Part shown: positions 1-64,000 of the stretch, one piece after another
Layout: each line of letters begins with the position of its first letter
Numbering within the stretch: the first letter of the stretch is position 1
Assembly (NCBI RefSeq): GCF_056712565.1
Contig: NZ_CM160072.1
Strand: one strand, 5' to 3'
Length of the DNA stretch: 64,000 bases
Program-made: the position numbers and the translations under genes
Notes under the pieces: generated by a model
The model's database searches: none
Seen by the model: the letters and a program-made list of their open reading frames with translations, nothing else
What the model was told of the DNA's origin: nothing

Positions 1-877
1 AGCCGCCCAGTGAACCTAAGCAACCCGCAGCTGCGCAGAAGGAAACAATGGCCCCGGCGGTGTCACCCAACGCCATCCGTGCGGCATCACCGAATGGCGA
101 AGCAGAAACGCGCAGTGCGGCATTAGGGATCATCCCCATAATCGCGGTGGTAGAAAGTACATAGCAAACGGCAGCAATCAATACCCCGCCAATGGTGGCG
201 ATAGGGACGTTGCGTTTCGGGTTTTTCACCACACCTGCGGCAACGGAGGCACTTTCCACACCGATGAACGACCACAGCGTAACGTTAAGGGTACTTTGAA
301 TCGCACCGAAGGTGCCCAGGCCGCTGACGTTCCATGCCGCCATATAGGTTTCACCACGGAACCAGAACCAGCCAAATACGGCAATCCCGACGATGGGGAT
401 CAGCGCCAGCACGGTAGCAACGGCCTGTACGCGGGTGATCATTTTCGGACCGACAATGTTCAGCAGGACGAAGATCCACAGCACCACGACGCAGGTGATG
501 GTTAATACCAATGGATCTTTCAGAATCGGGAAGAAGTAACTTAAATATCCTACGCCAATGACCACCATAGCGATATTGCCGATCCAGCAGGCCAGCCAGT
601 AGAGGACGTTGGTTTGATAACCGAGAAACGGGCCAAAGCAGCGGCGGGCGTAAGCGTAAGAACCACCAGGACTTGGGTCGAGGAACGACATTTTGGCGTA
701 TACCATCGAGAGCCCCAGCGCACCGATAATCGTCACCAACCATCCATAAATGGCAATCCCGCCAGTGGAGGCCAGGTTTGCAGGTAACAGAAAAACACCT
801 GACCCCATAATATTCCCCGACACCATCAGGGTGACGGGGATTAAGCCCACTTTGTGAGCATCAGCATCCGAAGACAT
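1..877 (-). CDS. adiC: Arginine:agmatine antiporter AdiC, partial (C-terminal part lies beyond the window start)
   Basis: Minus-strand reading from ATG at 875-877 gives [27 protein letters not shown]..., the AdiC N-terminus; ORF runs off the window edge; adiY/adiA neighbours as in K-12. Confidence 0.9.
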
Positions 878-1013
878 AATTAAACTCCTGCGAAGGCGAG
901 CTTCGTGACAATAAATTACGTCATATCATACGCCTGCATTCGATAGTTGAATTATTATCGGCCGGGTTATCGCTGATGCCGTTATTAATATAGCTCTTCG
1001 TTAAGGTTAAAAA

Positions 1014-1775
1014 TCAGGCGACAGTGCGTTCTCTGTGCTGACTAACATAATGCAGCGGCGTCATACCGTAGAAGTCTTTAAAGACAGAAATAAAGTACGA
1101 CGTACTGTTGTAGCCGCAGGACTGTGATACCTGAGAGATATTTTTACCGTCCATCATTAATTCATTTACGGCATAACGCATGCGGCAGGTGGTGATTATT
1201 TGGCTATAACTGGTGTTTTCGCTTTTCAGCTTTTTCTTTAACAGACTTGGGCTAAGACATAAACAACTGGCTACCATACTAAGATTCCAGTCTTTGTGGA
1301 TATCGCTTTCAATAATTTGATAAACGCTGTCACTTACACAATTACGTAACATATACATCATTAGTGAAAGGAATTTTTTACTGTCGAGAAAACGGGATAG
1401 CACAGTGAATAATAATGCACGTGTTCGTTCCTTTTCTGACTCAGTTTCAGCGGGCATCATGCTATGCTGCGCGGCAACGCGAAAGACGTCTGGCGTCAGG
1501 CATGGCAGGGTGAGGATGGGCGTAGCGCTACGTTGCCATACTGGTATTTGCGAGAGATCTTTATTCAGAAACCGGAGGTAATCTTTGATGATGTCGTGAC
1601 TAATATGAGCAACCAAAGTGTTATTAAGAGAGGAGACGTCGATAATATTATTTTCACAATTTAATAACGCCATGTGGTTAGCTTTAAGGCTAATAGGTTC
1701 TTTCCCATTCACCCTTATCCAGACATCTTTTTCAGTCAATAAAACAATACAAGGTTGGTCGCTGCAAATCCTCAT
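1014..1775 (-). CDS. adiY: AraC-family regulator of the arginine decarboxylase system
   Basis: 253-aa ORF, AraC-type C-terminal HTH, located between adiC and adiA. Confidence 0.9.
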   Translation of the reverse strand: MRICSDQPCIVLLTEKDVWIRVNGKEPISLKANHMALLNCENNIIDVSSLNNTLVAHISHDIIKDYLRFLNKDLSQIPVWQRSATPILTLPCLTPDVFRVAAQHSMMPAETESEKERTRALLFTVLSRFLDSKKFLSLMMYMLRNCVSDSVYQIIESDIHKDWNLSMVASCLCLSPSLLKKKLKSENTSYSQIITTCRMRYAVNELMMDGKNISQVSQSCGYNSTSYFISVFKDFYGMTPLHYVSQHRERTVA

Positions 1776-2110
1776 ACATGTACTCCTGAGTGCGAATAAA
1801 AGACCAGTTCTCGCTAAAGCGAAGCGATACCGGGAAATGGTTATATAATTGTATGATGAATATAAACATGCATAAAAATAACGAGTTTTACTAATATTAC
1901 AAATTTTTATAGTAATTTCTCATGTACATATTTTTTTACAGGCTAAAAAAAGGATAAATAACAGGCAAAAAAAAGCGCGGGGTGGGACCGCGCAAAAAGC
2001 ATGACATTTTTTGTTTGCAGCAATTTTTATGAAAACGTTGCCATACTTAAAAGGCCTCAAGCCAGGCGGCGTAATGTTATTTAACAATTACGCCTTCAGC
2101 GGAATAGTGG

Positions 2111-4378
2111 TTACGCTTTCACACACATAACGTGGTAAATACCGTCAATAATTTCTGTCCCTTCTGTTTCGTGTTCAAATCCAGGGAAATGATGGTCCCA
2201 GGATTGCAGCGAGCGTAAATAACTTACTTGCGGACTGTTTTTATCGCCGAAGTTTTCACCAGACAGCAGCATCGGGATTCCTGGCGGATACGGGATAACT
2301 GAGTTTGCCGCGATACGTCCTGGCAGATTTTCAATGGATACCAGTTCGACATTGTTGTCGACAATCGCGTTGTACGCTTCACGCGGGGTGATTTCCGCCA
2401 CCGGTAGGCCGGAATAGGCTTCATTCAACCGTGCGCCAGGGTTGTTTTCTTTCAGCCAGGCAAACATGGTGTCACCCAGATCGTGAATCCCTATGTTCGC
2501 GTAAGTGTCAGGATATTGTTCAACAAGTTCCGGCATCACCTGCGCCAGCGGTGTGTTGGCATCATAGTGGCGTTTGAAGGAGCAAAGGGTGTTAACCAGA
2601 GTCCCCCATTTCCCACGGGTCACGCCCATAGAGAACAGGAACATAATCTGGAAGTCAGTGGTACGGGTAGGCACAATGCCGTGGCGACCAAGCCAGGCTG
2701 TGACCAGCGCCGCCGGAACACCGGTTTCTTCCAGTTCACCATCTTCACCCATTCCCGGAGCAAGGATGCTGACTTTAATCGGGTCGAGCATACTCCAGTT
2801 ATCCGGAATATCTTTGAAGCCGTGCCAGCTTTCGCCCGGATGCATGACCCAGCAGTCCTGAACGGTGGTCAGCAGTTTGGTTGGTGCGTCAGCAAAGTCA
2901 TAGGTTTTGCCGGTTTGTGGGTCGGTGACGACTTCTTTGTTCCACGGTTTGAAGAACCAGCTACCGTCAGCGGTGAACTCTTTATACAGCCGCGCCATCG
3001 CCTGACGGAAATCAACCGCTTCGTCGATCACTTCCTGGGTCAGTGACAGGCCGCTGTTGCCGTCCATCATCGACACTGCCACGTCGTTGGATGCGCAGAT
3101 GGCATACAGCGGGGAGGTGGTGGCATGCATCATGTAGGCCTGGTTGAAGCGGGAGAAGTTAATCGCCCCACGACCTTCACGTACATGAATATAAGAGGCC
3201 TGGGACAGCGCATTCAGCAGTTTGTGGGTGGAGTGGGTGGCGAAAACGGTAGGACCGTTGTGATCGCCAGGTTCGCCGCGCATGGCATAGTGATCGGCAT
3301 AGATCGGGTTGAAACGTGCATAGCCGTACCAGGCTTCGTCAAAGTGCAGACGATCGGAGGTTTTTTCCAGCAGATCCTGCGCTTCTTTAGCGTTATAACA
3401 CACGCCGTCATAGGTACAGTTGGTCACCACGCAGTAAGACGGTTTTTGCCCGACTTTGTCTTTGGTCAGCGGGCTTTCACTGATTTTCTTCTGCAAGGTT
3501 TCAGGTTGCATTTCCTGCGGATAGATTGGCCCGATAATGCCGTAGCGGTTGCGGCTTGGCACCATGTAGACCGGTTTCGCGCCTGTCAGCATCAAGCCTT
3601 GTTCGATGGATTTATGGCAGTTACGGTCAACGACCACGACATCGTTATCGGTCATGCAAGCCTGCATGATGGTGCGGTTAGAGCCGGAAGTACCGACGAC
3701 TACCGACCAGGAGCGATCGGCACCAAATACGCGTGCGGCATATCTTTCGCTTTCGCCAAATGCGCCAGTATGGTCAAGCAAAGAACCGAGGGAAGTGCGT
3801 TCGATGCCCATGTCGGTGCGGAACAGATTTTCACCATAGTAGTCATGGTAGAAACGTCCGGCGGGTGTTTTGGTAAAACCAACGCCGCCCTGGTGGCCTG
3901 GCGCTGCCCAGGAATATTCATGGATGTCGCTATATTTCATCAGCGCGCTGAACAGTGGCGGCAATAGCTGCTGGCGGTAGCGGGTCATCGCGGCAACGGC
4001 GCGTCCGGCGATAAAGTCGGCAGTATCTTCCAGAATCCAGGCGAATTCATCGACAAGCTCCAGCAGGTCGCGATCCATTGCGGCGAGGGCTTTTTCCCGA
4101 TCGCCCAACAGGAAGACCGGCACGTTTTGTTGGCGCTCATGAAGCTTACCGATCAATTGTCTGACGTTTTGATGTTCGTCCGGATGTTCCATTTGATAGC
4201 TGAACATCAGGCAGTCAATGGCTTCGTTTGAAGAGAGAATGGCAAAACCATCATCAAAGGAGGTGGATTTAATCACGGTAACATTTTGCTGGCTTAAAGC
4301 ATCTGCCAGACGCTCAACGGCGTTACCGACCCAGGTGTCTTGATGGAGAAACTCGCTTTCAACAATTAATACTTTCAT
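2111..4378 (-). CDS. adiA: Biodegradative arginine decarboxylase (PLP-dependent, acid resistance)
   Basis: ORF track 756 aa starting MMKVLIVESEF; canonical start taken at second Met (755 aa); fold-type I decarboxylase paralogous to cadA. Confidence 0.95.
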   Translation of the reverse strand: MKVLIVESEFLHQDTWVGNAVERLADALSQQNVTVIKSTSFDDGFAILSSNEAIDCLMFSYQMEHPDEHQNVRQLIGKLHERQQNVPVFLLGDREKALAAMDRDLLELVDEFAWILEDTADFIAGRAVAAMTRYRQQLLPPLFSALMKYSDIHEYSWAAPGHQGGVGFTKTPAGRFYHDYYGENLFRTDMGIERTSLGSLLDHTGAFGESERYAARVFGADRSWSVVVGTSGSNRTIMQACMTDNDVVVVDRNCHKSIEQGLMLTGAKPVYMVPSRNRYGIIGPIYPQEMQPETLQKKISESPLTKDKVGQKPSYCVVTNCTYDGVCYNAKEAQDLLEKTSDRLHFDEAWYGYARFNPIYADHYAMRGEPGDHNGPTVFATHSTHKLLNALSQASYIHVREGRGAINFSRFNQAYMMHATTSPLYAICASNDVAVSMMDGNSGLSLTQEVIDEAVDFRQAMARLYKEFTADGSWFFKPWNKEVVTDPQTGKTYDFADAPTKLLTTVQDCWVMHPGESWHGFKDIPDNWSMLDPIKVSILAPGMGEDGELEETGVPAALVTAWLGRHGIVPTRTTDFQIMFLFSMGVTRGKWGTLVNTLCSFKRHYDANTPLAQVMPELVEQYPDTYANIGIHDLGDTMFAWLKENNPGARLNEAYSGLPVAEITPREAYNAIVDNNVELVSIENLPGRIAANSVIPYPPGIPMLLSGENFGDKNSPQVSYLRSLQSWDHHFPGFEHETEGTEIIDGIYHVMCVKA

Positions 4379-4576
4379 CATTGCTTACCCGGTTATGAAG
4401 GAATCTTCGTTGCGGGCAAGTATCTTCCGGCCTTTTCGGGCTGTAAAGCGCGTGAAAAACAAACATTTTTGAAATATTTATTTTTATAAACAACACGTTA
4501 TGTGATTATTTTAAATTATTTTCACTGCTTATTATCGACGGCTAAACTATTTTTTTGGCTGATACTGATATCGTCT

Positions 4577-5485
4577 TTAGCCGGGAAACGTCTGGCGGCG
4601 CTGTTGGCTAAGTTTGCGGTATTGTTGCGGCGACATGCCGACATATTTGCCGAACGTGCTGTAAAAACGGCTACTCGAACGAAAGCCTGCCGTCAGGGCA
4701 ATATCGAGAATACTTTTATCGGTATCGCTCAGTAACGCGCGAACGTGGTTGATGCGCATCGCGGTAATGTACTGTTTCATCGTCAATTGCATGACCCGCT
4801 GGAATATCCCCATTGCATAGTTGGCGTTAAGTTTGACGTGCTCAGCCACATCGTTGATGGTCAGCGCCTGATCATAGTTTTCGGCAATAAAGCCCAGCAT
4901 CTGGCTGACATAAAATTGCGCATGGCGCGAGACGCTGTTTTTGTGTGTGCGCGAGGTTTTATTGACCAGAATCGGTTCCCAGCCAGAGAGGCTAAATCGC
5001 TTGAGCATCAGGCCAATTTCATCAATGGCGAGCTGGCGAATTTGCTCGTTCTGACTGTTTAATTCCTGCTGCCAGCGGCGCACTTCAAACGGGCTAAGTT
5101 GCTGTGTCGCCAGTGATTTGATCACCATGCCGTGAGTGACGTGGTTAATCAGGTCTTTATCCAGCGGCCAGGAGAGAAACAGATGCATCGGCAGATTAAA
5201 AATCGCCATGCTCTGACAGGTTCCGGTATCTGTTAGTTGGTGCGGTGTACAGGCCCAGAACAGCGTGATATGACCCTGATTGATATTCACTTTTTCATTG
5301 TTGATCAGGTATTCCACATCGCCATCGAAAGGCACATTCACTTCGACCTGACCATGCCAGTGGCTGGTGGGCATGATATGCGGTGCGCGAAACTCAATTT
5401 CCATCCGCTGGTATTCTGAATACAGCGACAGTGGGCTACGGGTCTGCTTTTCGTCGCTGCTGCACATAAACGTATCTGTATTCAT
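4577..5485 (-). CDS. melR: Melibiose operon AraC-family activator
   Basis: 302-aa ORF with C-terminal AraC HTH, divergent from melA. Confidence 0.9.
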   Translation of the reverse strand: MNTDTFMCSSDEKQTRSPLSLYSEYQRMEIEFRAPHIMPTSHWHGQVEVNVPFDGDVEYLINNEKVNINQGHITLFWACTPHQLTDTGTCQSMAIFNLPMHLFLSWPLDKDLINHVTHGMVIKSLATQQLSPFEVRRWQQELNSQNEQIRQLAIDEIGLMLKRFSLSGWEPILVNKTSRTHKNSVSRHAQFYVSQMLGFIAENYDQALTINDVAEHVKLNANYAMGIFQRVMQLTMKQYITAMRINHVRALLSDTDKSILDIALTAGFRSSSRFYSTFGKYVGMSPQQYRKLSQQRRQTFPG

Positions 5486-5767
5486 GGATGACTCTCTTTC
5501 CTGGAATATCAGAATTATGGCAGGAGTGAGGGAGGATGACTGCGAACAGGCGCACGGTTTTATTCCTCTCCCTGGAGGTGCGAGGAGAGCGGATGAGAAG
5601 ATTTGGGTCGATTATTCAGCTTTTCAGGTAATTTATTCCCATAAACTCAGATCTATTGATGTGCCACTTAGGATCTGAGTTTTCGGGAATGCTCAACCGG
5701 GAAACCGGAGGTTTTCTGCGATATCGCCTGCCATGATGAAGTTATTCAAGCAAGCCAGGAGATCTGC
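5486..5767. promoter_or_regulatory. Divergent melR / melA promoter-operator region (MelR and CRP sites expected from K-12 knowledge; individual sites not mapped here)
   Basis: Intergenic region between divergent melR and melA; sites assigned from established K-12 biology, not located in the sequence. Confidence 0.4.
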
Positions 5768-7123
5768 ATGATGTCTGCACCCAAAATTACATTTATCGGC
5801 GCTGGTTCGACGATTTTCGTTAAAAATATTCTTGGTGATGTGTTCCATCGAGAGGCGCTGAAAACGGCGCATATTGCCCTGATGGATATCGATCCCACCC
5901 GCCTGGAAGAGTCGCACATTGTGGTGCGTAAGCTGATGGATTCAGCAGGGGCCAGCGGCAAAATCACCTGCCACACCCAACAGAAAGAAGCCTTACAGGA
6001 TGCTGATTTTGTGGTGGTGGCATTTCAGATTGGCGGTTATGAACCTTGCACGGTGACTGATTTCGAGGTCTGTAAGCGGCATGGTCTGGAACAAACCATT
6101 GCCGATACGCTGGGGCCGGGCGGCATTATGCGTGCGCTACGTACCATTCCGCACCTGTGGCAGATTTGCGAGGACATGACGGAAGTCTGCCCCGATGCCA
6201 CCATGCTCAACTACGTTAATCCAATGGCGATGAATACCTGGGCGATGTATGCCCGCTATCCGCATATCAAGCAGGTAGGGCTGTGCCATTCGGTGCAGGG
6301 AACGGCGGAAGAGCTGGCGCGTGACCTCAATATCGACCCGGCTACGCTGCGTTACCGTTGCGCAGGTATCAACCATATGGCGTTTTACCTGGAACTGGAG
6401 CGCAAAACCGCCGACGGCAGTTACGTGAATCTCTACCCGGAACTGCTGGCGGCTTATGAAGCAGGGCAGGCACCGAAGCCAAATATTCATGGTAATACTC
6501 GCTGCCAGAATATTGTGCGTTACGAAATGTTCAAAAAGCTGGGCTACTTCGTCACAGAATCGTCAGAACATTTTGCTGAGTACACACCGTGGTTTATTAA
6601 GCCAGGTCGTGAGGATTTGATTGAGCGTTATAAAGTACCGCTGGATGAGTACCCGAAACGCTGCGTCGAGCAGCTGGCGAACTGGCATAAAGAGCTGGAG
6701 GAGTATAAAAACGCCTCCCGGATTGATATTAAACCGTCACGGGAATATGCCAGCACAATCATGAACGCTATCTGGACTGGCGAGCCGAGTGTGATTTATG
6801 GCAATGTCCGTAACGATGGCTTGATTGATAACCTGCCACAAGGATGTTGCGTGGAAGTGGCCTGTCTGGTTGATGCTAATGGCATTCAGCCGACCAAAGC
6901 CGGTACGCTACCTTCGCATCTGGCCGCCCTGATGCAAACCAACATCAACGTACAGACGCTGCTGACAGAAGCTATTCTTACGGAAAATCGCGACCGTGTT
7001 TACCACGCCGCGATGATGGACCCGCATACTGCCGCCGTGCTGGGCATTGACGAAATATATGCTCTTGTTGACGACCTGATTGCCGCCCACGGCGACTGGC
7101 TGCCAGGCTGGTTGCACCGTTAA
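5768..7123 (+). CDS. melA: Alpha-galactosidase (NAD/Mn-dependent, GH4)
   Basis: 451-aa ORF MMSAPKITFIGAGSTIF..., Rossmann N-terminus typical of GH4; stop TAA at 7121-7123. Confidence 0.95.
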   Translation: MMSAPKITFIGAGSTIFVKNILGDVFHREALKTAHIALMDIDPTRLEESHIVVRKLMDSAGASGKITCHTQQKEALQDADFVVVAFQIGGYEPCTVTDFEVCKRHGLEQTIADTLGPGGIMRALRTIPHLWQICEDMTEVCPDATMLNYVNPMAMNTWAMYARYPHIKQVGLCHSVQGTAEELARDLNIDPATLRYRCAGINHMAFYLELERKTADGSYVNLYPELLAAYEAGQAPKPNIHGNTRCQNIVRYEMFKKLGYFVTESSEHFAEYTPWFIKPGREDLIERYKVPLDEYPKRCVEQLANWHKELEEYKNASRIDIKPSREYASTIMNAIWTGEPSVIYGNVRNDGLIDNLPQGCCVEVACLVDANGIQPTKAGTLPSHLAALMQTNINVQTLLTEAILTENRDRVYHAAMMDPHTAAVLGIDEIYALVDDLIAAHGDWLPGWLHR

Positions 7124-7770
7124 GGGGTAATCGCTTCCGGCGCTCTGGTGATTAAGCCAAAGCGCCGTAGCTGGCGGCAATGAAAGCGGGCGAGGAATAT
7201 CACCGTCGTTAATGCGCCCAGTAGTGCGCAGAACATATCGGATTGCGTATCCCACGGGTCGCCTTGAGTACCGAGAAAATCATCTGCGCCCTGGCCCATT
7301 GCCAGCGCTGCCCACCACTCGATTAACTCATACATCGCGCTTATCGCCAGCGCGACACAACAGACCAGAAACGCCACCATTTTACGCCCGCGAACGTACA
7401 TCCCGCGCACGAGGATCTCTCGTGCCACCAGTGCAGGCACCAGCCCCTGGAAAAAATGCCCCAGTTTATCATACGGATTACGGCTCAACCCCAGCCATTC
7501 CTGCACCTCAAAACCAACGGGGACTTTCGCGTAGGTGTATTGCCCGCCGACCATCAGGATGATGGCGTGAAAGAAAATGAGCGTATAGAGCAGCGGCGTT
7601 AACGGGTAACGTTTAGCGGTGGCAAGCAGTAGCGGCACGACAATAATCACCGGTGTCACTTCCATCAGCCAGGTGAGTTTGTCATGGGCCGAAATGCCGG
7701 TATAAATCAGGATTAACGTTAGCGCCAGTGCGCCGGTGTTAAGAATTAACGGCTTGAGTGTGCGGGTCAT
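7120..7770 (-). CDS. yjdF: Inner membrane protein YjdF-like (216 aa); stop codon overlaps melA stop
   Basis: Hydrophobic 216-aa ORF MTRTLKPLILNTGALALTLILIY...; convergent with melA, sharing TTAA at 7120-7123. Confidence 0.75.
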   Translation of the reverse strand: MTRTLKPLILNTGALALTLILIYTGISAHDKLTWLMEVTPVIIVVPLLLATAKRYPLTPLLYTLIFFHAIILMVGGQYTYAKVPVGFEVQEWLGLSRNPYDKLGHFFQGLVPALVAREILVRGMYVRGRKMVAFLVCCVALAISAMYELIEWWAALAMGQGADDFLGTQGDPWDTQSDMFCALLGALTTVIFLARFHCRQLRRFGLITRAPEAITP

Positions 7771-7892
7771 GGTGAGTTCGCAAGTCAGGGAAAATACTGA
7801 CTATTGACCAGTAAGCGTGAAATTACAATCGCAAAAGAGGTGGCCCAGGGGGATCACCTGGCAGCATGCTGCCAGGCGCTGGGCCGAAGAGG

Positions 7893-9539
7893 TTACTTAG
7901 TGCAGTTCGCGCACTGTTTGTTGACGATCTGCTGGAAGAAGTCGTTACCTTTGTCATCGACCAGGATAAACGCCGGGAAATCTTCTACTTCGATTTTCCA
8001 GATAGCTTCCATACCCAGCTCCGGATAAGCGACGCATTCCAGATGCTTGATGCTCTGCTGCGCCAGTACCGCCGCCGGACCGCCGATGCTACCGAGGTAG
8101 AAGCCGCCGTGTTTATGGCACGCGTCGGTAACCTGCTGGCTGCGGTTACCTTTCGCCAGCATGATCATGCTGCCGCCGTGGGATTGCAGCAGATCCACGT
8201 AGGAGTCCATACGACCTGCGGTGGTTGGGCCAAGTGAACCTGATGGATAACCGGCAGGCGTTTTCGCCGGACCCGCGTAGTAGATCGGGTGATCTTTGAT
8301 GTACTGCGGCAGTTCTTTACCGGCGTCAATCAGCTCTTTCAGCTTGGCGTGTGCAATATCGCGACCCACGATAATGGTGCCGGTGAGCGACAAGCGGGTG
8401 GATACCGGGTATTGCGAAAGCTGGGCAAGGATCTCTTTCATCGGGCGGTTAAGGTCGACTTTCACTGCTTCGCCTTCACCTGCCTGACGCAGTTCTTCTG
8501 GAATGTACTGGCCTGGATTGTGTTCCAGTTTTTCGATCCAGATACCTTCGCGGTTGATTTTCGCTTTAATGTTACGGTCAGCGGAGCAGGAGACTCCCAT
8601 GCCTACCGGGCAGGATGCGCCGTGACGTGGCAGACGGATAACGCGGATGTCGTGCGCGAAGTATTTACCGCCAAACTGCGCGCCAAGACCGAGTTTCTGG
8701 GCCTCTTCCAGCAGTTCCTGTTCCAGCTGGATATCGCGGAACGCCTGACCATGTTCGTTCCCTTCCGTCGGCAGTTCATCGTAATAGTGAGCGCTTGCTA
8801 ACTTGACGGTTTTCAGGTTGGTTTCCGCAGACGTACCGCCAATCACAAACGCGATATGGTACGGCGGGCAGGCTGCAGTACCGAGGGTACGCATTTTCTC
8901 GACGAGGAAGTTTTTCAGTTTGCCGGGCGTCAGCAGGGCTTTGGTTTCCTGGTAGAGATACGTTTTGTTGGCAGAGCCGCCGCCTTTAGCGACACAGAGG
9001 AATTTGTACTCATCGCCATCTACCGCGTACAGGTCGATTTGCGCAGGCAGGTTCGTGCCGGTGTTGACCTCTTTATACATGTCCAGCGGCGCGTTCTGTG
9101 AATAGCGCAGGTTATCTTCGATATAGGTGTTATAGACGCCTTTCGACAGCGCTTCTTCATCACCGCCACCGGTCCACACGCGCTGACCTTTTTTACCGAC
9201 GATGATCGCGGTGCCGGTATCCTGGCAGGTCGGCAGCACGCCTTTAGCGGCGATTTCGGAGTTTCTTAAGAATTGCAGCGCCACGTACTTGTCGTTTTCG
9301 CTGGCTTCTGGATCGTGAAGAATAGCCGCAACCTGTTTCTGGTGTGCCGGGCGGAGCATGAAAGAAGCGTCGTGAAAGGCTTGCTGCGCCAGCAGGGTCA
9401 GGGCTTCTGGTTCCACTTTCAGGATGGTTTCGCCGTCGAAGTCGGCAACGCTAACGTAATCAGAAGTGAGTAGATAGTATTCGGTATTGTCTTTCCCCAT
9501 CGGGAAAGGTGCCTGGTAGATAAAGGGTTTGTTTGACAT
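7893..9539 (-). CDS. fumB: Class I (Fe-S) fumarate hydratase, anaerobic
   Basis: 548-aa [27 protein letters not shown]...; adjacent to dcuB as in K-12. Confidence 0.95.
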
Positions 9540-9616
9540 AGCTTCCAGCCTGTAACTCTGTATTTGTTATTCGAAAATGGCGTGCCGCGTAGTCACGGGC
9601 GGCACGCAAAGTGCAT

Positions 9617-10957
9617 TTATAAGAACCCGTACATCGCGGCGAAGATCCAGCCGAAGACGCACGATACGCTCACACCAATCAACCCCGGCAGAATAAAGCT
9701 GTGGTTGATGACGAAGCGACCGATGTGGGTGGTGCCGGAACGGTCAAACTGAATCGCTGCCAGATCGCTCGGATAAGTCGGCAGGATGTAATAACCGTAG
9801 CAAGCCGGTGCTGAAGCCACGATGTATGCCGGATCAACGCCGATCGCCAGCGCGACCGGAACAATCGCCGCCAGCGCCGCAGCCTGAGAGTTTACAAACT
9901 TGGAAACCAGCAGCAGAACAATGGCATAGGCCCACGGATACTCTTTCACCATTTCACCCAGTACGCCCTGAATTTCAGACATATGCGCACCGAACATGGT
10001 TTCAGCCATCCATGCGATACCGTACACCGCCACGATGGCGATCATACCGGAACGGAAGACTTCGTTTTTTGAGATAGACGCGGGATTGGTTTTGGTCAGG
10101 ATAATAATCAGCGCCCCGGTCAGCAGCATAAACATCTGAATAACCAGTACCATCGACAGCGGTTTGCCGCCGAAGGATGGACGCAGGTCCGAATCAGCAC
10201 CAAGAAGGGCGACTACAGCGATTGCCCCGAGGAAGATCCACATTGCCAGCCAGTTGCTTTTCGGCAGTTTTTTATCCAGCAGCGTCGCGGTATCACCGTA
10301 AACATACTCACGGTTTTCCGGTACGGAGATGAATTTTTGGAACTCTTCGTCTTTATCCAGATCTTTACCGCGGAACCAGCTGAAGATACCGATCGCCAGG
10401 ATACCGATTAACGTCGATGGAATGGTGATTGCCAGCAGGTCGAGGAACTCAAGATGGCGACCATCAAAGGTGACATTACCCAGCATCGCAACCAAAGATA
10501 CGACCGCAACCGACACCGGACTGGCGATAATCCCCATCTGTGCACCGATAGAACTTGCCGCCATCGGACGTTCCGGACGGATGTTGTTCTTAATAGCAAC
10601 GTCGTAGATGATCGGCAGAATGGTGTAAACCACATGACCCGTACCGCAAAGAATGGTCAGCGTACAGGTCACAAACGGCGCGACAATTGAGACATATTTC
10701 GGGTTGCGACGCAGCAGCTTCTCGGCAATTTGCAGCATGACATCAAGACCGCCCGAAGCTTGCAAGGTCGCCGATGCCGCCACCACCGCAATGATAACCA
10801 GCATGACATCAACCGGTGGTTTACCTGGCTGAAGGTGGAAGACGAAGACCAGAATGACCAGACCGATACCGCCTAATAAACCCAGCGCGATACCCCCCTT
10901 TCTGGCACCATAAAACAGACATATCAGTATTATGATAAGTTGGATAGTAAATAACAT
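9617..10957 (-). CDS. dcuB: Anaerobic C4-dicarboxylate transporter
   Basis: 446-aa polytopic membrane [25 protein letters not shown]... Confidence 0.95.
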
Positions 10958-11527
10958 GTGTGAACCCTCGCGATAATCCTATTTAAATTTTTGCTGAATA
11001 GATCACAGTCACGTTCTGTTTTGTATGAACTGTTTTCAGAGCCTGACTAAATATCCGTTTGGTCGTTACCGGCTTGAGCAAATACCTCACAGTGAATATT
11101 GGCTGATTAAAGCAGCGGCAAATTTATGCACTGTGATAAGCGGCTTTTTCAGAGAGAAAGACTCTCTGGCGATGGGTTTATAGTTTGTACAGCGCAGATG
11201 TTAATGTTTTGTTTGCTGTTATCTTATTGATATTTATCGGTCTGTTTTTTGTTCTCAGGGCAGGTATCATTAGGTTTATAGATTAATCTGATCTACCCAT
11301 TTGTGGGTAAAAATACACATAATGTGGGTGACATAATAGTTAATTAACTTTTGTTAGCGTTTTGAAATTAAAAACACCGTTCATCTGAAGAGATATTAAT
11401 TTTTAGCGATGATGGAGGGATAATTATATTTGATCTGGCACAAGTTTTACTGATGAACGATGTAACTTGTGCCAGGGGGATTTTGCATTACGGTAATAAT
11501 TATTACTTACAGATAACCAGCGATCCG

Positions 11528-12247
11528 TTATTGGCAATATTGTTTCAGTAGTGAGTAGTGTTCTGCCTGAATACGGTAACGGTAAACCGGACGCCCCGTG
11601 ACGCCATAATGGATACTGGTGAACAATATGTGGCAGTTGACCAGCCAGATAAGGTATTTACGGCAGGAAACACGCGAGATGTTAACCTCGTTAGCCAGCT
11701 CGTCGGTTGAAAACTCATAGTCCTGATGCGCGTCAATCCACTGGCACAGCGTGCGTAACGTCTGCGGCGTTAAGCCTTTTGGCAAGCGACGAGGATCCTG
11801 CTCGTTGGAGCTGCTGCCGTGGATTAGCTGATCAAGCTCGGCCTGGTCATAATACTGATGTTTTTCCAGCGCCATTTTCTTTTGCCGCCAGCCGGTGAGC
11901 GCCTCTTCAAAGCGGGAAGCCTGGAAGGGTTTGATCAGGTAATCCACAACACCGTAATGCAGCGAATCTTTAATGGTTACTGCATCGGCAGCGGAGGAGA
12001 TGACAATCACATCACTTTTGCAACGCGCGTTATGCAGGACAGGCAGTAAATCGAGCCCGTTCTCTTTTTGCATATAGATATCTAGCAATATCAGGTCGAT
12101 AGGCGTATCGCTATTGAAGATAATCTCTTTGGCTTTCTCCAGCGTCGAAGCCGTTCCACAGCATTGAAAGCCCGGGATTTGTGCCACGTATCGGCGATTC
12201 AGCTCCGCGACCATTGCGTCGTCATCGATAATTAATACATTGATCAT
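11528..12247 (-). CDS. dcuR: Response regulator of the DcuS-DcuR two-component system
   Basis: 239-aa ORF with receiver domain (LILLDIYMQKENGLDLL); start overlaps dcuS stop by 4 nt. Confidence 0.95.
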   Translation of the reverse strand: MINVLIIDDDAMVAELNRRYVAQIPGFQCCGTASTLEKAKEIIFNSDTPIDLILLDIYMQKENGLDLLPVLHNARCKSDVIVISSAADAVTIKDSLHYGVVDYLIKPFQASRFEEALTGWRQKKMALEKHQYYDQAELDQLIHGSSSNEQDPRRLPKGLTPQTLRTLCQWIDAHQDYEFSTDELANEVNISRVSCRKYLIWLVNCHILFTSIHYGVTGRPVYRYRIQAEHYSLLKQYCQ

Positions 12248-13875
12248 CTGTTCGACCTCTCCCCGTCCCAGGGTATCTGGACAAAAAATTGTGTGAAAAT
12301 CCCGGGTTCCGATTCCACGGCGATGCTGCCGCCGAGATTTTCTACCTGTTGTTTGACAAGTGCTAAACCGACGCCTCGCTCGCTTCCTTTTGTCGAGACA
12401 CCTTTGTCAAAAATGTGATCGATTTTGTCGGGTGCGATCCCCGGTCCATCATCGTTAACTTCGCAGTGCAGCCAGCCGTGACGGTAGTGCAATGTTACGC
12501 TAATTTCGCCACCGGGTTCCGGTCCTAATGCCTCCAGCGCGTTTTCTATCAGATTTCCCAACGTGGTAATCAGCGTCGCGACCTGATCCTCACTACCGCT
12601 GTCTGGCAGCTGGCTTTCACTGTTTAAAATCAGCGTATGGCCTAAATCGGTCGCGCGGTTAATCTTGCTGATTAAAAAACCAGCGATAACCGGAGATTTG
12701 ATCTTACCCAGCAGAGAGCCAATCTCTTCCTGATAGTTATTGGCTGTTTTGAGAATGTAATCTTCCAACTGCTTATAACTCTTCAGATGCAATAATCCGA
12801 GAATCACATGCAATTTATTCATAAATTCGTGGGATCGTTCACGAAGTGCGTCAGCATAGTTGACCAGACCGTCGAGTCGCTGCATCAGTTTACGTACTTC
12901 AGTTTTGTCCCTGAAGGTTGAAATGGCACCGATGATAACGCCATTACTGCGCACCGGAACGGTGTTGATCAGTAATAGTCGGTCCTTAATCGTAATCTCT
13001 TCGTCGCGGCGTGGGGTTCCGTCGCGTAACACTTCCGAGACATCTACCACCTGTGACCACGAGTGGCTTAGCGTCGACAGTTTCTCATCGTCCTGCGACT
13101 TACGGTAATTCAGCAATTCTTGTGCGGCATCGTTGATCAGCGTGACCTCGCCGCGATCGTCCACGGCAACGACGCCTTCTTTGATGGACTGCAACATGGC
13201 CTGGCGTTGCTCAAACAGTGTGGAGATTTCGTAGGGTTCCAGGCCGAAAAGGATTTTTTTCAGTACGTTAACCAGAATGCATGTGCCGATCAGTCCGACC
13301 AGCATGCCAAATAGTACCGACCAGATAATGCTCCAGCGACTGTCATTGATCTGTTGGGTCACGCGGCTTAACTCAAGGCCGATCGCCACCACGCCAATTT
13401 GTTTATGATTTTCATCGTAGATGGGGGTAAATACGCGTAAAGCCTGCGCCAGAAAACCGCGATTGATAGCGACATTTTCTTCGCCATTCAGCGCTTTAAG
13501 GATGTCATCACCTTTAAATGGCTGACCAATACGCTGGGCTTCAGGATGCGAGTAGCGAAGGCTTTGCATATCGGTAACGACAATAAACAGCAGATCGTTG
13601 CGTTTGCGCACGGCTTCCGCGATGGCCTGGATTCCACTCTCCTGCGGTTTTTTCTGCAAGCCCTGACGGATTTCCGGCGAGTCGGCGAGGGTACGCGCTA
13701 CTGCCAGTGCCTTGTTAGCTAGCCCGTCTCGCGTCATATCACTGATTTGCGAGAAGTAAATCAGATGCACCACCAATAGCACCGAGAACAGTACCGCGCT
13801 GACCATTAAGATCACAGTGGTACTCAATTTCATCGGACGTTTGCGTAACATACGGTAGGGCAATGAATGTCTCAT
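12244..13875 (-). CDS. dcuS: C4-dicarboxylate sensor histidine kinase
   Basis: 543-aa ORF with N-terminal TM segments, periplasmic sensor, PAS and kinase core. Confidence 0.95.
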   Translation of the reverse strand: MRHSLPYRMLRKRPMKLSTTVILMVSAVLFSVLLVVHLIYFSQISDMTRDGLANKALAVARTLADSPEIRQGLQKKPQESGIQAIAEAVRKRNDLLFIVVTDMQSLRYSHPEAQRIGQPFKGDDILKALNGEENVAINRGFLAQALRVFTPIYDENHKQIGVVAIGLELSRVTQQINDSRWSIIWSVLFGMLVGLIGTCILVNVLKKILFGLEPYEISTLFEQRQAMLQSIKEGVVAVDDRGEVTLINDAAQELLNYRKSQDDEKLSTLSHSWSQVVDVSEVLRDGTPRRDEEITIKDRLLLINTVPVRSNGVIIGAISTFRDKTEVRKLMQRLDGLVNYADALRERSHEFMNKLHVILGLLHLKSYKQLEDYILKTANNYQEEIGSLLGKIKSPVIAGFLISKINRATDLGHTLILNSESQLPDSGSEDQVATLITTLGNLIENALEALGPEPGGEISVTLHYRHGWLHCEVNDDGPGIAPDKIDHIFDKGVSTKGSERGVGLALVKQQVENLGGSIAVESEPGIFTQFFVQIPWDGERSNR

Positions 13876-14055
13876 CAGCTTCCTTGTGTGACAAATTTCT
13901 TAAGCATTATCTCTGATGAGGCGGGTAATTCAAAGGGAGTAAGAATGATTGGCTATATAGGGGAAGAGACTCTGGCAACGGAAACTGCCAGTGCTGTATG
14001 AAGATTCCGGGGCTATGCTTATAGCGATAATCATACTGATGAGAGAGGGAAGGTC

Positions 14056-14286
14056 ATGGATCGGGCGCTACTGGACGGGGGTTATCGCTGTTATACCGGC
14101 GAAAATATCGATGTCTATTTTAACACTGCGATATGTCAGCATTCTGGCAATTGCGTACGTGGCAACGGCAAGTTATTTAATCTCAAACGAAAGCCGTGGA
14201 TCATGCCGGATGAAGTCGACGTTGCCACTGTGGTTAAAGTGATTGATACGTGCCCGAGTGGCGCGCTGAAATACCGTCATAAATAA
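14056..14286 (+). CDS. yjdI: Small Cys-containing protein YjdI
   Basis: 76-aa [36 protein letters not shown]... Confidence 0.85.
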
Positions 14287-14297
14287 GCGAGGGTAAA

Positions 14298-14570
14298 ATG
14301 GAAATACGCGAAGGCCACAATAAATTTTACATTAATGACGAACAAGGCAAGCAAATCGCTGAAATTGTCTTTGTGCCGACCGGAGAGAATTTAGCGATTA
14401 TCGAACATACCGATGTCGATGAAAGCCTGAAAGGGCAAGGGATTGGTAAACAGCTGGTTGCGAAAGTCGTGGAAAAAATGCGTCGGGAAAAACGAAAAAT
14501 TATCCCACTATGCCCATTTGCGAAACACGAATTTGATAAAACACGGGAGTATGATGATATTCGCAGTTGA
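14298..14570 (+). CDS. yjdJ: Small GNAT-like protein YjdJ
   Basis: 90-aa ORF 11 nt downstream of yjdI. Confidence 0.85.
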
Positions 14571-14797
14571 TGGGAGAGTACAGAGTCACGATATTTTTCA
14601 TGCTCTCCGCGGTGTGATGCAGGAGAGCATCTGAAGGGTAGGGGGATGCACAAAGAATGGTCAGAGAGAGCGTTTTTTTGTCCCAAGTCATCCCCTTTAC
14701 TGAGCAAAAAAAAAGAATATCTCCTATATGAGAATCATCATTCGGGGTTAATAAGTTTTGCGTCCCCAGAGCGTTCAATATTGATAGGAGTCATATT

Positions 14798-15094
14798 ATG
14801 GAAGGTAAAAACAAGTTCAATACTTATGTTGTTTCTTTTGATTATCCATCATCTTATTCCTCAGTGTTCTTAAGGTTAAGATCATTGATGTATGATATGA
14901 ATTTCTCCTCTATCGTGGCTGATGAATATGGGATACCACGACAATTGAATGAAAACTCCTTCGCAATAACGACATCGTTAGCCGCAAGTGAAATCGAAGA
15001 TTTAATCAGGCTCAAATGCTTAGACTTACCGGATATTGATTTTGACCTCAGCATTATGACAGTTGATGACTATTTCCGTCAGTTTTACAAGTAG
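14798..15094 (+). CDS. ghoS: Type V antitoxin GhoS (endoribonuclease cleaving ghoT mRNA)
   Basis: 98-aa ORF MEGKNKFNTYVVSFDYPSSYSSVF...; immediately upstream of ghoT. Confidence 0.85.
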   Translation: MEGKNKFNTYVVSFDYPSSYSSVFLRLRSLMYDMNFSSIVADEYGIPRQLNENSFAITTSLAASEIEDLIRLKCLDLPDIDFDLSIMTVDDYFRQFYK

Positions 15095-15121
15095 CCAGGA
15101 AGGATAAGAAGAACATAAAAA

Positions 15122-15295
15122 ATGGCACTATTCTCTAAAATATTAATTTTTTATGTGATTGGTGTGAACATATCCTTTGTCATTATCTGGTTTATCTCAC
15201 ATGAGAAAACACATATTCGTTTACTTAGTGCATTTCTGGTCGGAATAACCTGGCCAATGAGTCTTCCTGTGGCATTACTTTTTTCTCTCTTTTAG
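15122..15295 (+). CDS. ghoT: Type V toxin GhoT, small membrane-lytic peptide (57 aa); absent from the ORF track because it is under 60 aa
   Basis: Manual translation ATG 15122 to TAG 15293-15295: MALFSKILIFYVIGVNISFVIIWFISHEKTHIRLLSAFLVGITWPMSLPVALLFSLF. Confidence 0.8.
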   Translation: MALFSKILIFYVIGVNISFVIIWFISHEKTHIRLLSAFLVGITWPMSLPVALLFSLF

Positions 15296-15370
15296 GAGCT
15301 GTAGTTGAGTGGACCCGCTGGTTATCTTGAAACGAAGCGTCTCTCCTCAAAACTGGATTTGCGGAATGAC

Positions 15371-15400
15371 GAACGAAGCAGTCGCCTGACTGCTTCGTTC
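15371..15400. terminator. Stem-loop between convergent ghoT and lysU (possible bidirectional terminator)
   Basis: gaacgaagcag...ctgcttcgttc perfect 11-bp inverted repeat followed by a T-rich tract on the plus strand. Confidence 0.35.
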
Positions 15401-15413
15401 ATTAAAGTGAAAT

Positions 15414-16931
15414 TTATTTCTGTGGGCGCATCGCCGGGAAGAGAATAACGTCGCGAATAGTATGACTGTTTGTAAACAGCATAATCATTCGGTCGATACC
15501 AATACCCAGACCAGCGGTTGGCGGCAGACCATATTCCAGCGCAGTCACGTAATCTTCGTCATAGAACATGGCTTCGTCGTCACCTGCAGCTTTAGCGTTA
15601 ACCTGTTCCTGGAAACGTTCAGCCTGATCTTCTGCGTCGTTTAATTCGCTAAAACCATTACCGATTTCACGACCACCGATGAAGAATTCAAAACGGTCGG
15701 TGATTTCCGGGTTAACATCATTACGGCGCGCCAGCGGGGACACTTCTGCCGGATATTCCGTAATAAAGGTTGGCTGAATCAGATGTGCTTCTGCCACTTC
15801 ATCAAAGATCTCCGTAACAATACGTCCCAGTCCCCAGCTTTTCTCTACCGTAATACCGATAGATTCAGCTAATGCTTTAGCAGCATCAAAATTATCCAGA
15901 TCCGCCATATCGGTTTCTGGACGATATTTTTTGATTGCTTCGCGCATGGTGAGTTTTTCAAACGGTTTGCCGAAATCAAACACATGCTCGCCATAAGTGA
16001 CTTTAGTGGTACCCAGTACCTCTTGTGCCAGGGTGCGGAACAGTGACTCCGTCAGTTCAATCAAATCGTGGTAATCCGCATATGCCATGTAGAGTTCCAT
16101 CATTGTGAACTCAGGATTATGGCGAACAGAAATACCTTCATTACGGAAGTTACGGTTGATTTCGAATACCCGTTCAAAACCGCCTACAACCAGACGTTTC
16201 AGATACAGCTCCGGCGCGATACGCAGGTACATATCTAAATCCAGAGCGTTATGATGGGTAATAAACGGGCGAGCAGATGCCCCACCTGGAATTACCTGCA
16301 TCATCGGGGTTTCTACTTCCATAAAGCCGCGCGCGACCATGAACTGACGGATAGCGGCCAGAATTTTTGAACGGACAACAAACGTTTGACGGGATTTATC
16401 GTTAGCGATGAGGTCCAGATAACGTTGACGATAACGGACTTCCTGATCCTGCAGACCATGGAATTTATCTGGTAAAGGACGTAGTGCTTTAGTCAGCAGG
16501 CGCAGCTCAGTACAGTGAATGGAAAGCTCACCCGTTTGCGTCTTAAACAGCGTACCGCGGGCACCGATAATGTCACCCAGATCCCATTTTTTAAACTGAT
16601 CGTTATAAACACCTTCTGGCAGGCTATCTCTTGCAACGTACAGTTGAATACGGCCACCGACATCCTGCAACGTTACAAAGGAGGCTTTCCCCATAATACG
16701 ACGGGTCATCATTCGGCCAGCAACCGAGACTTCAATGTTTAAGGATTCCAGTTCCTGGTTATCCTTCGCATCAAACTCTTCGTGCAACTGGTCAGAGGTA
16801 TGGTCGCGGCGAAAATCATTGGGAAACGCCACACCTTGCTGACGTAGTGCCGCCAGTTTTTCGCGGCGATTTCTCAGTTCATCGTTAAAATCAATAGCCT
16901 CATTGGCTCCCCGTGTTTCTCGTTCAGACAT
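15414..16931 (-). CDS. lysU: Lysine--tRNA ligase, inducible isoform
   Basis: ORF track 514 aa; canonical start taken at [19 protein letters not shown] (505 aa); class II aaRS motifs. Confidence 0.95.
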
Positions 16932-17167
16932 TTTGGTTCCTCTAAATCCAGCTTTCAATTTAGCGTAGATAAAGAGACAGATCGGTACACTGTATTATCT
17001 GCCTCGACTATTAATAACTCAGTTTATCTTATCGAAACTAACGCTTACCTCAAGTTGATATCACTAATAAATAACCATAAAAATGGTTTAAATGACTTAT
17101 TAATCTCGATTTGCTAGTGTGATAAACTGAAAGTTATTTTATTCATAACCAATTGTTTTTACGACAG

Positions 17168-18625
17168 TTAATCGTTGCTCTCCTGTATCATATTCGTCGG
17201 CGTGCTAAACAGAAAACGGGTAGCAAAGGCCAATACCACGATGATCGCGACACAAGCCAACGTCCACTCTCCCATCTGAGAAAAGAATCGCTGGTAAGCG
17301 GCAATTGCCATACCGCTAATTTGCGACTCTGTCGTCTGCTGTGCCACGACGCCTGCCAGCCAGTTGGCGACTGCGCCTGTTGCCAGCATATAAATACCGG
17401 TTAATACGCCAGACATTTTCAGACGCGTGATTTGCGCAATCGCCACCGGGTCAATAAAGAGTTCAGCAAAGCCCATTAGCGCCAGCCCGGATATCATCAC
17501 GCCCATTGACGCTTGACCGCCAGCCGCTGCATGTCGGGCATCAAATGCCAGCAACATAAAGCCACAAGCCATCAGCAGTAAGCCAAAGGCAAACTTCAGC
17601 CAGACGCGCAATGCTGAATTGCCGCGGCTTTCTGGCGACGCCAGCCAGGCCAGAACAACCCCAGCGAGCATCACCGCAATGGCATTCACCGACTGGAATA
17701 GTGCTGTAGGTACTTCAATATTGAATGCCTGACGATTCACAAAGCGATCGATAAACAAGCTGATGGTACTGCCGCCCTGTTGTGCCAGTACCCAGAACAA
17801 CGTCCCGACAAACATCAACAATACAATTTGCCAAAGAGCACGGCGGTGTTCGGGGAATTTGATCATCATGCGGGCAATGATTTGTGCGGCAATGAGGCAA
17901 ACGATCGCCAGCAAATATCCGGACCAGTCGTTCTCCAGCAGCAGGGTAAAAAATACTGGGGCTAAACAGAGCATCACCACTAACCAGCTCCATACTGGTA
18001 AGGCAAATTTGACGCTTGTGAGCGCTTTTTTATCCATACTACGCGTGGACTGGAAATGACGATGACCACTTAAGAAAATCAACAAACCGATAAACATGCC
18101 GCCTCCCGCAAGGGCAAAGCCAACATGCCATCCATACCACTGAGCAGCCAGGCCGCAGGCGATGGGCGCGGCGATAGAACCGATATTGCCCGCAGCATAC
18201 AGCAGCGAAAAACCGCCATCACGTCGATGATCGTTCTCGTCGTAGAGCTCGCCAAGCAAACAGCTGATGTTTGATTTGAATAAACCGTAGCCACAAATAA
18301 TGATTGCCAGCGCCAGATACAGGCTAAAGGTTGAATTTGTATCAATGCCCAGCACCACATGGCCAAGGGTCATTAACAGCGCGCCGGCAATCACTGCAGT
18401 GCGGTTGCCGAGCAGGCGGTCGGCAAGCCAGCCGCCGAGAATAGGGGTAACGTAAACCAGAGAAGCATATGCGCTGAACAGGCTGATGGCATGGTTATCA
18501 TCAAAACCAAGCTGATGGGTGAGATAGAGAATGAGTAAGGCACGCATGCCGTAAAAACTGAAGTACTCCCAGATTTGGATCGCCACGATATAGTATATCG
18601 CGCGCGGCTGTGAGGGTGTTTTCAT
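17168..18625 (-). CDS. dtpC: Proton-dependent dipeptide/tripeptide permease (POT family)
   Basis: 485-aa MFS-type [38 protein letters not shown]... Confidence 0.9.
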
Positions 18626-18642
18626 GTGTTCTCCTTATGAGC

Positions 18643-18670
18643 AAAAAAGGGAAGTGGCAAGCCACTTCCC
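18643..18670 (-). terminator. Rho-independent terminator of the cadBA operon
   Basis: A6 then gggaagtggc-aa-gccacttccc hairpin on the plus strand, i.e. hairpin plus U-tract on the minus strand just after the cadA stop at 18684. Confidence 0.5.
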
Positions 18671-18683
18671 TTGTACGAGCTAA

Positions 18684-20831
18684 TTATTTTTTGCTTTCTT
18701 CTTTCAATACCTTAACGGTATAGCGGCCATCAGCCTGACGGTATGCACCGTGAATATCGGTTTCAAAGCCCGGATAGTGAGCGCCGATTTCACACAGCAT
18801 CTGCAGGAACTCCAGAACCGGACGGCTTTCTTCGGTGATCATTTCACCCGGCATTACCAGAGGAACTCCCGGCGGATACGGAAGGATCATATTGGCGTTA
18901 ATACGACCTACCATTTCGTCGAGGTAAACTTCTTCGGTCATACCGTGCAGCTCTTTCTGGAACGCAGCATACGGAGTCATTACCATAGTCGGCAGAACTT
19001 CAAATGCGCGATACATCAGATCCGGCAGATTGTGGTGAACAATCAGTTTGTGGATATTCTGAGCCAGTTCCTGAATACGCATGTTTTCATAGAATTCAGG
19101 ATCTTCACGATACAGAGACGGCAGCATGTTTTTCACACGCAGGTTCAGATCGAACGCACGTTTGAAGTCAGTCAGAGCACGCAGCAGGCTCAGTGCTTTG
19201 GTCTTATCGATACCGATGCTGAACAGGAACAGCAGGTTATACGGACCGGTTTTCTCAACAACGATGCCATGTTCGTCGAGGTATTTCGCCACGATGCTGG
19301 CCGGAATACCAAAGTCGCTCATGGTGCCGTCTTTTTCCATCCCCGGAGTCAGCAGGGTGACTTTGATCGGGTCAAGATACATGTGCTCGTTATCGATGTT
19401 TTTGAAGCCGTGCCAGGTGCTGTCAGAACGCAGCGGCCAGCATTCAGTCGTATCGATATGATCCGGCTGCCATACATCAAAGAACCAGCCATCAGATTCC
19501 GTTCTCAGACGTTTGATCTCTTTACGGAATTTGATCGCACGTTCAATGGAACCATTGATCAGACGTTTACCTGCATTGCCTTTCATCATCGCCGCAGCGG
19601 TTTCAGTGGACGCCACGATACCGTAGTGCGGAGAGGTGGTGGTGTGCATCATGTAGGCTTCGTTAAAGGTTTCTTCGTTTACGTCACCTTTAACGTGGAT
19701 CATGGAAGCCTGAGAGAACGCCGCCAGCAGTTTGTGAGTAGACTGGGTTTCGTAAATCACTTTCCCTTCTACACGGCCACCGCTCATACCGCATTTACCT
19801 TCGTAAATCGGTGAGAAGTTGGTGTAAGGCACCCACGCGGAGTCAAAGTGGATGGATTTCACATCCAGTGTTTTCTTGATGAAGTCGGTGTTGTACAGCA
19901 GACCATCATAGGTAGAGTTGGTAATTACAGCATGTACCGGCCAGGTTGCGTTTGGTGTTTCTTTCACGCGCTTAGCAATGGTAGCGTGCTGGAATTCACT
20001 CTGTGGGATACCACCAAGAATACCGTAAGCGTTACGGGTCGGGCGGAAATAGATTGGCGTAACATCGCTCATCATCATCAGGTGGGTCAGCGATTTGTGG
20101 CAGTTACGGTCAATCAGAATGGTGCTGCCTGCCGGAGCAGAGTACATACCAACAATTTTGTTCGCAGTGGAAGTACCGTTGGTCACCATGTAGCTGCGGT
20201 CTGCGTTAAAGACGCGAGCGATATACTGTTCTGCTTCTTTGTGTGGACCACTGTGATCCAGCAGAGAACCCAATTCAGATACTGAAATGGAAATATCAGA
20301 TTTCATGGTGTTCGGACCAAAGAAATCATAGAACAGGCTACCTACCGGGCTTTTCTGGAATGCAGTACCACCCATGTGACCAGGAGTACAGAAAGTATAT
20401 TTACCTTCACGAACATATTTAAACAGTGCTTTGGTCAGCGGAGGCAGAATAGTGTTGATATATTCGTCAGTGGTCTGCTTGATCTTGTTAGCAATATCAT
20501 CAGCAGCACCCAGCGCATATTCAAAGAAGCTAATCTGTAAACGCAGGTCATTCAGGCTTACATCGAGAGTGGAATACGTATTAGCGAACGCGTACAACGG
20601 CAGGTTCTCGTTCATTTTGCTAATTTCTTCGCACAGCTCGAGATTATATTTATCCCAGTCAAAAATAACGCCGCACAGACGCGCATTGTTTTCGATCAGT
20701 TTTAATAAGTCGTCACGGTCGTTCGGGTAAACAATCTGGAAGTTCAGACGTTCAAGCGCGCGATGAAGTTCACGGATGGGTTCTTCTTTAAAATAAACCC
20801 CCATGTGATTCAATATTGCAATAACGTTCAT
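18684..20831 (-). CDS. cadA: Inducible lysine decarboxylase
   Basis: ORF track 728 aa; canonical start at MNVIAILNHMGVYFKEE (715 aa). Confidence 0.95.
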   Translation of the reverse strand: MNVIAILNHMGVYFKEEPIRELHRALERLNFQIVYPNDRDDLLKLIENNARLCGVIFDWDKYNLELCEEISKMNENLPLYAFANTYSTLDVSLNDLRLQISFFEYALGAADDIANKIKQTTDEYINTILPPLTKALFKYVREGKYTFCTPGHMGGTAFQKSPVGSLFYDFFGPNTMKSDISISVSELGSLLDHSGPHKEAEQYIARVFNADRSYMVTNGTSTANKIVGMYSAPAGSTILIDRNCHKSLTHLMMMSDVTPIYFRPTRNAYGILGGIPQSEFQHATIAKRVKETPNATWPVHAVITNSTYDGLLYNTDFIKKTLDVKSIHFDSAWVPYTNFSPIYEGKCGMSGGRVEGKVIYETQSTHKLLAAFSQASMIHVKGDVNEETFNEAYMMHTTTSPHYGIVASTETAAAMMKGNAGKRLINGSIERAIKFRKEIKRLRTESDGWFFDVWQPDHIDTTECWPLRSDSTWHGFKNIDNEHMYLDPIKVTLLTPGMEKDGTMSDFGIPASIVAKYLDEHGIVVEKTGPYNLLFLFSIGIDKTKALSLLRALTDFKRAFDLNLRVKNMLPSLYREDPEFYENMRIQELAQNIHKLIVHHNLPDLMYRAFEVLPTMVMTPYAAFQKELHGMTEEVYLDEMVGRINANMILPYPPGVPLVMPGEMITEESRPVLEFLQMLCEIGAHYPGFETDIHGAYRQADGRYTVKVLKEESKK

Positions 20832-20910
20832 AGTCATATCTCCAGGTAAAAAAGGCCCCTCCCAACACATGGGACAAAATGAAAGGAGGAGCCTCGGAAA
20901 ATACTTTTAA

Positions 20911-22245
20911 TTAATGTGCGTTAGACGCTGTGTGGTTATCCATTGAGTGGCTCTGGCGCTCGTGCATTTTGCGAGCGTAGAACATCAGGATAATCAGGCT
21001 GACGATGAAGGTACCTGCCAGCTCGAAGGAGCTTGCGCCCATCAGCGCGATGAAGCAGAACACGCAACCCAGTACAGAGCAGATCAGGCTGACAAAGTTG
21101 CGGATGTTAACGCCTTCAAAACGAATCAGGTCAACGCAAGAGTAGAAGTACGGCAGCATAGTCAGCAGTACTGCGATACCGGTCAGTTCACCGAACAGGT
21201 CAGAGGCTTTACCACCGGCAGAGTTCATCAGAGTGATGAGGATCATCAGGGCAGTCATTTTCACTGCAGCCAGCAGCAGACCTTTTTTCGGAATACCGTT
21301 GCTGTCGACTTCACCATAAACTTTCGGGAAGTTACCGTCGTTAGCGGCACGTACACCTGCCTGGCCTACCAACATCATCCAGGAGCCCAGAGAAGTCAGG
21401 CACGCAAAGGCGGTGAATGCAGAAACCAGTGGCGCAGCCCAGTTACCGAGGATAGTTGAAGCACTGATTGCAAACGGAGCACCGGAAGCCGCCATTACAG
21501 AAGACGGATACATACCGGAAAGCACCTGAGTCGCAGCGATGTAAACAATACCTGCTAAACCAGTACCCAGCATGGTTGCCAGCGGAACGGTACGTTTCGG
21601 GTTTTTAACCATACCAGTACTTACTGCTGCGGATTCAACACCCACGAAGGCCCACAGGCAGAGCAGAATACTTTTAATGATCGCATGACCATCAGTGGTA
21701 TCCGCAGTATTCCAGTTAGCTGCATAAGTTGCTGCATCAAACCAATGCCAGCCAACAATAGCAGTCATCACCACAGGAATAAGAACCAGCACCAGACCAA
21801 TCGTGGTTAAACGGCTTACCCAGGTACCGCCGAGCATATTCACAAAGGTAAATACCCAGACGATAGCAATACAGGCGATACCCGCCGGAACAGGATCATT
21901 TAATACTGGGAAGAAGGTGGAAAGATAAGATACAGCGGTAATACCAATTGCCAGGTTACCAATCCAGTTAGCATGGTAATAAAGAACACCTGTCTGAAAA
22001 CCAAATGCAGGGGAAATTTCTCCGGCATACGCAATTGGGCCACCTTGTTGCGGGTTTTTTGTTGCCAGTCGGGCATATACATATGCCAGCGACATTGCAC
22101 CAATAATAGAGATAATCCAACCCCAGATAGCAATACCACCGATACTTGCTAGGTTCGCAGGTAATAATGCAATACCGCTCCCCATCATATTACCGGCAAC
22201 AACACCGGTACAGGCAAATAGCCCGATCTTCTTGGCAGAACTCAT
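20911..22245 (-). CDS. cadB: Lysine:cadaverine antiporter
   Basis: 444-aa APC-family ORF MSSAKKIGLFACTGVVAGNMMGSG... Confidence 0.95.
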   Translation of the reverse strand: MSSAKKIGLFACTGVVAGNMMGSGIALLPANLASIGGIAIWGWIISIIGAMSLAYVYARLATKNPQQGGPIAYAGEISPAFGFQTGVLYYHANWIGNLAIGITAVSYLSTFFPVLNDPVPAGIACIAIVWVFTFVNMLGGTWVSRLTTIGLVLVLIPVVMTAIVGWHWFDAATYAANWNTADTTDGHAIIKSILLCLWAFVGVESAAVSTGMVKNPKRTVPLATMLGTGLAGIVYIAATQVLSGMYPSSVMAASGAPFAISASTILGNWAAPLVSAFTAFACLTSLGSWMMLVGQAGVRAANDGNFPKVYGEVDSNGIPKKGLLLAAVKMTALMILITLMNSAGGKASDLFGELTGIAVLLTMLPYFYSCVDLIRFEGVNIRNFVSLICSVLGCVFCFIALMGASSFELAGTFIVSLIILMFYARKMHERQSHSMDNHTASNAH

Positions 22246-22610
22246 GCTCTTCTCCTAATTTCATTTTTGAATTTGGAGTCCGGGTCATGATGTATAACTA
22301 TTTCCTGACCAGACCAAACTGGCGCTAAGATTACTCACGAAAAAAGGATTAATCCTAAAGATTAGGTGAAATAACACAAAAGTTTCTGTAAGTGAGAACT
22401 TGAGGTTTTTTATTAACACATCAGGATCGCAAGTTGATATCATGAAAAGATAAACATTCAATGTTTACAATGCATTGCGTGACATTCTCTGGTTAAATTT
22501 ATGTAATAAAAATTATGCGGCAAATAAATTGCCGCAACATATTATACCAACGGGAACATACAAAAACTCAACAACAAATATTCCCGAGCATGAATCAACC
22601 CGGGAGTTAC
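22246..22610 (-). promoter_or_regulatory. cadBA promoter region (Pcad; CadC and H-NS sites expected from K-12 knowledge, not mapped here)
   Basis: 365-bp AT-rich intergenic region between cadC and cadB. Confidence 0.45.
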
Positions 22611-24149
22611 TTATTCTGAAGCGAGAAATTTGTCGAGATAAGGTACAACATAAGGAACAGAAGTCTGGAATATACCATTTTCAATCCAGTAAAGGGTGTT
22701 TGCCCCTGGGCGTAAATTAAAGGCGGTGAGATATGCATCAGCTGCTTCCCGGTTCATCCCCTTCATTTCATAAACCTTGCCAAGCAACACATAATTTAGC
22801 CAGGACATTTCAAGATCAATGCCGGTATTTATCGCCTGATAAGACTCATCTGTTTTACCTTTTACCAGGGCACTGACCGCTTTTATTTGATATATAATGG
22901 ACAGGTTGTTCAATTCCGGCAGTGTAACAATGTTATCTATTTCTGTGTTCAGTGCTGCTAATTGTTTTTCGTCTAAAGGATGTTGAGAATGGCGCACGAT
23001 ATCAACTAATGCTTTTTCTGCTCTCGCGTAGGTAAATTCTGGGGATGATTGAACAATCTCACCTAATAATTCACTGGCACGATCCAATGATTTATCATCA
23101 CCATGCAGTAAATAATCATGTGCCTGATAAAAATTAGTTAATAACGCACCACGATGCGGCAAAATTTGCTGGAGCATCTCCTGCATTCGTTGTGGCCACG
23201 GTTGGTTTAACGCTTTTGATAAACTCTGGAGCAAATCATTTTGAATCGCCAGCTGATTACCGTTAGTGATGACATAACGTTTATCCAGCATGGTTGAACC
23301 ATCTGCATTGTCTACCAATTTTACCGACATAAAGCATTGTTGAGCACGGTATTGGCGCTGATTAACAAACGCAATAGATAATGTTTTACCGGAACTGCTC
23401 GGTTCATCAATGTTGTAGTTGATTTTGTCATGCACCATAAAGGTGGAGAAGGTGTTAAGTGATGTCGCCACCAAATCACCCACGCCTATCGCGTAAGAGA
23501 GCTGATACGGAGAACTCCAGCTGTTACAACTCTTATTAACCATATTAATGTCAATATCGCGTGGATTGAGCAAAATGCGCGATTTACTCATAGGAAGACG
23601 TGTTTCAAGACTTGAAAACGCTACCAGTGCGACACAGATACCTAACGACAACAGGAAAAAAAACCATACCCAAAAGGTAGTGAATCGTTTGCTTTTAACT
23701 GGGGATTGTTCAGGTGGCGTTGTGGTGTTTTGAATGTTAAGACTGTGGGAGGGAGAATCTGTGGCAGGAACCGCCTCTGGTATAGGGGGAGGCGAAGATA
23801 GCATTATTTCCTCTCCCTCTTCTTCGCTGTACCAGATAACCGGCACCATTAATTTATAGCCGCGCTTTGGTACAGTAGCGATATAGACAGGACTATCTTC
23901 ATCATTATCTTTTAATGACTTACGTAGTTCTGAGATACTCTGCGTCACAACGTGATTGGTGACAATACTTCTCTTCCAGACATTATCGATAAGTTCATCC
24001 CTGCTAAGTACTTCGCCACTGTGTTGAGCAAAGAAAACCAGAAGATCGATTAATCTCGGCTCAAGGGTAAGTTGACGCCCATTGCGGCTAATTTGGTTTA
24101 TGGACGGAGTAACAAGCCATTCGCCAACGCGAACTACAGGTTGTTGCAT
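22611..24149 (-). CDS. cadC: ToxR-like membrane-integrated transcriptional activator of cadBA
   Basis: 512-aa ORF, N-terminal winged-helix domain, central TM segment (FTTFWVWFFFLLSLGICVALVAF), periplasmic sensor. Confidence 0.95.
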   Translation of the reverse strand: MQQPVVRVGEWLVTPSINQISRNGRQLTLEPRLIDLLVFFAQHSGEVLSRDELIDNVWKRSIVTNHVVTQSISELRKSLKDNDEDSPVYIATVPKRGYKLMVPVIWYSEEEGEEIMLSSPPPIPEAVPATDSPSHSLNIQNTTTPPEQSPVKSKRFTTFWVWFFFLLSLGICVALVAFSSLETRLPMSKSRILLNPRDIDINMVNKSCNSWSSPYQLSYAIGVGDLVATSLNTFSTFMVHDKINYNIDEPSSSGKTLSIAFVNQRQYRAQQCFMSVKLVDNADGSTMLDKRYVITNGNQLAIQNDLLQSLSKALNQPWPQRMQEMLQQILPHRGALLTNFYQAHDYLLHGDDKSLDRASELLGEIVQSSPEFTYARAEKALVDIVRHSQHPLDEKQLAALNTEIDNIVTLPELNNLSIIYQIKAVSALVKGKTDESYQAINTGIDLEMSWLNYVLLGKVYEMKGMNREAADAYLTAFNLRPGANTLYWIENGIFQTSVPYVVPYLDKFLASE

Positions 24150-24730
24150 AATAGAAACTCATTCGAAAAGGGAATGATGCAATGATAATTGCCATAACCT
24201 ATTTTTTCCATCTATAGATGGGTTTATTTACATATTATTGGTGAATGTAGGACGTTATTTTTACCCGCCATAAACTTCTTGATTACATAGTATTACGAAA
24301 GGATTTTACTGAGAACCAGAAGTAATTTTCCTTACCATCAAAATTCATCATCTTTGCCAAAGAAAAATGTTCAGAAAATAATCCATGAAAAATTGTCCGG
24401 AGCGCTTACTATTTTAATGGATTGTTAGTCTTTGCATGAGCAAACGGACTGATACATTTCTCTTTGTTCTCATTCAGAAAATCTCATCAGTTGGCGTTCT
24501 GCCCGATGTTGTGCTTTATGGGTGCGTTACGCTCCTGATGACGTCATTTGACGTTCAACAGCATCACGGGGCCGCACGACATTTCACGTCAGTCAGCGCT
24601 ATAGCTCAGAAACAAATTTTCCCGAATTGGGATATGCCCGCAAATTGCTGGTGATGTGGGGAGAATCTGGTTGAGTTCGGTAGAATTGATTTGGCGGCAG
24701 GACGCTTAAATCGTGGCGTCCTGAAACGAA

Positions 24731-24756
24731 AAACGGACCTCCGTGGAGGTCCGTTT
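24731..24756 (-). terminator. Native pheU-proximal terminator hairpin retained beside the att remnant
   Basis: aaacggacctcc-gt-ggaggtccgttt perfect palindrome immediately downstream (minus-strand sense) of the tRNA-Phe 3' fragment. Confidence 0.5.
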
Positions 24757-24765
24757 ATATGAATT

Positions 24766-24787
24766 TGGTGCCGGACTCGGAATCGAA
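24766..24787 (-). repeat. pheU: 22-nt copy of the tRNA-Phe 3' end (island attachment-site direct repeat); not an intact tRNA
   Basis: tggtgccggactcggaatcgaa equals the reverse complement of the tRNA-Phe 3' end TTCGATTCCGAGTCCGGGCACCA with one C missing; homology stops at 24787 and AT-rich foreign DNA follows. Confidence 0.7.
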
Positions 24788-24939
24788 TATTTTATTTATC
24801 ATATTGATATTGATGTGATTTATTTGGTTTGGTGAAAAATGTACCCTCTTTTGTACCCTCAGTCCCTTTTGCTGTGAAAAAGGAATCAAACCCGGGAGTT
24901 GGAAGATGAGGTGAAAAGGGGGACGCATAAAGGGATTCA

Positions 24940-24964
24940 CCTTAACAGCGTACTACTGTTAAGG
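24940..24964 (-). terminator. Stem-loop downstream of the island-terminal gene
   Basis: ccttaacag-cgtacta-ctgttaagg perfect 9-bp stem; no clear U-tract. Confidence 0.25.
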
Positions 24965-24980
24965 TGGGAGGACCATCTCA

Positions 24981-25544
24981 TTATCCCCACCGGTCCCATC
25001 TCACCAGGTTGTTGATGATAATTTTATTACTAAATTTGCAGGGCGGCCTGGTTTTGTAATCCCGGCTCAGTCCTCTGAAGGCATTGATCTCCCCCCGCTC
25101 AAACAGCTCATCCTTATTCTGGTGCAGTTGTTTAAATGTGCTCAGAATGTTCGCTTCGCTGATTTCCGGAAAATTATCATATTCCAGTGACCTGAACCCT
25201 GTATCACGTGCCTGTGCATCCATTAAGGAAAACATCCCGGAACGCTGCATCAGGTTACGCCAGATTTCGCGCTCAAGATTCCGGGTAATGGCTTTCATTG
25301 CTGTTTCTGGTTTCTCCATCATCCAGCAACCACAGCGAAAATTCTGTTTCATCGCCCAGTCCGGGGCGGCTTTACCGCCAATATTTTCCGTCAGTGCTGA
25401 GATTTCTGTCAGTTGCCGGATAAGCGTGTCGATTTGCAGTAGTGTACTCTTTCGTACAGCCAGGATGTGTCTGATACTTGTGGAACAGATAACGGCTGTA
25501 TGCCCGTTGACCGCGTTCGGGTGGGGGATTGTGATATCTGACAT
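24981..25544 (-). CDS. Hypothetical protein at the distal end of the CP4-like module
   Basis: 187-aa ORF with coding-like composition in operon orientation with the yeeW-like/cbtA genes; family not recognised. Confidence 0.45.
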   Translation of the reverse strand: MSDITIPHPNAVNGHTAVICSTSIRHILAVRKSTLLQIDTLIRQLTEISALTENIGGKAAPDWAMKQNFRCGCWMMEKPETAMKAITRNLEREIWRNLMQRSGMFSLMDAQARDTGFRSLEYDNFPEISEANILSTFKQLHQNKDELFERGEINAFRGLSRDYKTRPPCKFSNKIIINNLVRWDRWG

Positions 25545-25628
25545 TATGAGGTTTCCTTTCTGTTTATAAACGAAAACGCCAGCCCTGTTCAGGCTGGCGT
25601 CAGGAGAATGGAGTCTGGTGAGTGAGAT

Positions 25629-26051
25629 TCACCGGTTCTGGTGCATAAGTTGCAGTTGGTGCAGGGTACGGATATCCTCCCTGGCCTGTTCAATACAGGG
25701 CAGCAGTGCTGCCGAATCCGTTTTATCCTCATCGTTGTCGAAAATAATTCCGGACCCGCAGTCGATATTGTCCTGCAGCCACGCAATGAGGATATCCAGC
25801 GCTGTTTCAGTGGTTAATGGCATCACGCTCTGTATCACTGTATTGTCTTCCGGCAACTGATGAGGGCTGGCATAAGTTGCCGGTGTTTCGGTAGAGTCAC
25901 GGTCATCCACCACGCGGAGTGAATCACCGTTTTCAGCGGCCTTATTAATCAGTTCAGCGAGATTAACACCATCAATGTCAACGACAATTCGCCCCATATT
26001 CAGTGCCTGTACGTTAACGCTGTCGGCTTCCGGCGTCAGGGAAAGTTTCAT
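25629..26051 (-). CDS. YeeW-like protein encoded downstream of the CbtA toxin
   Basis: 140-aa ORF overlapping the cbtA stop by 4 nt; position equivalent to yeeW in CP4-44. Confidence 0.5.
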   Translation of the reverse strand: MKLSLTPEADSVNVQALNMGRIVVDIDGVNLAELINKAAENGDSLRVVDDRDSTETPATYASPHQLPEDNTVIQSVMPLTTETALDILIAWLQDNIDCGSGIIFDNDEDKTDSAALLPCIEQAREDIRTLHQLQLMHQNR

Positions 26052-26425
26052 TGTTTCACCTCCGGGTGCTTACCCAGGATAATATTATTTACCGTTCTGT
26101 AATTGTCGCGGGTCATCAGGCCGGTCGCCCTGCGAGCCCGGAGGATATCAATACTGTTTATTAACTGAGAACGGGTACAGGCGCTGAATCCCGGCTGGTC
26201 GGTACGTACCAGTGCGTATTTTTCAACGAGAAAGTTCACCGCATCGCACAGTGAAATGCCTGCCTCAATATGCTGCTCAATCACACGTTCATCAGCGAAC
26301 GGTGTGTCATTCAGCGTAAGGCCGTAGTGCTGATCCAGCAGTCGGGTGAGCAGTGTCTGCCAGATTTCAACCGGAGACGGGCGTGAACTGGCCGCCTGCC
26401 CGGGTAATACAGGTAATGTTTTCAT
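26048..26425 (-). CDS. cbtA: CbtA-family toxin (type IV TA; cytoskeleton inhibitor)
   Basis: 125-aa ORF MKTLPVLPGQAASSRPSPVEIWQTLLTRLLDQHYGLTLNDTPFADE..., near-identical to recalled K-12 CbtA/YeeV. Confidence 0.85.
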   Translation of the reverse strand: MKTLPVLPGQAASSRPSPVEIWQTLLTRLLDQHYGLTLNDTPFADERVIEQHIEAGISLCDAVNFLVEKYALVRTDQPGFSACTRSQLINSIDILRARRATGLMTRDNYRTVNNIILGKHPEVKQ

Positions 26426-26513
26426 ACTGAAGATTTTCCTGATATGCAGAGATGAAAAATGGAAAAGTGGCGTGGTGAAAGCACCAGGCCGAGCAGAAGG
26501 TTATTCTGGAGAG

Positions 26514-26882
26514 TTACTTTTTCGTTTCGGGCGTCGGATAAACAGCCATATAAACGTAGCCACAACTGCCGAGGGTGTCGGCTTCGCAGGTCAGCCCTTT
26601 TGCATACAGCGTGACGGTATGCTGATGGCGGGGATTCAGTTCACCGCTGGTGAGCATGAGTTCCAGTTGTTTCATCAGCAGCGGAAAGGCCTGGTCCAGG
26701 TGGTACGAATCCGCGTCGCTGAACCGCCCTCTGATACCGGCGCGGTCGGCAAGGTAATGCAACCGGTTGCCTTCCTGTACCAGACGGGCACCAAAACAGG
26801 GCGTCACGGTGCAGGGCAGTCCCCACCAGGTACGGTCGTTATTGTCGTCGGGAAGCGTTGTCCCGGGGAGTGTGTCTGACAC
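26514..26882 (-). CDS. cbeA: CbeA-family antitoxin (YeeU/YfjZ family)
   Basis: 122-aa ORF MSDTLPGTTLPDDNNDRTWWGLPCTVTPCFGARLVQEGNRLHYLADRAG... Confidence 0.85.
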   Translation of the reverse strand: MSDTLPGTTLPDDNNDRTWWGLPCTVTPCFGARLVQEGNRLHYLADRAGIRGRFSDADSYHLDQAFPLLMKQLELMLTSGELNPRHQHTVTLYAKGLTCEADTLGSCGYVYMAVYPTPETKK

Positions 26883-26961
26883 GATAAAATCCTCACAGAA
26901 AATTGGTTAAGAATGGTCCGGTGGTGGCGATAATTCTGCTCTTCTGAATGCCCTTCCAGAC

Positions 26962-27183
26962 TCAGTTCAGGGTGACGCTCATCAGCCGGACATACGGACC
27001 AAAACTGTCCTTCCGGCGTTCTGCAAACACGGCCAGCACACAGGGAATATCCTGTACTTCACGGCCGGTATATGTATCCGTGCTACCGTGCCAGCGGTAT
27101 TTACCGGTACAGAACGGAAAAAGACGGGATGCAGGATGCTGACGGTGAATACGCATGGCTTCACCACGGGTGATGATTTTCAT
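26962..27183 (-). CDS. yeeT: YeeT/YkfH-like small protein (DUF987)
   Basis: 73-aa ORF in the conserved position between the radC-like and cbeA genes. Confidence 0.65.
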   Translation of the reverse strand: MKIITRGEAMRIHRQHPASRLFPFCTGKYRWHGSTDTYTGREVQDIPCVLAVFAERRKDSFGPYVRLMSVTLN

Positions 27184-27269
27184 GAGAATAGTCCTCCTGA
27201 ATGTGAAAGTAAGAAACAGCTGAGAAAGAGAAACTGAAGTGATATGAAGGTGATTGTGACGGTGACGGG

Positions 27270-27746
27270 TTAAAGCAGACCGTGTTCCGCAAAGGAGAAA
27301 ACCTGGCTGCCACCGACTATCAGATGGTCCGGCACCCGGATATCCACCAGGCCCAGTGCCTGTACCAGACGTTCCGTGATAAGGCGGTCTGCCTTGCTGG
27401 GTGTGACTTCACCGGACGGGTGATTGTGTGCCAGCACCACAGCAGCGGCATTGTGATACAGGGCGCGTTTAATCACTTCCCGGGGATGGACTTCCGTGCG
27501 GTTGATGGTGCCGGTGAAGAGGGTTTCACCGGCAATCAGCTGATTCTGGTTGTTCAGATACAGCACCCGGAACTCTTCCCGCTCCAGTCCCGCCATGTTC
27601 AGAATCAGCCATTCTCGTGCCGCACGGGTGGAGGTGAAGGCCACGCCGGGTTCATGAAGATGGCGGTCCAGGGTTTTCAGGGCCCGTTGAATGAGGCTGC
27701 GCTCACCGGGCGTCATTTCTCCGGGCAGAAAGGAAATCTGTTGCAT
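27270..27746 (-). CDS. yeeS: RadC-like JAB-domain protein (YeeS/YfjY/YkfG family)
   Basis: 158-aa ORF with JAMM motif region ...VVLAHNHPSGEVTPSKADRLITERL... Confidence 0.8.
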   Translation of the reverse strand: MQQISFLPGEMTPGERSLIQRALKTLDRHLHEPGVAFTSTRAAREWLILNMAGLEREEFRVLYLNNQNQLIAGETLFTGTINRTEVHPREVIKRALYHNAAAVVLAHNHPSGEVTPSKADRLITERLVQALGLVDIRVPDHLIVGGSQVFSFAEHGLL

Positions 27747-27760
27747 TGTTCCGGCCCCTT

Positions 27761-28240
27761 TCAGTCAATGATGCGCATAATGGCGCTGCATTCCGGATGC
27801 TGCAGGGCGTAATCCCGCAGCCGGTAATAATGGACCGTCATGGCATAACATTCCGTACGACAGGCATGATGGCTGTACGTCATCAGACAGGCGGCAATAC
27901 CGGCAGCTTCCGGACTCATTTCAGCGCGGTTACCGTTCATGGCATTGAACAGTACCCATGTTTCGTCATCATCGTCATCCGGTTCAGGTGCCATAAATGC
28001 GCCACCGTTGTTCAGGGTGTACAGATTCCAGATGCCCCCGCAGTAGTCTTCGCACAGACGGTCCATCCAGCCGAAGACACGGGGCTCCAGGGTCACCCAC
28101 TGTGGAATGAGGCCAAAATGCTGCGGCCAGAAGCTGATACGTTGTTCATCAGGGACGGGAGTAGCAACCAGTTGGGGCTGGTTATTCCCTGGTGCTGTGG
28201 CTGAAGAAAGAGCAGTTGTGTTCTGAGAAACGATTTTCAT
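27761..28240 (-). CDS. Antirestriction protein (KlcA/ArdB-like; YfjX/YkfF family)
   Basis: ORF track 183 aa; likely start at internal MKIVSQNTT...; acidic DDDDDE stretch and conserved C-terminal half. Confidence 0.65.
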   Translation of the reverse strand: MKIVSQNTTALSSATAPGNNQPQLVATPVPDEQRISFWPQHFGLIPQWVTLEPRVFGWMDRLCEDYCGGIWNLYTLNNGGAFMAPEPDDDDDETWVLFNAMNGNRAEMSPEAAGIAACLMTYSHHACRTECYAMTVHYYRLRDYALQHPECSAIMRIID

Positions 28241-28505
28241 GAGTGAAATCCTTACAATGTGTATAAATGAGAGGAAATAAAGGCCGGGGGCTGACAACAT
28301 CACGTTCATCACTGACCGTGAGACCCGGCAATATCAGGGATGAATGATATTCGGCTGAAATTCCGGACAGCCGTACGCGTAACCGTTCCGGTCACAGACG
28401 GATGGCCAGAAGATGCCATTGCCTGTACTCAGTCTGCACAGACTGAGTTCTCCGGGGCGTCGGGTGATTCTGGTGCCTGAATCACGCCTTCAGGGACAGA
28501 TTGCA

Positions 28506-29324
28506 TCAGCGCAGGCTCTCCAGTAGCGTTTCTGCCATCACCCACAATGCGCGATTGAGCTTAATGCCGGTGTCGATGCTGTGAATGGCACGGGTGTGGA
28601 TACGTTTTCCTCTGGCACTGCGACCGGAAATTCCGCCTTTTAGCATATTCTCCTGGATGGTCTGATAAGTACTCCACAGGTCCTTACCGTAATCCTCCCG
28701 GCGTCGTGGCGTCAGAATGTCGGCGGTGGTGACGGGCTGATGTTCGTCACCATAACGGTAAGTCAGTGCCGCCTGTGCCAGCGCCTGGCGTGTCGGTGGC
28801 GGCAGGACCAGCGACTGCATGGCATCACGCTTCTCCTCTATCCGGTCAAACACGCCCACCACCTCGTAAGCCCCTTCAATAACTTTCTCCACCACATTTC
28901 CCCGGTGTGGAACACGCAATTCTCCCAGAGACTGACCGCAGACCAGTCCATTGGTACAAATGGCACGAAAATATCCGGGTAACATCTGGTAGCTGGATGA
29001 ACCGTCATGGGAGTTGAGCAGAATAATTTCAGGCACATGCTGACCGGTTATCTGTCCGGCCCGCCGCAGACGCAGCATATGTTTGGTATATTCCCGGCGG
29101 CTCTGGTCGCGCACACGGGTCTGGCAGGCGAAGAACGGCTGAAAGCCTTCCCGCTGCAGATTTTCCAGGACGGTGATGGTGGGAATGTACGCATACCGTT
29201 CACTGCGGGAGGTGTGCCGGTCTTCTCCAAAAATACTCGGGACGTGGTACATCAGTTCTTCGCGTGTCAGTGGGCGCTCCCGACGGATCTGATTTACATG
29301 ACCAAAACGACTGGCTAATTGCAT
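28506..29324 (-). CDS. DUF932-family protein (YafZ/YfjQ-like)
   Basis: 272-aa ORF in the conserved CP4-type gene order. Confidence 0.55.
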   Translation of the reverse strand: MQLASRFGHVNQIRRERPLTREELMYHVPSIFGEDRHTSRSERYAYIPTITVLENLQREGFQPFFACQTRVRDQSRREYTKHMLRLRRAGQITGQHVPEIILLNSHDGSSSYQMLPGYFRAICTNGLVCGQSLGELRVPHRGNVVEKVIEGAYEVVGVFDRIEEKRDAMQSLVLPPPTRQALAQAALTYRYGDEHQPVTTADILTPRRREDYGKDLWSTYQTIQENMLKGGISGRSARGKRIHTRAIHSIDTGIKLNRALWVMAETLLESLR

Positions 29325-29413
29325 ACTTTGCTCCTTATGAATGAATTAGCGGTATAAACGAAAAGGCCGCGTCTCCCGGAGAAGACGCGGCCTGATGGAT
29401 GAAATGAAGACGT

Positions 29414-29647
29414 TTATTGCCTGAGAATTCCCTCACTGGCGAGATACGAATTTAGCTGTTTTCCGGCATCAGGTTCAAAATTCCAGCACCGCCAGCGTAG
29501 CTGCCCTTCGGCATTGCGGATAACCAGCCGGAAATGCGTTCCCTGGTCATCTTCAATAAGCACATTGCGGTAAGCTGTTGTGATGACAACCGCCTGTTCG
29601 CGTGAGAAAGGGCCTTCGGGCAATAAAACAGGGCGACAGTCCAACAT
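29414..29647 (-). CDS. Small hypothetical protein of the CP4-like module
   Basis: 77-aa ORF in operon orientation; family not recognised. Confidence 0.35.
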
Positions 29648-29652
29648 ACCGG

Positions 29653-30330
29653 CTATTTTCCGATAAATTCAACGCTGGCGCCGGTGGCATTACCGTCAGC
29701 ACCAACCGTGACGGTCACTTTGTCGTACGCACGGTCTTCAGGATTGAATACTTCAAACTCAACCTTATTGCCTTTTACTTCGTAAGAGCCAAAATCAGCG
29801 GTTTCTGTTGTTTCCTCGTCGTATTTCCGGGCGTATGCCTGTCGGGCAGCCTGCAGTACGGAGTCTTTATTAATAGTGGTCGTCTGTTTCGGGGAAAAAA
29901 CGGCAAGTGATGTGACAAATTTCGGACAGACCTTCAGCATATCACCGCGGGTGAATTCCATTCGTACACCAAATGCCTGTAAAACGGACACATCACGCTC
30001 TGCTATGGAGTGAACGGCTTTTTTGACCATTTCCGACGCCTGTTCGGCTTCCACCTCAACAGCCCTGAATCCCGTCTGCTGATTACACATTTGTGATGTG
30101 GGGATCAGGTTACCGTTAATACTGATACGGCTGCCCAGGAGCGTCTGTACGCCATTCGGGCATCCCTGCATCAGGCCGGTAATACCAATCGTGCCATTTT
30201 TCAGCATTACCAGCGCCTGACCATCTTCCGTCATGGTCTGGCACCAGCCGTTTTTGACAGCCCAGTTACCGGCGGAGGCGGAGAAGGATGCAACAGTGAA
30301 AAGCAGGGGAAAAAGAGTTCTGGTATTCAT
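29653..30330 (-). CDS. Putative secreted protein or lipoprotein (YfjS/YafY-like position)
   Basis: ORF track 261 aa; likely start at [22 protein letters not shown], a signal-peptide-like N-terminus. Confidence 0.4.
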
Positions 30331-30480
30331 GACTGACCTCTGAAATGAACGTACGGTGTTATTGATAATGATGGAAGGTATGCAGTGACTGTTCAGGAAA
30401 TGACGTAATAGCCATATATTTAGTTTTCTGTTCAACATATTGTCTCCATACCTGTCGGGACGGCTTTGGCAGGCCGGCGA

Positions 30481-31161
30481 TCACAGGTTAAAGGTGTTGA
30501 TAAGTTTATGGATGAAAGAGAAATGTGGCAGGGCGGAGATAAAACGCTCTTCAGCGACCAGATTGTGGATGTGGCCTCTCCGTTCAAACCGTTCTGATGT
30601 CAGGCTGACTGATTTGATATCTGCCAGGGGAAAGACCTGCAGTTTTCCCTTCTGTAACGCGATCAGATACCAGCTTCCGCTGTAATAAATGAGCCGGCAG
30701 GGCTCCAGTGACGTATACCATCGCTCAGTCATCAGCGAGATGTGGATACACTGTTTTATTGCCAGGATGAGTTGCGAGAAACACTCGGGGAACGTTGCAG
30801 TGATATCCGGCGCCGGTAGCCAGATAAGGCAGGGAGAGGGCTCCTGGTTGTCGGTAAGACAGGTTATCAGTCGTCCGTTCCGGAGCGGAAGTATCCGTGC
30901 GATCCCGGTATTCTGTATAAAAGAAAGCATTTCAGGGATCGCACACGGGCTGCTCTGTCGTCTGAGGCTGTACCTGCCATTTCTGTACTCTAAATCCAGG
31001 TGAACCAGACGCTGATGAAAATCGCGCTGTAAAGTACGTTCTGTAACGCCAAATTCATCTGACAGTGTCTTTAGTGACAGAGATTCTCCGGCCATCAGTC
31101 GGCTGATAATGAGTGATAAGCGAACCGCCAGACGATCATGCCGGGAACGATCATCAGACAT
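30481..31161 (-). CDS. WYL-domain transcriptional regulator (YfjR-like)
   Basis: 226-aa ORF, N-terminal HTH (LKTLSDEFGVTERTLQRDF) and C-terminal WYL-like region. Confidence 0.65.
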   Translation of the reverse strand: MSDDRSRHDRLAVRLSLIISRLMAGESLSLKTLSDEFGVTERTLQRDFHQRLVHLDLEYRNGRYSLRRQSSPCAIPEMLSFIQNTGIARILPLRNGRLITCLTDNQEPSPCLIWLPAPDITATFPECFSQLILAIKQCIHISLMTERWYTSLEPCRLIYYSGSWYLIALQKGKLQVFPLADIKSVSLTSERFERRGHIHNLVAEERFISALPHFSFIHKLINTFNL

Positions 31162-31363
31162 AGATGTGTACTCCGTAAGAAAACATCTTTTATTTCATGA
31201 TGTTATTATGCCTCATGGTGTTGAAAGGATGTGTCGTATCTGAATAATCAGGAATAAAATGCAGCAGAAAAAATATTCCTTTAATTATCTGATTTTTAAT
31301 GATGATTTCATAAAAAGAAGAATACTCGTTAATCCAGCGACACATCCTGTCGGCGTGAGTGTG

Positions 31364-32248
31364 TCAGAACAGACGATCCCACAGTGTTTCCAGCAGGCGG
31401 ATAATGCGGTCCCGGGCTTTACGCAGAAGCTGTAACATCCAGACCGGAAAAGTGAACCGGGCAACGGCGTCGTCAAAACTTTTCCCGATGGCGTCACCAA
31501 AAGTCTGTTGTGCGTGTTTCTGGGCCTGTTCAGAGCGGTTTTCCCCCCGGATATGTGAATAAACCGCACTGGTTGCCTGCGGTGGCAGGGCGTGGATCAT
31601 CAGCGACACAAACGCCGGAAGATTCCAGCCGACAGGCGCAGCAACGGGGAGTACCGGAAATGATGACGGGAACAGGGTTGCCACCCTGGCTGTAACAGTT
31701 GCCAGTGAGAGTTCCTGGTGACGGGATGGGCATTTTTCTGTGGCATTCCATTCTTCAGCAGGAAACACGCGATCGGCATGGCTGAGAACAAACAGAAAAC
31801 GCGAGGGATCTGCACCTTCATTCAGTAAAAACTGATGCATGGCAATATCGGCAGCATACGCACGTTCATCAGCCCGCAGGATCCAGATAATCAGATCCAG
31901 TTCCGGCAGTAACTGACGGTAAATCTCCCGGTATTCCTGATCATGCTGCGGTGTCTCACCAATGCCGGGCAGATCGACCAGCGTCATTCTGCGTTCACCA
32001 ATCTGCAGGGTGAGGCGATGAGCCTGGCGGGTGCAGCCGTTCAGGGGATGCGTGGCGCAGATACGGGACTGAAAAATGGCATTACACAGACTGCTTTTGC
32101 CGGTGCCGGATTTACCCATAATGCCAATCACGGGCTCGTAATGAATAACACCGTGGAGATGTTCAAGGATTTTCTGGCGAATTTCTTCAGGAAGAAACGT
32201 CAGATATGATTTCACTTGCGCGGAGAGGGAAGAATTGCTGAATGGCAT
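31364..32248 (-). CDS. YeeP/YfjP/YkfA-family GTPase
   Basis: 294-aa ORF with P-loop GIMGKSGTGKSSLCNAIF and DLPG switch motif. Confidence 0.8.
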   Translation of the reverse strand: MPFSNSSLSAQVKSYLTFLPEEIRQKILEHLHGVIHYEPVIGIMGKSGTGKSSLCNAIFQSRICATHPLNGCTRQAHRLTLQIGERRMTLVDLPGIGETPQHDQEYREIYRQLLPELDLIIWILRADERAYAADIAMHQFLLNEGADPSRFLFVLSHADRVFPAEEWNATEKCPSRHQELSLATVTARVATLFPSSFPVLPVAAPVGWNLPAFVSLMIHALPPQATSAVYSHIRGENRSEQAQKHAQQTFGDAIGKSFDDAVARFTFPVWMLQLLRKARDRIIRLLETLWDRLF

Positions 32249-32348
32249 ACCGGTATCCTGTTGATTTCACTGAACCGGATCACACTAATCCGGTTTATCA
32301 TTCAGGTAATATGGGTGTGAAAATTTTTCCATTGACGGGAAGAAGAGT

Positions 32349-33572
32349 ATGGCTAAAAACAAAGGTATCTGTCGGAATAAAAAATGCAGTAATCCTGTTT
32401 CAGAATTTGATGAGGCAAATGCCTTAAGGTTATGCGATGATCATTATAAGCTATGGAAGCGAAATAAAGAGAATCGTCGGGTCAGGAATATTTGTCGTAT
32501 AATTAGTAGATATGACAAAAGTCTGGACTGGGAGATATTTTATAGAGTAAGAGATGCTGCAAAAAATAAAACGGGAAAGAGAATTATTGAGGACGCAAAA
32601 ATATTACACCAATGGCGTGCTTCAAAGCAAGTAAGAAAAAGTTTTCACAAGGGTGTGCTTCGGTCACGGGAATGGCTTAATACACAGGAGTTACTGAGCA
32701 GAAAACATATATCTGTTACAGGTGAACTATTTAAATTTTACATAAAAGATATTATCAGATTATATTGCTATAAGTTTCTCTACAGCAGAGAATATCTTAA
32801 TGAAAACGCATACAAAAAACGATATCAGAGAGATATTCACCCCAGAAAAGTTAATGTTCCGATACTGCAACTTGAAGTTGCATGGATAAATAATAATTGC
32901 CGCTCAAGTGATTCAAGCACTGATATTATTATCCTTCCGAGGATGATAAGAAGAATGGTTGTATTTAATTATACGAAGATAAATAAACAATTAGAGAAAG
33001 TGTTGGGGGGGATAGCACGAAAACAAACCTCAGAAAGGAATAAAGGCGGTCTCTATACCAGAATAAAAAAAGAAAGTGACTTTCTTTCTATGGATAGATT
33101 TATGGTGGAAATAGAAAATATCATAAGACCTGAAAGGTTTCCTACATCAATTTATCCAGTCTTTTCACATTCATTTATTGAACGAGAGCTTCCGCTACTG
33201 AATCTTGCCCGATCACAGTATAAAAGAGCAATAAGTAAAAGAGTGGCGAATTCAATTTTTTATACTTTGCAAAAAACTAACGTGGCATTATGGCTATATC
33301 TTGAAATGTTTGCTCTGGTGGCATTCATTAAACTGTATACAGGAAAAGGTTTTGAATTCATAAAGAACATGTGTGTATTTATCGATTATGAGAAAGGGAT
33401 AATAAAATCCACACATGAAGAACTGCTGGGTGAAATTAAACGTAACATTCAAGTGAATTTGAAGGTGAATCCTGATAATTTTCCAGAGTTAATAGATATA
33501 TACAATTCATGCTTTAGTGAAAATATATTGTCATATGATATTCAGGATGGTAATTTTAAATGGCGCTCATGA
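32349..33572 (+). CDS. Hypothetical 407-aa basic protein with an N-terminal Cys4-type (zinc-ribbon-like) motif; AT-rich foreign gene, family not recognised
   Basis: Uninterrupted 1224-nt ORF in visibly AT-rich DNA, divergent from the GTPase gene; N-terminus CRNKKCSNPVSEF...LCDDHYKLW; Lys/Arg-rich. Confidence 0.6.
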   Translation: MAKNKGICRNKKCSNPVSEFDEANALRLCDDHYKLWKRNKENRRVRNICRIISRYDKSLDWEIFYRVRDAAKNKTGKRIIEDAKILHQWRASKQVRKSFHKGVLRSREWLNTQELLSRKHISVTGELFKFYIKDIIRLYCYKFLYSREYLNENAYKKRYQRDIHPRKVNVPILQLEVAWINNNCRSSDSSTDIIILPRMIRRMVVFNYTKINKQLEKVLGGIARKQTSERNKGGLYTRIKKESDFLSMDRFMVEIENIIRPERFPTSIYPVFSHSFIERELPLLNLARSQYKRAISKRVANSIFYTLQKTNVALWLYLEMFALVAFIKLYTGKGFEFIKNMCVFIDYEKGIIKSTHEELLGEIKRNIQVNLKVNPDNFPELIDIYNSCFSENILSYDIQDGNFKWRS

Positions 33573-35024
33573 TGTGAAAATATTAATTTCACATTACATA
33601 TTAATTATCCACAAAAAACATATAATTAATTTCAATGAGTTACATATAAAAACGTTGATGATTATCCAGCTTAGTATGGTTATGCAATGTGATGCTTAAC
33701 GCTTACAGATAATAACACATTCATATGAGCTATATATCATAATATTCAATAATCATGATATGCTAATCTGATTATGGATAAAAATTACTGAATGACGCCA
33801 TATTATGATTGGCAGTGTTTCCTGTATACGATGACTTATCTCTCCCGCATCATATGGGGGTACGTTTCTTAGGAAAAGTGACGGGGTTACAGAAGCCAAT
33901 TACGATAGTTTGTTGTAGAGTTATCACGAGTTTTTGTTGTTCTGAAGACGGAATCAGAAAAATAATTCCAGAGTAAACATGTCTGTTTTTTGACCAGTAA
34001 AGATCCATGCTGGCCGTGAAAAACTGAAATCAACACTCAGTCTGCATGGATGTCTGAAGATATTGAGAATGTCGGGAATGGTACTATATACGTATTATAC
34101 AGACATATCTTCACTAAGTGTTATACACGCATTTTCATAAACAATTCTACAAGTGTTTTCATTAAGCATTGCTGTACACATTGTTTGATCTGATACACAT
34201 CCAGTTTAGTAAATCTTTACGTTAGCTAAAATCAGTTTAAAGCTGCTACAAAACAATTTTTCTTGTTTAAGTAATCAGGATGATATTCTATTTTTCTGAA
34301 GTTACGTTTAACCTTTTCTTAGTTTTTGTGTTTTTAGTCGTTAACCTGAGACAAGTGTCTTTATGTAAAAACGCAAATCCGGCTGAGATAACCTGGCGTG
34401 ATTTACTGTGTGCTTACGATGATTTTGTTAAATGGTTTTATGGATGATTTTGTAACGATGAGATTGATGAGATGATTAACTGGCCCTGGTGTTTTTTCTC
34501 AGCGCAAGACTCTTTTCAGGAAAAGCGTGATGATTGGTTCTGGTGTTTTGATTCAGATGAGGTTTACGTTATCGATGGTTAACCGTTTTTATGGAGCGTA
34601 GTTAAAAGTAACGTTTTCAGTATAAGAAAATCGATTCTGATGTTGGTGGTTTTTGTTCTTGGGGCGGGGGTGTCTGTAAACAGGTTTTAATCGCGCTGTT
34701 CGGCTCTGTGATTGAGTTGTGTGGTTAAGCTGTAGGTGTGGTGTTGCTGTTGATTTACAGCGCCAGAAAGCGTTCTGATTGCGTTTCTGACGTTTTGTTT
34801 GCGCGTTCTGTTGATCCGTTTCCCTTCAGGCTTTGTAGTTTTTAAAAAACATTTATGCCGTTGTTGTGTGTTTTACTCTGCGTGTAGGTTTATTTTTTCT
34901 TCGTGGGGGATTCATTCTGTTTTAATCAGGAGCCATTGGCGTTGCTCAATGGCGGGATGCCGTAAAGTTTTACCGCAGTGATTAATGATGTGAAGTCAAT
35001 CCAAATCAACGGAGATCTCTCATC

Positions 35025-35756
35025 ATGAATCAACCAATACACAATGCTTACTGGTTATCCCGTTTTGAAAGTATTCTCAACAGTGCCCTGGCGCAACACC
35101 GTGCCGTCTCGTTAATCCGGGTGGATTTACGTTTCCCTGAGTATATGCCTGCCACCATCATGGATACCGATTTAGATTCAGCGGTGATTTCTCGTTTTTT
35201 TGCATCCCTGAAAGCAAAAATTCAGGCTTACCAGCGACATAAACGACGTGCCAACAAGCGTGTGCGTGCAACCACTCTGCGTTATTTCTGGTGTCGGGAG
35301 TTTGGCAAGGAAAAAGGCAGGAAACATTATCACGTGATATTACTGCTCAACAAAGATACCTGGTGCTCGCCAGGGGATTTCACCGTTCCTTCTTCGCTGG
35401 CGACGCTGATCCAACTGGCATGGTGCAGTGCTCTGCATCTCGAGCCCTGGCAGGGTAATGGACTGGTTCATTTTTCCAGGCGGACGCCTTTCCGTAAACC
35501 GACATCATCTGATGCTCGCCCTTCTTCCGATGATACGCCTTTGTCGGGTGGATGTTCTGAAACCAGGAAGGCTTCAGACAAAAAGTCTGGTGGATCCGCT
35601 GTGCTCTGGGTCAAGCGTGGTGATGTGGAAGCGATGCAGAAAGCCCGGAACAGAGCCAGTTATCTCGTGAAATATGAGACGAAGCAGCATGACGGTTCCG
35701 GGCAACGTAATTATGGTTGCAGTCGTGGGGTAGGGCGTCTACTGGATGGCAGGTGA
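35025..35756 (+). CDS. YagK/YfjJ-family protein (inovirus Gp2-like, HUH-type motif HYHVILLL)
   Basis: 243-aa ORF with RVDLRFPEY and HYHVILLL motifs; assignment from recalled family signature and island context. Confidence 0.45.
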   Translation: MNQPIHNAYWLSRFESILNSALAQHRAVSLIRVDLRFPEYMPATIMDTDLDSAVISRFFASLKAKIQAYQRHKRRANKRVRATTLRYFWCREFGKEKGRKHYHVILLLNKDTWCSPGDFTVPSSLATLIQLAWCSALHLEPWQGNGLVHFSRRTPFRKPTSSDARPSSDDTPLSGGCSETRKASDKKSGGSAVLWVKRGDVEAMQKARNRASYLVKYETKQHDGSGQRNYGCSRGVGRLLDGR

Positions 35757-36102
35757 GCCCTGTAAAACGGCATCCGGTACCAGAGTGTATGTCACGGTAA
35801 GGGCGTCAGCCAACGCCCTTAGATCGTTTTCTGCTAATAGCCCTGAAGTCATGAAACGGTATTTTTATCTGCTTCCGCTCCTGGAAACACTCCGTCGGTA
35901 AAAACTTACCGGGATGATTAATGATGTGAACCGAAGTCAACGGAGATCATTCCCCCTGAACCTGCATCCAGTGTTCTTTCCCTTATCTTCCCGTTCTGCT
36001 TCGGTTCTTCACTTATTCCATCAACTCCATCCGCAAACCATAACACGTCAGCTTATTCACGGGCAGGACGCATTGTGGGCTGCGCATAACGGAGCATATC
36101 TT

Positions 36103-36678
36103 ATGAATGCTATCCCTTATTTCGACTATAGCCTGGCCCCCTTCTGGCCATCTTATCAGAACAAAGTCGTCGGCGTCCTTGAGCGTGCGCTGCGTGAGCA
36201 GTCCGGCTCACGGATACGGCGGATCCTGCTTCGTCTGCCGTGTGAATATGACAATACCTTCAACAGCAGAACGACCTGGTTTGGTATGGATTTTATCGAA
36301 ACCGTCAGTGCGCTGATGAATGCAACCCCCGGACGTGATCTCTGCTGGCTCCTGACCCGTCATCCTGAAAAACCGGAATACCACGTGGTGCTGTGCGTCA
36401 GACAGGAGTATTTCGATGGCCCTGAATTGGACCGGTTGATACTGGATGCCTGGAGTAACGTACTGGGCTTCGCGTCACCGGGTGAAGCAAAGCAGTATCA
36501 GAAGCAGATCACCCGGGATGTGGTGCTGGACAGTCGTTCACCGGACTGTGAAAACATCCTCAAAGAGTTGATATGGGCGTTCAGTGATTTCGCCCGCGAT
36601 CGTCGTGGTGTGTGCGATCCGGAAGCCCGTTGCCTCGCCGGTAATCCCGGCTATCCCGGATCTGCAGGACCGTTCTGA
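36103..36678 (+). CDS. Second YagK/YfjJ-like paralog with degenerate HUH motif (EYHVVLCV)
   Basis: ORF track starts at 35914 but the first 63 codons are the conserved upstream motif and low-complexity sequence; Met at 36103 aligns with the paralog-1 N-terminus (RILLRLPCEY vs RVDLRFPEY). Confidence 0.4.
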   Translation: MNAIPYFDYSLAPFWPSYQNKVVGVLERALREQSGSRIRRILLRLPCEYDNTFNSRTTWFGMDFIETVSALMNATPGRDLCWLLTRHPEKPEYHVVLCVRQEYFDGPELDRLILDAWSNVLGFASPGEAKQYQKQITRDVVLDSRSPDCENILKELIWAFSDFARDRRGVCDPEARCLAGNPGYPGSAGPF

Positions 36679-36806
36679 AAGCTCGGTTCAGCATCTTTCC
36701 CTGCATTCGCACAAACTTCATAAATCTCACAAAGGACATTCTGACCATGTTGACCACAACAAGCCACGACAGCGTGTTACTGCGTGCCGACGATCCCCTG
36801 ATCGAC

Positions 36807-36980
36807 ATGAACTACATCACCAGTTTCACCGGTATGACCGATAAATGGTTTTACAAGCTGATCAGTGAAGGTCATTTCCCTAAACCCATCAAACTGGGGC
36901 GCAGCAGCCGCTGGTACAAAAGTGAAGTGGAGCAGTGGATGCAGCAGCGAATTGAGGAATCACGAGGAGCAGCAGCATGA
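36807..36980 (+). CDS. alpA: AlpA-family phage transcriptional regulator (excisionase-like HTH)
   Basis: TDKWFYKLISEGHFPKPIKLGRSSRWYKSEVEQW matches the AlpA signature; ORF track start 36747, internal Met at 36807 preferred. Confidence 0.7.
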   Translation: MNYITSFTGMTDKWFYKLISEGHFPKPIKLGRSSRWYKSEVEQWMQQRIEESRGAAA

Positions 36981-37098
36981 AACGTGTTGCAATACCAGCG
37001 CCGGCATTGCGGAAATCAGCCCTGTCCCCGATGCTGGCGACACTCCCGCTCATCTTTCTGCTGACTCCTCTGGTCTGCCAACTGTTTGTCATCATTTC

Positions 37099-37266
37099 CT
37101 GACTGATTCGTCATTCCCTTCGTCCCGCCAGTCACTGGTGTTTGTATCGTACCGTCCGGTGTTGATGTGCGTTTTCCGTGTGTCTGCACCGGCTTAACAA
37201 AATTCAACAGGGTTTGAAAAGGAACATTTCGTGCAAATAACCGAAGCCTTAATTTCAGAGCCGGGA
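37099..37266. repeat. Copy 1 of a ~150-170 bp repeat (inverted relative to copy 2 at 44502-44651) with a conserved 7-1-7 palindrome
   Basis: Manual alignment to the reverse complement of 44502-44651: blocks ccggctctgaaa, gcttcggttatttgca, tccttttcaaacc, cgccagtNactggcg, gaatgacga shared; roughly 75 percent identity. Confidence 0.6.
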
Positions 37267-37279
37267 GACATCCGGCGTT

Positions 37280-37636
37280 TTGTTCAGCAGGCGCTGGAGT
37301 TCTTTAATCTGCTTCATGGCAGCAGCAAGTTCAGAGGCAGGAACGACCTGTTCTCCTGCGGCCACAGCAGTAAGACTTCCCTCCTGGTATTGCTTGCGCC
37401 AGAGAAATAACTGGCTGGCTGCCACACCGTGTTGCCGGGCAACAAGGGAGACCGTCATTCCCGGTTCAAAGCTCTGCTGAACAATAGCGATCTTTTCCTG
37501 TGTAGTACGCCGTCTGCGTTTCTCCGGTCCTAAGACATCAATCATCTGTTCTCCAATGACTGGTCTAAAAACTAGTATTAAGACTATCACTTAAATAAGT
37601 GATATTGGTTGTCTGGAGATTCTGGGGGCTAGTCTA
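37280..37636 (-). mobile_element. insC: IS2 remnant (left inverted repeat plus 5' part of insC); rest of the element missing
   Basis: Terminal ggttgtctggagattctgggggctagtcta matches the IS2 IRL; minus-strand [56 protein letters not shown]... equals IS2 InsC until homology ends near 37280. Confidence 0.75.
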
Positions 37637-38793
37637 GTTTTAAAGCGCCCCCTGCCGTATCAGAACTGGGGAATGCTACAGGGTTTGACCTGTTCCTCGA
37701 GGATCGTAGCGGAGCTAGCCATGAAAAAATGATCCAGGCCCGAAATCAGCTTCTTGCTGAAGCGGCGAAAAGTCCAGCGTTAAACATGGTTCGTCCTAAC
37801 GGCATGAACGATGAGCCTCAGTTCCAGATTCTGATTGATGACGAGAAAGTTCAGGCGTTTAAACTGAGCATGAGCGACGTCGACAACATAATGTCAGCAG
37901 CCTGGGGTTCGATGTATGTAAATGATTTTAACGATCGTGGACGGGTGAAAAAAGTCTATATTCAGGGCGAACCCGGCTCACGTATATCACCGCAGGATTT
38001 TGATAAATGGTATGTCCGTAACAGTGATGGCGACATGGTTTCCTTTGCCTCTTTTGCAACAGGCAAATGGATTTATGGCTCACCAAAACTGGAGCAATAT
38101 AATGGTATCTCTGCTGTCGAAATCCTGGGGGAACCGGCACCAGGATACAGTTCCGGGGATGCAATGAAAGCAATTGAGGATATTGCGGCAAGACTTCCCG
38201 AAGGTTTCCATATTTCCTGGACAGGTTTGTCTTTTGAGGAACGACTTTCAGGTTCTCAGGCTCCTGCACTATATGCACTTTCACTGTTGATCGTCTTTCT
38301 GTGTCTGGCTGCACTGTATGAAAGCTGGAGCATTCCTTTCTCGGTCATGCTGGTTGTTCCGCTTGGTGTCCTGGGGGCTGTCTGTGCTACTTTGTTGCGC
38401 GGCCTTGGTAACGATGTCTTTTTCCAGGTCGGTTTATTAACAACAATAGGGCTGTCTGCGAAAAATGCCATACTTATCGTGGAGTTTGCTCGTGAATTGC
38501 ATGAGAAAGAAGGACTAAGCATTAAAGAGGCTGCTGTTGAAGCGGCGAGAGTGAGGTTAAGACCGATAATTATGACTTCGCTGGCATTTGTAATGGGGGT
38601 TATCCCACTGGCTGTCTCGACTGGAGCAAGTTCCGGAAGTAAACATGCCATCGGTACTGGTGTGGTTGGAGGGATGATCACTGCTACGATACTGGCAATC
38701 TTTTATATTCCTCTCTTCTATATGTTAATTGCCGGGTTCTTCAGCCGCAGAAATAAGAAATCATCGGATAAGACTGAAGCTGAGCAATCATAA
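37637..38793 (+). pseudogene. RND multidrug efflux pump (AcrB/AcrF-like), C-terminal ~350 residues only; 5' part removed at the IS2 junction
   Basis: [28 protein letters not shown]...[25 protein letters not shown]... aligns with AcrB residues ~690-1049; no N-terminal two thirds. Confidence 0.8.
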
Positions 38794-38892
38794 GCATGAG
38801 TAAATATTCAGGTGCAGTAAACAACATACTGCGCCTGAGTAAATGGCTGTTGGGTTGGTACTAAATGCCCCAGAGATATTTCCTGAAATAAG

Positions 38893-39493
38893 ATGTCAAT
38901 GGAGATTTCAACAGTGGTGCGGCACACAAAATTTGCAGCGGAAGAAACCCGCAAACAAATCCTGGATGTGGCAGAGTTCTGCTTTTGTGAGACGGGCTTT
39001 TCGAAGACGACACTGGAGATGATTGCGGCGCGCGCAGGTTGTACTCGGGGGGCCATATACTGGTATTTCAACGAAAAAAAAGATCTTCTGCGACAAGTCA
39101 TCGAGCGGGTACCACTATCATTATTTGATGAGCTTACAGCCATCAAAAATGGGAGAGTTTTTGAACCGGTTAAAGCGATGTATCGTTGCTTATCACGTAG
39201 CCTGATTAAATTACAATATAATGTACACTTACGGAATGTAATTTATATTGTGTTTTTTTTGTGAAGAATGTCCGGATGATATAAGAATAAATTTCTTACA
39301 AAAAATGGTGGATGTCAATAATTTTGTGAAATTACTATGTTATATTTTCGAAAAAGGTAAGTTATATAGAGAAATATGTTTGGAAATTCGTAGTGAGACT
39401 CTGGCGTTCCTGCTTTTTTCTTTGTTTACGGGGGGGGGCGAAGTTGCATTCTGCAACCTGATAATAAATCCCTTTTCAGAGAGGGTTGCATAG
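38893..39493 (+). pseudogene. TetR-family regulator (AcrR/EnvR-like), apparently frameshifted
   Basis: N-terminal TetR HTH (TTLEMIAARAGCTRGAIYWYFNEKKDLL) in the 38893-39264 ORF; remainder continues in another frame (39248-39493); T8 run at 39253-39260. Confidence 0.55.
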
Positions 39494-39535
39494 TACTGGA
39501 GTTGACCCAATCAACCTTCACAGGCATCGATAAAA

Positions 39536-39881
39536 ATGAACGCTACTATAAAAAACAGCTCTGATATCAATGAGTTTGCTAAATGGATTGATGAAAATCT
39601 TGAGGTAGAACTCTCAATAAATATTGAGGCAAAAAAAGCTGGATATTCAAAATGGTATTTACAGAGATTGTTTAAACATATCATTGGTATTTCTATTGGT
39701 AGGTATATTAATAAATGCAGCAGAAGAACTACGTTCTACTACTGAATCGGTCACGACTATCACTTTTAAATATCAGTTTGATTTTCAGCAGACATTTACA
39801 AGGGCATTTACTCGCCGCTTTGGTATAGCTCCTATTGCATACCGAAAACTCGCTAAGGAAGAAGTGAGATGGAATAGTTAG
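39536..39881 (+). pseudogene. MarA/SoxS-like small AraC-family regulator, split across two frames
   Basis: INEFAKWIDENLEVELSINIEAKKAGYSKWYLQRLFKHIIG in one frame, FDFQQTFTRAFTRRFGIAPIAYRK in the next; together they resemble MarA. Confidence 0.5.
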
Positions 39882-40237
39882 TTATGTAAGCGTTATTTAC
39901 TTAAGCGTGGATATATAAGAATGATATTATCAATATGTTGCTCATGAGTTTTTAATAGCATATAGGCTTGTTAACATAGCCCAGCAATATACTTTGCAGT
40001 GGGAGCAGGTATGCATACAGAACAGTGGGCGAGGACGAGCGTCCCTTTTCGAACAAGGTAGCAAAAGAGGAAGAAGAAAGACAAATACAACTGGGCCTGA
40101 AAGGGTAGTGTTTAAGCCCCCTTTCAGGGGGCCGTGTCAAAGCCGCCCGCTATGCAGATGGTTTTTTACTTTATCTGTTAAGCAAAAAAATGCCGCGATA
40201 AAGAAATTGTTACCGCGGCAGCGTCATAGCAATTTAC

Positions 40238-40783
40238 TTATTTTTTCTTGCCGCTGGAACGAGGACCTTTCTTTGCTGCCTCCTGCGGTACATCAGATTT
40301 TGTAGGTTTAGTGTTTTCTATTGAGGGTTTAACTGGTTGATGCTGCTCCACGGACTTCAGCGTTTCATCAGTGACATCCATACAGGATGCGCTGATTGAC
40401 GTATCAAGGTTAACCACCGGGAATGTCTGTGAAGGCGCGTTTTCAGCCTGCAGTGTCGGTTGTGCAGCAGGCACTTCAGGTTGAGGTTCTGCGACGCCGG
40501 CGGTCACTTTAGAGTGAATAATCTGCTCGATATGCTGCGCGGTGCGGGCGATCACCTTATGGGCATACACCTCGCCAACCCGGCTTGCCGCGCTGATGGC
40601 TGCCGCTACCGCCGCGTTAATTGCGCCCACTTCCCCTTCCAGCTTCACGGTCACCATCCCGCCGCCTTTCGTCAATTCATAGCCTACCAGACTAACGTTA
40701 GCGGATTTCATTGCGGCATCGGCGGCTTCTACCGCCGCAGACATCCCGACGGTTTCGATTAAGCCTAAACTTTTCCCAGACAT
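40238..40783 (-). CDS. BMC-H shell protein (PduA/EutM fold) with ~90-aa Pro/Lys-rich C-terminal extension
   Basis: MSGKSLGLIETVGMSAAVEAADAAMKSANVSLVGYELTKGGGMVTVKLEGEVGAINAAV... then a low-complexity tail; start at internal Met preferred over ORF-track start. Confidence 0.8.
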   Translation of the reverse strand: MSGKSLGLIETVGMSAAVEAADAAMKSANVSLVGYELTKGGGMVTVKLEGEVGAINAAVAAAISAASRVGEVYAHKVIARTAQHIEQIIHSKVTAGVAEPQPEVPAAQPTLQAENAPSQTFPVVNLDTSISASCMDVTDETLKSVEQHQPVKPSIENTKPTKSDVPQEAAKKGPRSSGKKK

Positions 40784-40827
40784 AAATTTCTCCTGTAATA
40801 AATTCAACTGTGCTGCGCGTCGTCGGC

Positions 40828-41979
40828 TTAACGTCCAACGTCTTCGTATAATAGCGCCGCTTTGTCCGTAACTTCCCACGGAAAGCTGTCGCGACCAAAG
40901 TGACCATAGCAGGCTGTTTTACGATAGCGGGGGACCAGCAGATCAAGCGTAGTAATGATGCCGAACACGCTAAGATCGAAATGGCTGTTAACGCCTCTCA
41001 GCAACGCTTCAGATGACACTGTTTGTGTACCGAAGGTGTTAATCCTGACGGAAACAGGGCGGGGCAGGCCGATGGCCCATCCCAACTGGACTTCACAGCG
41101 TGAGGCAAGCCCAGCGGCGACGATGTTTTTCGCCACATAGCGAGCAGCGTAGGCGGCGGAACGATCGACTTTCGACGGATCTTTGCCTGAAAACGCGCCG
41201 CCGCCATGGCAAGCCGCGCCGCCATAGGTATCAACAATAATTTTACGCCCCGTTAGCCCGCAGTCACCCACCGGCCCGCCAATCACAAAACTGCCTGCAG
41301 GGTTCACCAGAAAGCGGGTTTGTGGTGTGAGCCAGTGCGAAGGCATCACAGGTTTAACAATTTCTTCGATGACCGCTTCCCGTAGCGCGTCCAGAGAAAC
41401 GTCAGGGCTGTGTTGGGTAGACACCACAACGGTATCTACTGAATGAACACGATTATCCTGATAGCGCAGGGTAACCTGGCTTTTGGCATCAGGGAGTAAA
41501 AATGGTAACCGTTGGGATTTACGCAACTGCGCCTGGCGCTCCATCAGACGATGGGCGTATACCAGCGTGGCGGGCATCAGTTCCGACGTTTCATCACAGG
41601 CGTAACCGAAGGTGATGCCCTGATCGCCCGCCCCCAGTTCTTCCATCGAGTGGCCGCGAATGCCTTCAGCAATATTGGCGGACTGTTTGCCAAGGATATT
41701 TAATACACAGCAGGTATTGCCATCAAACCCCAATCGCGAATGGTCGTAACCAATCTCTTTTATGGTGTTGCGGACAATCTTCTCAATATCCACGGCGGCA
41801 TGGGTAGATATTTCTCCGGCAACAATAGTGGCACCAGTTTTCACCAAGCATTCACAGGCAACCTTACCCCACGGGTCCTGTAGGAGTATCGCATCCAAAA
41901 TGGCATCAGAAATTTGGTCCGCCATTTTATCGGGATGCCCTTCGGCAACGGATTCGGAGGTAAACAGGTAATCGTTCAA
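40828..41979 (-). CDS. S-adenosylmethionine synthetase paralog (MetK family) within the microcompartment locus
   Basis: 383-aa ORF with MetK signatures [71 protein letters not shown]. Confidence 0.9.
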
Positions 41980-42107
41980 AGCGAGCCCACTTGTTTGGGA
42001 AGTTTATTCCTATCTTAGGATAGGAACCTGACAAGTGGGCGTAAACTATCTTGCGGGCGTGTTGGACTATTTTGCTTTCATTATCGGGCCAATGCAAAAT
42101 CACGCCA

Positions 42108-43163
42108 TCACCGTGTAATTCCCGGGGACACGACTTTTCGATAATCAGAGGGGGTCATGCCAGTATCTTTTTTGAAGATGCGGCAAAAATAGTTTGAATC
42201 CTGGTATGCCAGTTCCAGCGCAATGGTATTTACTTGTAAGTCACTGAACCGCAATAACGATTTGGCGATAGTAATTTTACGCGTGGCAATATAGTTCGAA
42301 AACCCGAACCCGGTAATTTTCTTAAAGGTACGGCTCAAATAGCAGGCACTGACAAACGATTTTGCTGCCACGTCATCGAGCGTCAAGTTTCTGAGAATAT
42401 TTTTCTCAATATGGAATTTCGCTCGTTCGATAAAATCGATATTGCCTGTATAGCCTTTTAATGCGTAATCAAACAGCTCTTCGCTAATGGTCAGCAGGCT
42501 GATCATGATGCGGAAATAGCGGCTTTCCATCATGCCATACTGGTTGATGTCTTTGATCAGCGCGGCGACTTTACGGTTAGTCGGCATTAACTTTTCCCCT
42601 TTGGCGGTCATATACTGGCTAACTATTTCCAGAAAATCGATCACGTCTTTGCGCTTATCCTCTTCTATCATATCCACCGGACAGGCACCGTTGAGCGTGT
42701 CAAAAATAAAGTTGTGCCACTGGGTGTAATCGCAATCGTCTATCATGGCGAACACTTTCTGTTTTAGGGCGCGGGATTTTTCATTTTCTCCTTCGTCGAA
42801 TGCTAGGGTTTTTTTGATGGTGTCGGTCAAGATACATTTTTTCACTGGTTTGAGCAGATAATCATCCACTTTAAGGTTGTACATGCTGCGTACTATATCA
42901 AAGTCATCATTGGCCGTGATTACGATGATTTTAGTATCGCTGTTTTTTTTCTTCAGATATTCAATCACCTGTTTACCGTTCGGCAACGGAATATTAATGT
43001 CCACTAAGATCATATCGATTTGACTCAGTTGGTCAATTAAGTGAATCGCTTTTTTACCGGTTGAGGCTTCATGGATCGCAGCGTTTTCCACACACTGGGA
43101 GATAATCTGCCGCAGGGATTCTAATTCGATGGGCTCATCTTCAACGATAACAATGGTAAACAT
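42108..43163 (-). CDS. Response regulator with CheY-like receiver and C-terminal AraC-type HTH (YesN-like)
   Basis: 351-aa ORF MFTIVIVEDEPIELESL...DMILVDINIPLPNGKQV... and C-terminal AraC HTH. Confidence 0.85.
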   Translation of the reverse strand: MFTIVIVEDEPIELESLRQIISQCVENAAIHEASTGKKAIHLIDQLSQIDMILVDINIPLPNGKQVIEYLKKKNSDTKIIVITANDDFDIVRSMYNLKVDDYLLKPVKKCILTDTIKKTLAFDEGENEKSRALKQKVFAMIDDCDYTQWHNFIFDTLNGACPVDMIEEDKRKDVIDFLEIVSQYMTAKGEKLMPTNRKVAALIKDINQYGMMESRYFRIMISLLTISEELFDYALKGYTGNIDFIERAKFHIEKNILRNLTLDDVAAKSFVSACYLSRTFKKITGFGFSNYIATRKITIAKSLLRFSDLQVNTIALELAYQDSNYFCRIFKKDTGMTPSDYRKVVSPGITR

Positions 43164-43179
43164 ATGTCCTTTTCCTGTA

Positions 43180-44442
43180 TCAGGCTTCCTGCATTGGGAA
43201 CCGAAGTTTAATGGTTGTACCCATCCTGGGTTTGTTAGGGCTCATTATTTCCAAGCCATAGCTCTCGCCAAATAACAACTTCAATCTATTTTTTATGTTG
43301 TTAATGCCAATACTGCCTTTTTGCAATTTTTGGTCGCCTGATAAAATGCGATTAATGGTATCTGGTGCGATGCCGTCGCCATTGTCAGTGACTTCAATAA
43401 TCACGTTCAGGCCATCGTCCGTGGCACGGATCAGCAGATGACTATTGCTATCCCTTGGCTCCACTACGTAGTTAAAGAAGTTTTCCACCAGCGGTTGCAG
43501 GATCAAAAACGGGCAGACTACATCCAGATATTTTTCCGGGATATCGCACAGGTAATCGAAACGGTCTCTCATACGCACTTTTTGGATCGACATATAGTTG
43601 TTGACGTAATTTATTTCATTACGCAGAGTAATCAGGCCGTGACTATTTTTACGTAACAAATAGCGCATCATGTCAGAGAAATCGTGCACCATTGTTTCGG
43701 TACGCTGCGCATCTTCAAGAAAAGCTAACCGGCCAATGGTATTTAATACGTTAAATAAAAAGTGTGGATTTATCTGATAAGAGAGCGCTTTAAATTCAGC
43801 TTCATGTAGTGAGCGTTCTATCTCTACACGTTTTCTTAACTCATTAGCCAGTGCAAGATCCTTTTTACGAAGTTCGCGTTGGATATTATTGGTGTGCGCT
43901 TGTTCGACCAGATAAGACGATACGTGTAGTAACGTCGAGGCAGTAGACTCAAAACGCTCATACGGCATGCGACGTGTATTCTGGTGCAAATTAATTAACC
44001 AAGGATTATCTTTCCAGACGTCATTATTATTCAGAATATAGGAAATGCTCTGTTCTTTCTCTTCTTCGACTTTTACCTGACCGGAAATAAAAGCACCGAG
44101 ATAATGATCGTTAATCATGATTGGGACAGCGAATTCGACAAAACCGCAGTGGCAGCGATAAACCACCGGTTTGCGAGCGTGCATCGCGGCACGGCCACCA
44201 GCGTTGTCGCTTTCATAACAGTGGTGCGCCAGTGTCGGGTTGAGACGCGAACGCATGCAGAAGTCTGAAAAACCGCTGGGCTTAGTGACCGGGATACCAT
44301 TCTCATCCACAACCACGAGCGCGATCATCATTGATTTTGAAAAGTTGTCCTGCAGGGTCTGAAGGCGTTTTACATCCAAAAACTCATTTAATTTGTATTT
44401 ATTCTTCATACTTTCAGCCTGCATTTTTAAAAACATAATCAT
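43180..44442 (-). CDS. Sensor histidine kinase with N-terminal PocR-like small-molecule-binding domain (cytoplasmic, YesM/LytS-type core)
   Basis: 420-aa ORF; Cys/His-rich N-terminal domain ([22 protein letters not shown]...[14 protein letters not shown]), H-box [18 protein letters not shown]-terminal ATPase; no TM segments noted. Confidence 0.8.
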
Positions 44443-44501
44443 ATATTTATAAATAATTTGTCGCGAAAAAATTGAAATGGATCACAGCAACAAAAACAGC
44501 T

Positions 44502-44651
44502 CCGGCTCTGAAAGTAATGCTTCGGTTATTTGCAAGGGATACTCCTTTTCAAACCTTGCTGAACCAGTGCAGATACACAGGGAAACGTATACCAGAACTG
44601 CCACAATACAAACGCCAGTTACTGGCGATACGAATGGAATGACGAGGCAGT
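44502..44651. repeat. Copy 2 of the inverted repeat (see 37099-37266); lies in the upstream region of the PocR kinase operon and abuts the group II intron 3' end
   Basis: Same alignment as copy 1; contains the perfect palindrome cgccagt-t-actggcg. Confidence 0.6.
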
Positions 44652-44713
44652 CTGTCAGAAAGCCCCACATGAACGATCACCACCTACATAGGAGGTGTTT
44701 TAAAATTGATCGA

Positions 44714-46515
44714 GTAGGAGGCGGGATCACTCCCGCCGTCCTCTCACACCACCGTACATGCGGCTCCGCATACGGCGGTTCATGTTAACACTGGAACTGC
44801 CTCTGCTGTTCCAGCAGTGATATCAGACCCTGCCTGCTGAACCACGCATTCTTTATCGCCTGATTCATATGGCTTGACTCTGAGTTCCACCATGGCCCGT
44901 GGTTGTTGTACGCTGAGATCATCGCCCTGTCCTTACTCAGTCCTGCTCTTTGCAGGTTCTTTGCCCGGGTTAGCGGTCTCTTCCACTGCCGCTACAACAA
45001 GCAACGCAGTTTCCGTTTGATCCAGCCATCCAGCTCCTCCAGCACTCCTCTGACCTCCGTCAGCCTGAAGTAGCTTATCCATCCACACAGCACTGGTGTC
45101 AGAGCATTGATTGTCGCTTTCACTGATTTGCTCCGGTTTCCCGTCGTCAGACTGTGGACTTTCTCCTTCAGCCTGTTCACGCTCGTCAGGGCTATCTTCA
45201 GCTTCGCCTGTTTGTGCCATGTCACACTGTACCCGAGGAACTTCCGATCCCACGGGCGCGCCACCGCGCTCTTCTTCTCATTCACCTTCAGTTTGTTCTC
45301 CACGAACGCCCTGATGTTCTTCAGCAGATGGTCGCCCGCTTTCCGGCTGCTTACGTAGATGTTGCAGTCGTCTGCGTAGCGGCAGAAGCTGTGTCCACGA
45401 CGCTCCAGTTCTTTATCCAGTTCATCCAGCAGGATGTTCGACAGTAACGGCGACAGTGGGCCGCCCTGCAGCATGCCCGCCTGCCGTTTCTCCCTTTGCC
45501 CGTCTTTAACCATTTCCGCTTTCAGGTAGCGGCGTATCAGTCACAGCACCCGCCTGTCCTTTATCGTTCTGGCCAGACGCGTCATCAGGAGTCTGTGATC
45601 CACCCGGTCGAAGAACTTCTCCAGATCCATATCCACCACCCACCGTTTGCCACCCCGTATGTAACGCTGTGCCTGTTGCACCGCCTGCTGGATAAGCCTG
45701 TCCACCACCGTCGGGATGCCTGAGGTTCTCACGCCGCCATCCGGCTTCGGGATATCCATCCGGCGTATTGTCCGCGGCTGGTAGTTTCCGTCAATCAATG
45801 CCTGCCTGACGCTGCGCCAGTTCTTCTTCAGCCACGGTTTCAACTCCGCCACGCTGAGGTTATCCACCCCCGCCGTGCCTTTGTTTTCCACCACGCGCTG
45901 ATAAGCCAGCATCAGGTTTTCTCTCGTTATCACCGCTTCCATCGTCAGCGGCACTTCCGCTTTCGTTTGCCCACCCGCCGCCGTGCTGATTTCAGCGCCA
46001 TCATGCAGCCCTGACGGATACTGTCCGTCTCCTCTGCCGCTGGTCGCAGTGGCCTGCGCTTGTGCTTCATTAATCATCATCGGGTTCGGATGTCCTAATC
46101 ACAGTTAATCATGTTCGGCCCTTCATGCTGCCGGTTTTGCAGCACTACTACGGCGTCGGCTGACTTCTGCCGCCCCATCCCGGCGCCTCACGGCGCCGGT
46201 AGCACACTGGCAGGGCGACAGATCTCCCGGGGTAATTCACGCGACTTTCCTGCTTATGCCTGTCGGCTTTACGTCACAGCGTTCCGTGTGAGTATCGGGC
46301 TTTGGTGATTAGTGCCACCTTACCCTGCTGCGCCGCCTTAACCGCTTCCTGTTCGTCAGGCCAGCATTTTGCATCCAGCTTCCTTCAGATTTCACCTCGC
46401 GATGAACACCCTTGCCTTCCGCTAACACTTCCCCTCACCGGGTGTGTGGAGGACTTTCACCTCTTAGTCGTTCTTCTGCCACCACAGTTGAAGAACAGCG
46501 CCAGTCACGGCGCAC
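44714..46515 (-). mobile_element. Group II intron (bacterial class C-like: inserted just downstream of an intrinsic terminator)
   Basis: Minus-strand 5' end GTGCG at 46511-46515, six nt after the terminator U-tract; domain V-like hairpin (GAACCGCCGTATGCGGAGCCGCATGTACGG) and domain VI-like hairpin near 44715-44780; RT ORF inside; 3' boundary approximate. Confidence 0.7.
44992..45942 (-). pseudogene. Intron-encoded reverse transcriptase/maturase interrupted by in-frame stop codons
   Basis: RT motifs (GVDNLSV, QGGPLSPLLSNILLDELD, FCRYADDCNIYV) and X-domain (CGWISYFRL); in-frame TGA at 45541-45543 and TAG at 44992-44994 after which the frame still reads RQWKRPLTRAKNLQ. Confidence 0.7.
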
Positions 46516-46525
46516 ATAACAAAAA

Positions 46526-46548
46526 GCCAGCAGGCAGACACTGCTGGC
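46526..46548 (-). terminator. Rho-independent terminator of the upstream membrane-protein gene; insertion target of the intron
   Basis: gccagcag-gcagaca-ctgctggc hairpin flanked by A5 and T5. Confidence 0.55.
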
Positions 46549-46565
46549 TTTTTGTTATGGCGGGA

Positions 46566-47471
46566 TTAAAACAGGGGAACCAAGGTAAATAATCCAATGG
46601 TCGCCAACAGATTAATCATCGTGGTCATAATGGTGATGACCATCGCCGGCGGGTCAATATGTGTATCGCCGTGGATCAGGAAGATACGCGACATCAGTTC
46701 ACCCAATATCGCGCAAATTATGCCAACGATAGCAGCCCAAATCAGGCTACCTGATGGCACCGCTACCAACGCGGCAGGCAGCGAAATATGATGTGACACC
46801 GGTACCTGAGTATTGAAATGCAGGAAAATCAGTGAGAACGCGGAAATACCAAACGCCAGCAGCGCGCCGTTGCCGCCAAACTTCAGGCCTAAAAAGCCTG
46901 CCATCAAGCCAATACCCAAGCCCAGCACGGAAAGCTGCGGAATGCGGCTATGGTAAGGTATCCAGCACTTATCCTGCGGCGGATAGCAGTGACGAATTCC
47001 CTGCTCCGGTTTTCCAAACAGGCCAGTTTTACCGAAAACCAGACGCGAGACCACGCCAGAAATCACCACGGTTAGTGCCACGGTATCGGTCCAAGCATTG
47101 CCGGACGGGAAGGCCGGAATCTGGTTCAACCCCCAGGCGATGATGTAACCAACCGCCCCAAAAACCCCGCCTACCAGCAGCACATCGTAAGCCGCCAGAC
47201 CGCTCAACCCGGCAGTGATATCACGCCCGGAACCCAGCTTGCCTTTCTTCGCTGCATACGCCGTCGCCGCAACCCCAGCGGCAAAGCCGCCGGTGTGCGG
47301 GCCAAACAGTCCAAACGGAAAAGTAATAAAGTCCGATGATGCTCCGGTAATAATTTGCACTACCGTCATGGCGATAACCAGAAGCCCAACGAATTCAAAC
47401 GCCGCCAGCGCGCCAACAGCCGCACCAAATATGCCGCCGCCGAAGGCAACTACAATATCTAAGCTATTCAT
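46566..47471 (-). CDS. Polytopic membrane protein, probable transporter (family not recognised; no NPA motifs, so not a GlpF/PduF-type channel)
   Basis: 301-aa Gly/Ala-rich hydrophobic ORF directly downstream of the activase gene. Confidence 0.55.
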   Translation of the reverse strand: MNSLDIVVAFGGGIFGAAVGALAAFEFVGLLVIAMTVVQIITGASSDFITFPFGLFGPHTGGFAAGVAATAYAAKKGKLGSGRDITAGLSGLAAYDVLLVGGVFGAVGYIIAWGLNQIPAFPSGNAWTDTVALTVVISGVVSRLVFGKTGLFGKPEQGIRHCYPPQDKCWIPYHSRIPQLSVLGLGIGLMAGFLGLKFGGNGALLAFGISAFSLIFLHFNTQVPVSHHISLPAALVAVPSGSLIWAAIVGIICAILGELMSRIFLIHGDTHIDPPAMVITIMTTMINLLATIGLFTLVPLF

Positions 47472-47607
47472 CTAGCTTACCTCTGTAATTAAATCAAATG
47501 ACAATATAAGTAATGCAGATTGCTCTATATTTTTAAAATTGAAATAGTATTCATGCGTAACAAATAAACAAGCGCAGCATTTTTTCGCACTCTTATTACA
47601 TCTTTTA

Positions 47608-48525
47608 TTAACCGCCGATATGGCAGTTAAAACCTAAGGATTCAACCATTGCTTTTAACTCTGCCATTTGGGCTTCTTCGATACTTTTTGTATCGCCCAT
47701 CGGATACTGGCGACCAAGCAGATTATATTTATTTTCACCGAAGCTGTGATAAGGCAATAAGTGAATGGTATCGACGTTCTGCATCAGGCGGGCGAACTCC
47801 GCAATATTATGGATTTCCTGCGAATTGTCATTCACTCCTGGGATCACAGGAATACGCACAACCACTTTGGTTAAAAAGGAGATGCGCAGCAGATTCTCCA
47901 GAATCACTCTGTTATTCACGCCGGTGTTGCGCTCATGGATTTCCGGATCGATGGCTTTAATATCGGTCAGAGCAAGATCGACATAGGGAAATATCTCATC
48001 AATCACCGCTTTGGTGGTGAAGCCGCTTGTTTCAATAGCGGTGTGCCAGCCTTTGGCTTTACAGGCTTTAAGCAGCTCGCGGGCAAATTCCGGCTGCGCC
48101 AGCGGTTCACCACCGGACAGGGTAATCCCGCCGCCTGAACGCCGGTATAAATTCTCTTCTTTTTCCAGTTCGCGCATCACTGCCGTTACCGACATACGCT
48201 TGCCCTTCATTTCCAGCGCACGGGTAGGGCAAATCTCAGTACATTTCCCACACTGAATACAGCGGTCGCGATTGATAAACCAGGCATTAGTAGTGGAAAG
48301 AGCCTGTTGTGGGCAAGCATCAATACATTTTCCACAGCGGATGCAATCATTCTTTTTAAATAATAACTCTGGGCTGTGACGTTGTGATTCAGGATTACTA
48401 CACCATTTGCAGGACAGCGGGCAGCCTTTAAAAAAAGGAATGGTTCGAATGCCTGGACCATCATGCAAAGAATAGCGTTGAATATTAAATATGACGCCTT
48501 CGGTTTCGTACTCAACTTTATTCAT
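47608..48525 (-). CDS. Glycyl-radical enzyme activating enzyme (radical SAM, with two ferredoxin-like 4Fe-4S motifs)
   Basis: 305-aa ORF with CPLSCKWCSNPE radical-SAM motif and CIRCGKCIDACP / CIQCGKCTEICP clusters. Confidence 0.9.
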   Translation of the reverse strand: MNKVEYETEGVIFNIQRYSLHDGPGIRTIPFFKGCPLSCKWCSNPESQRHSPELLFKKNDCIRCGKCIDACPQQALSTTNAWFINRDRCIQCGKCTEICPTRALEMKGKRMSVTAVMRELEKEENLYRRSGGGITLSGGEPLAQPEFARELLKACKAKGWHTAIETSGFTTKAVIDEIFPYVDLALTDIKAIDPEIHERNTGVNNRVILENLLRISFLTKVVVRIPVIPGVNDNSQEIHNIAEFARLMQNVDTIHLLPYHSFGENKYNLLGRQYPMGDTKSIEEAQMAELKAMVESLGFNCHIGG

Positions 48526-48633
48526 AACATCACTCTATATTTACCAGATGAATTACCTTTTCAGATAAAAGTAACAACCAGAAGTCGTGGAGAAAGTAAC
48601 GGGCTATATATTGATACATAGCCCGTCTGGTAT

Positions 48634-51186
48634 TTACGACAGTTGTTGCTCAGTACGGCTGATTATGTCGTCCTGAACTTCTTTCGCTAAAACTACCCAC
48701 TGGGCGCTATAGCCCGCAACGCGTACCACCAGATCCTGATGTTGCTCAGGATTTTTCTGGGCTTCGATCAAAGTGTTGCGGTCGATAACGTTAAATTGAA
48801 CGTGCATCCCTTTCTTATCGAAGTAGTGACGTATCAGGCCGCTGAAGTTGCGCAGACCGTTCTCGCCAGCCAAAGAAGACGGCAGGAATTTCTGATTATA
48901 GAGCGTACCGTTGGAGGCGATAAAGTGATCCAGTTTGGCAACTGAGTTGGCTGCGGCGGTTGGGCCAAGGGTGTCTTTACCCTGACGTGGAGATACGCCA
49001 TCCGCCAACGGCTCTTTCGCCAGACGGCCATCCGGCAGTGCGGCAACGTCTTTACCAAACAGCACGTTCGCAGACACCGGATAGATACCAGCCTGGAACT
49101 GGCCACCGCGCGGGTTGGTATATTTCTCAACTTCCTGGCAGTAGATCAGCGCACATTTACGCGCTACTAAATCCACGTCATCGATGTCGTTACCGAAGCA
49201 CGGTGTGTTTTCCAGAATACGACGGATCTCCTCGTGACGGGACATAGTGCCGGATTGCACCGGTGCTGCACTGCCGGAAGTCAGCTGGCGATAAACTTCG
49301 TTTTTAATCGCTGCCGGATCCAGCGCGCCATGCTGTTCAATGATGCGTTTCACCACATCGTAGATATCCTGCTCGTTGAGCGAGGATTTCGCCGCTGGAG
49401 TGTGCGGGTTCGCACCCACCGGATAACCGAAGTTGGCGTCCAGTGCGCTTTTCAGTTCGCTCAAAGACAGTTTACGATCTTCGAATACCTGTTTCTGGAT
49501 GGCATAGACGGAGTCGCCGGTATCGGCTACGCCGAATGCTTGCGGCCCAGTAAAGTTGTAAATCGCCCCGCCTTCCTGGAGAGATTTACCACGGCCGATA
49601 CAGTCGTCGACCAGTGCTGATAGGAACGGCAGCGGGCAGCGTTCGCCGTGGGCAATATCCACGCTGTTACAGGCTTCAACCAGTTGATGAACGAAGTGCG
49701 CCATCTGTTTCTGGAACGCGGTGTAGAAGTCCTCCATGCTGGTGAACTGAGTCAGTTCGCCAGTCACTGGGCCTAGCTGTTTATTGCCAACGCGACCGTT
49801 GTTCAGGGTGATTTCCAGCACTTTTGCAACGTTAAAGAACGCGGCGTCATGCCAGCCCTCGGTGCGATGCGGTGCCTGCGGCTCTACGCAGCCGATGATA
49901 CAGTAATCACGCGCATCACGCAGCGAAATGCCACGGTTCTGCAGCGCCGGGATGATTACTTCATCGTTGTACATTGCCGGAACGCCCAGGCCCATACGCA
50001 CCAGCTCGCAAGCGCGATACAGAAACTCATCCGGAGTACCCTGCCATACGCGGATTGAGAAGGATGGCTGCGGCAGACGCACATGGGCAGTCGCTTCCAT
50101 ACACATGTAGCTCAGATCGTTAGTTGCGTCGCGACCGTCTTCTGTCTGGCCGCCACAGCACAGGTTCTGGAACACTGCGTAACCGGCAAACGCCTGGGCA
50201 GAGACTTCGTCACGCGTTTTGTTAATGTCGTTAAGCTTGATCCAGCAGCAATCCACCAGTTCCTGCGCGAATTCACGCGAGATAGATTTGTCCGACTCCA
50301 GATACGGGTACATATACTGGTCGAAACGCCCCGGGGAGATAGAATGACCGCTGGATTCAATCTGTAACATGCTCTGAATAAACCAGAATGTCTGGCATGC
50401 TTCCCAGAATGTGGTAGCACCGTATTCCGGCACGCGAGTACAGTTTTGAGCAATCTGCTCCAGTTCGCGTTTACGGGTCGGATTGCTCTCCTGCTGCGCC
50501 AGACGGGATGCTTCTTCAGCGTAACGATGGGCGAAACGGATCGCTGCGTTATAACTGATCAGCACCGCATTATAGAACTGTTCTTTCTTTATATATCCTG
50601 GTTCAGTGCGATCTAATGATTCCAAGGCACGGCTAACTTCATTAATGATACCACGGAAACCAATTTTCAGCACTTTACCGTAGTCAACACTGACATGACC
50701 GACGCCCCCGAAGAAGTAGTTACCAACAGTGAATACACCGCTCGCCATACTCTCTTTAGTGCCTTCTGACATGTAAGATGCCGCCAGAGCACTGGTAGTT
50801 TTACCCGGCCAGTATTTAAATGCTTCATGAAGCTCCTGAGCAGTCTTTTTCGGGATAACAAACGGGTCGGCAATACGGTGTTCCATAGTCTCAAACTCTT
50901 TTTCCACCCAGTCGTAGGAGAACTCAGGGCAGATTTCAGTTGAGCGAGGATTAATAGTTACCGCTCCAACGATTAATTCGTCTGGGCGAATTGTTACCGG
51001 TAATTGGTTAAAGATTTTTTCCACCACTTTAGCACGACGCATAATCGCGGGCAGTTGTTCTGTTTCTTTATATGCTTCGGTTGCTAACACCGCGCGTTCT
51101 GATTCCACATACGGCTTCGCCGTCAGGATCATATTTCTCAGTCTTACAACACGGTCTGTCGGATTAGAAAAGCCTTTCTCTAACAT
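48634..51186 (-). CDS. Glycyl radical enzyme of the dehydratase/eliminase clade (probably B12-independent 1,2-propanediol dehydratase; choline TMA-lyase or another diol/amino-alcohol lyase not excluded)
   Basis: 850-aa ORF with catalytic GCVEP motif (DYCIIGCVEPQ) and C-terminal glycyl radical motif VVRVAGYSAQW; substrate assignment is inference from locus context. Confidence 0.85.
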   Translation of the reverse strand: MLEKGFSNPTDRVVRLRNMILTAKPYVESERAVLATEAYKETEQLPAIMRRAKVVEKIFNQLPVTIRPDELIVGAVTINPRSTEICPEFSYDWVEKEFETMEHRIADPFVIPKKTAQELHEAFKYWPGKTTSALAASYMSEGTKESMASGVFTVGNYFFGGVGHVSVDYGKVLKIGFRGIINEVSRALESLDRTEPGYIKKEQFYNAVLISYNAAIRFAHRYAEEASRLAQQESNPTRKRELEQIAQNCTRVPEYGATTFWEACQTFWFIQSMLQIESSGHSISPGRFDQYMYPYLESDKSISREFAQELVDCCWIKLNDINKTRDEVSAQAFAGYAVFQNLCCGGQTEDGRDATNDLSYMCMEATAHVRLPQPSFSIRVWQGTPDEFLYRACELVRMGLGVPAMYNDEVIIPALQNRGISLRDARDYCIIGCVEPQAPHRTEGWHDAAFFNVAKVLEITLNNGRVGNKQLGPVTGELTQFTSMEDFYTAFQKQMAHFVHQLVEACNSVDIAHGERCPLPFLSALVDDCIGRGKSLQEGGAIYNFTGPQAFGVADTGDSVYAIQKQVFEDRKLSLSELKSALDANFGYPVGANPHTPAAKSSLNEQDIYDVVKRIIEQHGALDPAAIKNEVYRQLTSGSAAPVQSGTMSRHEEIRRILENTPCFGNDIDDVDLVARKCALIYCQEVEKYTNPRGGQFQAGIYPVSANVLFGKDVAALPDGRLAKEPLADGVSPRQGKDTLGPTAAANSVAKLDHFIASNGTLYNQKFLPSSLAGENGLRNFSGLIRHYFDKKGMHVQFNVIDRNTLIEAQKNPEQHQDLVVRVAGYSAQWVVLAKEVQDDIISRTEQQLS

Positions 51187-51234
51187 ATAAAACTCCCGAA
51201 TATATTTTGTTAACCTTGCGGAGATGCCAGGGTA

Positions 51235-51810
51235 TTAATGAATAATGCTAGTGCCCATTTGAGTAATAAAGTGACGTAATATTGCTGGATGCCCCATCCA
51301 GGTAGTCGCGGTTATTAAATTACCATCCACAATGGCTTCATCATCTGCGGCAGTGACCCACTGGCCACCCGCCATTTCCACTTCCGGTTTTACCGTAAAA
51401 TATCCCGTCAGTTTCCGGCCTTTTAATACCCCAGCAGCGGCCAGAATTTGTGGGCCATGACAAATTGCAGCAACAGGTAATGTTAAATTCATCGCGTAAT
51501 GCACGATATCCAATACTGACTTATTTAATCGCAAGTATTCCGATGAACGCCCACCAGAAATATAAACACCACTATATTCCTGTAACCTTATGTCATCAAA
51601 TGATGCAGTTAATCTAAAAAGATGTCCGGGTTTTTCGGTGTAGGTCTGATCACCTTCAAAATCATGAATCGCGGTTTTAATAAACTCGCCGGTACGTTTT
51701 CCCGGACACACTACATCCACTCTGAAACCTAACATGTTTAATGCCTGCCATGGCACCATGACTTCATAGTCTTCAGAGAAATCGCCTGTGATAAGTAATA
51801 TCTTCTTCAT
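51235..51810 (-). CDS. DJ-1/PfpI-family protein (class I glutamine amidotransferase-like)
   Basis: Start at internal MKKILLITGDFSEDYEV (191 aa); nucleophile-elbow motif VAAICHGPQILAAAGVL. Confidence 0.75.
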   Translation of the reverse strand: MKKILLITGDFSEDYEVMVPWQALNMLGFRVDVVCPGKRTGEFIKTAIHDFEGDQTYTEKPGHLFRLTASFDDIRLQEYSGVYISGGRSSEYLRLNKSVLDIVHYAMNLTLPVAAICHGPQILAAAGVLKGRKLTGYFTVKPEVEMAGGQWVTAADDEAIVDGNLITATTWMGHPAILRHFITQMGTSIIH

Positions 51811-51820
51811 AAGCGGACTC

Positions 51821-52120
51821 TCAAAACTGGTTATCGTCTTCCTCAATGATTCGCATGGCTTCATGCACCGCCGCGACTTCGCCAAAAATGGCCAATGTGG
51901 TGATATGCTGAGGGCAACTGCCAAAGATTTCTGATACCACCACATTGGCGCTTTTACTGGCTACGTCGGCATAAAAATAGAGATCCGGAACCGGCAGTAT
52001 TAACAAACCAATGGCGTCGATGCGAATCAAATCCAAACGCGAACGAAACTCCCCGGGCATACGCCGTTTCAACATAGCCAAAATATCCGGGGTCGGTGCG
52101 TTTATGATTCGTTTTTTCAT
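51821..52120 (-). CDS. BMC shell protein, EutS/PduU-type (circularly permuted BMC domain)
   Basis: 99-aa ORF ...IGLLILPVPDLYFYADVASKSANVVVSEIFG...TLAIFGEVAAVHEAM... resembling EutS/PduU. Confidence 0.65.
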   Translation of the reverse strand: MKKRIINAPTPDILAMLKRRMPGEFRSRLDLIRIDAIGLLILPVPDLYFYADVASKSANVVVSEIFGSCPQHITTLAIFGEVAAVHEAMRIIEEDDNQF

Positions 52121-52143
52121 CTTTAAGTCACCCTTCGCGATAG

Positions 52144-53661
52144 TTAGCGAATATTCAGCGCTTCAACCATTACACAGCGACGACGGCGTGCAAACGAACG
52201 CGCTGACGTAAGTCCCTCGCCGGTCGGTCCGGCAATCGTAAAGGTGGCATGCCCTTCACCGCCCACCCCCAGCCCTGCATAAGAGGGACCATTTTTAACA
52301 AAGATGGTGGTCTGGATCAGGCGCGCCATTTTGGTCAGCTTTTCGACGTTGGTGGAGTGCATAACCGCGGTATGACGATTGCCGTGCTCCACTTTCACCG
52401 CCAGCTCAATGGCTTCATCAACATTGTCTACGCGCACCACCGGCAGGACCGGCATCATCAGCTCATGCACCACAAACGGATGTGTTTTCTCAGCCTCAAT
52501 TAAGATGACTTTGATATCGTCGCCAACCTGGATTCCCAGTTGTTGCAGGATATAGCGCGCATCTTTGCCGACAAAGGCGGTATTCGGCCCAGTGCCTTTT
52601 TCATTAAGCACCAACGATTGCAGTTGTTGACTTAACTTCTTATCGCACAACAGATAGGCACCGCTTTTCTTCATGCAGTGAATCAGATAGTCCGCTACCT
52701 GGTTCACAACAATCACCTCTTTTTCCGCCACGCACGGCAGGTTGTTGTCGAAGCTACAGCCCTTAATGATGTCGCGGGCTGCTTTTTCGATATCCGCCGT
52801 TTCATCTACCACAGCTGGCGGGTTACCTGCGCCTGCACCAATCGCTTTTTTACCTGATGACATCACGGTTTTCACGATGGCTGGACCGCCAGTCGCTACC
52901 AGCATGTTGATACGTGGGTCGTTGATCAGGACGTTGGTATTGTCGATGGACGGTTTGGTCACCGTTACCACCATGTTCGCCGGTGCGCCCAACTGGGCAA
53001 GCTTGTTGTTGATCAGCTCAACCGCGTACAGCGACACTTTGCGCGAGCGCGGATGTGGACTGAACACCACAGTGTTGCCTGCCGCCAGCATGCCTATGCT
53101 GTTGTTGATAATGGTTTCGGTCGGGTTAGTCGTTGGTGTAATCGAACCAATCACTCCGAACGCAGAGTATTCGATCAACGTTAAACCCCCGTCTCCGGAA
53201 ACCGCGCTGGTGGTCAGATCTTCGATACCTGGCGTTTTCAGCGCTGCGACGCGGTTTTTGATCAGTTTGTCCTCGTAATTCCCCATGCCGGTCTCTTCCA
53301 CCGCCATACGGGAAAGGGCACACAGCACATCTTCCTGCAGGAAGACATCGCGAATGCCATTGATAAACGAGGCGCGGTCTTGCATAGAACAGTGGCGATA
53401 CTGTACCTGTGCCAAGACGGCGGCGGAAATCGCCTCATCCATGGTATCGAATGCTCCAGTGCTAGCATTCGCTACCTTCGCTACCTGAGAGATCGCACTG
53501 GCGTCGCGCACGGAAGAGTGCTGCGCCAACGCCTTAGCGACAATTTCATCCAACCCGTCGACCCGCGCTGCTTCTGACGTGGCGGGAGCTTCATCCGGTG
53601 TTGCTTTGGTGAATTTGCTCAGGATGGTCGAGACAGCCTGAGCGATTTCAATATCATTCAT
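52144..53661 (-). CDS. CoA-acylating aldehyde dehydrogenase (PduP/EutE family)
   Basis: 505-aa ORF with aldehyde dehydrogenase core including catalytic Cys region NNLPCVAEKE. Confidence 0.9.
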   Translation of the reverse strand: MNDIEIAQAVSTILSKFTKATPDEAPATSEAARVDGLDEIVAKALAQHSSVRDASAISQVAKVANASTGAFDTMDEAISAAVLAQVQYRHCSMQDRASFINGIRDVFLQEDVLCALSRMAVEETGMGNYEDKLIKNRVAALKTPGIEDLTTSAVSGDGGLTLIEYSAFGVIGSITPTTNPTETIINNSIGMLAAGNTVVFSPHPRSRKVSLYAVELINNKLAQLGAPANMVVTVTKPSIDNTNVLINDPRINMLVATGGPAIVKTVMSSGKKAIGAGAGNPPAVVDETADIEKAARDIIKGCSFDNNLPCVAEKEVIVVNQVADYLIHCMKKSGAYLLCDKKLSQQLQSLVLNEKGTGPNTAFVGKDARYILQQLGIQVGDDIKVILIEAEKTHPFVVHELMMPVLPVVRVDNVDEAIELAVKVEHGNRHTAVMHSTNVEKLTKMARLIQTTIFVKNGPSYAGLGVGGEGHATFTIAGPTGEGLTSARSFARRRRCVMVEALNIR

Positions 53662-53721
53662 CTTTAAATTCCTTACTACTCTTCATCTACCGACCGCGCC
53701 GCGTGCATCGTCATCAGATGC

Positions 53722-54507
53722 TTAGATATATGGCGTCGTGGTGGATTTAATTTCCACCGGATCTAACGTGGAGAGCAGTTGTAGACCGACTTCACGCGCG
53801 GCAATCACCGCCTGACGTACTGCACCGGAATCACCGGAGAAGGTGAAGATCACTTCGTTACTAAAGCTGGTGCCTTGCGACGGGCTGGCATAACCCACCG
53901 GGTCAATCACGGCGGATTTCGCCGCAGCGTCGGCAATCACTAGGCCAATCGCCGCAGGCGAGGCACAGGTCATCCCGAAGGATTTACCAATCGGCGCACC
54001 CAGCGCTTTATTCAGCGCGTAGCTGGCACGAGCGGTGTACTGGAATTCAAGATGTCCGGCTGACGAGCCATAAACGTCACCCATGGTGCGTTCAATTTCA
54101 GACAGCGCCACTTCAACCGCACGCCTGACGTCGGAAACATCAGACGCACCAAAAATAATTAAGCAACCGTGTCCGCCACCTCCTTCGGTATCGCGGGCCA
54201 GCTCAATAGAAATAATTTCGCTGTTGGTTGCTTTAATCGCTTCGTCAGCCGCAAAAATTTGCGGGCCTGCGCCAGTACGTGCGCCAAGAATACCGATAGA
54301 GCGATATTTCTTGTCGATATTCATGACTTCATGCAATTGATTATCAACATTGGCAATCACTAGGCCGATAGTGTGGCCCAACGCAGTGCCGACAAATTCC
54401 GTAATACCGCAACCAGCGAAATTTGCTGCTGTTTTAGCTTCCGGTGAGATATCGGTTTGTTTATTCATTACGTCAGATATAATCTGCTCAACAAGATTAT
54501 CTCTCAT
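53722..54507 (-). CDS. BMC-T shell protein (tandem BMC domains, PduB-like)
   Basis: 261-aa ORF with two BMC-like repeats. Confidence 0.75.
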   Translation of the reverse strand: MRDNLVEQIISDVMNKQTDISPEAKTAANFAGCGITEFVGTALGHTIGLVIANVDNQLHEVMNIDKKYRSIGILGARTGAGPQIFAADEAIKATNSEIISIELARDTEGGGGHGCLIIFGASDVSDVRRAVEVALSEIERTMGDVYGSSAGHLEFQYTARASYALNKALGAPIGKSFGMTCASPAAIGLVIADAAAKSAVIDPVGYASPSQGTSFSNEVIFTFSGDSGAVRQAVIAAREVGLQLLSTLDPVEIKSTTTPYI

Positions 54508-54528
54508 GATCAGTATCCTTTATTGTTA

Positions 54529-54810
54529 TTAACCGATAGCCTTCGGTAGAATTTTTTCCACCTCAATGTGTGGGCGTGGAATAACATGTACGGAGACCAG
54601 TTCTCCCACTTTACTCGCAGCAGCGGAGCCCGCATCTGTCGCGGCTTTCACTGCGCCAACGTCGCCGCGAACCATCACAGTCACCAAGCCGGAGCCGATT
54701 TTTTCATAACCCACTAGGGTCACGTTGGCAGATTTCACCATGGTATCTGCAGCTTCAATTGCAGAAACCAGACCTTTCGTTTCAACCATTCCTAATGCTT
54801 CTTGTTGCAT
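54529..54810 (-). CDS. BMC-H shell protein (PduA/EutM-like)
   Basis: Start at internal [57 protein letters not shown] (93 aa). Confidence 0.85.
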
Positions 54811-55094
54811 AACGACCTCAATATTTCCGATAGAAAGAAAACGTGCACAGAGGAATAGCAATCTACGGATTCACCCATGTGCATTAATTATTTAATTATC
54901 ATAATGCTAAGGTTATTCAGACAAAATGTTTTGCGCGTCAGTGGGACTATCTTGCTTTTGCATTCCCGCAATTGACAATAAAATCCACCCGAGGTTTGTA
55001 ATAAAAGATCTGCGTTTAAATTTCCTTGCAAAATAGCCCCGCTCTGAATAGCAATCATAATTACTGTTAAAACTGTCGTATTTTTGCCAATTAG

Positions 55095-56291
55095 TTATGC
55101 CGTGCGGGCAATCTCCGCTGCATCTATAGCAATCATTTTTTCTTCATTGGTTGGGATGACCGCAATCTTCGTGGTGTCGGTTTTAGAAATCAGTCCGCTA
55201 CGTCCGCCGAACAGCTGCTGGTTACGTTCTTTATCCAGTTCCAATCCCAGCGCCTGAAGGCGTTGCACGGTAAGTTCTCGAATTAACGCCGAGTTTTCGC
55301 CAATTCCACCGGTGAAAATCAGCGCATCGAAGCGTTTAAGCGAGGTCACGTGGCCGCCGATATGTCGTGCGAGACGATGTACTAACACGTCGATGGCTAA
55401 CGCTGCCCGTTCGTGGCCCTCATCACGCGCCTGCTGAAGGGTGCGGCAATCGCTGGATAAGCCGGAAATCCCCATTAGGCCGGACTGGTTATTGAGCATT
55501 TTGTACAGCGTGTCGAACGTTTGACCTGTGCGTTTCGCCAGATATGCGACGACACCAAAATCAAGATCCCCGCAGCGCGTGCCCATTACCAGCCCTTCCA
55601 GCGGGGTCATACCCATTGAGGTGTCAATGCTCGTGCCGTTTTGCACCGCACATAGCGATGAACCGTTGCCCAAGTGGGCAATCACGATGCCATGATCCGC
55701 CGGGTCGAGATCTAGTGATGCAAGCGCCTCGGCGGCAATATAGCGGTGAGATGTTCCGTGAAAGCCGTAACGTCGCACCATATAATCTTGCTGGAACTCC
55801 AGCGGGATCGCATAGGTGTAAGCAGCCGGAGACAAGGTCTGGTGGAACGCAGTATCGAACACCGCAATATGCGGCAACGCGGGCAACAGAGCCCGAGCCG
55901 CTTCAATACCAATCAGGTTGGCAGGGTTATGCAAAGGGGCCAGCACCGACAGCGCGCGGACTTTTTCGATCACATCATCGGTAACCAGTACTGATCTTTT
56001 GAAGTCGCTGCCGCCATGAGCCACGCGGTGCCCAACGGCGTTGATGGCTTCCAACAGTTGCTGTTCGTCGAGCTTCGCGAAGAGCACTTTGAGCGCATGC
56101 TGATGGCTGGCGTCATCCAGCGCGACAGTGGATTTATGGCCGTCTCGGTCTTTAAACGTTATGACAGCATGATCAATACCCAGTCGTTCCGCTAGGCCCG
56201 ACAGCAACGGCTGATCTGCATCCTGAGGAATGACGGAGAATTTCATTGATGAGGAACCACAATTAATCACTAATACACAAGCTAAAGACAT
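55095..56291 (-). CDS. Acetate/propionate kinase (AckA/PduW/TdcD family)
   Basis: Start at internal MSLACVLVINCGSSSMKF (398 aa); ASKHA motifs FHGTSHRY and FTGGIGENS. Confidence 0.85.
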   Translation of the reverse strand: MSLACVLVINCGSSSMKFSVIPQDADQPLLSGLAERLGIDHAVITFKDRDGHKSTVALDDASHQHALKVLFAKLDEQQLLEAINAVGHRVAHGGSDFKRSVLVTDDVIEKVRALSVLAPLHNPANLIGIEAARALLPALPHIAVFDTAFHQTLSPAAYTYAIPLEFQQDYMVRRYGFHGTSHRYIAAEALASLDLDPADHGIVIAHLGNGSSLCAVQNGTSIDTSMGMTPLEGLVMGTRCGDLDFGVVAYLAKRTGQTFDTLYKMLNNQSGLMGISGLSSDCRTLQQARDEGHERAALAIDVLVHRLARHIGGHVTSLKRFDALIFTGGIGENSALIRELTVQRLQALGLELDKERNQQLFGGRSGLISKTDTTKIAVIPTNEEKMIAIDAAEIARTA

Positions 56292-56319
56292 GATGCCCCC
56301 TGAAATGGACTGCAAAAAA

Positions 56320-56817
56320 TTAACGGGTTGTTGTGAGGGGATAACGCAGAACGCTAAACTGCGCCATCGCCTGGCGGGCGATGAGCATATCTTCCTCAAC
56401 ACTGCCGCCGCTGATGCCGATGCCGCCTAGTAAGCGCCTGCCCGACCAGCAGGGAAAACCACCGCCGAAGCAGCAGATATCTTTTTCTTTCTCAAGGCCG
56501 TACAAATCACCACCCGGCTGTACCAGCGTTGCCAGTTCGTGAGTTGGCATTTTGAGAGCTACCGCGGTCCAGGCCTTTTGTGGTGCCAAGGTATGGCTGA
56601 CCAGCAGGGCGTTATCCATGCTGAAGAAAAAACGCTGCTGACCGCAGGCATCCACTAGGCTAAAAACGATCGATACATTGCTGGACTGTGCTATTTCCCG
56701 GACCAACTTTGCCAGCAGTTCACTGTCCTCCAGGCTCAGCGACATCCGGAGTTCCGGTAACTGCGTGGCAATAGCCTCGTTAATCCAGTTGTCGAGTGAA
56801 GCCTCATTCGCAGACAT
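56320..56817 (-). CDS. GlcG/PduO-C-terminal-like (DUF336, heme-binding-type) protein
   Basis: 165-aa ORF with C-terminal GGIGISGGSVEEDMLIARQAM motif. Confidence 0.65.
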   Translation of the reverse strand: MSANEASLDNWINEAIATQLPELRMSLSLEDSELLAKLVREIAQSSNVSIVFSLVDACGQQRFFFSMDNALLVSHTLAPQKAWTAVALKMPTHELATLVQPGGDLYGLEKEKDICCFGGGFPCWSGRRLLGGIGISGGSVEEDMLIARQAMAQFSVLRYPLTTTR

Positions 56818-56844
56818 AAGTATTCCTCAGCGTACGCGCCGCTA

Positions 56845-57114
56845 TTAACCGTTAAGTTCGAGCGAGTCGACGATACCCACCACGGCAGCGTCAATCACCG
56901 AGTGATCTTTGTTGTTGCTCATACGCGCCGAACTGCCGGTGGTGATGATCACAATCTCTCCATTGCCCGCGCCGACAGTATCAACTGCCACCTGGGCATG
57001 AACAGTCGGCTGATAGTTTTCATCGAGCCGCGCCACTATCAGCAGTTTTGAGCCATTCAGCGAGGCGTGTTTGGTGGTGGAAACCAATGCGCCAGTAACT
57101 TTAGCGAGGTACAT
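56845..57114 (-). CDS. BMC-P vertex (pentamer) protein, EutN/PduN/CcmL family
   Basis: 89-aa ORF MYLAKVTGALVSTTKHASLNGSKLLIV...GAGNGEIVII... Confidence 0.85.
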   Translation of the reverse strand: MYLAKVTGALVSTTKHASLNGSKLLIVARLDENYQPTVHAQVAVDTVGAGNGEIVIITTGSSARMSNNKDHSVIDAAVVGIVDSLELNG

Positions 57115-57125
57115 ATTTCCTCCGG

Positions 57126-57830
57126 TTAACCATGGATAACAGTGAGATTACGCCGCTGGATTTCATCTCTGGCAGCAGGGGTAATCAGCGTGTCGCTCTC
57201 AATGCGCAGCACTGTGCCAATGGTCAGTAGGCGGATATCGCTCTGGGTGATTAAACGTTTTTTACCGGCTACTGTCAGGGTGGATTGGCTTCCTTGCACC
57301 GACTTGACATGGGCTGCACGTTTACCGAAAAGCGTAATGCCATAGCTCTCTAGGACCTGAGCGTAACCTTCCAGACAAGACAGCAGTGGCATCGGTAATT
57401 CGCTATCGACGCATTGTTGATGCAGCGTGGCGATAATCTGTTTACGGTGCTGTAACGTCTGAAATACAGTTTCACAGGCCAGATTATCGCGAATGCCCAG
57501 CGCAATTTTGCTCATGCTGTTGACAGAGAGCGCAGGCAGATAGAGCACCTCATAGTGAGGCGGCGATCTGTCAAATCCAGCACGAGAACCACGCTGAATT
57601 AGCGCATCCATGCAGACAGATTTCAGCGCCGACTGGCTGGCGCTGTGAGAAAAATTTACCCACAACTGATAACCCGCCAGCTCAAGCGCCTCAAGGCAGT
57701 TCAGCGTTTCCGGCAGCGAGGAGATATCCTCACCAGTCACCACTACGCAGACATTTTTCTGCGCGACGGATTGTGCCAACACTTCAGCGATGACCCGGTC
57801 CAGCAGTTGCGATAAGGTTTGATTGTCCAT
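57126..57830 (-). CDS. Hypothetical protein of the microcompartment operon (possible flavoprotein-like fold; unassigned)
   Basis: ORF track 241 aa; start at internal MDNQTLSQLL preferred (follows the EutJ-like stop); VCVVVTGEDISSL motif; family uncertain. Confidence 0.45.
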   Translation of the reverse strand: MDNQTLSQLLDRVIAEVLAQSVAQKNVCVVVTGEDISSLPETLNCLEALELAGYQLWVNFSHSASQSALKSVCMDALIQRGSRAGFDRSPPHYEVLYLPALSVNSMSKIALGIRDNLACETVFQTLQHRKQIIATLHQQCVDSELPMPLLSCLEGYAQVLESYGITLFGKRAAHVKSVQGSQSTLTVAGKKRLITQSDIRLLTIGTVLRIESDTLITPAARDEIQRRNLTVIHG

Positions 57831-57834
57831 TGAT

Positions 57835-58593
57835 TTACCCCTGGTCCGCATTCATGGCGATGCCTAATGGTGTGACCAATAGTGGCTCTGCCGAAGGAAT
57901 CACATTTTTACCGGTTTGTTTACTGAACACGTTGGCAAACTGGCTGAAGCTGCTCGCGCCACCTACCAAATAAATATTTTTTACCTGCTGGGTAGCGAAC
58001 CATCCCGACACCAAGCTGGCCATTTTCTGGGCCACCGGTAGCACCAGGGTAAAGACCTGCGCTTCCTGCCCGTTTTTTTTCATTTCTTCCGCCTCGGCAT
58101 AAGGCAAGCCCAGCGCGCCAGCGATCACCAACTTCATATGGCTTCCACCGGTGGGCTCATCGGCACTGAACGTCACTTTACCGCTTTTCAAAATGCTCAT
58201 GCCGGTGGTGCCTCCTCCGACATCCACCACCGCCCCGTTTTTAATATTCAGCGCGCTGGCAGCGGCTACCGGTTCATCTAGTACTTGGGTCACGATAAAA
58301 CCCGCCAACTCCACTACGTTGACGATCACTTTTGTGTTGCCTTCAGAGATCCCCGGTGGGACTGCGATCGCCGCGCGCTCCAGCGTGCAGCCCTGTTTCT
58401 GTTCAAGAATTTGTTTGAGACGTGCTACTACCCGGCTGGCGGTCAGGTAATCCACCACCACGCCGTCTTTCACCACATTGGAGGGATACATTACCCCTGC
58501 CACCGGCTGGTTATCTTCATCCAGCACCACGATTGCGATATTGGCGGTACCGAGATCCCCCCCACCTTCAACGCGCCGGAGTAGGGCCGACAT
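57835..58593 (-). CDS. EutJ-like actin/Hsp70-fold chaperone; N-terminus apparently displaced by a -1 frameshift in a C7/G7 homopolymer
   Basis: 252-aa ORF with DLGTANIAIVV and VDVGGGTTG motifs; an upstream ATG at 58653-58655 reads MANSPENCRFHELAALIDSGECRPYSGALKVG in another frame and would join in-frame if the run at 58557-58563 were 8 nt. Confidence 0.7.
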   Translation of the reverse strand: MSALLRRVEGGGDLGTANIAIVVLDEDNQPVAGVMYPSNVVKDGVVVDYLTASRVVARLKQILEQKQGCTLERAAIAVPPGISEGNTKVIVNVVELAGFIVTQVLDEPVAAASALNIKNGAVVDVGGGTTGMSILKSGKVTFSADEPTGGSHMKLVIAGALGLPYAEAEEMKKNGQEAQVFTLVLPVAQKMASLVSGWFATQQVKNIYLVGGASSFSQFANVFSKQTGKNVIPSAEPLLVTPLGIAMNADQG

Positions 58594-58647
58594 TCGCCGC
58601 TGTCAATCAGCGCGGCCAATTCGTGAAATCGGCAGTTTTCGGGGCTG

Positions 58648-59334
58648 TTAGCCATGGCGCGCAGCCTGTTTTATGCCGCGAACGGTATCGCCATTACGCA
58701 GACCGACGCCGTTAGCTTCTTCCATATCAATATGCAGTTCCAGCACTGCATCCGCCGTGACGCGTACCACTACATGGCTGAGCACACCACCGCGCGGACC
58801 GTTTGTTTGCACATCGATTTCCATTCCGTCATGCAGGCCGTGCAGTTCGGCTTCTTCGGGCGAGATATGGATATGGCGCCAGGCGACAATCATGCCGTTG
58901 TGTTTCACCACCCGCCCTTTCGGACCGATGATTTCAATGCCCGGCGAATCCAGCAGATCCCCCGACATGCGCACCGGAGCTTTAGTGCCCAGCGCAAAGC
59001 CGTCGGCCACAGAGATTTCCACCTGCGTGGCATTACGCAGTGGCCCTAACACGCGCACTTTGTTGAGCTCGCCTTTTGGCCCGCGCAGCGTCACCATCTC
59101 TTCGGCGGCATACTGACCGGGCTGTTTCAACGCTTTAGAACGGGTTAGCGTAGAGCCGTAGCCAAACAGAATGTCCATATCTTCACGGCACAGATGAACA
59201 TGGCGGTTGGACACGCCCACCGGAATATTCAGCGCGACAGGCGCGGCAGCAGGCGCTGCCGTTTTTTTACTGGTGGCAAGTTCCTGCAAAATTTGTTGGG
59301 TAATCCACTCGGCTTGTTGTTCGGTGTAATTCAT
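58648..59334 (-). CDS. PduL-type phosphotransacylase (phosphate acyl-transferase)
   Basis: 228-aa ORF with PduL signatures NRHVHL and WRHIHISPEEA. Confidence 0.85.
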   Translation of the reverse strand: MNYTEQQAEWITQQILQELATSKKTAAPAAAPVALNIPVGVSNRHVHLCREDMDILFGYGSTLTRSKALKQPGQYAAEEMVTLRGPKGELNKVRVLGPLRNATQVEISVADGFALGTKAPVRMSGDLLDSPGIEIIGPKGRVVKHNGMIVAWRHIHISPEEAELHGLHDGMEIDVQTNGPRGGVLSHVVVRVTADAVLELHIDMEEANGVGLRNGDTVRGIKQAARHG

Positions 59335-59473
59335 AATGGGTACGACCTGATTATTGGGTTATCTTATGGGTAATGGGCGTCTAACGATCAGGATAGGGAG
59401 TAACGACGCCCGGTTTTTGTTTATCAGCAGGACTTTTTTGACTGCTTCACGGAGGCTGAACAAAGTTATCCAG

Positions 59474-60592
59474 CTAGCCGGTAATCAGGTCGATCAACCC
59501 TTCGACATCATGCGTCGTCACCTGCCGCGGGTTCGACGCGGTACAACCGTCGGCCAGCGTCGAATTCACCAGTGCGCTGCGCAACTCGATGATTTTTGCA
59601 CGGTCGATGCCCAGTTCGCTGAGAGTGACGGGGATGCAGAAATGGCGATTGATCTGGCGGATCTCCTGAGTCATCAGCGCGATGGCCTGCTCCGGTACCG
59701 CATGGTCAATGCCTATGATTTGCGCGCAACGGTGATAGCGATCGCGGGTTTCAGTGCTGGCCCGTTTGCTGTTGAAGTCGATGACAATCGGCAGCAGCAT
59801 GGCGTTAATTTTGCCATGAGGAATATGCAGCATCCCGCCGATGGCGTGTGCCATGCCGTGTACCAACCCCAGCCCGGCGGAGTTAAATGCCATGCCTGCC
59901 ATACAGGAGGCATTGTGCATGTGGGTGCGCGCCGCAATGTCTTTTTCGTCGTTAAACACCTGCGGCAGATAGCGCCAGGTCAACGCGATGGCTTTTTCCG
60001 CCAGCGCATCGCTAAAGTCATTTGAGCCAGTAGAGACAAAGGCTTCAATGGCATGGGTCAGCACGTCCATGCCGGTATCTACCGCGACATGACGCGGCGC
60101 GGTTAACACTAGGTTAGGATCGAGAATGGCGATTTCCGGCACCAGTTGCCCGGAGATCAACGGATATTTGCGGCCATTTTGCGGATCAGAGATGATCGCG
60201 TAGGACGTCACTTCAGAGCCGGATCCGCTGGTTGTGGGAATAGCAATGAGATCGATTTGATGATCTCCAAAATACTCTTCCAATGTGACTTTAATTCCTT
60301 TCGCAGCGTCCAGCGACGAGCCGCCGCCGAGGGCGATAATAACGTCGGGCTTAAAGGCTTTAAAACGCGCCGCGCCGGAAGTCAGAATATCAATATCTGG
60401 ATCCGGAGTAACCTCACCGAAAATGCATACCGATGCCTCAGGCATATGGCTTATTAAATAACGAGTTTTACCTGATGACATCATAAAATCATCGGTGACA
60501 ATACCGACTCGTTTATTATTAAATTGGCATAGAGAGGTTATTGCCTCTTCACCAAAATAAATTTTGGGGCACGAAAAATAATAGCGGGCCAT
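59474..60592 (-). CDS. Iron-containing alcohol dehydrogenase (PduQ/EutG-like); first gene of the operon
   Basis: 372-aa ORF with Fe-ADH motifs GGGSSLDAAK and His-rich metal site; 5' intergenic region upstream. Confidence 0.9.
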   Translation of the reverse strand: MARYYFSCPKIYFGEEAITSLCQFNNKRVGIVTDDFMMSSGKTRYLISHMPEASVCIFGEVTPDPDIDILTSGAARFKAFKPDVIIALGGGSSLDAAKGIKVTLEEYFGDHQIDLIAIPTTSGSGSEVTSYAIISDPQNGRKYPLISGQLVPEIAILDPNLVLTAPRHVAVDTGMDVLTHAIEAFVSTGSNDFSDALAEKAIALTWRYLPQVFNDEKDIAARTHMHNASCMAGMAFNSAGLGLVHGMAHAIGGMLHIPHGKINAMLLPIVIDFNSKRASTETRDRYHRCAQIIGIDHAVPEQAIALMTQEIRQINRHFCIPVTLSELGIDRAKIIELRSALVNSTLADGCTASNPRQVTTHDVEGLIDLITG

Positions 60593-60810
60593 GTGTAACT
60601 ACCTTAATCATGGTAAACGACCAAATTTGATGTCGTTAACCTAACATGGCGATTTTTTTAATGGACTGAGGATGTTTGTGCAGGTGAAGGATTATTTTGC
60701 GGTATTGTTTTGCCTTGAGCAAAAAAGTCCTTTTCTAGGAAATACCTAAAATCTGATACAGTCAAACTCAATATTTATTGTCAGAGAATGAATAAAAGCG
60801 GGGTGTTTTT

Positions 60811-61442
60811 TTGCCACTGCACTGCTTCAGGAATGTATTCACCCCTCATAAAGGCTTCAATGACTCTCCGCCATGGCAAACATGCCATAGGGGGAGATTT
60901 TCAGATAATGATAATAATGTTCGCCCACATCCGATTGTAAATGGATCAGAAAAATGGCCGCGTATTGCCCTGCTGAATGTGGATTACGTCACCTGTTTTG
61001 AATTGCCTTTCTGCTTACCCGGACACCACAACTGATTGCTGTGCTGCGTGAAGAATGGGACATCAGCCAGAAAAATGTGGTGTTCAACGATAAACGCTTT
61101 GGCTGCGTGTACAGCCTGAAGGCCAGTCTTTCCAGTGTGCCGGATACATACCGGTATCATCTGTCTCACCGTATTCGTCGCGTGGTTGGGAATGAAAACA
61201 CATCATTGCCATATCAGCAGGTTGCCCGGGAAGTGAAAGCGCCCCGTGAACGGCTGAAGTATGCGCTGGAGGCGGGGTTACTGGTGACCGCACTGGACGG
61301 CCTGTTCTGGTCTGGCAGTCAGCGTATTGCGGCTGATGTCCTGAGACTAAGACAGAGCGGAATGCCGGTGGTGACAACGACCGTGGAGGTGCACGATAAC
61401 CTGACGGGAACAACCCGCAAAATACCGGCATACCATCTCTGA
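60811..61442 (+). pseudogene. Gene fragments of unknown function (two adjacent ORFs in different frames, no convincing start)
   Basis: ORFs 60811-61035 and 61041-61442 (GTG-initiated in ORF track) look like pieces of one disrupted gene; family not recognised. Confidence 0.25.
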
Positions 61443-61462
61443 TACAACCATCAGGGGGAATA

Positions 61463-61771
61463 TTGCTCTGGCAGCAGCAGTACGACATTCTTTATACTTT
61501 ATCCCCGTGCCTGAAAACATGTGCTAAGGAAACGGGAATGGCAAGGTCCGATTACGATATTATCAATCTGTCTCTGGAACATGAACTGAATGAGTGGCTG
61601 GCAGAGAGAGGTTATGCCGGACTGGCGTATAACCGGAACCGGGTGGTAGAGGTGGTTACCCGCAAATTGCAGGACAGCTTTTATATCAACGTTTCCTGGG
61701 ATGCGCTGAACACGGCATACAATGAACACCCGGAGTGGTTTTCAGGGTTTGTCTCCGGGGATGAGAATTAA
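61463..61771 (+). CDS. Hypothetical small protein
   Basis: 102-aa ORF, plausible shorter start at MARSDYDIINL; family not recognised. Confidence 0.3.
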   Translation: MLWQQQYDILYTLSPCLKTCAKETGMARSDYDIINLSLEHELNEWLAERGYAGLAYNRNRVVEVVTRKLQDSFYINVSWDALNTAYNEHPEWFSGFVSGDEN

Positions 61772-61823
61772 TAAGTGGATTATGCTGCCATCAGGCAGTG
61801 TGATTGCCGGCAGGGATTTCGTT

Positions 61824-62015
61824 TTATTCTGTTTCTTCCCGGGGGTCGGGTTTGAATTTTCCCAGAAAGTTGTACATCGGTCGCATACAGGGATGCGGAT
61901 AACCCTCCCGCATAAAAACCACTCGGGTTTCTTCGACGCTGGTTACGGTGGCCAGTGCTCCATGATCGTCTTTGTATCGCTGATTGACTTTCGGTAATGG
62001 AACATCTTCTGACAT
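61824..62015 (-). CDS. Hypothetical small protein
   Basis: 63-aa ORF MSEDVPLPKVNQRYKDDHGALATVTSVEETRVVF...; family not recognised. Confidence 0.3.
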   Translation of the reverse strand: MSEDVPLPKVNQRYKDDHGALATVTSVEETRVVFMREGYPHPCMRPMYNFLGKFKPDPREETE

Positions 62016-62607
62016 AAATTTTAGTACGGTAACAGTTAACTAAATTTTCATGTGGTAGCACTGAATCAGGAGACTGCGTTTCCTGATGTGCGCTGTTAAT
62101 TTTCTGTTTTTACGAAACATTTTCCCCTTCTTCCTGTGTATTTTATTGCGCTCCTCTTTTCATGTCCTTCCCATATCCTGAAACTCACTTAAATGCTGTT
62201 GAATCGTCACGCATTGCAATTTTCAATGACTGAAATCAAAAATTGCTATTTTTTAAGCTAACCAACTGTATTAAAAGCATTCAGTGGAATAATTTTCTGC
62301 ACTTTTCCATTAATTATGGTTATAAATTTTGTAATGTGCTGTTTTTGCGATATTAGTCAGAATAAAGAACTGTTCATTTGTATTATATTGATCGATAAAT
62401 CTGCCATATTGCTGTAGTTCAGATCATTATTCTATAATGATCAAAATTAAGTCAGCTAAAAATTGGCAGATTTATTACTCAGCATTCTGGTACCGGTTGA
62501 TGTGGGTAAATACCGGAAAGGCGGTAGCGTGCCATTGCAAAAAATGGTGGGAGGTATCGTCAGGAGGCTGGTAATTGTTGGTATGGCATGAATAAAAGGT
62601 TTTTCGT

Positions 62608-63045
62608 TTGACTGGAAAATTATGTTGCAGGAACGTGAGGGCTGAGGAACAAAGCGTATTCCGGCGCTGTCCGTCCTTGCTGTCACTGACACTGATGTCT
62701 GCTTTATTATCGCCTTTATCTCTTCAGGCAGCGGATGTCCGGCGTAGCGGAGATGAAGCATTTATCATTCAGCAGCAGCGTCAGGAAGCCCTTGAGCAAC
62801 AACTGATGCCTTCAGCCCCTGATGTTCGCCTTTCTGCACCTGGCTCTTTTGCACGTAAGATTAATTTTCCTGTTGAAACGCCCTGTTTTCAGATTAAACA
62901 GACGGAACTGGAGGGGGCTGATGCGTTACCACACTGGCTGCCTTTACAAAAAATCGCCAACGGGGCGGTCGGGCACTGTCTGGGGGCGAAAGGAATTAAT
63001 CTGCTGATGAGTACATTGCAGAACCGTCTGGTCGATCATGGTTAA
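62608..63045 (+). pseudogene. TpsB-family (ShlB/FhaC/CdiB-like) outer-membrane transporter, N-terminal fragment only
   Basis: Signal peptide plus POTRA-like N-terminus ending ...[20 protein letters not shown] then stop; full TpsB proteins are ~550-590 aa. Confidence 0.55.
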
Positions 63046-63116
63046 CCCTTTCCGGTCAGCAGATAACGCGACTGACAGAATTACCCCCGGCATATAACCT
63101 GCAGCGCAGTGCGCAG

Positions 63117-63515
63117 TTGCTGCAGCAACTGATGGTACTTTTCCCCGACAATCCCCATGTTCAGGAAATGGTGGATAACTGGCAGAAGAGCGTAAGGAGT
63201 CGTGCGCTCCCGGAAGAGGCGATGACGGGCTGGAATGAAGGCATGACCCGCTTACAGCAGCTGGCTGAACGCCTGAACCGTCTGGATGAACAGCGGGGAA
63301 AATACATGACGGTCAGTGAACTGAGAACGGAGGTGTTTGGCATCATGCAGGCCTTTAACCGGCATATCCCGGCGGAAGAGCAGTTACGTCGCTATGATGA
63401 AGCCCGTAACCAGAATGGCAGTGAACAGCAGCAAAAACAGGCTGAAATGGCACTGAATCAGCTGATTAATCGTTATCAGGTGGAACACGCTGGCAAACCG
63501 GAGAGGCAGCCATGA
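63117..63515 (+). CDS. Hypothetical protein or gene fragment
   Basis: 132-aa ORF; reading frame extends upstream without a start; family not recognised. Confidence 0.25.
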   Translation: MLQQLMVLFPDNPHVQEMVDNWQKSVRSRALPEEAMTGWNEGMTRLQQLAERLNRLDEQRGKYMTVSELRTEVFGIMQAFNRHIPAEEQLRRYDEARNQNGSEQQQKQAEMALNQLINRYQVEHAGKPERQP

Positions 63516-63753
63516 TGGCTGATAAAACATGGTAATGGAAAATAAACCCAAAAGAATGCGCACACCATGGGCAATCGAAGATATTCGCTACCTTGAAACG
63601 CATTATGGCGTGAAAAAAAACGCGAAATAGCGGCATATTGCCATGGGAGGGGATATGTCTGTCAGGCTGACTTGTTTTTCTCTTAAATAGCCTTTATTTA
63701 AATTAGCCTTGGTATGAAATTAGAATCTATTAATTTTTATCAAAGGAGATTGT

Positions 63754-64000
63754 GTGACAATAGCAAGAGATTCTGTTAGTGGTGAAATTGTTCATGGTCA
63801 TGATCTTCGGGAAATGGATGATCTTTATATACGAACAACCACTTTTGAATGCCCGTATGACAAATGTAGGATACCCGCTACTCCATGTAGCTTCAAAGAA
63901 ATAAATTTAAATCAATCATACTTTCGATATAAAGAGACTCATAGGCCGGGATGTAATATTCATGATCCTAAGAGTAAAAATAAGTGTAACTCAAAGAATA
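63754..64000 (+). CDS. Cys-rich hypothetical protein, partial (runs off the window end)
   Basis: GTG at 63754 preceded by AAAGGAG at 63742-63748; 82 codons without stop; AT-rich. Confidence 0.35.
   Translation, partial: MTIARDSVSGEIVHGHDLREMDDLYIRTTTFECPYDKCRIPATPCSFKEINLNQSYFRYKETHRPGCNIHDPKSKNKCNSKN

Follow-up and report, generated by a model that had tools for sequence, protein, structure and literature searches.

A one-nucleotide deletion separates the ancestral start of grpC from its EutJ-type body in the Escherichia coli grp microcompartment locus

Introduction

EutJ is a putative chaperone. In Salmonella, deletion of eutJ did not remarkably affect growth or the assembly of the Eut microcompartment, and tagged EutJ was found in the cytoplasm, according to a 2025 study (PMC12487888). 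An older report states the contrary, namely that EutJ is needed for the use of ethanolamine as a carbon source (PMC5821096). The family is described by the models TIGR02529 and NF011660 and by a solved structure (PDB 3h1q). A EutJ-like gene, grpC, is part of the grp locus of E. coli; the grp locus of strain CFT073 is reported to be functional for anaerobic 1,2-propanediol degradation, as cited in PMC11724981.

A gene whose start and body lie in different frames on either side of a run of identical bases can be compared with several described systems. The programmed -1 frameshift sites of dnaX, IS911 and IS3 in E. coli carry an X_XXY_YYZ heptamer in the correct phase. For the heptamer GGGGGGG, Sharma et al. 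reported -1 frameshifting in E. coli of 0.030% without a stimulator, 0.088% with the IS911 stimulators and 1.07% with the IS3 pseudoknot, and the same heptamer is under-represented in E. coli coding sequences (PMC4066793, Table S3); the background of their study was about 0.04-0.07% (PMC4066793). Slippage of RNA polymerase is efficient at runs of 9 A or T, the RNA-DNA hybrid being 9-10 bp long (PMC5009743). In the thymidine kinase of herpes simplex virus, mutants with a single-base indel in a G7 run are rescued by low-level frameshifting (PMC5009743). The most ordinary case is that of fixed frameshift pseudogenes, or 5'-truncated alleles re-annotated from an internal start: an indel disrupts the frame relative to all orthologues, it recurs in independent assemblies, and the annotation pipeline takes the longest remaining ORF.

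The grpC gene analysed here shares features with several of them. Like dnaX, IS911 and IS3 it presents a heptamer in the correct phase, but this heptamer is among the poorest, has neither a Shine-Dalgarno-like nor a structural stimulator, is unconserved in orthologues and was born by a deletion in a normal string of codons. Like the viral mutants it has a single-base indel in or creating a run of about seven G, and a net -1 shift at the run could bring its upstream frame back to that of the body; unlike them it resides in a bacterial host, in which the heptamer works at background level. Like ordinary pseudogenes it shows a disrupting indel relative to all orthologues, found in independent assemblies, and is annotated from the longest remaining ORF. 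It differs from them in being so far free of secondary lesions and in having a body under apparent constraint on a long branch, which may pre-date the lesion.

Results

The DNA analysed (the window, 64,000 nucleotides) contains the E. coli grp locus, which encodes a glycyl-radical propanediol microcompartment, on its minus strand. Features are collected in Table 1. We searched complete E. coli genomes by megablast with positions 57800-58900 and obtained matches in 538 of 5,426. At least 99% identity was found in 536 of the 538, with grpB, grpC and grpD annotated, and a divergent, intact allele annotated as eutJ is present in two complete genomes, L73 and PK5074. Genes for PduL, a flavoprotein, EutN, an HbpS-like protein and an acetate/propionate kinase flank grpC, and BMC shell genes lie further downstream, which is the setting of a microcompartment operon. 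Pfam supports the assignment of the actin/Hsp70-fold EutJ-like protein itself, as well as those of the flavoprotein, EutN and the HbpS-like protein. The 8-nt overlap of the PduL gene with the next gene is also seen in intact orthologous loci. Read from its sequence, the ancestral grpC start is translationally coupled to grpB.

Table 1. Positions of the parts of grpC and of neighbouring features in the window
Feature	Position	Strand	Basis and remarks
Ancestral grpC start ATG, ATGGCTAA overlap with the grpB stop	58653..58655	-	Sequence; orthologues start at the homologous ATG, MADSPENRRL...
Orphaned 5' segment, codons 1-30 and most of codon 31 of ancestral GrpC	58564..58655	-	N-terminal helix and start of strand beta1
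G7 run	58563-58557	-	GTG GGG GTG GAT became GTGGGGGGGAT; DNA alignment, orthologue codons, census
54-aa ORF from the ancestral ATG	58491..58655	-	ORF list; 33 upstream-frame residues plus 21 out-of-frame residues, stop TAA 58493-58491
grpC per RefSeq, 252 aa, WP_001332070.1	57835..58593	-	ATCC 11775 annotation
TAATG, stop of the 54-aa ORF overlapping a body-frame ATG (Met56, full-length numbering)	58489..58493	-	Read from sequence
grpB, PduL-type phosphotransacylase	58648..59334	-	PF06130, 239 bits; RefSeq name grpB
grpB stop TAA	58650-58648	-	Overlaps the ancestral grpC start
Fe-alcohol dehydrogenase gene	59474-60592		Pfam

Translation from the ancestral ATG reads MANSPENCRFHELAALIDSGECRPYSGALKVGG and then falls out of register with the body of the gene. 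The 32 codons that begin at this ATG match the conserved N-terminus of EutJ, and in the orphaned segment 29 of 32 residues are identical to those of the intact E. coli allele P0001. A preliminary description of the window had placed the start, its overlap with the PduL stop and the break of the frame at these same positions, and all its coordinates are correct on the sequence. The grpC of RefSeq begins at another ATG, at 58593, with an in-frame TGA (58605-58603) four codons upstream. Its first ten codons (MSALLRRVEG) are the ancestral N-terminus read out of frame, and the ORF regains the ancestral frame within the G run.

In order to define the ancestral state, we repaired the frame by adding one base at the run and searched a protein collection with the result. 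Orthologues of 272-274 aa were retrieved with 100% query coverage, including the second E. coli allele P0001 (93% identity) and Atlantibacter hermannii (85%). Every full-length homologue aligned has the N-terminal segment MA.S.E..RL.ELAALI.SGEC...G.LKVGVDLGT, and starts at MSALLRRVEGGG are confined, in the protein alignment, to the E. coli clusters of the present allele. In the DNA alignment, AAG GTG GGG GTG GAT CTC of the intact E. coli allele corresponds to AAGGTGGGGG-GGATCTC in the window. The lesion is thus the loss of the T from the codon of Val33, and this loss fused G5 and G2 into G7. By this alignment the run is the product of the mutation, with no contraction of an older tract. An ancestral G8 that lost one G was also considered; it is ruled out by orthologues that read GGGGG-T-GG.

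The codons GTG GGN GTN GAY are found at the site in Atlantibacter subterranea, Klebsiella indica, two Raoultella species, Rouxiella aceris and Tissierella, and likewise in the intact E. coli alleles. Of 102 full-length homologues, at least 97% have Val33, and a pattern scan of genome contigs covering 13 loci revealed no second species with the G7 allele. The comparison of run lengths in related genomes that the preliminary description had proposed thus gives GTG GGN GTN in orthologues and G7 in the E. coli haplotype only. Orthologues combining G7 with a short conserved N-terminus, which it had named as the observation that would speak against a frameshift, do not occur outside this one haplotype. 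Its suggestion that one extra G would give a EutJ-like protein of about 273 aa holds as arithmetic, since the repaired protein has 273 residues and matches the EutJ models, but not as history, because the lost base is a T.

Homopolymers are error-prone, and run lengths were counted across the 536 complete genomes that carry the allele, by means of a 77-nt query with the run at its centre and of variants with one G more or fewer. G7 was found, identical over the full 77 nt, in 518 genomes, including CFT073 and ATCC 11775. G8, which would restore the frame, was found in none (0/536). Fourteen genomes have G6, which is out of frame for both start codons, one (strain MLI104K2) has G5, and three differ elsewhere within the 77 nt. 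A pattern scan of metagenome contigs, in which 0-4 bases were allowed between the flanks, gave G7 in 14 of 14. A sequence shared by 518 complete genomes from many laboratories and by 14 metagenome assemblies refutes an error of sequencing or assembly in the window, to which we attach practically no probability. The indel breaks the frame relative to orthologues, is reproduced in independent assemblies and is real: grpC has lost one nucleotide, and this loss is fixed in nearly all E. coli with the locus.

The presence of G6 in 14 assemblies and of G5 in one could also indicate a phase-variable tract, in which changes of run length in the DNA would switch grpC on and off. The distribution makes this very improbable. 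A contingency locus is recognised by segregating ON and OFF tract lengths, and none were seen in the 536 genomes: G8 is absent, G6 is itself out of frame and the metagenome contigs are G7 throughout. The sole in-frame variant, the G5 of MLI104K2, comes with a truncated product and an A8 run of the same gene that is two bases shorter, a contraction typical of homopolymer miscalls, which points to an assembly error. Several of the G6 assemblies are paired within the same sequencing projects, which points to under-calling of the homopolymer; one of the G6 assemblies (ExPEC XM) is flagged as frameshifted by PGAP.

The 252-aa ORF was compared with the EutJ family models. It scores 383.8 bits against TIGR02529 (cut-off 152.1), residues 11-248 being aligned to model positions 1-239, and 347.7 bits against the EutJ equivalog model NF011660 (cut-off 182). 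RefSeq calls this ORF an intact GrpC and the whole TIGR02529 core is covered, an observation that goes against a loss of function. The repaired 273-aa protein scores 383 bits against TIGR02529 and matches the EutJ model end to end. Its alignment to NF011660 spans positions 12-275, compared with 31-275 for the 252-aa ORF, so that model positions 12-30, at the N-terminus, are matched only once the frame is repaired. An AlphaFold2 model of the repaired protein has a mean pLDDT of 87, with a helix at residues 5-19 and strand beta1 at residues 29-35. The indel thus falls in the middle of beta1, directly before the DLGT phosphate-binding loop. The structure 3h1q can be aligned from residue 13 onwards.

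Altogether, grpC resembles the EutJ family in the full-length match of its body to the family models, in its place within a microcompartment operon, immediately downstream of a PduL-type phosphotransacylase gene, and in the N-terminus and length of its intact orthologues. It departs from the family in the G7 haplotype, in which the body is not in frame with the 32 conserved N-terminal codons, the nearly invariant Val33 is missing and the annotated product starts from a non-homologous ATG. The start codon and the N-terminal segment (NF011660 positions about 10-30), which in the family share one frame with the GVDLGT phosphate-1 motif, are here offset from it by 1 nt at 58557-58563. The deletion parts the ancestral start and the N-terminal helix from the ATPase body.

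We then considered how the body could be translated from ATG 58593. The RefSeq model would be right in functional terms if a 252-aa GrpC worked without the N-terminal helix, the deletion having only re-modelled the N-terminus. The ORF does span the full EutJ core of TIGR02529 (384 bits), its body has no further lesions and retains all invariant residues, dN/dS is below 1 on the branch to the window allele, and the allele is nearly universal among E. coli grp loci. Yet the calculated pairing of this start with the anti-Shine-Dalgarno sequence is only -1.1 kcal/mol, the weakest among the grp starts tested (-4.0 to -9.5 for grpA, grpB, grpE, grpF, grpG and the grpD ATG at 57830), and amounts to essentially no Shine-Dalgarno pairing, and the ATG is located inside the ORF read from the coupled ancestral start. 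In the product, VEGGG would stand where beta1 normally has LKVGV. The N-terminal helix, which the model predicts with high confidence and which orthologues, NF011660 and PDB 3h1q share, would be lost. The ORF is also broken in the 14 G6 assemblies, although these may be assembly errors, and haplotype diversity is so low that the absence of decay weighs little. On balance we think it unlikely that the 252-aa protein is a working GrpC. Further downstream, the TAATG is a possible point of re-initiation, which could yield a 218-aa product devoid of the DLGT phosphate-binding loop; as the intact E. coli allele has the same TAATG, its presence is coincidental.

To look for traces of selection or decay, substitutions between the window and the intact E. 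coli allele were assigned to branches with two outgroups. On the branch to the window allele, grpC as a whole accumulated 10 synonymous and 13 non-synonymous changes (dN/dS 0.43). The N-terminal 32 codons account for 1 and 3 of these, respectively (dN/dS about 1 by our own calculation), and the body for 9 and 10 (about 0.37, likewise our own calculation). Six neighbouring genes have values of 0.21-0.42 on the same branch. The dN/dS of grpC is thus not distinctive compared with its neighbours, and the branch may be largely older than the deletion. None of the 68 columns invariant among 102 homologues is altered in the repaired protein, in which V33G is the sole violation of a conserved column. 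Genomes with the G7 haplotype form a nearly clonal set, and about three quarters of those sampled have 100% identity over the whole of grpC. Among the G7 haplotypes of the 14 metagenome contigs, grpC has 2 non-synonymous and 2 synonymous sites, which are few, and the neighbouring genes have roughly 6 non-synonymous and 14 synonymous sites. The tests of selection are without power, and both a recently broken gene and a gene still in use fit these data. The undecayed body, with its 68 invariant columns and a dN/dS of about 0.4, speaks against a loss of function; the absence of decay is compatible both with a recent lesion and with continued use of the protein.

Codon 31 has position 58563 as its last base, and the upstream frame consequently reads the run as G_GGG_GGG. 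A slippery heptamer of the X_XXY_YYZ type is thus present in phase with the upstream frame. A -1 shift on it would produce a 273-aa protein with V33G, reading ...LKVGGDLGT, with the junction peptide ...ALKVGGDLGTANIAIVVLDEDNQPVAGVMYPSNVVK. The published values for GGGGGGG (PMC4066793), which were not obtained with this sequence, place the heptamer below an efficient site. By the criteria of the same study, no Shine-Dalgarno-like element was found 6-17 nt upstream of the run, since the sole similar string, AGGTG, abuts it. In the 131 nt that cover the run and the sequence downstream of it, no structural stimulator was detected (fold z = -1.9; the short hairpins start beyond the 5-9 nt spacing), and an Rfam search around the run gave no match. 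All orthologues read through the site as GTG GGN GTN, so that the shift site is not conserved. With 7 G, the run is also shorter than those at which transcriptional slippage has been found efficient.

These results bear on the idea of compensatory recoding, in which ribosomal -1 slippage, or addition of a G by RNA polymerase, would supply useful full-length GrpC V33G and make the run a leaky or attenuating site. The exact X_XXY_YYZ phase and the ...LKVGGDLGT product of the shift argue for it, as do the 32 upstream codons, which are still open and encode 29 of 32 residues as in the intact allele. The low-level frameshifting that rescues G-run indels in the herpes simplex thymidine kinase is a precedent (PMC5009743), and by analogy makes rescue in grpC possible. 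But the heptamer shifts at 0.03% without a stimulator and at about 1% even with the strong IS3 pseudoknot (PMC4066793), the search for stimulators, whether an upstream Shine-Dalgarno-like element, a downstream fold or an Rfam family, was negative, and the run falls short of the 9 A/T runs of efficient polymerase slippage (PMC5009743). Since the heptamer is conserved in no orthologue, it is not an evolved signal. The derived changes of the N-terminal segment, three non-synonymous to one synonymous, also count against recoding. We consider recoding improbable. A still bolder version, also improbable and held with even less confidence, is that G7 is kept as a leaky frameshift: rare slippage or stuttering would provide sufficient GrpC (V33G) while most ribosomes coupled from grpB stop early. 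Were this so, the deletion would be a built-in attenuator that sets the stoichiometry of the chaperone in the Grp microcompartment operon.

Discussion

We think it probable, though well short of certain, that the G7 form of grpC is a recently fixed, tolerated allele of an accessory gene, with its function lost or strongly reduced. Ribosomes coming from grpB would make a 54-aa dead-end peptide. The body would then be reached by two routes only, (a) poor initiation de novo at ATG 58593, a start that lacks a Shine-Dalgarno sequence and would give 252 aa with an altered beta1 and no N-terminal helix, and (b) trace spontaneous -1 slippage on G_GGG_GGG. The allele would be tolerated because EutJ-type proteins are accessory, and the lesion would be recent enough for the rest of the gene to show no decay. 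The preliminary description had left the choice between a sequencing indel, a pseudogenising mutation and a slippage-prone tract. The first is refuted by the census, in which 518 of the 536 complete genomes and all 14 metagenome contigs have G7. The second is the best supported, every orthologue having the long N-terminus and an uninterrupted ...KVGVDLGT. As for the third, the geometry is as described, with G_GGG_GGG in phase, but the heptamer works at background level without a stimulator (PMC4066793) and G8 is absent from all 536 genomes.

The deletion is an event of a known kind and calls for no new mechanism; G7 grpC is a new instance of it. It has consequences for annotation, as the 'GrpC chaperone' of the E. 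coli genomes examined (WP_001332070.1, ATCC 11775) starts at a non-ancestral ATG. Expression, deletion or modelling of GrpC from strains of the CFT073 type deals with a natural allele that is frameshifted. The grp genes of CFT073 have reportedly been deleted individually by Lundin et al. in 2020, and a literature search for grpC returned nothing relevant. An intact form of 274 aa exists in Atlantibacter and in rare E. coli strains. Should the G7 allele be null, uropathogenic E. coli would run a functional Grp microcompartment without its EutJ-type protein, and this would add to the evidence that the family, conserved but enigmatic, is dispensable in laboratory conditions.

Finally, the abundance of G7 in the window is unremarkable, with 5 hits of the heptamer for 5.1 expected. 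The significance of this particular run is its position within a conserved ORF.

Branch-specific dN/dS and variation of the grp locus

Branch dN/dS was compared across grpA-grpG (window 55095-60592) between the E. coli haplotype of the window, which carries the G7 form of the EutJ-like gene grpC, and its sister branch with the intact grpC allele. The ratio was higher on the window-haplotype branch in five of the seven genes: grpA (0.34 versus 0.14), grpB (0.27 versus 0.04), grpC (0.43 versus 0.15), grpD (0.42 versus 0.21) and grpG (0.21 versus 0.12). It was lower in grpE (0.34 versus 0.51) and grpF (0.24 versus 0.27). Together with the near-clonality of the window haplotype over 536 genomes, these ratios suggest a mildly relaxed grp locus that has spread recently. 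Two metagenomic loci, L036 and L024, show changes in grpB and grpC, respectively (see table), which may be more lesions of the grp locus or errors of low-coverage assembly.

The intact grpC allele is found in E. coli GCA_012198685.1 (locus L004), where a DDE_3 transposase gene adjoins grpA on the upstream side. This would fit a different grp haplotype gained independently by horizontal acquisition, with Atlantibacter subterranea as its nearest relative (93% identity in GrpC).

Features of the grp locus and of other G runs in the window
Feature	Position	Strand	Remarks
G7 run	33005-33011	plus	Within intact 407-aa ORF 32349-33572
G9 run	39430-39438	plus	Longest G/C homopolymer of the window
grpD alternative starts	57830-57851	minus	RefSeq annotation versus orthologues and anti-SD pairing
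A8 run and adjoining 3-nt deletion	58071-58080 (A8, 58080-58073)	minus	Comparison with close orthologues
24-nt deletion and premature stop, grpC	equivalent to 58328-58351		L024, another gut-metagenome haplotype, contig at ~1x coverage
TAATG	58489-58493	minus	Stop of 54-aa frameshifted ORF overlapping ATG in grpC body frame
11-nt deletion, grpB	equivalent to 58939-58949		L036, metagenome contig OGRO01000996.1, one gut-metagenome haplotype
DDE_3 transposase gene	L004 2777-3808		E. coli GCA_012198685.1, directly upstream of grpA

Sequence context of grpC and grpD

The TAATG in grpC, whose ATG encodes Met56 in full-length numbering, has the layout of the classic termination-reinitiation type. This arrangement is probably coincidental, because the intact E. 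coli allele has the identical string. Further along the gene, the deletion adjoining the A8 run is in frame and distinguishes the window allele (KKN-GQEA) from all close orthologues (KK[KD]PAQEA); it is a second indel beside a homopolymer within grpC.

RefSeq places the start of grpD at ATG 57851 (241 aa), overlapping grpC, whereas the start codon of its orthologues corresponds to ATG 57830 (MDNQ/MDSQ...). Anti-SD pairing is also much better at 57830 (-6.7 versus -2.4 kcal/mol), and the annotated start is probably seven codons too far upstream.

Other G runs in the window

The sole ORF overlapping the G9 run, TTG-initiated and of 81 aa, is probably spurious. About 100 nt downstream of the run a 69-aa ORF starts at 39536, and the run may represent a variable promoter or leader tract. 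The 407-aa ORF (plus strand) that contains the G7 run is rich in lysine and asparagine, and the surrounding region looks foreign, of island-type composition.

Follow-up and report, generated by a model that had tools for sequence, protein, structure and literature searches.

The window, which is the whole stretch of 64,000 nucleotides analysed here, carries at 62608-63045 on its plus strand an open frame of 145 codons that runs from a TTG at 62608 to a TAA at 63043-63045. Its positions 62000-64000 are 100% identical to E. coli S88, APEC O1, ATCC 11775 and many other genomes and near-identical to CFT073. A window coordinate equals the S88 coordinate minus 4,596,725.

In S88, RefSeq/PGAP annotates two abutting pseudogenes here, one at 62695-63042 for a 'POTRA domain-containing protein, missing C-terminus' and the other at 63039-63515 for a 'VasL domain-containing protein, missing N-terminus'. 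The remnant is already known in that public annotation marks a pseudogene and the system to which it belongs is well known. The features of the region are the following.

61824-62015, minus strand: DUF4222 gene, found as an ORF and by PGAP in S88; a backbone marker of the island family, always just upstream of the variable slot with cdiB
62016-62676, plus strand: AT-rich 5′ non-coding region of the former cdiB, a candidate cdi promoter region
62608-63045, plus strand: the open frame as reported, from the first possible start TTG to the TAA stop, 145 codons
62677-63042, plus strand: the cdiB remnant proper, 122 codons from a conserved TTG or 116 from PGAP's ATG at 62695
63039-63044, plus strand: putative deletion junction with the microhomology TGGTTA, a 6-bp overlap between the tagA homology starting at 63039 and the cdiB homology ending at 63044
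63043-63045, plus strand: the TAA stop of the frame, made by the junction, its TA being common to both parents and its final A coming from tagA
63039-63515, plus strand: tagA 3′ remnant with the VasL domain only (Pfam, E = 2e-30), out of frame with cdiB

The open frame and its 5′ side

The frame has a Pfam match of residues 94-145 to POTRA_2 (PF08479) with E = 3.1e-10 and 40.2 bits against a gathering cut-off of 24. The match covers profile positions 1-51 of 76 only, so POTRA1 itself is cut short. Neither POTRA_3 (PF17287, the POTRA2 domain) nor the ShlB barrel (PF03865, the C-terminal 16-strand β-barrel) is matched by Pfam in the frame. A TpsB transporter needs two POTRA domains and the 16-strand barrel to export its TpsA partner. 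Lacking POTRA2 and the barrel, the frame is a gene remnant rather than a TpsB family member in the functional sense.

At the DNA level, the frame shares 96–98% identity with the beginning of cdiB genes from other E. coli as far as 63044, far beyond chance. Judged by this homology, it is the 5′ remnant of a TpsB (CdiB) gene, roughly the first fifth of it. The POTRA_2 match and the DNA identity both bear out the original prediction of a TpsB (CdiB/ShlB-like) remnant. That prediction left the frame with a signal peptide and a first POTRA-like segment only, which holds, with even POTRA1 cut short.

Other searches returned little. NCBIfam gives no match at E ≤ 1 for the cdiB fragment or the VasL fragment, and the 145-aa fragment, searched against PDB sequences, gives nothing at E ≤ 0.01. 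The protein homologue search found only short relatives of at most 249 aa, and the full-length relatives came from the E. coli genome collection. The 145-aa product itself, identical or 99% identical, is called in public assemblies.

The remnant proper contains the signal-peptide region, the N-terminal linker and the truncated POTRA1. Against the intact CdiB of strain SFE8 (550 aa), it covers residues 1-116 and shows eight amino-acid differences in 122 codons. About half of the codon changes between alleles are non-synonymous, so there is no sign of purifying selection on the stump.

A hydrophobic stretch followed by AD is visible at the N-terminus, and the start codon is uncertain among 62608, 62677 and 62695. 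The TTGs at 62608 and 62677 are conserved in 5/5 alleles compared. The GTG at 62635 would give a better signal peptide but is GAG in 3/5 alleles, and this start was rejected as not conserved. PGAP starts the remnant at the ATG 62695, and the TTG 62677 lies exactly 18 nt upstream of it. For a cloned class IV cdiB, the annotated ATG likewise leaves out a signal peptide and the UUG 18 nt upstream was proposed as the start (Halvorsen et al. 2021, PMC8510554); this UUG corresponds to the TTG 62677 of the window.

The 5′ non-coding region at 62016-62676 is 94–96% identical to the cdiB upstream regions of SFE8, M15 and S42, and probably holds the cdi promoter. A sigma-70 scan showed no plus-strand site upstream of the frame and no excess over shuffles. 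As the upstream region is conserved, transcription of the stump is possible. Further upstream, the DUF4222 gene takes the same position in O157:H7, M15, SFE8, S42 and HUSEC2011, and the backbone of a 77-aa gene plus the opposite-strand DUF4222 gene is common to the window, O157, M15, SFE8 and S42.

The junction with tagA

The end of the frame lies where two homologies overlap. In local BLAST against the syntenic loci, the cdiB-type homology (O157:H7, SFE8, M15 and S42) holds at 93–98% identity up to 63044. The tagA/'vasL' homology begins at 63039, with 99.3% identity to Z1323PEC0012 (L006) and ~91% to strain 10 (L002) and Combat2C1 (L007). The parental sequences at the junction are CATGGTTATGTC in cdiB and GAGTGG[G/A]TAACCC in tagA, and the tagA side reads ...TAACCCTTTCCGGTCAGCAG. 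They align as follows.

cdiB: ...GTCGATCATGGTTATGTCACC
tagA: ...GTCAGAGTGG[G/A]TAACCCTTTCC
window: ...GTCGATCATGGTTAACCCTTTCC

The crossover is within a microhomology of 5 of 6 positions, TGGTTA in cdiB versus TGG[G/A]TA in tagA. Where the frame meets its stop, intact cdiB has GGT TAT (Gly-Tyr) and continues as ...VDHGYVTTRV. Thus, the stop predicted after ~145 aa is real, but it comes from the joining to the tagA/'vasL' remnant and not from a point mutation. The tagA sequence is in a different frame from cdiB, so no fusion protein is made.

The tagA side, 63039-63515, corresponds at 99.3% identity to the 3′ part of an uninterrupted 454-codon ORF of Z1323PEC0012, which has the full architecture of ImpA_N (5e-17), a hydrophobic segment and VasL (1e-36). 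The architecture of ImpA_N, TM and VasL is that of TagA, a T6SS accessory protein (Schneider et al. 2019, PMC6745524). In Pfam terms the window's remnant keeps the VasL domain alone, and ImpA_N and the TM are absent. The tagA site is unbroken in 472 of 5,426 complete E. coli genomes.

The extent of the putative deletion can be gauged on SFE8, where ~24 kb lie between the cdiB break (L013 24960) and the equivalent tagA position. Of this span, ~5 kb are IS elements, perhaps specific to that lineage, so the deletion would be roughly 20–24 kb. By comparison with the intact loci, the loss probably took all of cdiB beyond the stump, the cdiC, cdiA and cdiI genes, orphan toxin modules, two genes for nucleases and ~890 bp of tagA.

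Downstream of the junction, no TpsA/CdiA-like gene is found in the rest of the window (63046-64000) or over a further 25 kb in S88. The frame is followed by the VasL remnant and, from 63754 onward, by the start of an unrelated 532-aa hypothetical gene. The absence of a TpsA/CdiA-like gene after the remnant had been noted from the window, and it holds also beyond position 64000 as far as these 25 kb of S88 reach.

The parent locus and rival origins

The intact relatives of the remnant show what a whole locus looks like. In SFE8 and M15, the island backbone is the same, and the full locus comes directly after its 77-aa gene and DUF4222 gene. The SFE8 cdiB (L011 7036-8688) is one uninterrupted 550-codon frame, although PGAP splits it. 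In Pfam, its product has a complete POTRA_2 (2e-22), POTRA_3 (2.8e-17) and a complete ShlB barrel (1-311 of 311, E = 2e-109). The best solved-structure matches of this product are the CdiBs of Acinetobacter (6WIL, 1e-78) and E. coli EC93 (6WIM, 3e-52), with FhaC (3e-27) behind the CdiB structures.

On the 3′ side of SFE8 cdiB is a gene for an HlyC-family acyltransferase (PF02794, E = 6e-32), that is cdiC, between cdiB and cdiA. A TPS-domain protein (E = 3e-58) is encoded next in the locus, adjoining the intact cdiB, and a 2365-aa protein has the Fil_haemagg_2 haemagglutinin repeats (2e-51) and the PT-VENN pre-toxin domain (2e-19). After it come an ORF of 84 aa and, among IS elements, orphan VENN fragments. 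Further downstream are a GIY-YIG nuclease gene, a 3′-5′ exonuclease gene, a 101-aa gene and a tagA pseudogene. Annotation renders the cdiA of SFE8 (L011 9241-11080) and M15 (L010 9292-11080) as several pseudogene pieces before the 2365-aa ORF, which carry the ESPR signal, the TPS domain and an internal scrap.

Class IV CDI loci are defined by the order cdiB-cdiC-cdiA, and an acyltransferase gene between cdiB and cdiA is unique to them (PMC8510554). The class IV locus of STEC_O31 inhibits growth of neighbour cells via an LPS core receptor and its cdiI protects (PMC8510554). By the gene order and domains in the near-identical alleles, the parent locus would be a class IV cdiB-cdiC-cdiA-cdiI. At least 80% of cdiB-cdiC is present in 192 of the 5,426 complete genomes, including one O91:H21 strain and other Shiga-toxin-producing strains. 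The ancestral gene order was pieced together from several genomes, and no single genome examined has both the intact class IV locus and the tagA 3′ allele of the window. A UPEC-536-type cdiB occupies the same slot in Combat2C1; it was rejected as the parent, being 25% identical in protein and without a DNA match.

Hence, we consider 62677-63042 to be, very probably, a non-functional 5′ stump of the class IV CDI transporter gene cdiB (TpsB/Omp85), left by a deletion. In the ancestral island, the DUF4222 gene would have been followed by cdiB, cdiC for a lysine acyltransferase, cdiA for a filamentous toxin-bearing effector and cdiI for the immunity. Orphan toxin/immunity modules, the GIY-YIG nuclease gene, the 3′-5′ exonuclease gene, a small gene and tagA would have come after them.

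A single illegitimate recombination at the microhomology would have removed all from cdiB codon 116 to tagA codon 297 and created the TAA stop in the cdiB frame. The product of the stump would comprise no more than the secretion signal, the linker at the N-terminus and POTRA1 to two thirds of its length. With no POTRA2, β-barrel, cargo, toxin or immunity gene, the stump would transport nothing, and it is presumably neither expressed nor functional.

Three other origins or roles can be weighed against this stump of a CDI gene. The two-partner system might have been of a haemolysin type (ShlBA) or an adhesin type (FhaC/FHA or HecBA) rather than CDI. The Pfam and NCBI names are indeed generic (ShlB/FhaC/HecB), the two-partner pair on the LAA island is called tpsA/tpsB in the STEC literature (PMC5539235), and one report (PMC10408066) has tpsA among the LAA genes studied for epithelial-cell adhesion. 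However, CdiC and a CdiA with PT-VENN are encoded in the near-identical intact loci, along with a small downstream gene and orphan VENN fragments, and the CdiB structures surpass FhaC by ~50 orders of magnitude. Moreover, on an ICE of E. coli LI60C3, the gene after a 62%-identical TpsB carries a CDI immunity annotation. This type of system is thus very unlikely, and the suggestion of a deleted CDI or haemolysin-type locus narrows to CDI, of class IV as seen from the syntenic genomes.

That the short product serves as a stand-alone periplasmic POTRA/linker protein under selection is extremely improbable, even with a frame intact from the conserved TTG, a conserved upstream region, an unchanged sequence in ~190 genomes and short POTRA-only ORFs called in several Enterobacterales. 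Its stop is an accident of the junction and cuts POTRA1 at two thirds, the scattered ends and frameshifted tails of the short homologues fit independent decay, and the listed carriers are 99.8–100% identical, so that their identity is uninformative on selection. The non-synonymous half of the codon changes and the lack of a PDB match at E ≤ 0.01 and of an NCBIfam match at E ≤ 1 for the fragment also speak against it. As to how the fragment came beside tagA, an insertion or rearrangement could be imagined in islands that are mosaic and IS-rich, but its probability is next to negligible. No IS or repeat is present at the junction, the fragment keeps its native upstream neighbours for >1.5 kb, in SFE8, S42 and strain 10 tagA is found after the cdi region and points the same way, and the microhomology is typical of a simple deletion.

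Decay and apparent exchange in the island slot

The remnants are widespread among the 5,426 complete E. coli genomes. Some piece of the cdiB 5′ region is present in ~1,280 of them and the very junction of the window in ~190, including S88, APEC O1, CFT073 and the type strain. Among the matches listed, the high identity of the junction carriers is to the window itself, and we take them to be closely related phylogroup B2 strains.

The same locus has been broken elsewhere in other manners. The 348-aa protein of O157:H7 (L003 12127-13173) is a three-part chimera of cdiB residues 1-~181, a cdiA scrap and a tagA TM scrap. Its cdiB part is 62% identical to the intact ICE-borne TpsB, and its cdiA scrap is an internal one of 355 bp, 98.6% identical to SFE8 and with repeated matches to the CdiA FHA repeats. 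On this composition, the O157:H7 remnant would have arisen by independent decay. What is left in S42 is cdiB′, a scrap each of the cdiA N-terminus and of an exonuclease gene, and the 5′ part of tagA. In strain 10 and many others, cdiB is cut by an IS scrap at window position 62736/7, and in ETEC4071 the same point is joined to tagA further downstream. In other Enterobacterales, the short homologues break off at many different places and have frameshifted tails.

The chimera seems to have consequences for annotation. Some tagA fragments are annotated as 'POTRA domain-containing' in strain 10 (L002 14930-15058), S42 (L012 10078-10248) and SFE8 (L013 968-1135). We reject this label, as they are really tagA transmembrane-segment DNA named after the chimeric O157 protein, which seems to cause the same label in other genomes. 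It also seems to cause the splitting of the intact 550-codon cdiB frame into a pseudogene and a 359-aa CDS in all of the best 40 of the 192 genomes.

As to the island as a whole, the window begins with the core genes adiC to cadC (1-24149), and the island starts from the cadC side at ~24.3 kb. An integrase scrap (24409-24568) lies at this edge, next to CP4-type genes (cbtA/yeeU and others), and no tRNA was found there. The far end has an intact integrase and the tRNA-Phe gene pheU at 4683586-4685124 of S88, equivalent to ~86.9–88.4 kb of the window. The integrase scrap without a tRNA at one end, together with pheU and an integrase at the other, suggests that the island is composite or rearranged. 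The remnant is thus in mid-island, ~25 kb from the pheU end, and not at the distal end as had been supposed.

The island within the window contains the CP4-type genes, a grp glycyl-radical propanediol microcompartment locus and the cdiB remnant. Two adjacent reverse-transcriptase-domain ORFs of 173 and 179 aa (44992-45513 and 45541-46080, minus strand) are located between grpP and grpO and appear to be a split RT gene that entered the grp microcompartment operon by insertion. Beyond the window, the S88 island has a Qat defence system, a SLATT pair, IS elements and decarboxylase/antiporter genes. After the 532-aa gene come a KAP-family NTPase, QatB, QatC and QatD (4660479-4669232 of S88), which are the Qat anti-phage system, and then the pair of a SLATT-domain gene and a nucleotide-binding-domain gene.

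The slot after the DUF4222 gene, from window position 62016 onward, has varied contents. It holds class IV cdiBCAI in SFE8 (L011 7036 onward) and M15, and remnants in O157:H7, S42, strain 10 and the window. In the Combat2C1-type genomes (L007 2286-14176), the same slot holds an unrelated cdiBAI, with a cdiA annotated as a tRNA nuclease and a CdiB that shares 25% identity with the window fragment. In HUSEC2011 (L015 19487-21250), it holds tssB-tssC′, a T6SS remnant, and then the same block of the GIY-YIG, exonuclease and small genes. From HUSEC2011 it follows that the slot alternately holds T6SS or CDI loci and that tagA is a leftover T6SS accessory gene. Interbacterial weapons (T6SS, class IV CDI and class II-like CDI) thus appear to be exchanged at one site.

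In the Combat2C1-type genomes, the cdiBAI is followed by the end of an IS66 and by 135 bp from the start of tssC, which are joined to tagA at the same hexamer as in the window (L007 ~1700-1840, minus strand). The native tssC in HUSEC2011 (L015 20001-20160) reads GCACTGGATATCTGG, so the Combat2C1 junction used a 6-bp microhomology of TGGATA. The two independent deletion junctions end at the same tagA hexamer TGGNTA (codon W297), five codons before the VasL domain. Their left partners, class IV cdiB in the window and the tssC start in Combat2C1-type genomes, are unrelated and were each joined by microhomology. The tagA alleles differ by 7–9% between the two, and both keep precisely the whole VasL domain. 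It is conceivable but unlikely that deletions in this family of phe-tRNA islands end preferentially at tagA codon 297 (63039-63044). A hairpin at the junction was rejected as the cause of a recurrent break, its DNA fold being no better than shuffles (z-score +0.86).

The biological weight of the remnant is small, as it is one more decayed locus for interbacterial competition in an E. coli genomic island. Its exact junction is useful as a lineage marker (~190 complete genomes). The history of the phe-tRNA islands is one of swapping and losing such weapons, T6SS and both CDI kinds, in one slot. For annotation, the point of use is that misleading 'POTRA domain' labels on tagA fragments, and splits of intact cdiB, appear to stem from a chimeric reference protein of O157:H7.

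Among the known systems, CdiB and FhaC (6WIL, 6WIM and 4QKY) resemble the intact parent, which has POTRA1, POTRA2 and the 16-strand barrel and matches CdiB at E = 1e-78. The window fragment differs from them in having neither POTRA2 nor the barrel and no PDB match at E ≤ 0.01. TagA (PMC6745524) resembles the junction partner, which is the VasL end of a gene with the same architecture. In contrast, the window has only the 3′ scrap of this gene and no T6SS genes nearby; among the related islands, only such ones as that of HUSEC2011 keep tssB-tssC′ in the same slot.

The class IV cdiBCAI of STEC_O31 (PMC8510554) is likened to the parent by gene order and domains. The intact alleles are in a cdiB-cdiC-cdiA(-cdiI) cluster with an HlyC-type acyltransferase, and share with it an annotated ATG that lacks the signal peptide and a TTG 18 nt upstream. 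The difference is that the window holds cdiB codons 1-116 (122 from the TTG) and no cdiC, cdiA or cdiI.

Module III of the LAA island of LEE-negative STEC has tpsA (ORF43) and tpsB (ORF45) with one ORF between them, on a phe-tRNA island, and O91:H21 is listed as a LAA-positive serotype (Montero et al. 2017, PMC5539235). From the serotype and the architecture, the LAA tpsA/tpsB may well be the same locus as the parent cdi locus. The window differs in that its strain is non-STEC and its island is at pheU, not pheV.

The O157:H7 protein WP_001345400.1 (348 aa, 'POTRA domain-containing protein') shares with the remnant the same cdiB allele (98% in DNA) and the same upstream backbone, and would likewise be a decay product of the same locus. 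It differs in its deletions, as its cdiB runs to residue ~181 and is fused in frame with the cdiA repeat scrap and the tagA TM scrap.

Follow-up and report, generated by a model that had tools for sequence, protein, structure and literature searches.

Avs8 is an anti-phage system based on a STAND NTPase, known as PD-lambda-4 in the naming of Vassallo 2022, and Avs8B is its second, accessory gene. The founding Avs8B shares an operon with Avs8A; it was reported to lack similarity to described proteins, to be dispensable for defence against lambda, and to be inactive on its own (bioRxiv 10.1101/2025.07.02.662641). The other described system that bears on the present locus is Qat, a four-gene system by definition; defence against lambda-vir has been obtained with QatBC alone, and QatA binds DNA and affects the defensive range (PMC13279940). 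Here we describe a gene found in Escherichia coli that lies beside a set of qat genes and that profile comparisons identify as a divergent, long-form member of the named, uncharacterised PD-Lambda-4_B/Avs8B family. To our knowledge, nobody has so far assigned a fold or a role to this family, and the long form with its repeat and tail, the fold predicted below and the apparent independence from Avs8A all seem to be undescribed in the literature that we found.

The gene at the window's 3' end and its family

The window, by which we mean the entire 64,000-nucleotide stretch of DNA that was analysed, ends inside an open reading frame. The original prediction, made from the letters of the window, was of an AT-rich region in which AAAGGAG precedes a well-spaced GTG, with 82 codons open to the window end, and this description is borne out in each of its parts. 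Read directly, the motif is followed by a 5-nt spacer (attgt) and then by the GTG, which coincides with the annotated start of a RefSeq protein; upstream, the frame ends at a TAG at 63721-63723, and no canonical start comes between that stop and the GTG. Translation of 63754-63999 yields 82 sense codons and zero stops. The G+C content is 36.8% in 63500-63999, versus 50-58% in the neighbouring grp operon, and over the full N-terminal coding part it is 31.8%, with a GC3 of 23%, values that point to horizontal acquisition of the gene.

The frame had also been thought to be cut by the window edge, and it does continue. The end of the window is 100% identical to E. coli genomes of the phylogroup-B2 type, such as those of S88, APEC O1 and ATCC 11775, and in S88 (NC_011742.1) the frame runs on to 532 codons and is annotated only as "hypothetical protein" (WP_015953084.1). 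Allele length differs among strains. We use the S88 locus, L001, as the reference for everything beyond the edge, the window coordinate being the L001 coordinate plus 49999. Features that lie within the window are collected in Table 1.

Table 1. Features of the gene inside the window, in window coordinates
Feature	Position	Strand	Basis
Sigma-70-like promoter candidate	63697..63726	+	TTTAAA, 18-nt spacer, TAGAAT; consensus scan, 9/12 positions (L001 13698-13727)
Shine-Dalgarno AAAGGAG	63742..63748	+	Direct read; motif identical in E. albertii
GTG start codon	63754..63756	+	Annotated start of WP_015953084.1; position conserved in 11 orthologues
N-terminal C2HC zinc-ribbon module (predicted), codons 1-69	63754..63960	+	Ligand conservation, AF2 model
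Predicted ligand codons C33, C38, H63, C67	63850-63852, 63865-63867, 63940-63942, 63952-63954	+	
First 82 codons plus one base of the 532-codon S88 gene	63754..64000	+	Extension in NC_011742.1, L001 13755-15353

The promoter candidate is the sole + strand site found by the consensus scan within L001 13400-15600, and it counts as weak evidence because the total number of sites is not above the shuffle expectation. Orthologues other than that of E. albertii have purine-rich motifs at the same distance from the start as AAAGGAG, and the 11 orthologues with a common start position begin M-T-I/V/L-A from GTG, ATG or TTG.

Of 5426 complete E. coli genomes, 254 have the gene, and in at least 231 of these 80% or more of the locus is there. 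Its pathogenic carriers, which are uropathogenic and avian-pathogenic E. coli, include CFT073, S88 and APEC O1, and a few of the sampled E. coli copies are interrupted by IS elements or truncated. Orthologues occur in Klebsiella, Citrobacter, Serratia, Xenorhabdus, Providencia, Pectobacterium, Yersinia, Enterobacter, Pantoea, Erwinia, E. albertii and Vibrio, the Vibrio homologue being carried on pVA1-type plasmids; a search for related loci with an alignment of the close orthologues gave six loci. Searched by tblastn, 50,697 phage records gave no match, and the island segment L001 10500-15600 had none in Rfam. For codons 1-300, dN/dS is 0.08-0.16. Thus, when the frame was extended and submitted to homology and domain searches, as the original prediction had proposed, early stop codons were absent and conservation in other genomes was present. 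We reject a spurious open reading frame on the grounds of this conservation and of the dN/dS values; by these sequence measures the gene is real and its protein is under purifying selection.

The fragment had rightly been called unclassifiable, as the N-terminal 332 residues have no Pfam or NCBIfam match and a family profile alone gave the link to PD-Lambda-4_B/Avs8B. Both the full protein and its N-terminal 332 residues were submitted to Pfam and PADLOC, the N-terminal 332 residues alone to NCBIfam and PHROGs. Pfam produced no match at E<=1 with either query, and NCBIfam and PHROGs produced nothing usable. The sole PADLOC match of the full protein was to PD-Lambda-4_B (PDLC03992); this direct match is weak (E=1.9e-6) and covers only part of the protein, aa 209-288 aligning with profile positions 222-296 of 303. 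A profile built from the close orthologues retrieved 252 relatives, aligned over approximately positions 1-290, from 1.84 billion cluster representatives; PD-Lambda-4_B is matched by 129 of the 138 relatives tested, with a best E-value of 4.7e-189. Taken through these intermediates, the profile evidence indicates that the protein is homologous to PD-Lambda-4_B/Avs8B across the whole N-terminal module.

Predicted fold, in-frame repeat and C-terminal tail

The CxYDKC motif and the other Cys/His pairs that had been noted in the fragment are present (C33-P-Y-D-K-C38, C45, H63, C67, H70 and C78 in the 82-codon product), and among relatives they are conserved as the putative ligands of a C2HC zinc ribbon: in 138 family members C33 and C67 never vary, and the conservation of C38 and H63 is 90% or higher. 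The ligands follow a CoiA-type pattern, C33-x4-C38 ... Y56-F57-R58 ... H63-x3-C67, with every position invariant or at least 90% conserved. The Pfam CoiA_N model (PF25164) does not match the S88 protein and gives a sub-threshold hit (E=0.0072) in one of the 138 family members. An AF2 model based on the 138-sequence alignment (pLDDT 87.3, pTM 0.82, and pLDDT 83-94 in the zinc-ribbon stretch) predicts a zinc ribbon at aa 1-69, a loop at aa 70-130, an OB-like barrel at aa ~160-305 and a helix at aa 305-331. The predicted barrel has the OB arrangement of five strands, in which a helix separates strands 3 and 4. The best matches among viral structures are mostly LEF-3, SSB and other OB-like proteins, every score being weak, and a sequence-profile search of the PDB gave no match at E<=1. 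The N-terminal module is devoid of a conserved catalytic motif. A secreted or periplasmic, TonB-like spacer protein was also considered and was rejected because the N-terminus has no hydrophobic signal-like segment.

Just beyond the window edge, the module gives way to a tandem repeat. In S88 this spans L001 14737-15265 and consists of 58.8 copies of the 9-bp unit GCTGAGGTT with 100% matches, encoding (AEV)58. Across E. coli strains the array has 4-60 copies: 53 of 54 sampled complete genomes differ from S88 by exact multiples of 9 bp, with the frame kept, and 36 distinct alleles occur among 53 sampled genomes. Three strains with the gene at an identical genome coordinate, 352952, have 4, 5 and 27 copies. 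A paralogue, 57% identical and found in 314 genomes (O157:H7, O55:H7 and O121), has in O157:H7 a (PE)n tract at the same position, made of about 5-54 copies of GCCAGA, and (PE)2-13 occupies the place of (AEV)n in other genera. In the N-terminal module, the homologue carried by Vibrio plasmids of the pVA1 type shares only 31% identity, yet its repeat is (AEV)16, encoded by GCTGAAGTT; this unit equals the E. coli unit at 8 of 9 nt, and the sole difference is synonymous. Copy number on pVA1-type plasmids ranges from about 3 to 29. The occurrence of AEV in E. coli and in Vibrio, with (PE)n in the branches between them, is to us the most surprising observation of this study.

Because units of 9 or 6 bp keep the frame, slippage alters the length of the protein and not whether it is expressed, and we rejected on/off phase variation since the repeat units are multiples of three. 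There is close to an even chance, in our estimate, that the protein is functional and its repeat simply a tolerated, slippage-prone linker whose copy number varies neutrally, with no part to play as a ruler, a decoy or a tuning device. Consistent with this, copy number has no preferred value between 4 and 60 and differs even between strains with the gene at the shared coordinate 352952, related lineages make do with (PE)n or with non-repetitive disordered linkers of 60-200 residues, and tandem-repeat loci of O157 mutate by slippage at 4e-5 to 2e-3 per generation (PMC3777172). However, all repeat units seen in the family are multiples of 3 nt, intact sampled alleles never fall below about 3-4 copies, and AEV, with its nearly identical unit, has been kept in E. 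coli and Vibrio despite 31% identity elsewhere, which is hard to explain without some constraint on the unit. As far as such comparisons reach, an AEV unit in two divergent branches with (PE)n in intermediate ones argues against a purely neutral linker.

In O157:H7 the (PE)n array of the paralogue lies 1.35 kb from a TATTTC array, the flanks of which match what we take to be the VNTR-9 primers. A variable 9-bp SSR has been reported in pVA1 (PMC10433878), and pVPE61a has two 9-bp arrays. It may be, then, that these arrays already serve as typing markers, as an MLVA locus of O157 (candidate Vhec1/TR2/O157-10) and as the pVA1 "9 bp SSR". Our literature searches returned no paper for the repeat DNA, the repeat peptide or the protein accession, no mention of the (AEV)n of B2 E. 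coli, and nothing relevant on (PE)n DNA. Contigs assembled from short reads break at the repeat, so that many database entries for orthologues carry the label partial and end at about residue 330; two such entries represent E. coli clusters of 907 and 1019 sequences. Annotation is thus largely blind to the tail and the repeat.

In S88 the (AEV)58 tract is followed by a 30-aa tail, the last 16 residues of which, RKIWTGIRKLISFFKK, have a net charge of +6 and a helical hydrophobic moment of 0.79, a value reached by 0.25% of shuffles. Similar architecture is found elsewhere in the family. Long forms, with an extension of 60-200 residues, make up 51 of 138 family representatives, and most of them have a low-complexity, disordered linker that leads to a cationic, strongly amphipathic final 20 residues; examples of such tails are SIFSKILNFFRK, LVRRLWRWLFKR and VLKRFLDWLK. 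Most long-form tails have a charge of +3 to +8 and a moment of 0.5-0.96, versus 0.2-0.3 in the linkers. One representative, P0113, lacks the cationic amphipathic tail; close to its C-terminus lies a hydrophobic segment of transmembrane-like character. Across the wider family the linkers vary in charge between -19 and +15; acidity is therefore a trait of the (AEV)n subfamily and no general requirement. The tails suggest a membrane tether by analogy, because their pattern resembles that of the membrane-targeting helices of MinD and FtsA; the C-terminal amphipathic helix could instead be a protein-docking peptide.

Genomic neighbourhoods and candidate functions

In S88 the gene has the grp propanediol microcompartment operon and pseudogene fragments on its upstream side. 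On the same strand, 131 nt downstream, RefSeq annotates a KAP family NTPase in the QatA position, followed by QatB, QatC and QatD; after QatD come a convergent, CBASS-like pair of SMODS/AGS-C and SLATT_6 genes, and copies of IS3 and IS1 follow. With Qat and CBASS-like genes downstream of it, the gene marks one border of a defence island. The same block adjoins the gentisate operon in other strains of E. coli, and the use of this second, different chromosomal site indicates that the island moves as a unit. The 131-nt gap before qatA has no predicted terminator or promoter-like site, so co-transcription with qatA is possible, and across E. coli genomes the linkage between the gene and this Qat allele is almost complete (254 versus 260 genomes). 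No homology to QatA-D was detected, either by NCBIfam on the N-terminal 332 residues or by PADLOC on the full protein.

Elsewhere the company is different. No qat genes are present near the orthologues in Xenorhabdus, Enterobacter, E. coli O157, Yersinia or Vibrio. An element shared by O157:H7 and Enterobacter comprises two tyrosine recombinases, a 543-aa protein, small ORFs, the homologue, a BamE-domain gene and a MobA/VirD2-like relaxase, which lies ~1.3 kb from the homologue; the Xenorhabdus orthologue, too, has a BamE-like neighbour. On Yersinia plasmids the orthologue and a MobQ or MobA relaxase gene point away from each other, and traD and pilV lie downstream of the orthologue. On pVA1 the homologue sits in a Trb-type transfer region, between traF/lytic transglycosylase genes and a coupling-protein gene, and overlaps the preceding ORF by 32 nt. 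The Providencia orthologue adjoins a type I restriction-modification system, and that of Enterobacter cloacae lies in an integrase-rich island. Distant long forms are found after a GASH/DO-GTPase/GAP1 system, after an AAA ATPase and S8 peptidase pair, and in the end of a P2-like prophage, and one short form is at a prophage or tailocin end without an NTPase. What these contexts share is that the gene is mobile-element or defence-hotspot cargo with no fixed partner.

From these features we tentatively assemble a proposal, to which we give somewhat less than an even chance of being right as a whole: that the protein is a lone-acting, membrane-tethered nucleic-acid-binding protein of mobile elements with a slippage-prone spacer. 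The C2HC zinc ribbon, packed on the OB-like barrel in the model, would bind nucleic acid, probably single-stranded or entering DNA. The C-terminal helix would anchor the protein to the inner membrane on the cytoplasmic side. Between the two, the acidic (AEV)n would be a spacer, roughly 2-27 nm long if helical and up to about 55 nm if extended, the length of which slippage could reset without breaking the frame. Most speculatively, the protein might serve its mobile element unaided, acting on DNA as it passes the membrane in phage injection or conjugation, and such lone action on entering DNA would be an activity of the exclusion or defence type rather than that of a Qat subunit. The view of the gene as stand-alone cargo of mobile elements is taken because of the Qat-free contexts in other genera and the two chromosomal sites in E. 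coli. Several points speak against the proposal. Avs8B, the only tested relative, was dispensable for lambda defence and gave no defence alone, and the gene and the Qat allele are nearly fully linked within E. coli. To these come the possible docking role of the tail, the variable charge of linkers in the wider family, the possible co-transcription with qatA and a repeat length that may vary neutrally. A fifth subunit of Qat was rejected as the main reading because orthologues occur without Qat. The lone-acting protein and the two roles considered next are mutual alternatives, whereas a neutral repeat would be compatible with each of them.

The linkage within E. coli could be taken to mean that the gene product serves the P-loop NTPase system next to it, here that of QatA, as an accessory or regulatory subunit, and might tune its activation, localisation or phage range. 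Several observations fit: the founding family member Avs8B shares its operon with Avs8A; only 131 nt, in which neither a terminator nor a promoter is predicted, separate the gene from qatA, and both have the same orientation; QatA, which binds DNA, affects the defensive range; and one long form follows the AAA ATPase/S8 peptidase pair, another the GTPase-based system. We nevertheless regard such a subunit as unlikely. Co-occurrence of gene and Qat allele in E. coli reflects one island lineage that is at least 99% identical and moves as a block, orthologues of 49-60% identity are without Qat or any adjacent NTPase, and the short-form member at a prophage end has no NTPase either. Moreover, Avs8A did not need Avs8B for its function, and the published work on Qat has four genes only.

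We are equally doubtful of a role in conjugation or mobilisation, which the plasmid contexts would favour and in which the membrane-tethered protein would handle transferred ssDNA at the type IV secretion machinery, in the donor or the recipient, and the island copy of B2 E. coli would be the remnant of a mobilisable element. An OB-like fold such as the one predicted would suit ssDNA binding, the pVA1 homologue lies within the Trb-type transfer region (PMC9602635), and relaxases are neighbours in the Yersinia plasmids and in the Enterobacter and O157 element. However, the island of the window is without relaxase or type IV secretion genes, the 14 annotated type IV secretion components of pVA1 do not include the homologue (PMC9602635), and the wider family is mostly in defence islands or at prophage ends without transfer genes; transfer regions also gather unrelated cargo. 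Least probable of all, and improbable in our judgement, is that the repeat tract is itself selected, with long forms acting as membrane-tethered DNA sensors or decoys whose acidic (AEV)n/(PE)n leash would be an adjustable ruler or a DNA mimic, a reading that stays open because AEV persists in the E. coli and pVA1 homologues at 31% identity elsewhere.

The family comprises 252 sequence clusters or more, which occur in defence islands and on mobile elements, and it is not tied to the Avs8A NTPase. The locus offers a testable long-form architecture, in which a spacer is predicted to link a zinc ribbon and an OB-like barrel to a membrane-type helix, and sister versions of it are at hand in O157:H7 and in the shrimp-disease plasmid pVA1. 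If the repeat is functional, it would make this an unusual conflict-system gene, one that varies in length without leaving its frame. Were the tract in fact selected, it would be a contingency locus in immunity or plasmid transfer that tunes protein length instead of expression, and slippage would then create population-level diversity in reach or affinity.

Comparison with known systems

Avs8B is the nearest described relative. Like the S88 protein, it has a module of ~300 residues with a predicted zinc ribbon and OB-like barrel, a location in defence islands, and no Pfam family. The partner is different: we found no Avs8A (Mrr nuclease plus STAND NTPase), there being no STAND NTPase within 12 kb on either side, and the downstream neighbour is QatA. 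The S88 protein has 532 aa versus ~303 in the short forms of the Avs8B type, and it is longer because of the repeat linker and the amphipathic tail, which short forms do not have.

Proteins in which an OB fold that binds ssDNA is joined to an acidic C-terminal region include E. coli SSB, T4 gp32, T7 gp2.5 and RPA. In SSB-type proteins the terminal peptide is acidic, whereas in the S88 protein it is cationic and amphipathic; the linker of the S88 protein is moreover a perfect, hypervariable tandem repeat, and Pfam finds no SSB-family sequence match at E<=1. MinD and FtsA are targeted to the membrane by C-terminal amphipathic helices. The S88 protein is not homologous to either, the resemblance being confined to the character of the terminal helix; the moment of its tail, 0.79, is at least as high as that of an FtsA sequence scored alike, 0.57.

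As in phase-variable contingency loci, a perfect intragenic repeat varies between close strains, most likely by slippage. Contingency loci of that kind switch expression when slippage shifts the frame or the spacing of a promoter, whereas the present repeats, with units of 9 bp or, in the paralogue, 6 bp, change length and keep the frame. Like the MLVA loci of O157:H7, the O157:H7 paralogue has a hypervariable array, of 6-bp units in about 5-54 copies. The pVA1 homologue, in turn, has a variable 9-bp array, comparable to the reported pVA1 "9 bp SSR", and pVPE61a has two 9-bp arrays.

Genomic surroundings of the gene

The Avs8B/PD-Lambda-4_B-like gene that begins near the window end is followed directly by a defence island, for which the S88 locus (L001) provides the sequence past that end. 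Its QatA position is occupied by a KAP family NTPase, followed by QatB, QatC and QatD, a SMODS/AGS-C and SLATT_6 pair, and copies of IS3 and IS1. The pair, a nucleotidyltransferase and a two-transmembrane effector, is convergent and CBASS-like. In STEC799 and EC361, the entire block is found at another chromosomal site.

The upstream side holds gene debris comprising an ECs1377-family fragment with a frameshift, a hypothetical ORF of 77 aa, a minus-strand DUF4222 gene, and POTRA-domain and VasL-domain pseudogenes, both truncated. This region resembles the eroded border of an older mobile element. Beyond it lies the grpA-grpM operon for a glycyl-radical propanediol utilisation microcompartment, as annotated in S88. 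A Pfam search with the AT-rich 407-aa ORF mentioned in the original prediction returned nothing at E<=0.01.

Coordinates of the gene's neighbours, relatives and associated arrays
Feature	Coordinates	Strand	Source
AT-rich 407-aa ORF	window 32349-33572	+	
Complete grpA-grpM operon	window 50000-60592	minus	S88 annotation
Gene debris between grpA and the gene	window 60943-63515		
Defence island directly 3' of the gene	L001 15485-22508 (= window 65484-72507, past window end)		
Paralogue with (PE)n; TATTTC array	L013 7001-8227 and 9473-9573		E. coli O157:H7 MB41-1
Homologue of the gene	L024 9001-10128 (= NZ_AP014860.1 42044-43171)		Vibrio parahaemolyticus plasmid pVPE61a
Second 9-bp array, TTGTTTTTC x4	4240-4275		pVPE61a

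Repeat alleles and C-termini in the databases

Among the sampled E. coli genomes, only the allele of MS 110-3 (NZ_CP146663.1, hit H54) differs in length by other than a multiple of 9. Its annotation lists two hypothetical proteins, so the allele has either undergone a frameshift or been misread in sequencing. Short-read assembly contigs stop exactly at the repeat (P0001, P0002, P0003, P0006, P0008 and P0011; loci L003, L004 and L014). Thus, many orthologue clusters, including two from E. coli with 907 and 1019 member sequences, are represented by 'partial' entries without the repeat and the C-terminal helix.

A long-form relative recovered by profile search, P0113, has a hydrophobic, transmembrane-like segment near its C-terminus (LSGLLAILLVLFIAGLAINGVI) and no cationic amphipathic tail. 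This supports a putative role of the C-terminus as a membrane anchor.

Arrays in related genes and known typing loci

A paralogue with 57% identity to the gene is present in O157:H7, O55:H7 and O121; its (PE)n repeat is encoded by about 5-54 copies of GCCAGA. In O157:H7, a TATTTC array of 16.8 copies lies 1.35 kb downstream, and its flanks match the VNTR-9 primers. Because of this VNTR-9-like neighbour, the (PE)n array may be the hypervariable MLVA locus next to it, O157-10/TR2/Vhec1.

The AEV repeat also occurs in the homologue on pVPE61a, a pVA1-type (shrimp-disease) plasmid, where the gene product is 31% identical and is encoded within the Trb-type transfer region. Sixteen copies of the unit GCTGAAGTT are present there, and the array ranges from ~3 to 29 copies across pVA1-type plasmids (n=37). 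Both this array and the second 9-bp array of pVPE61a are candidates for the '9 bp SSR', a typing marker known from the literature.
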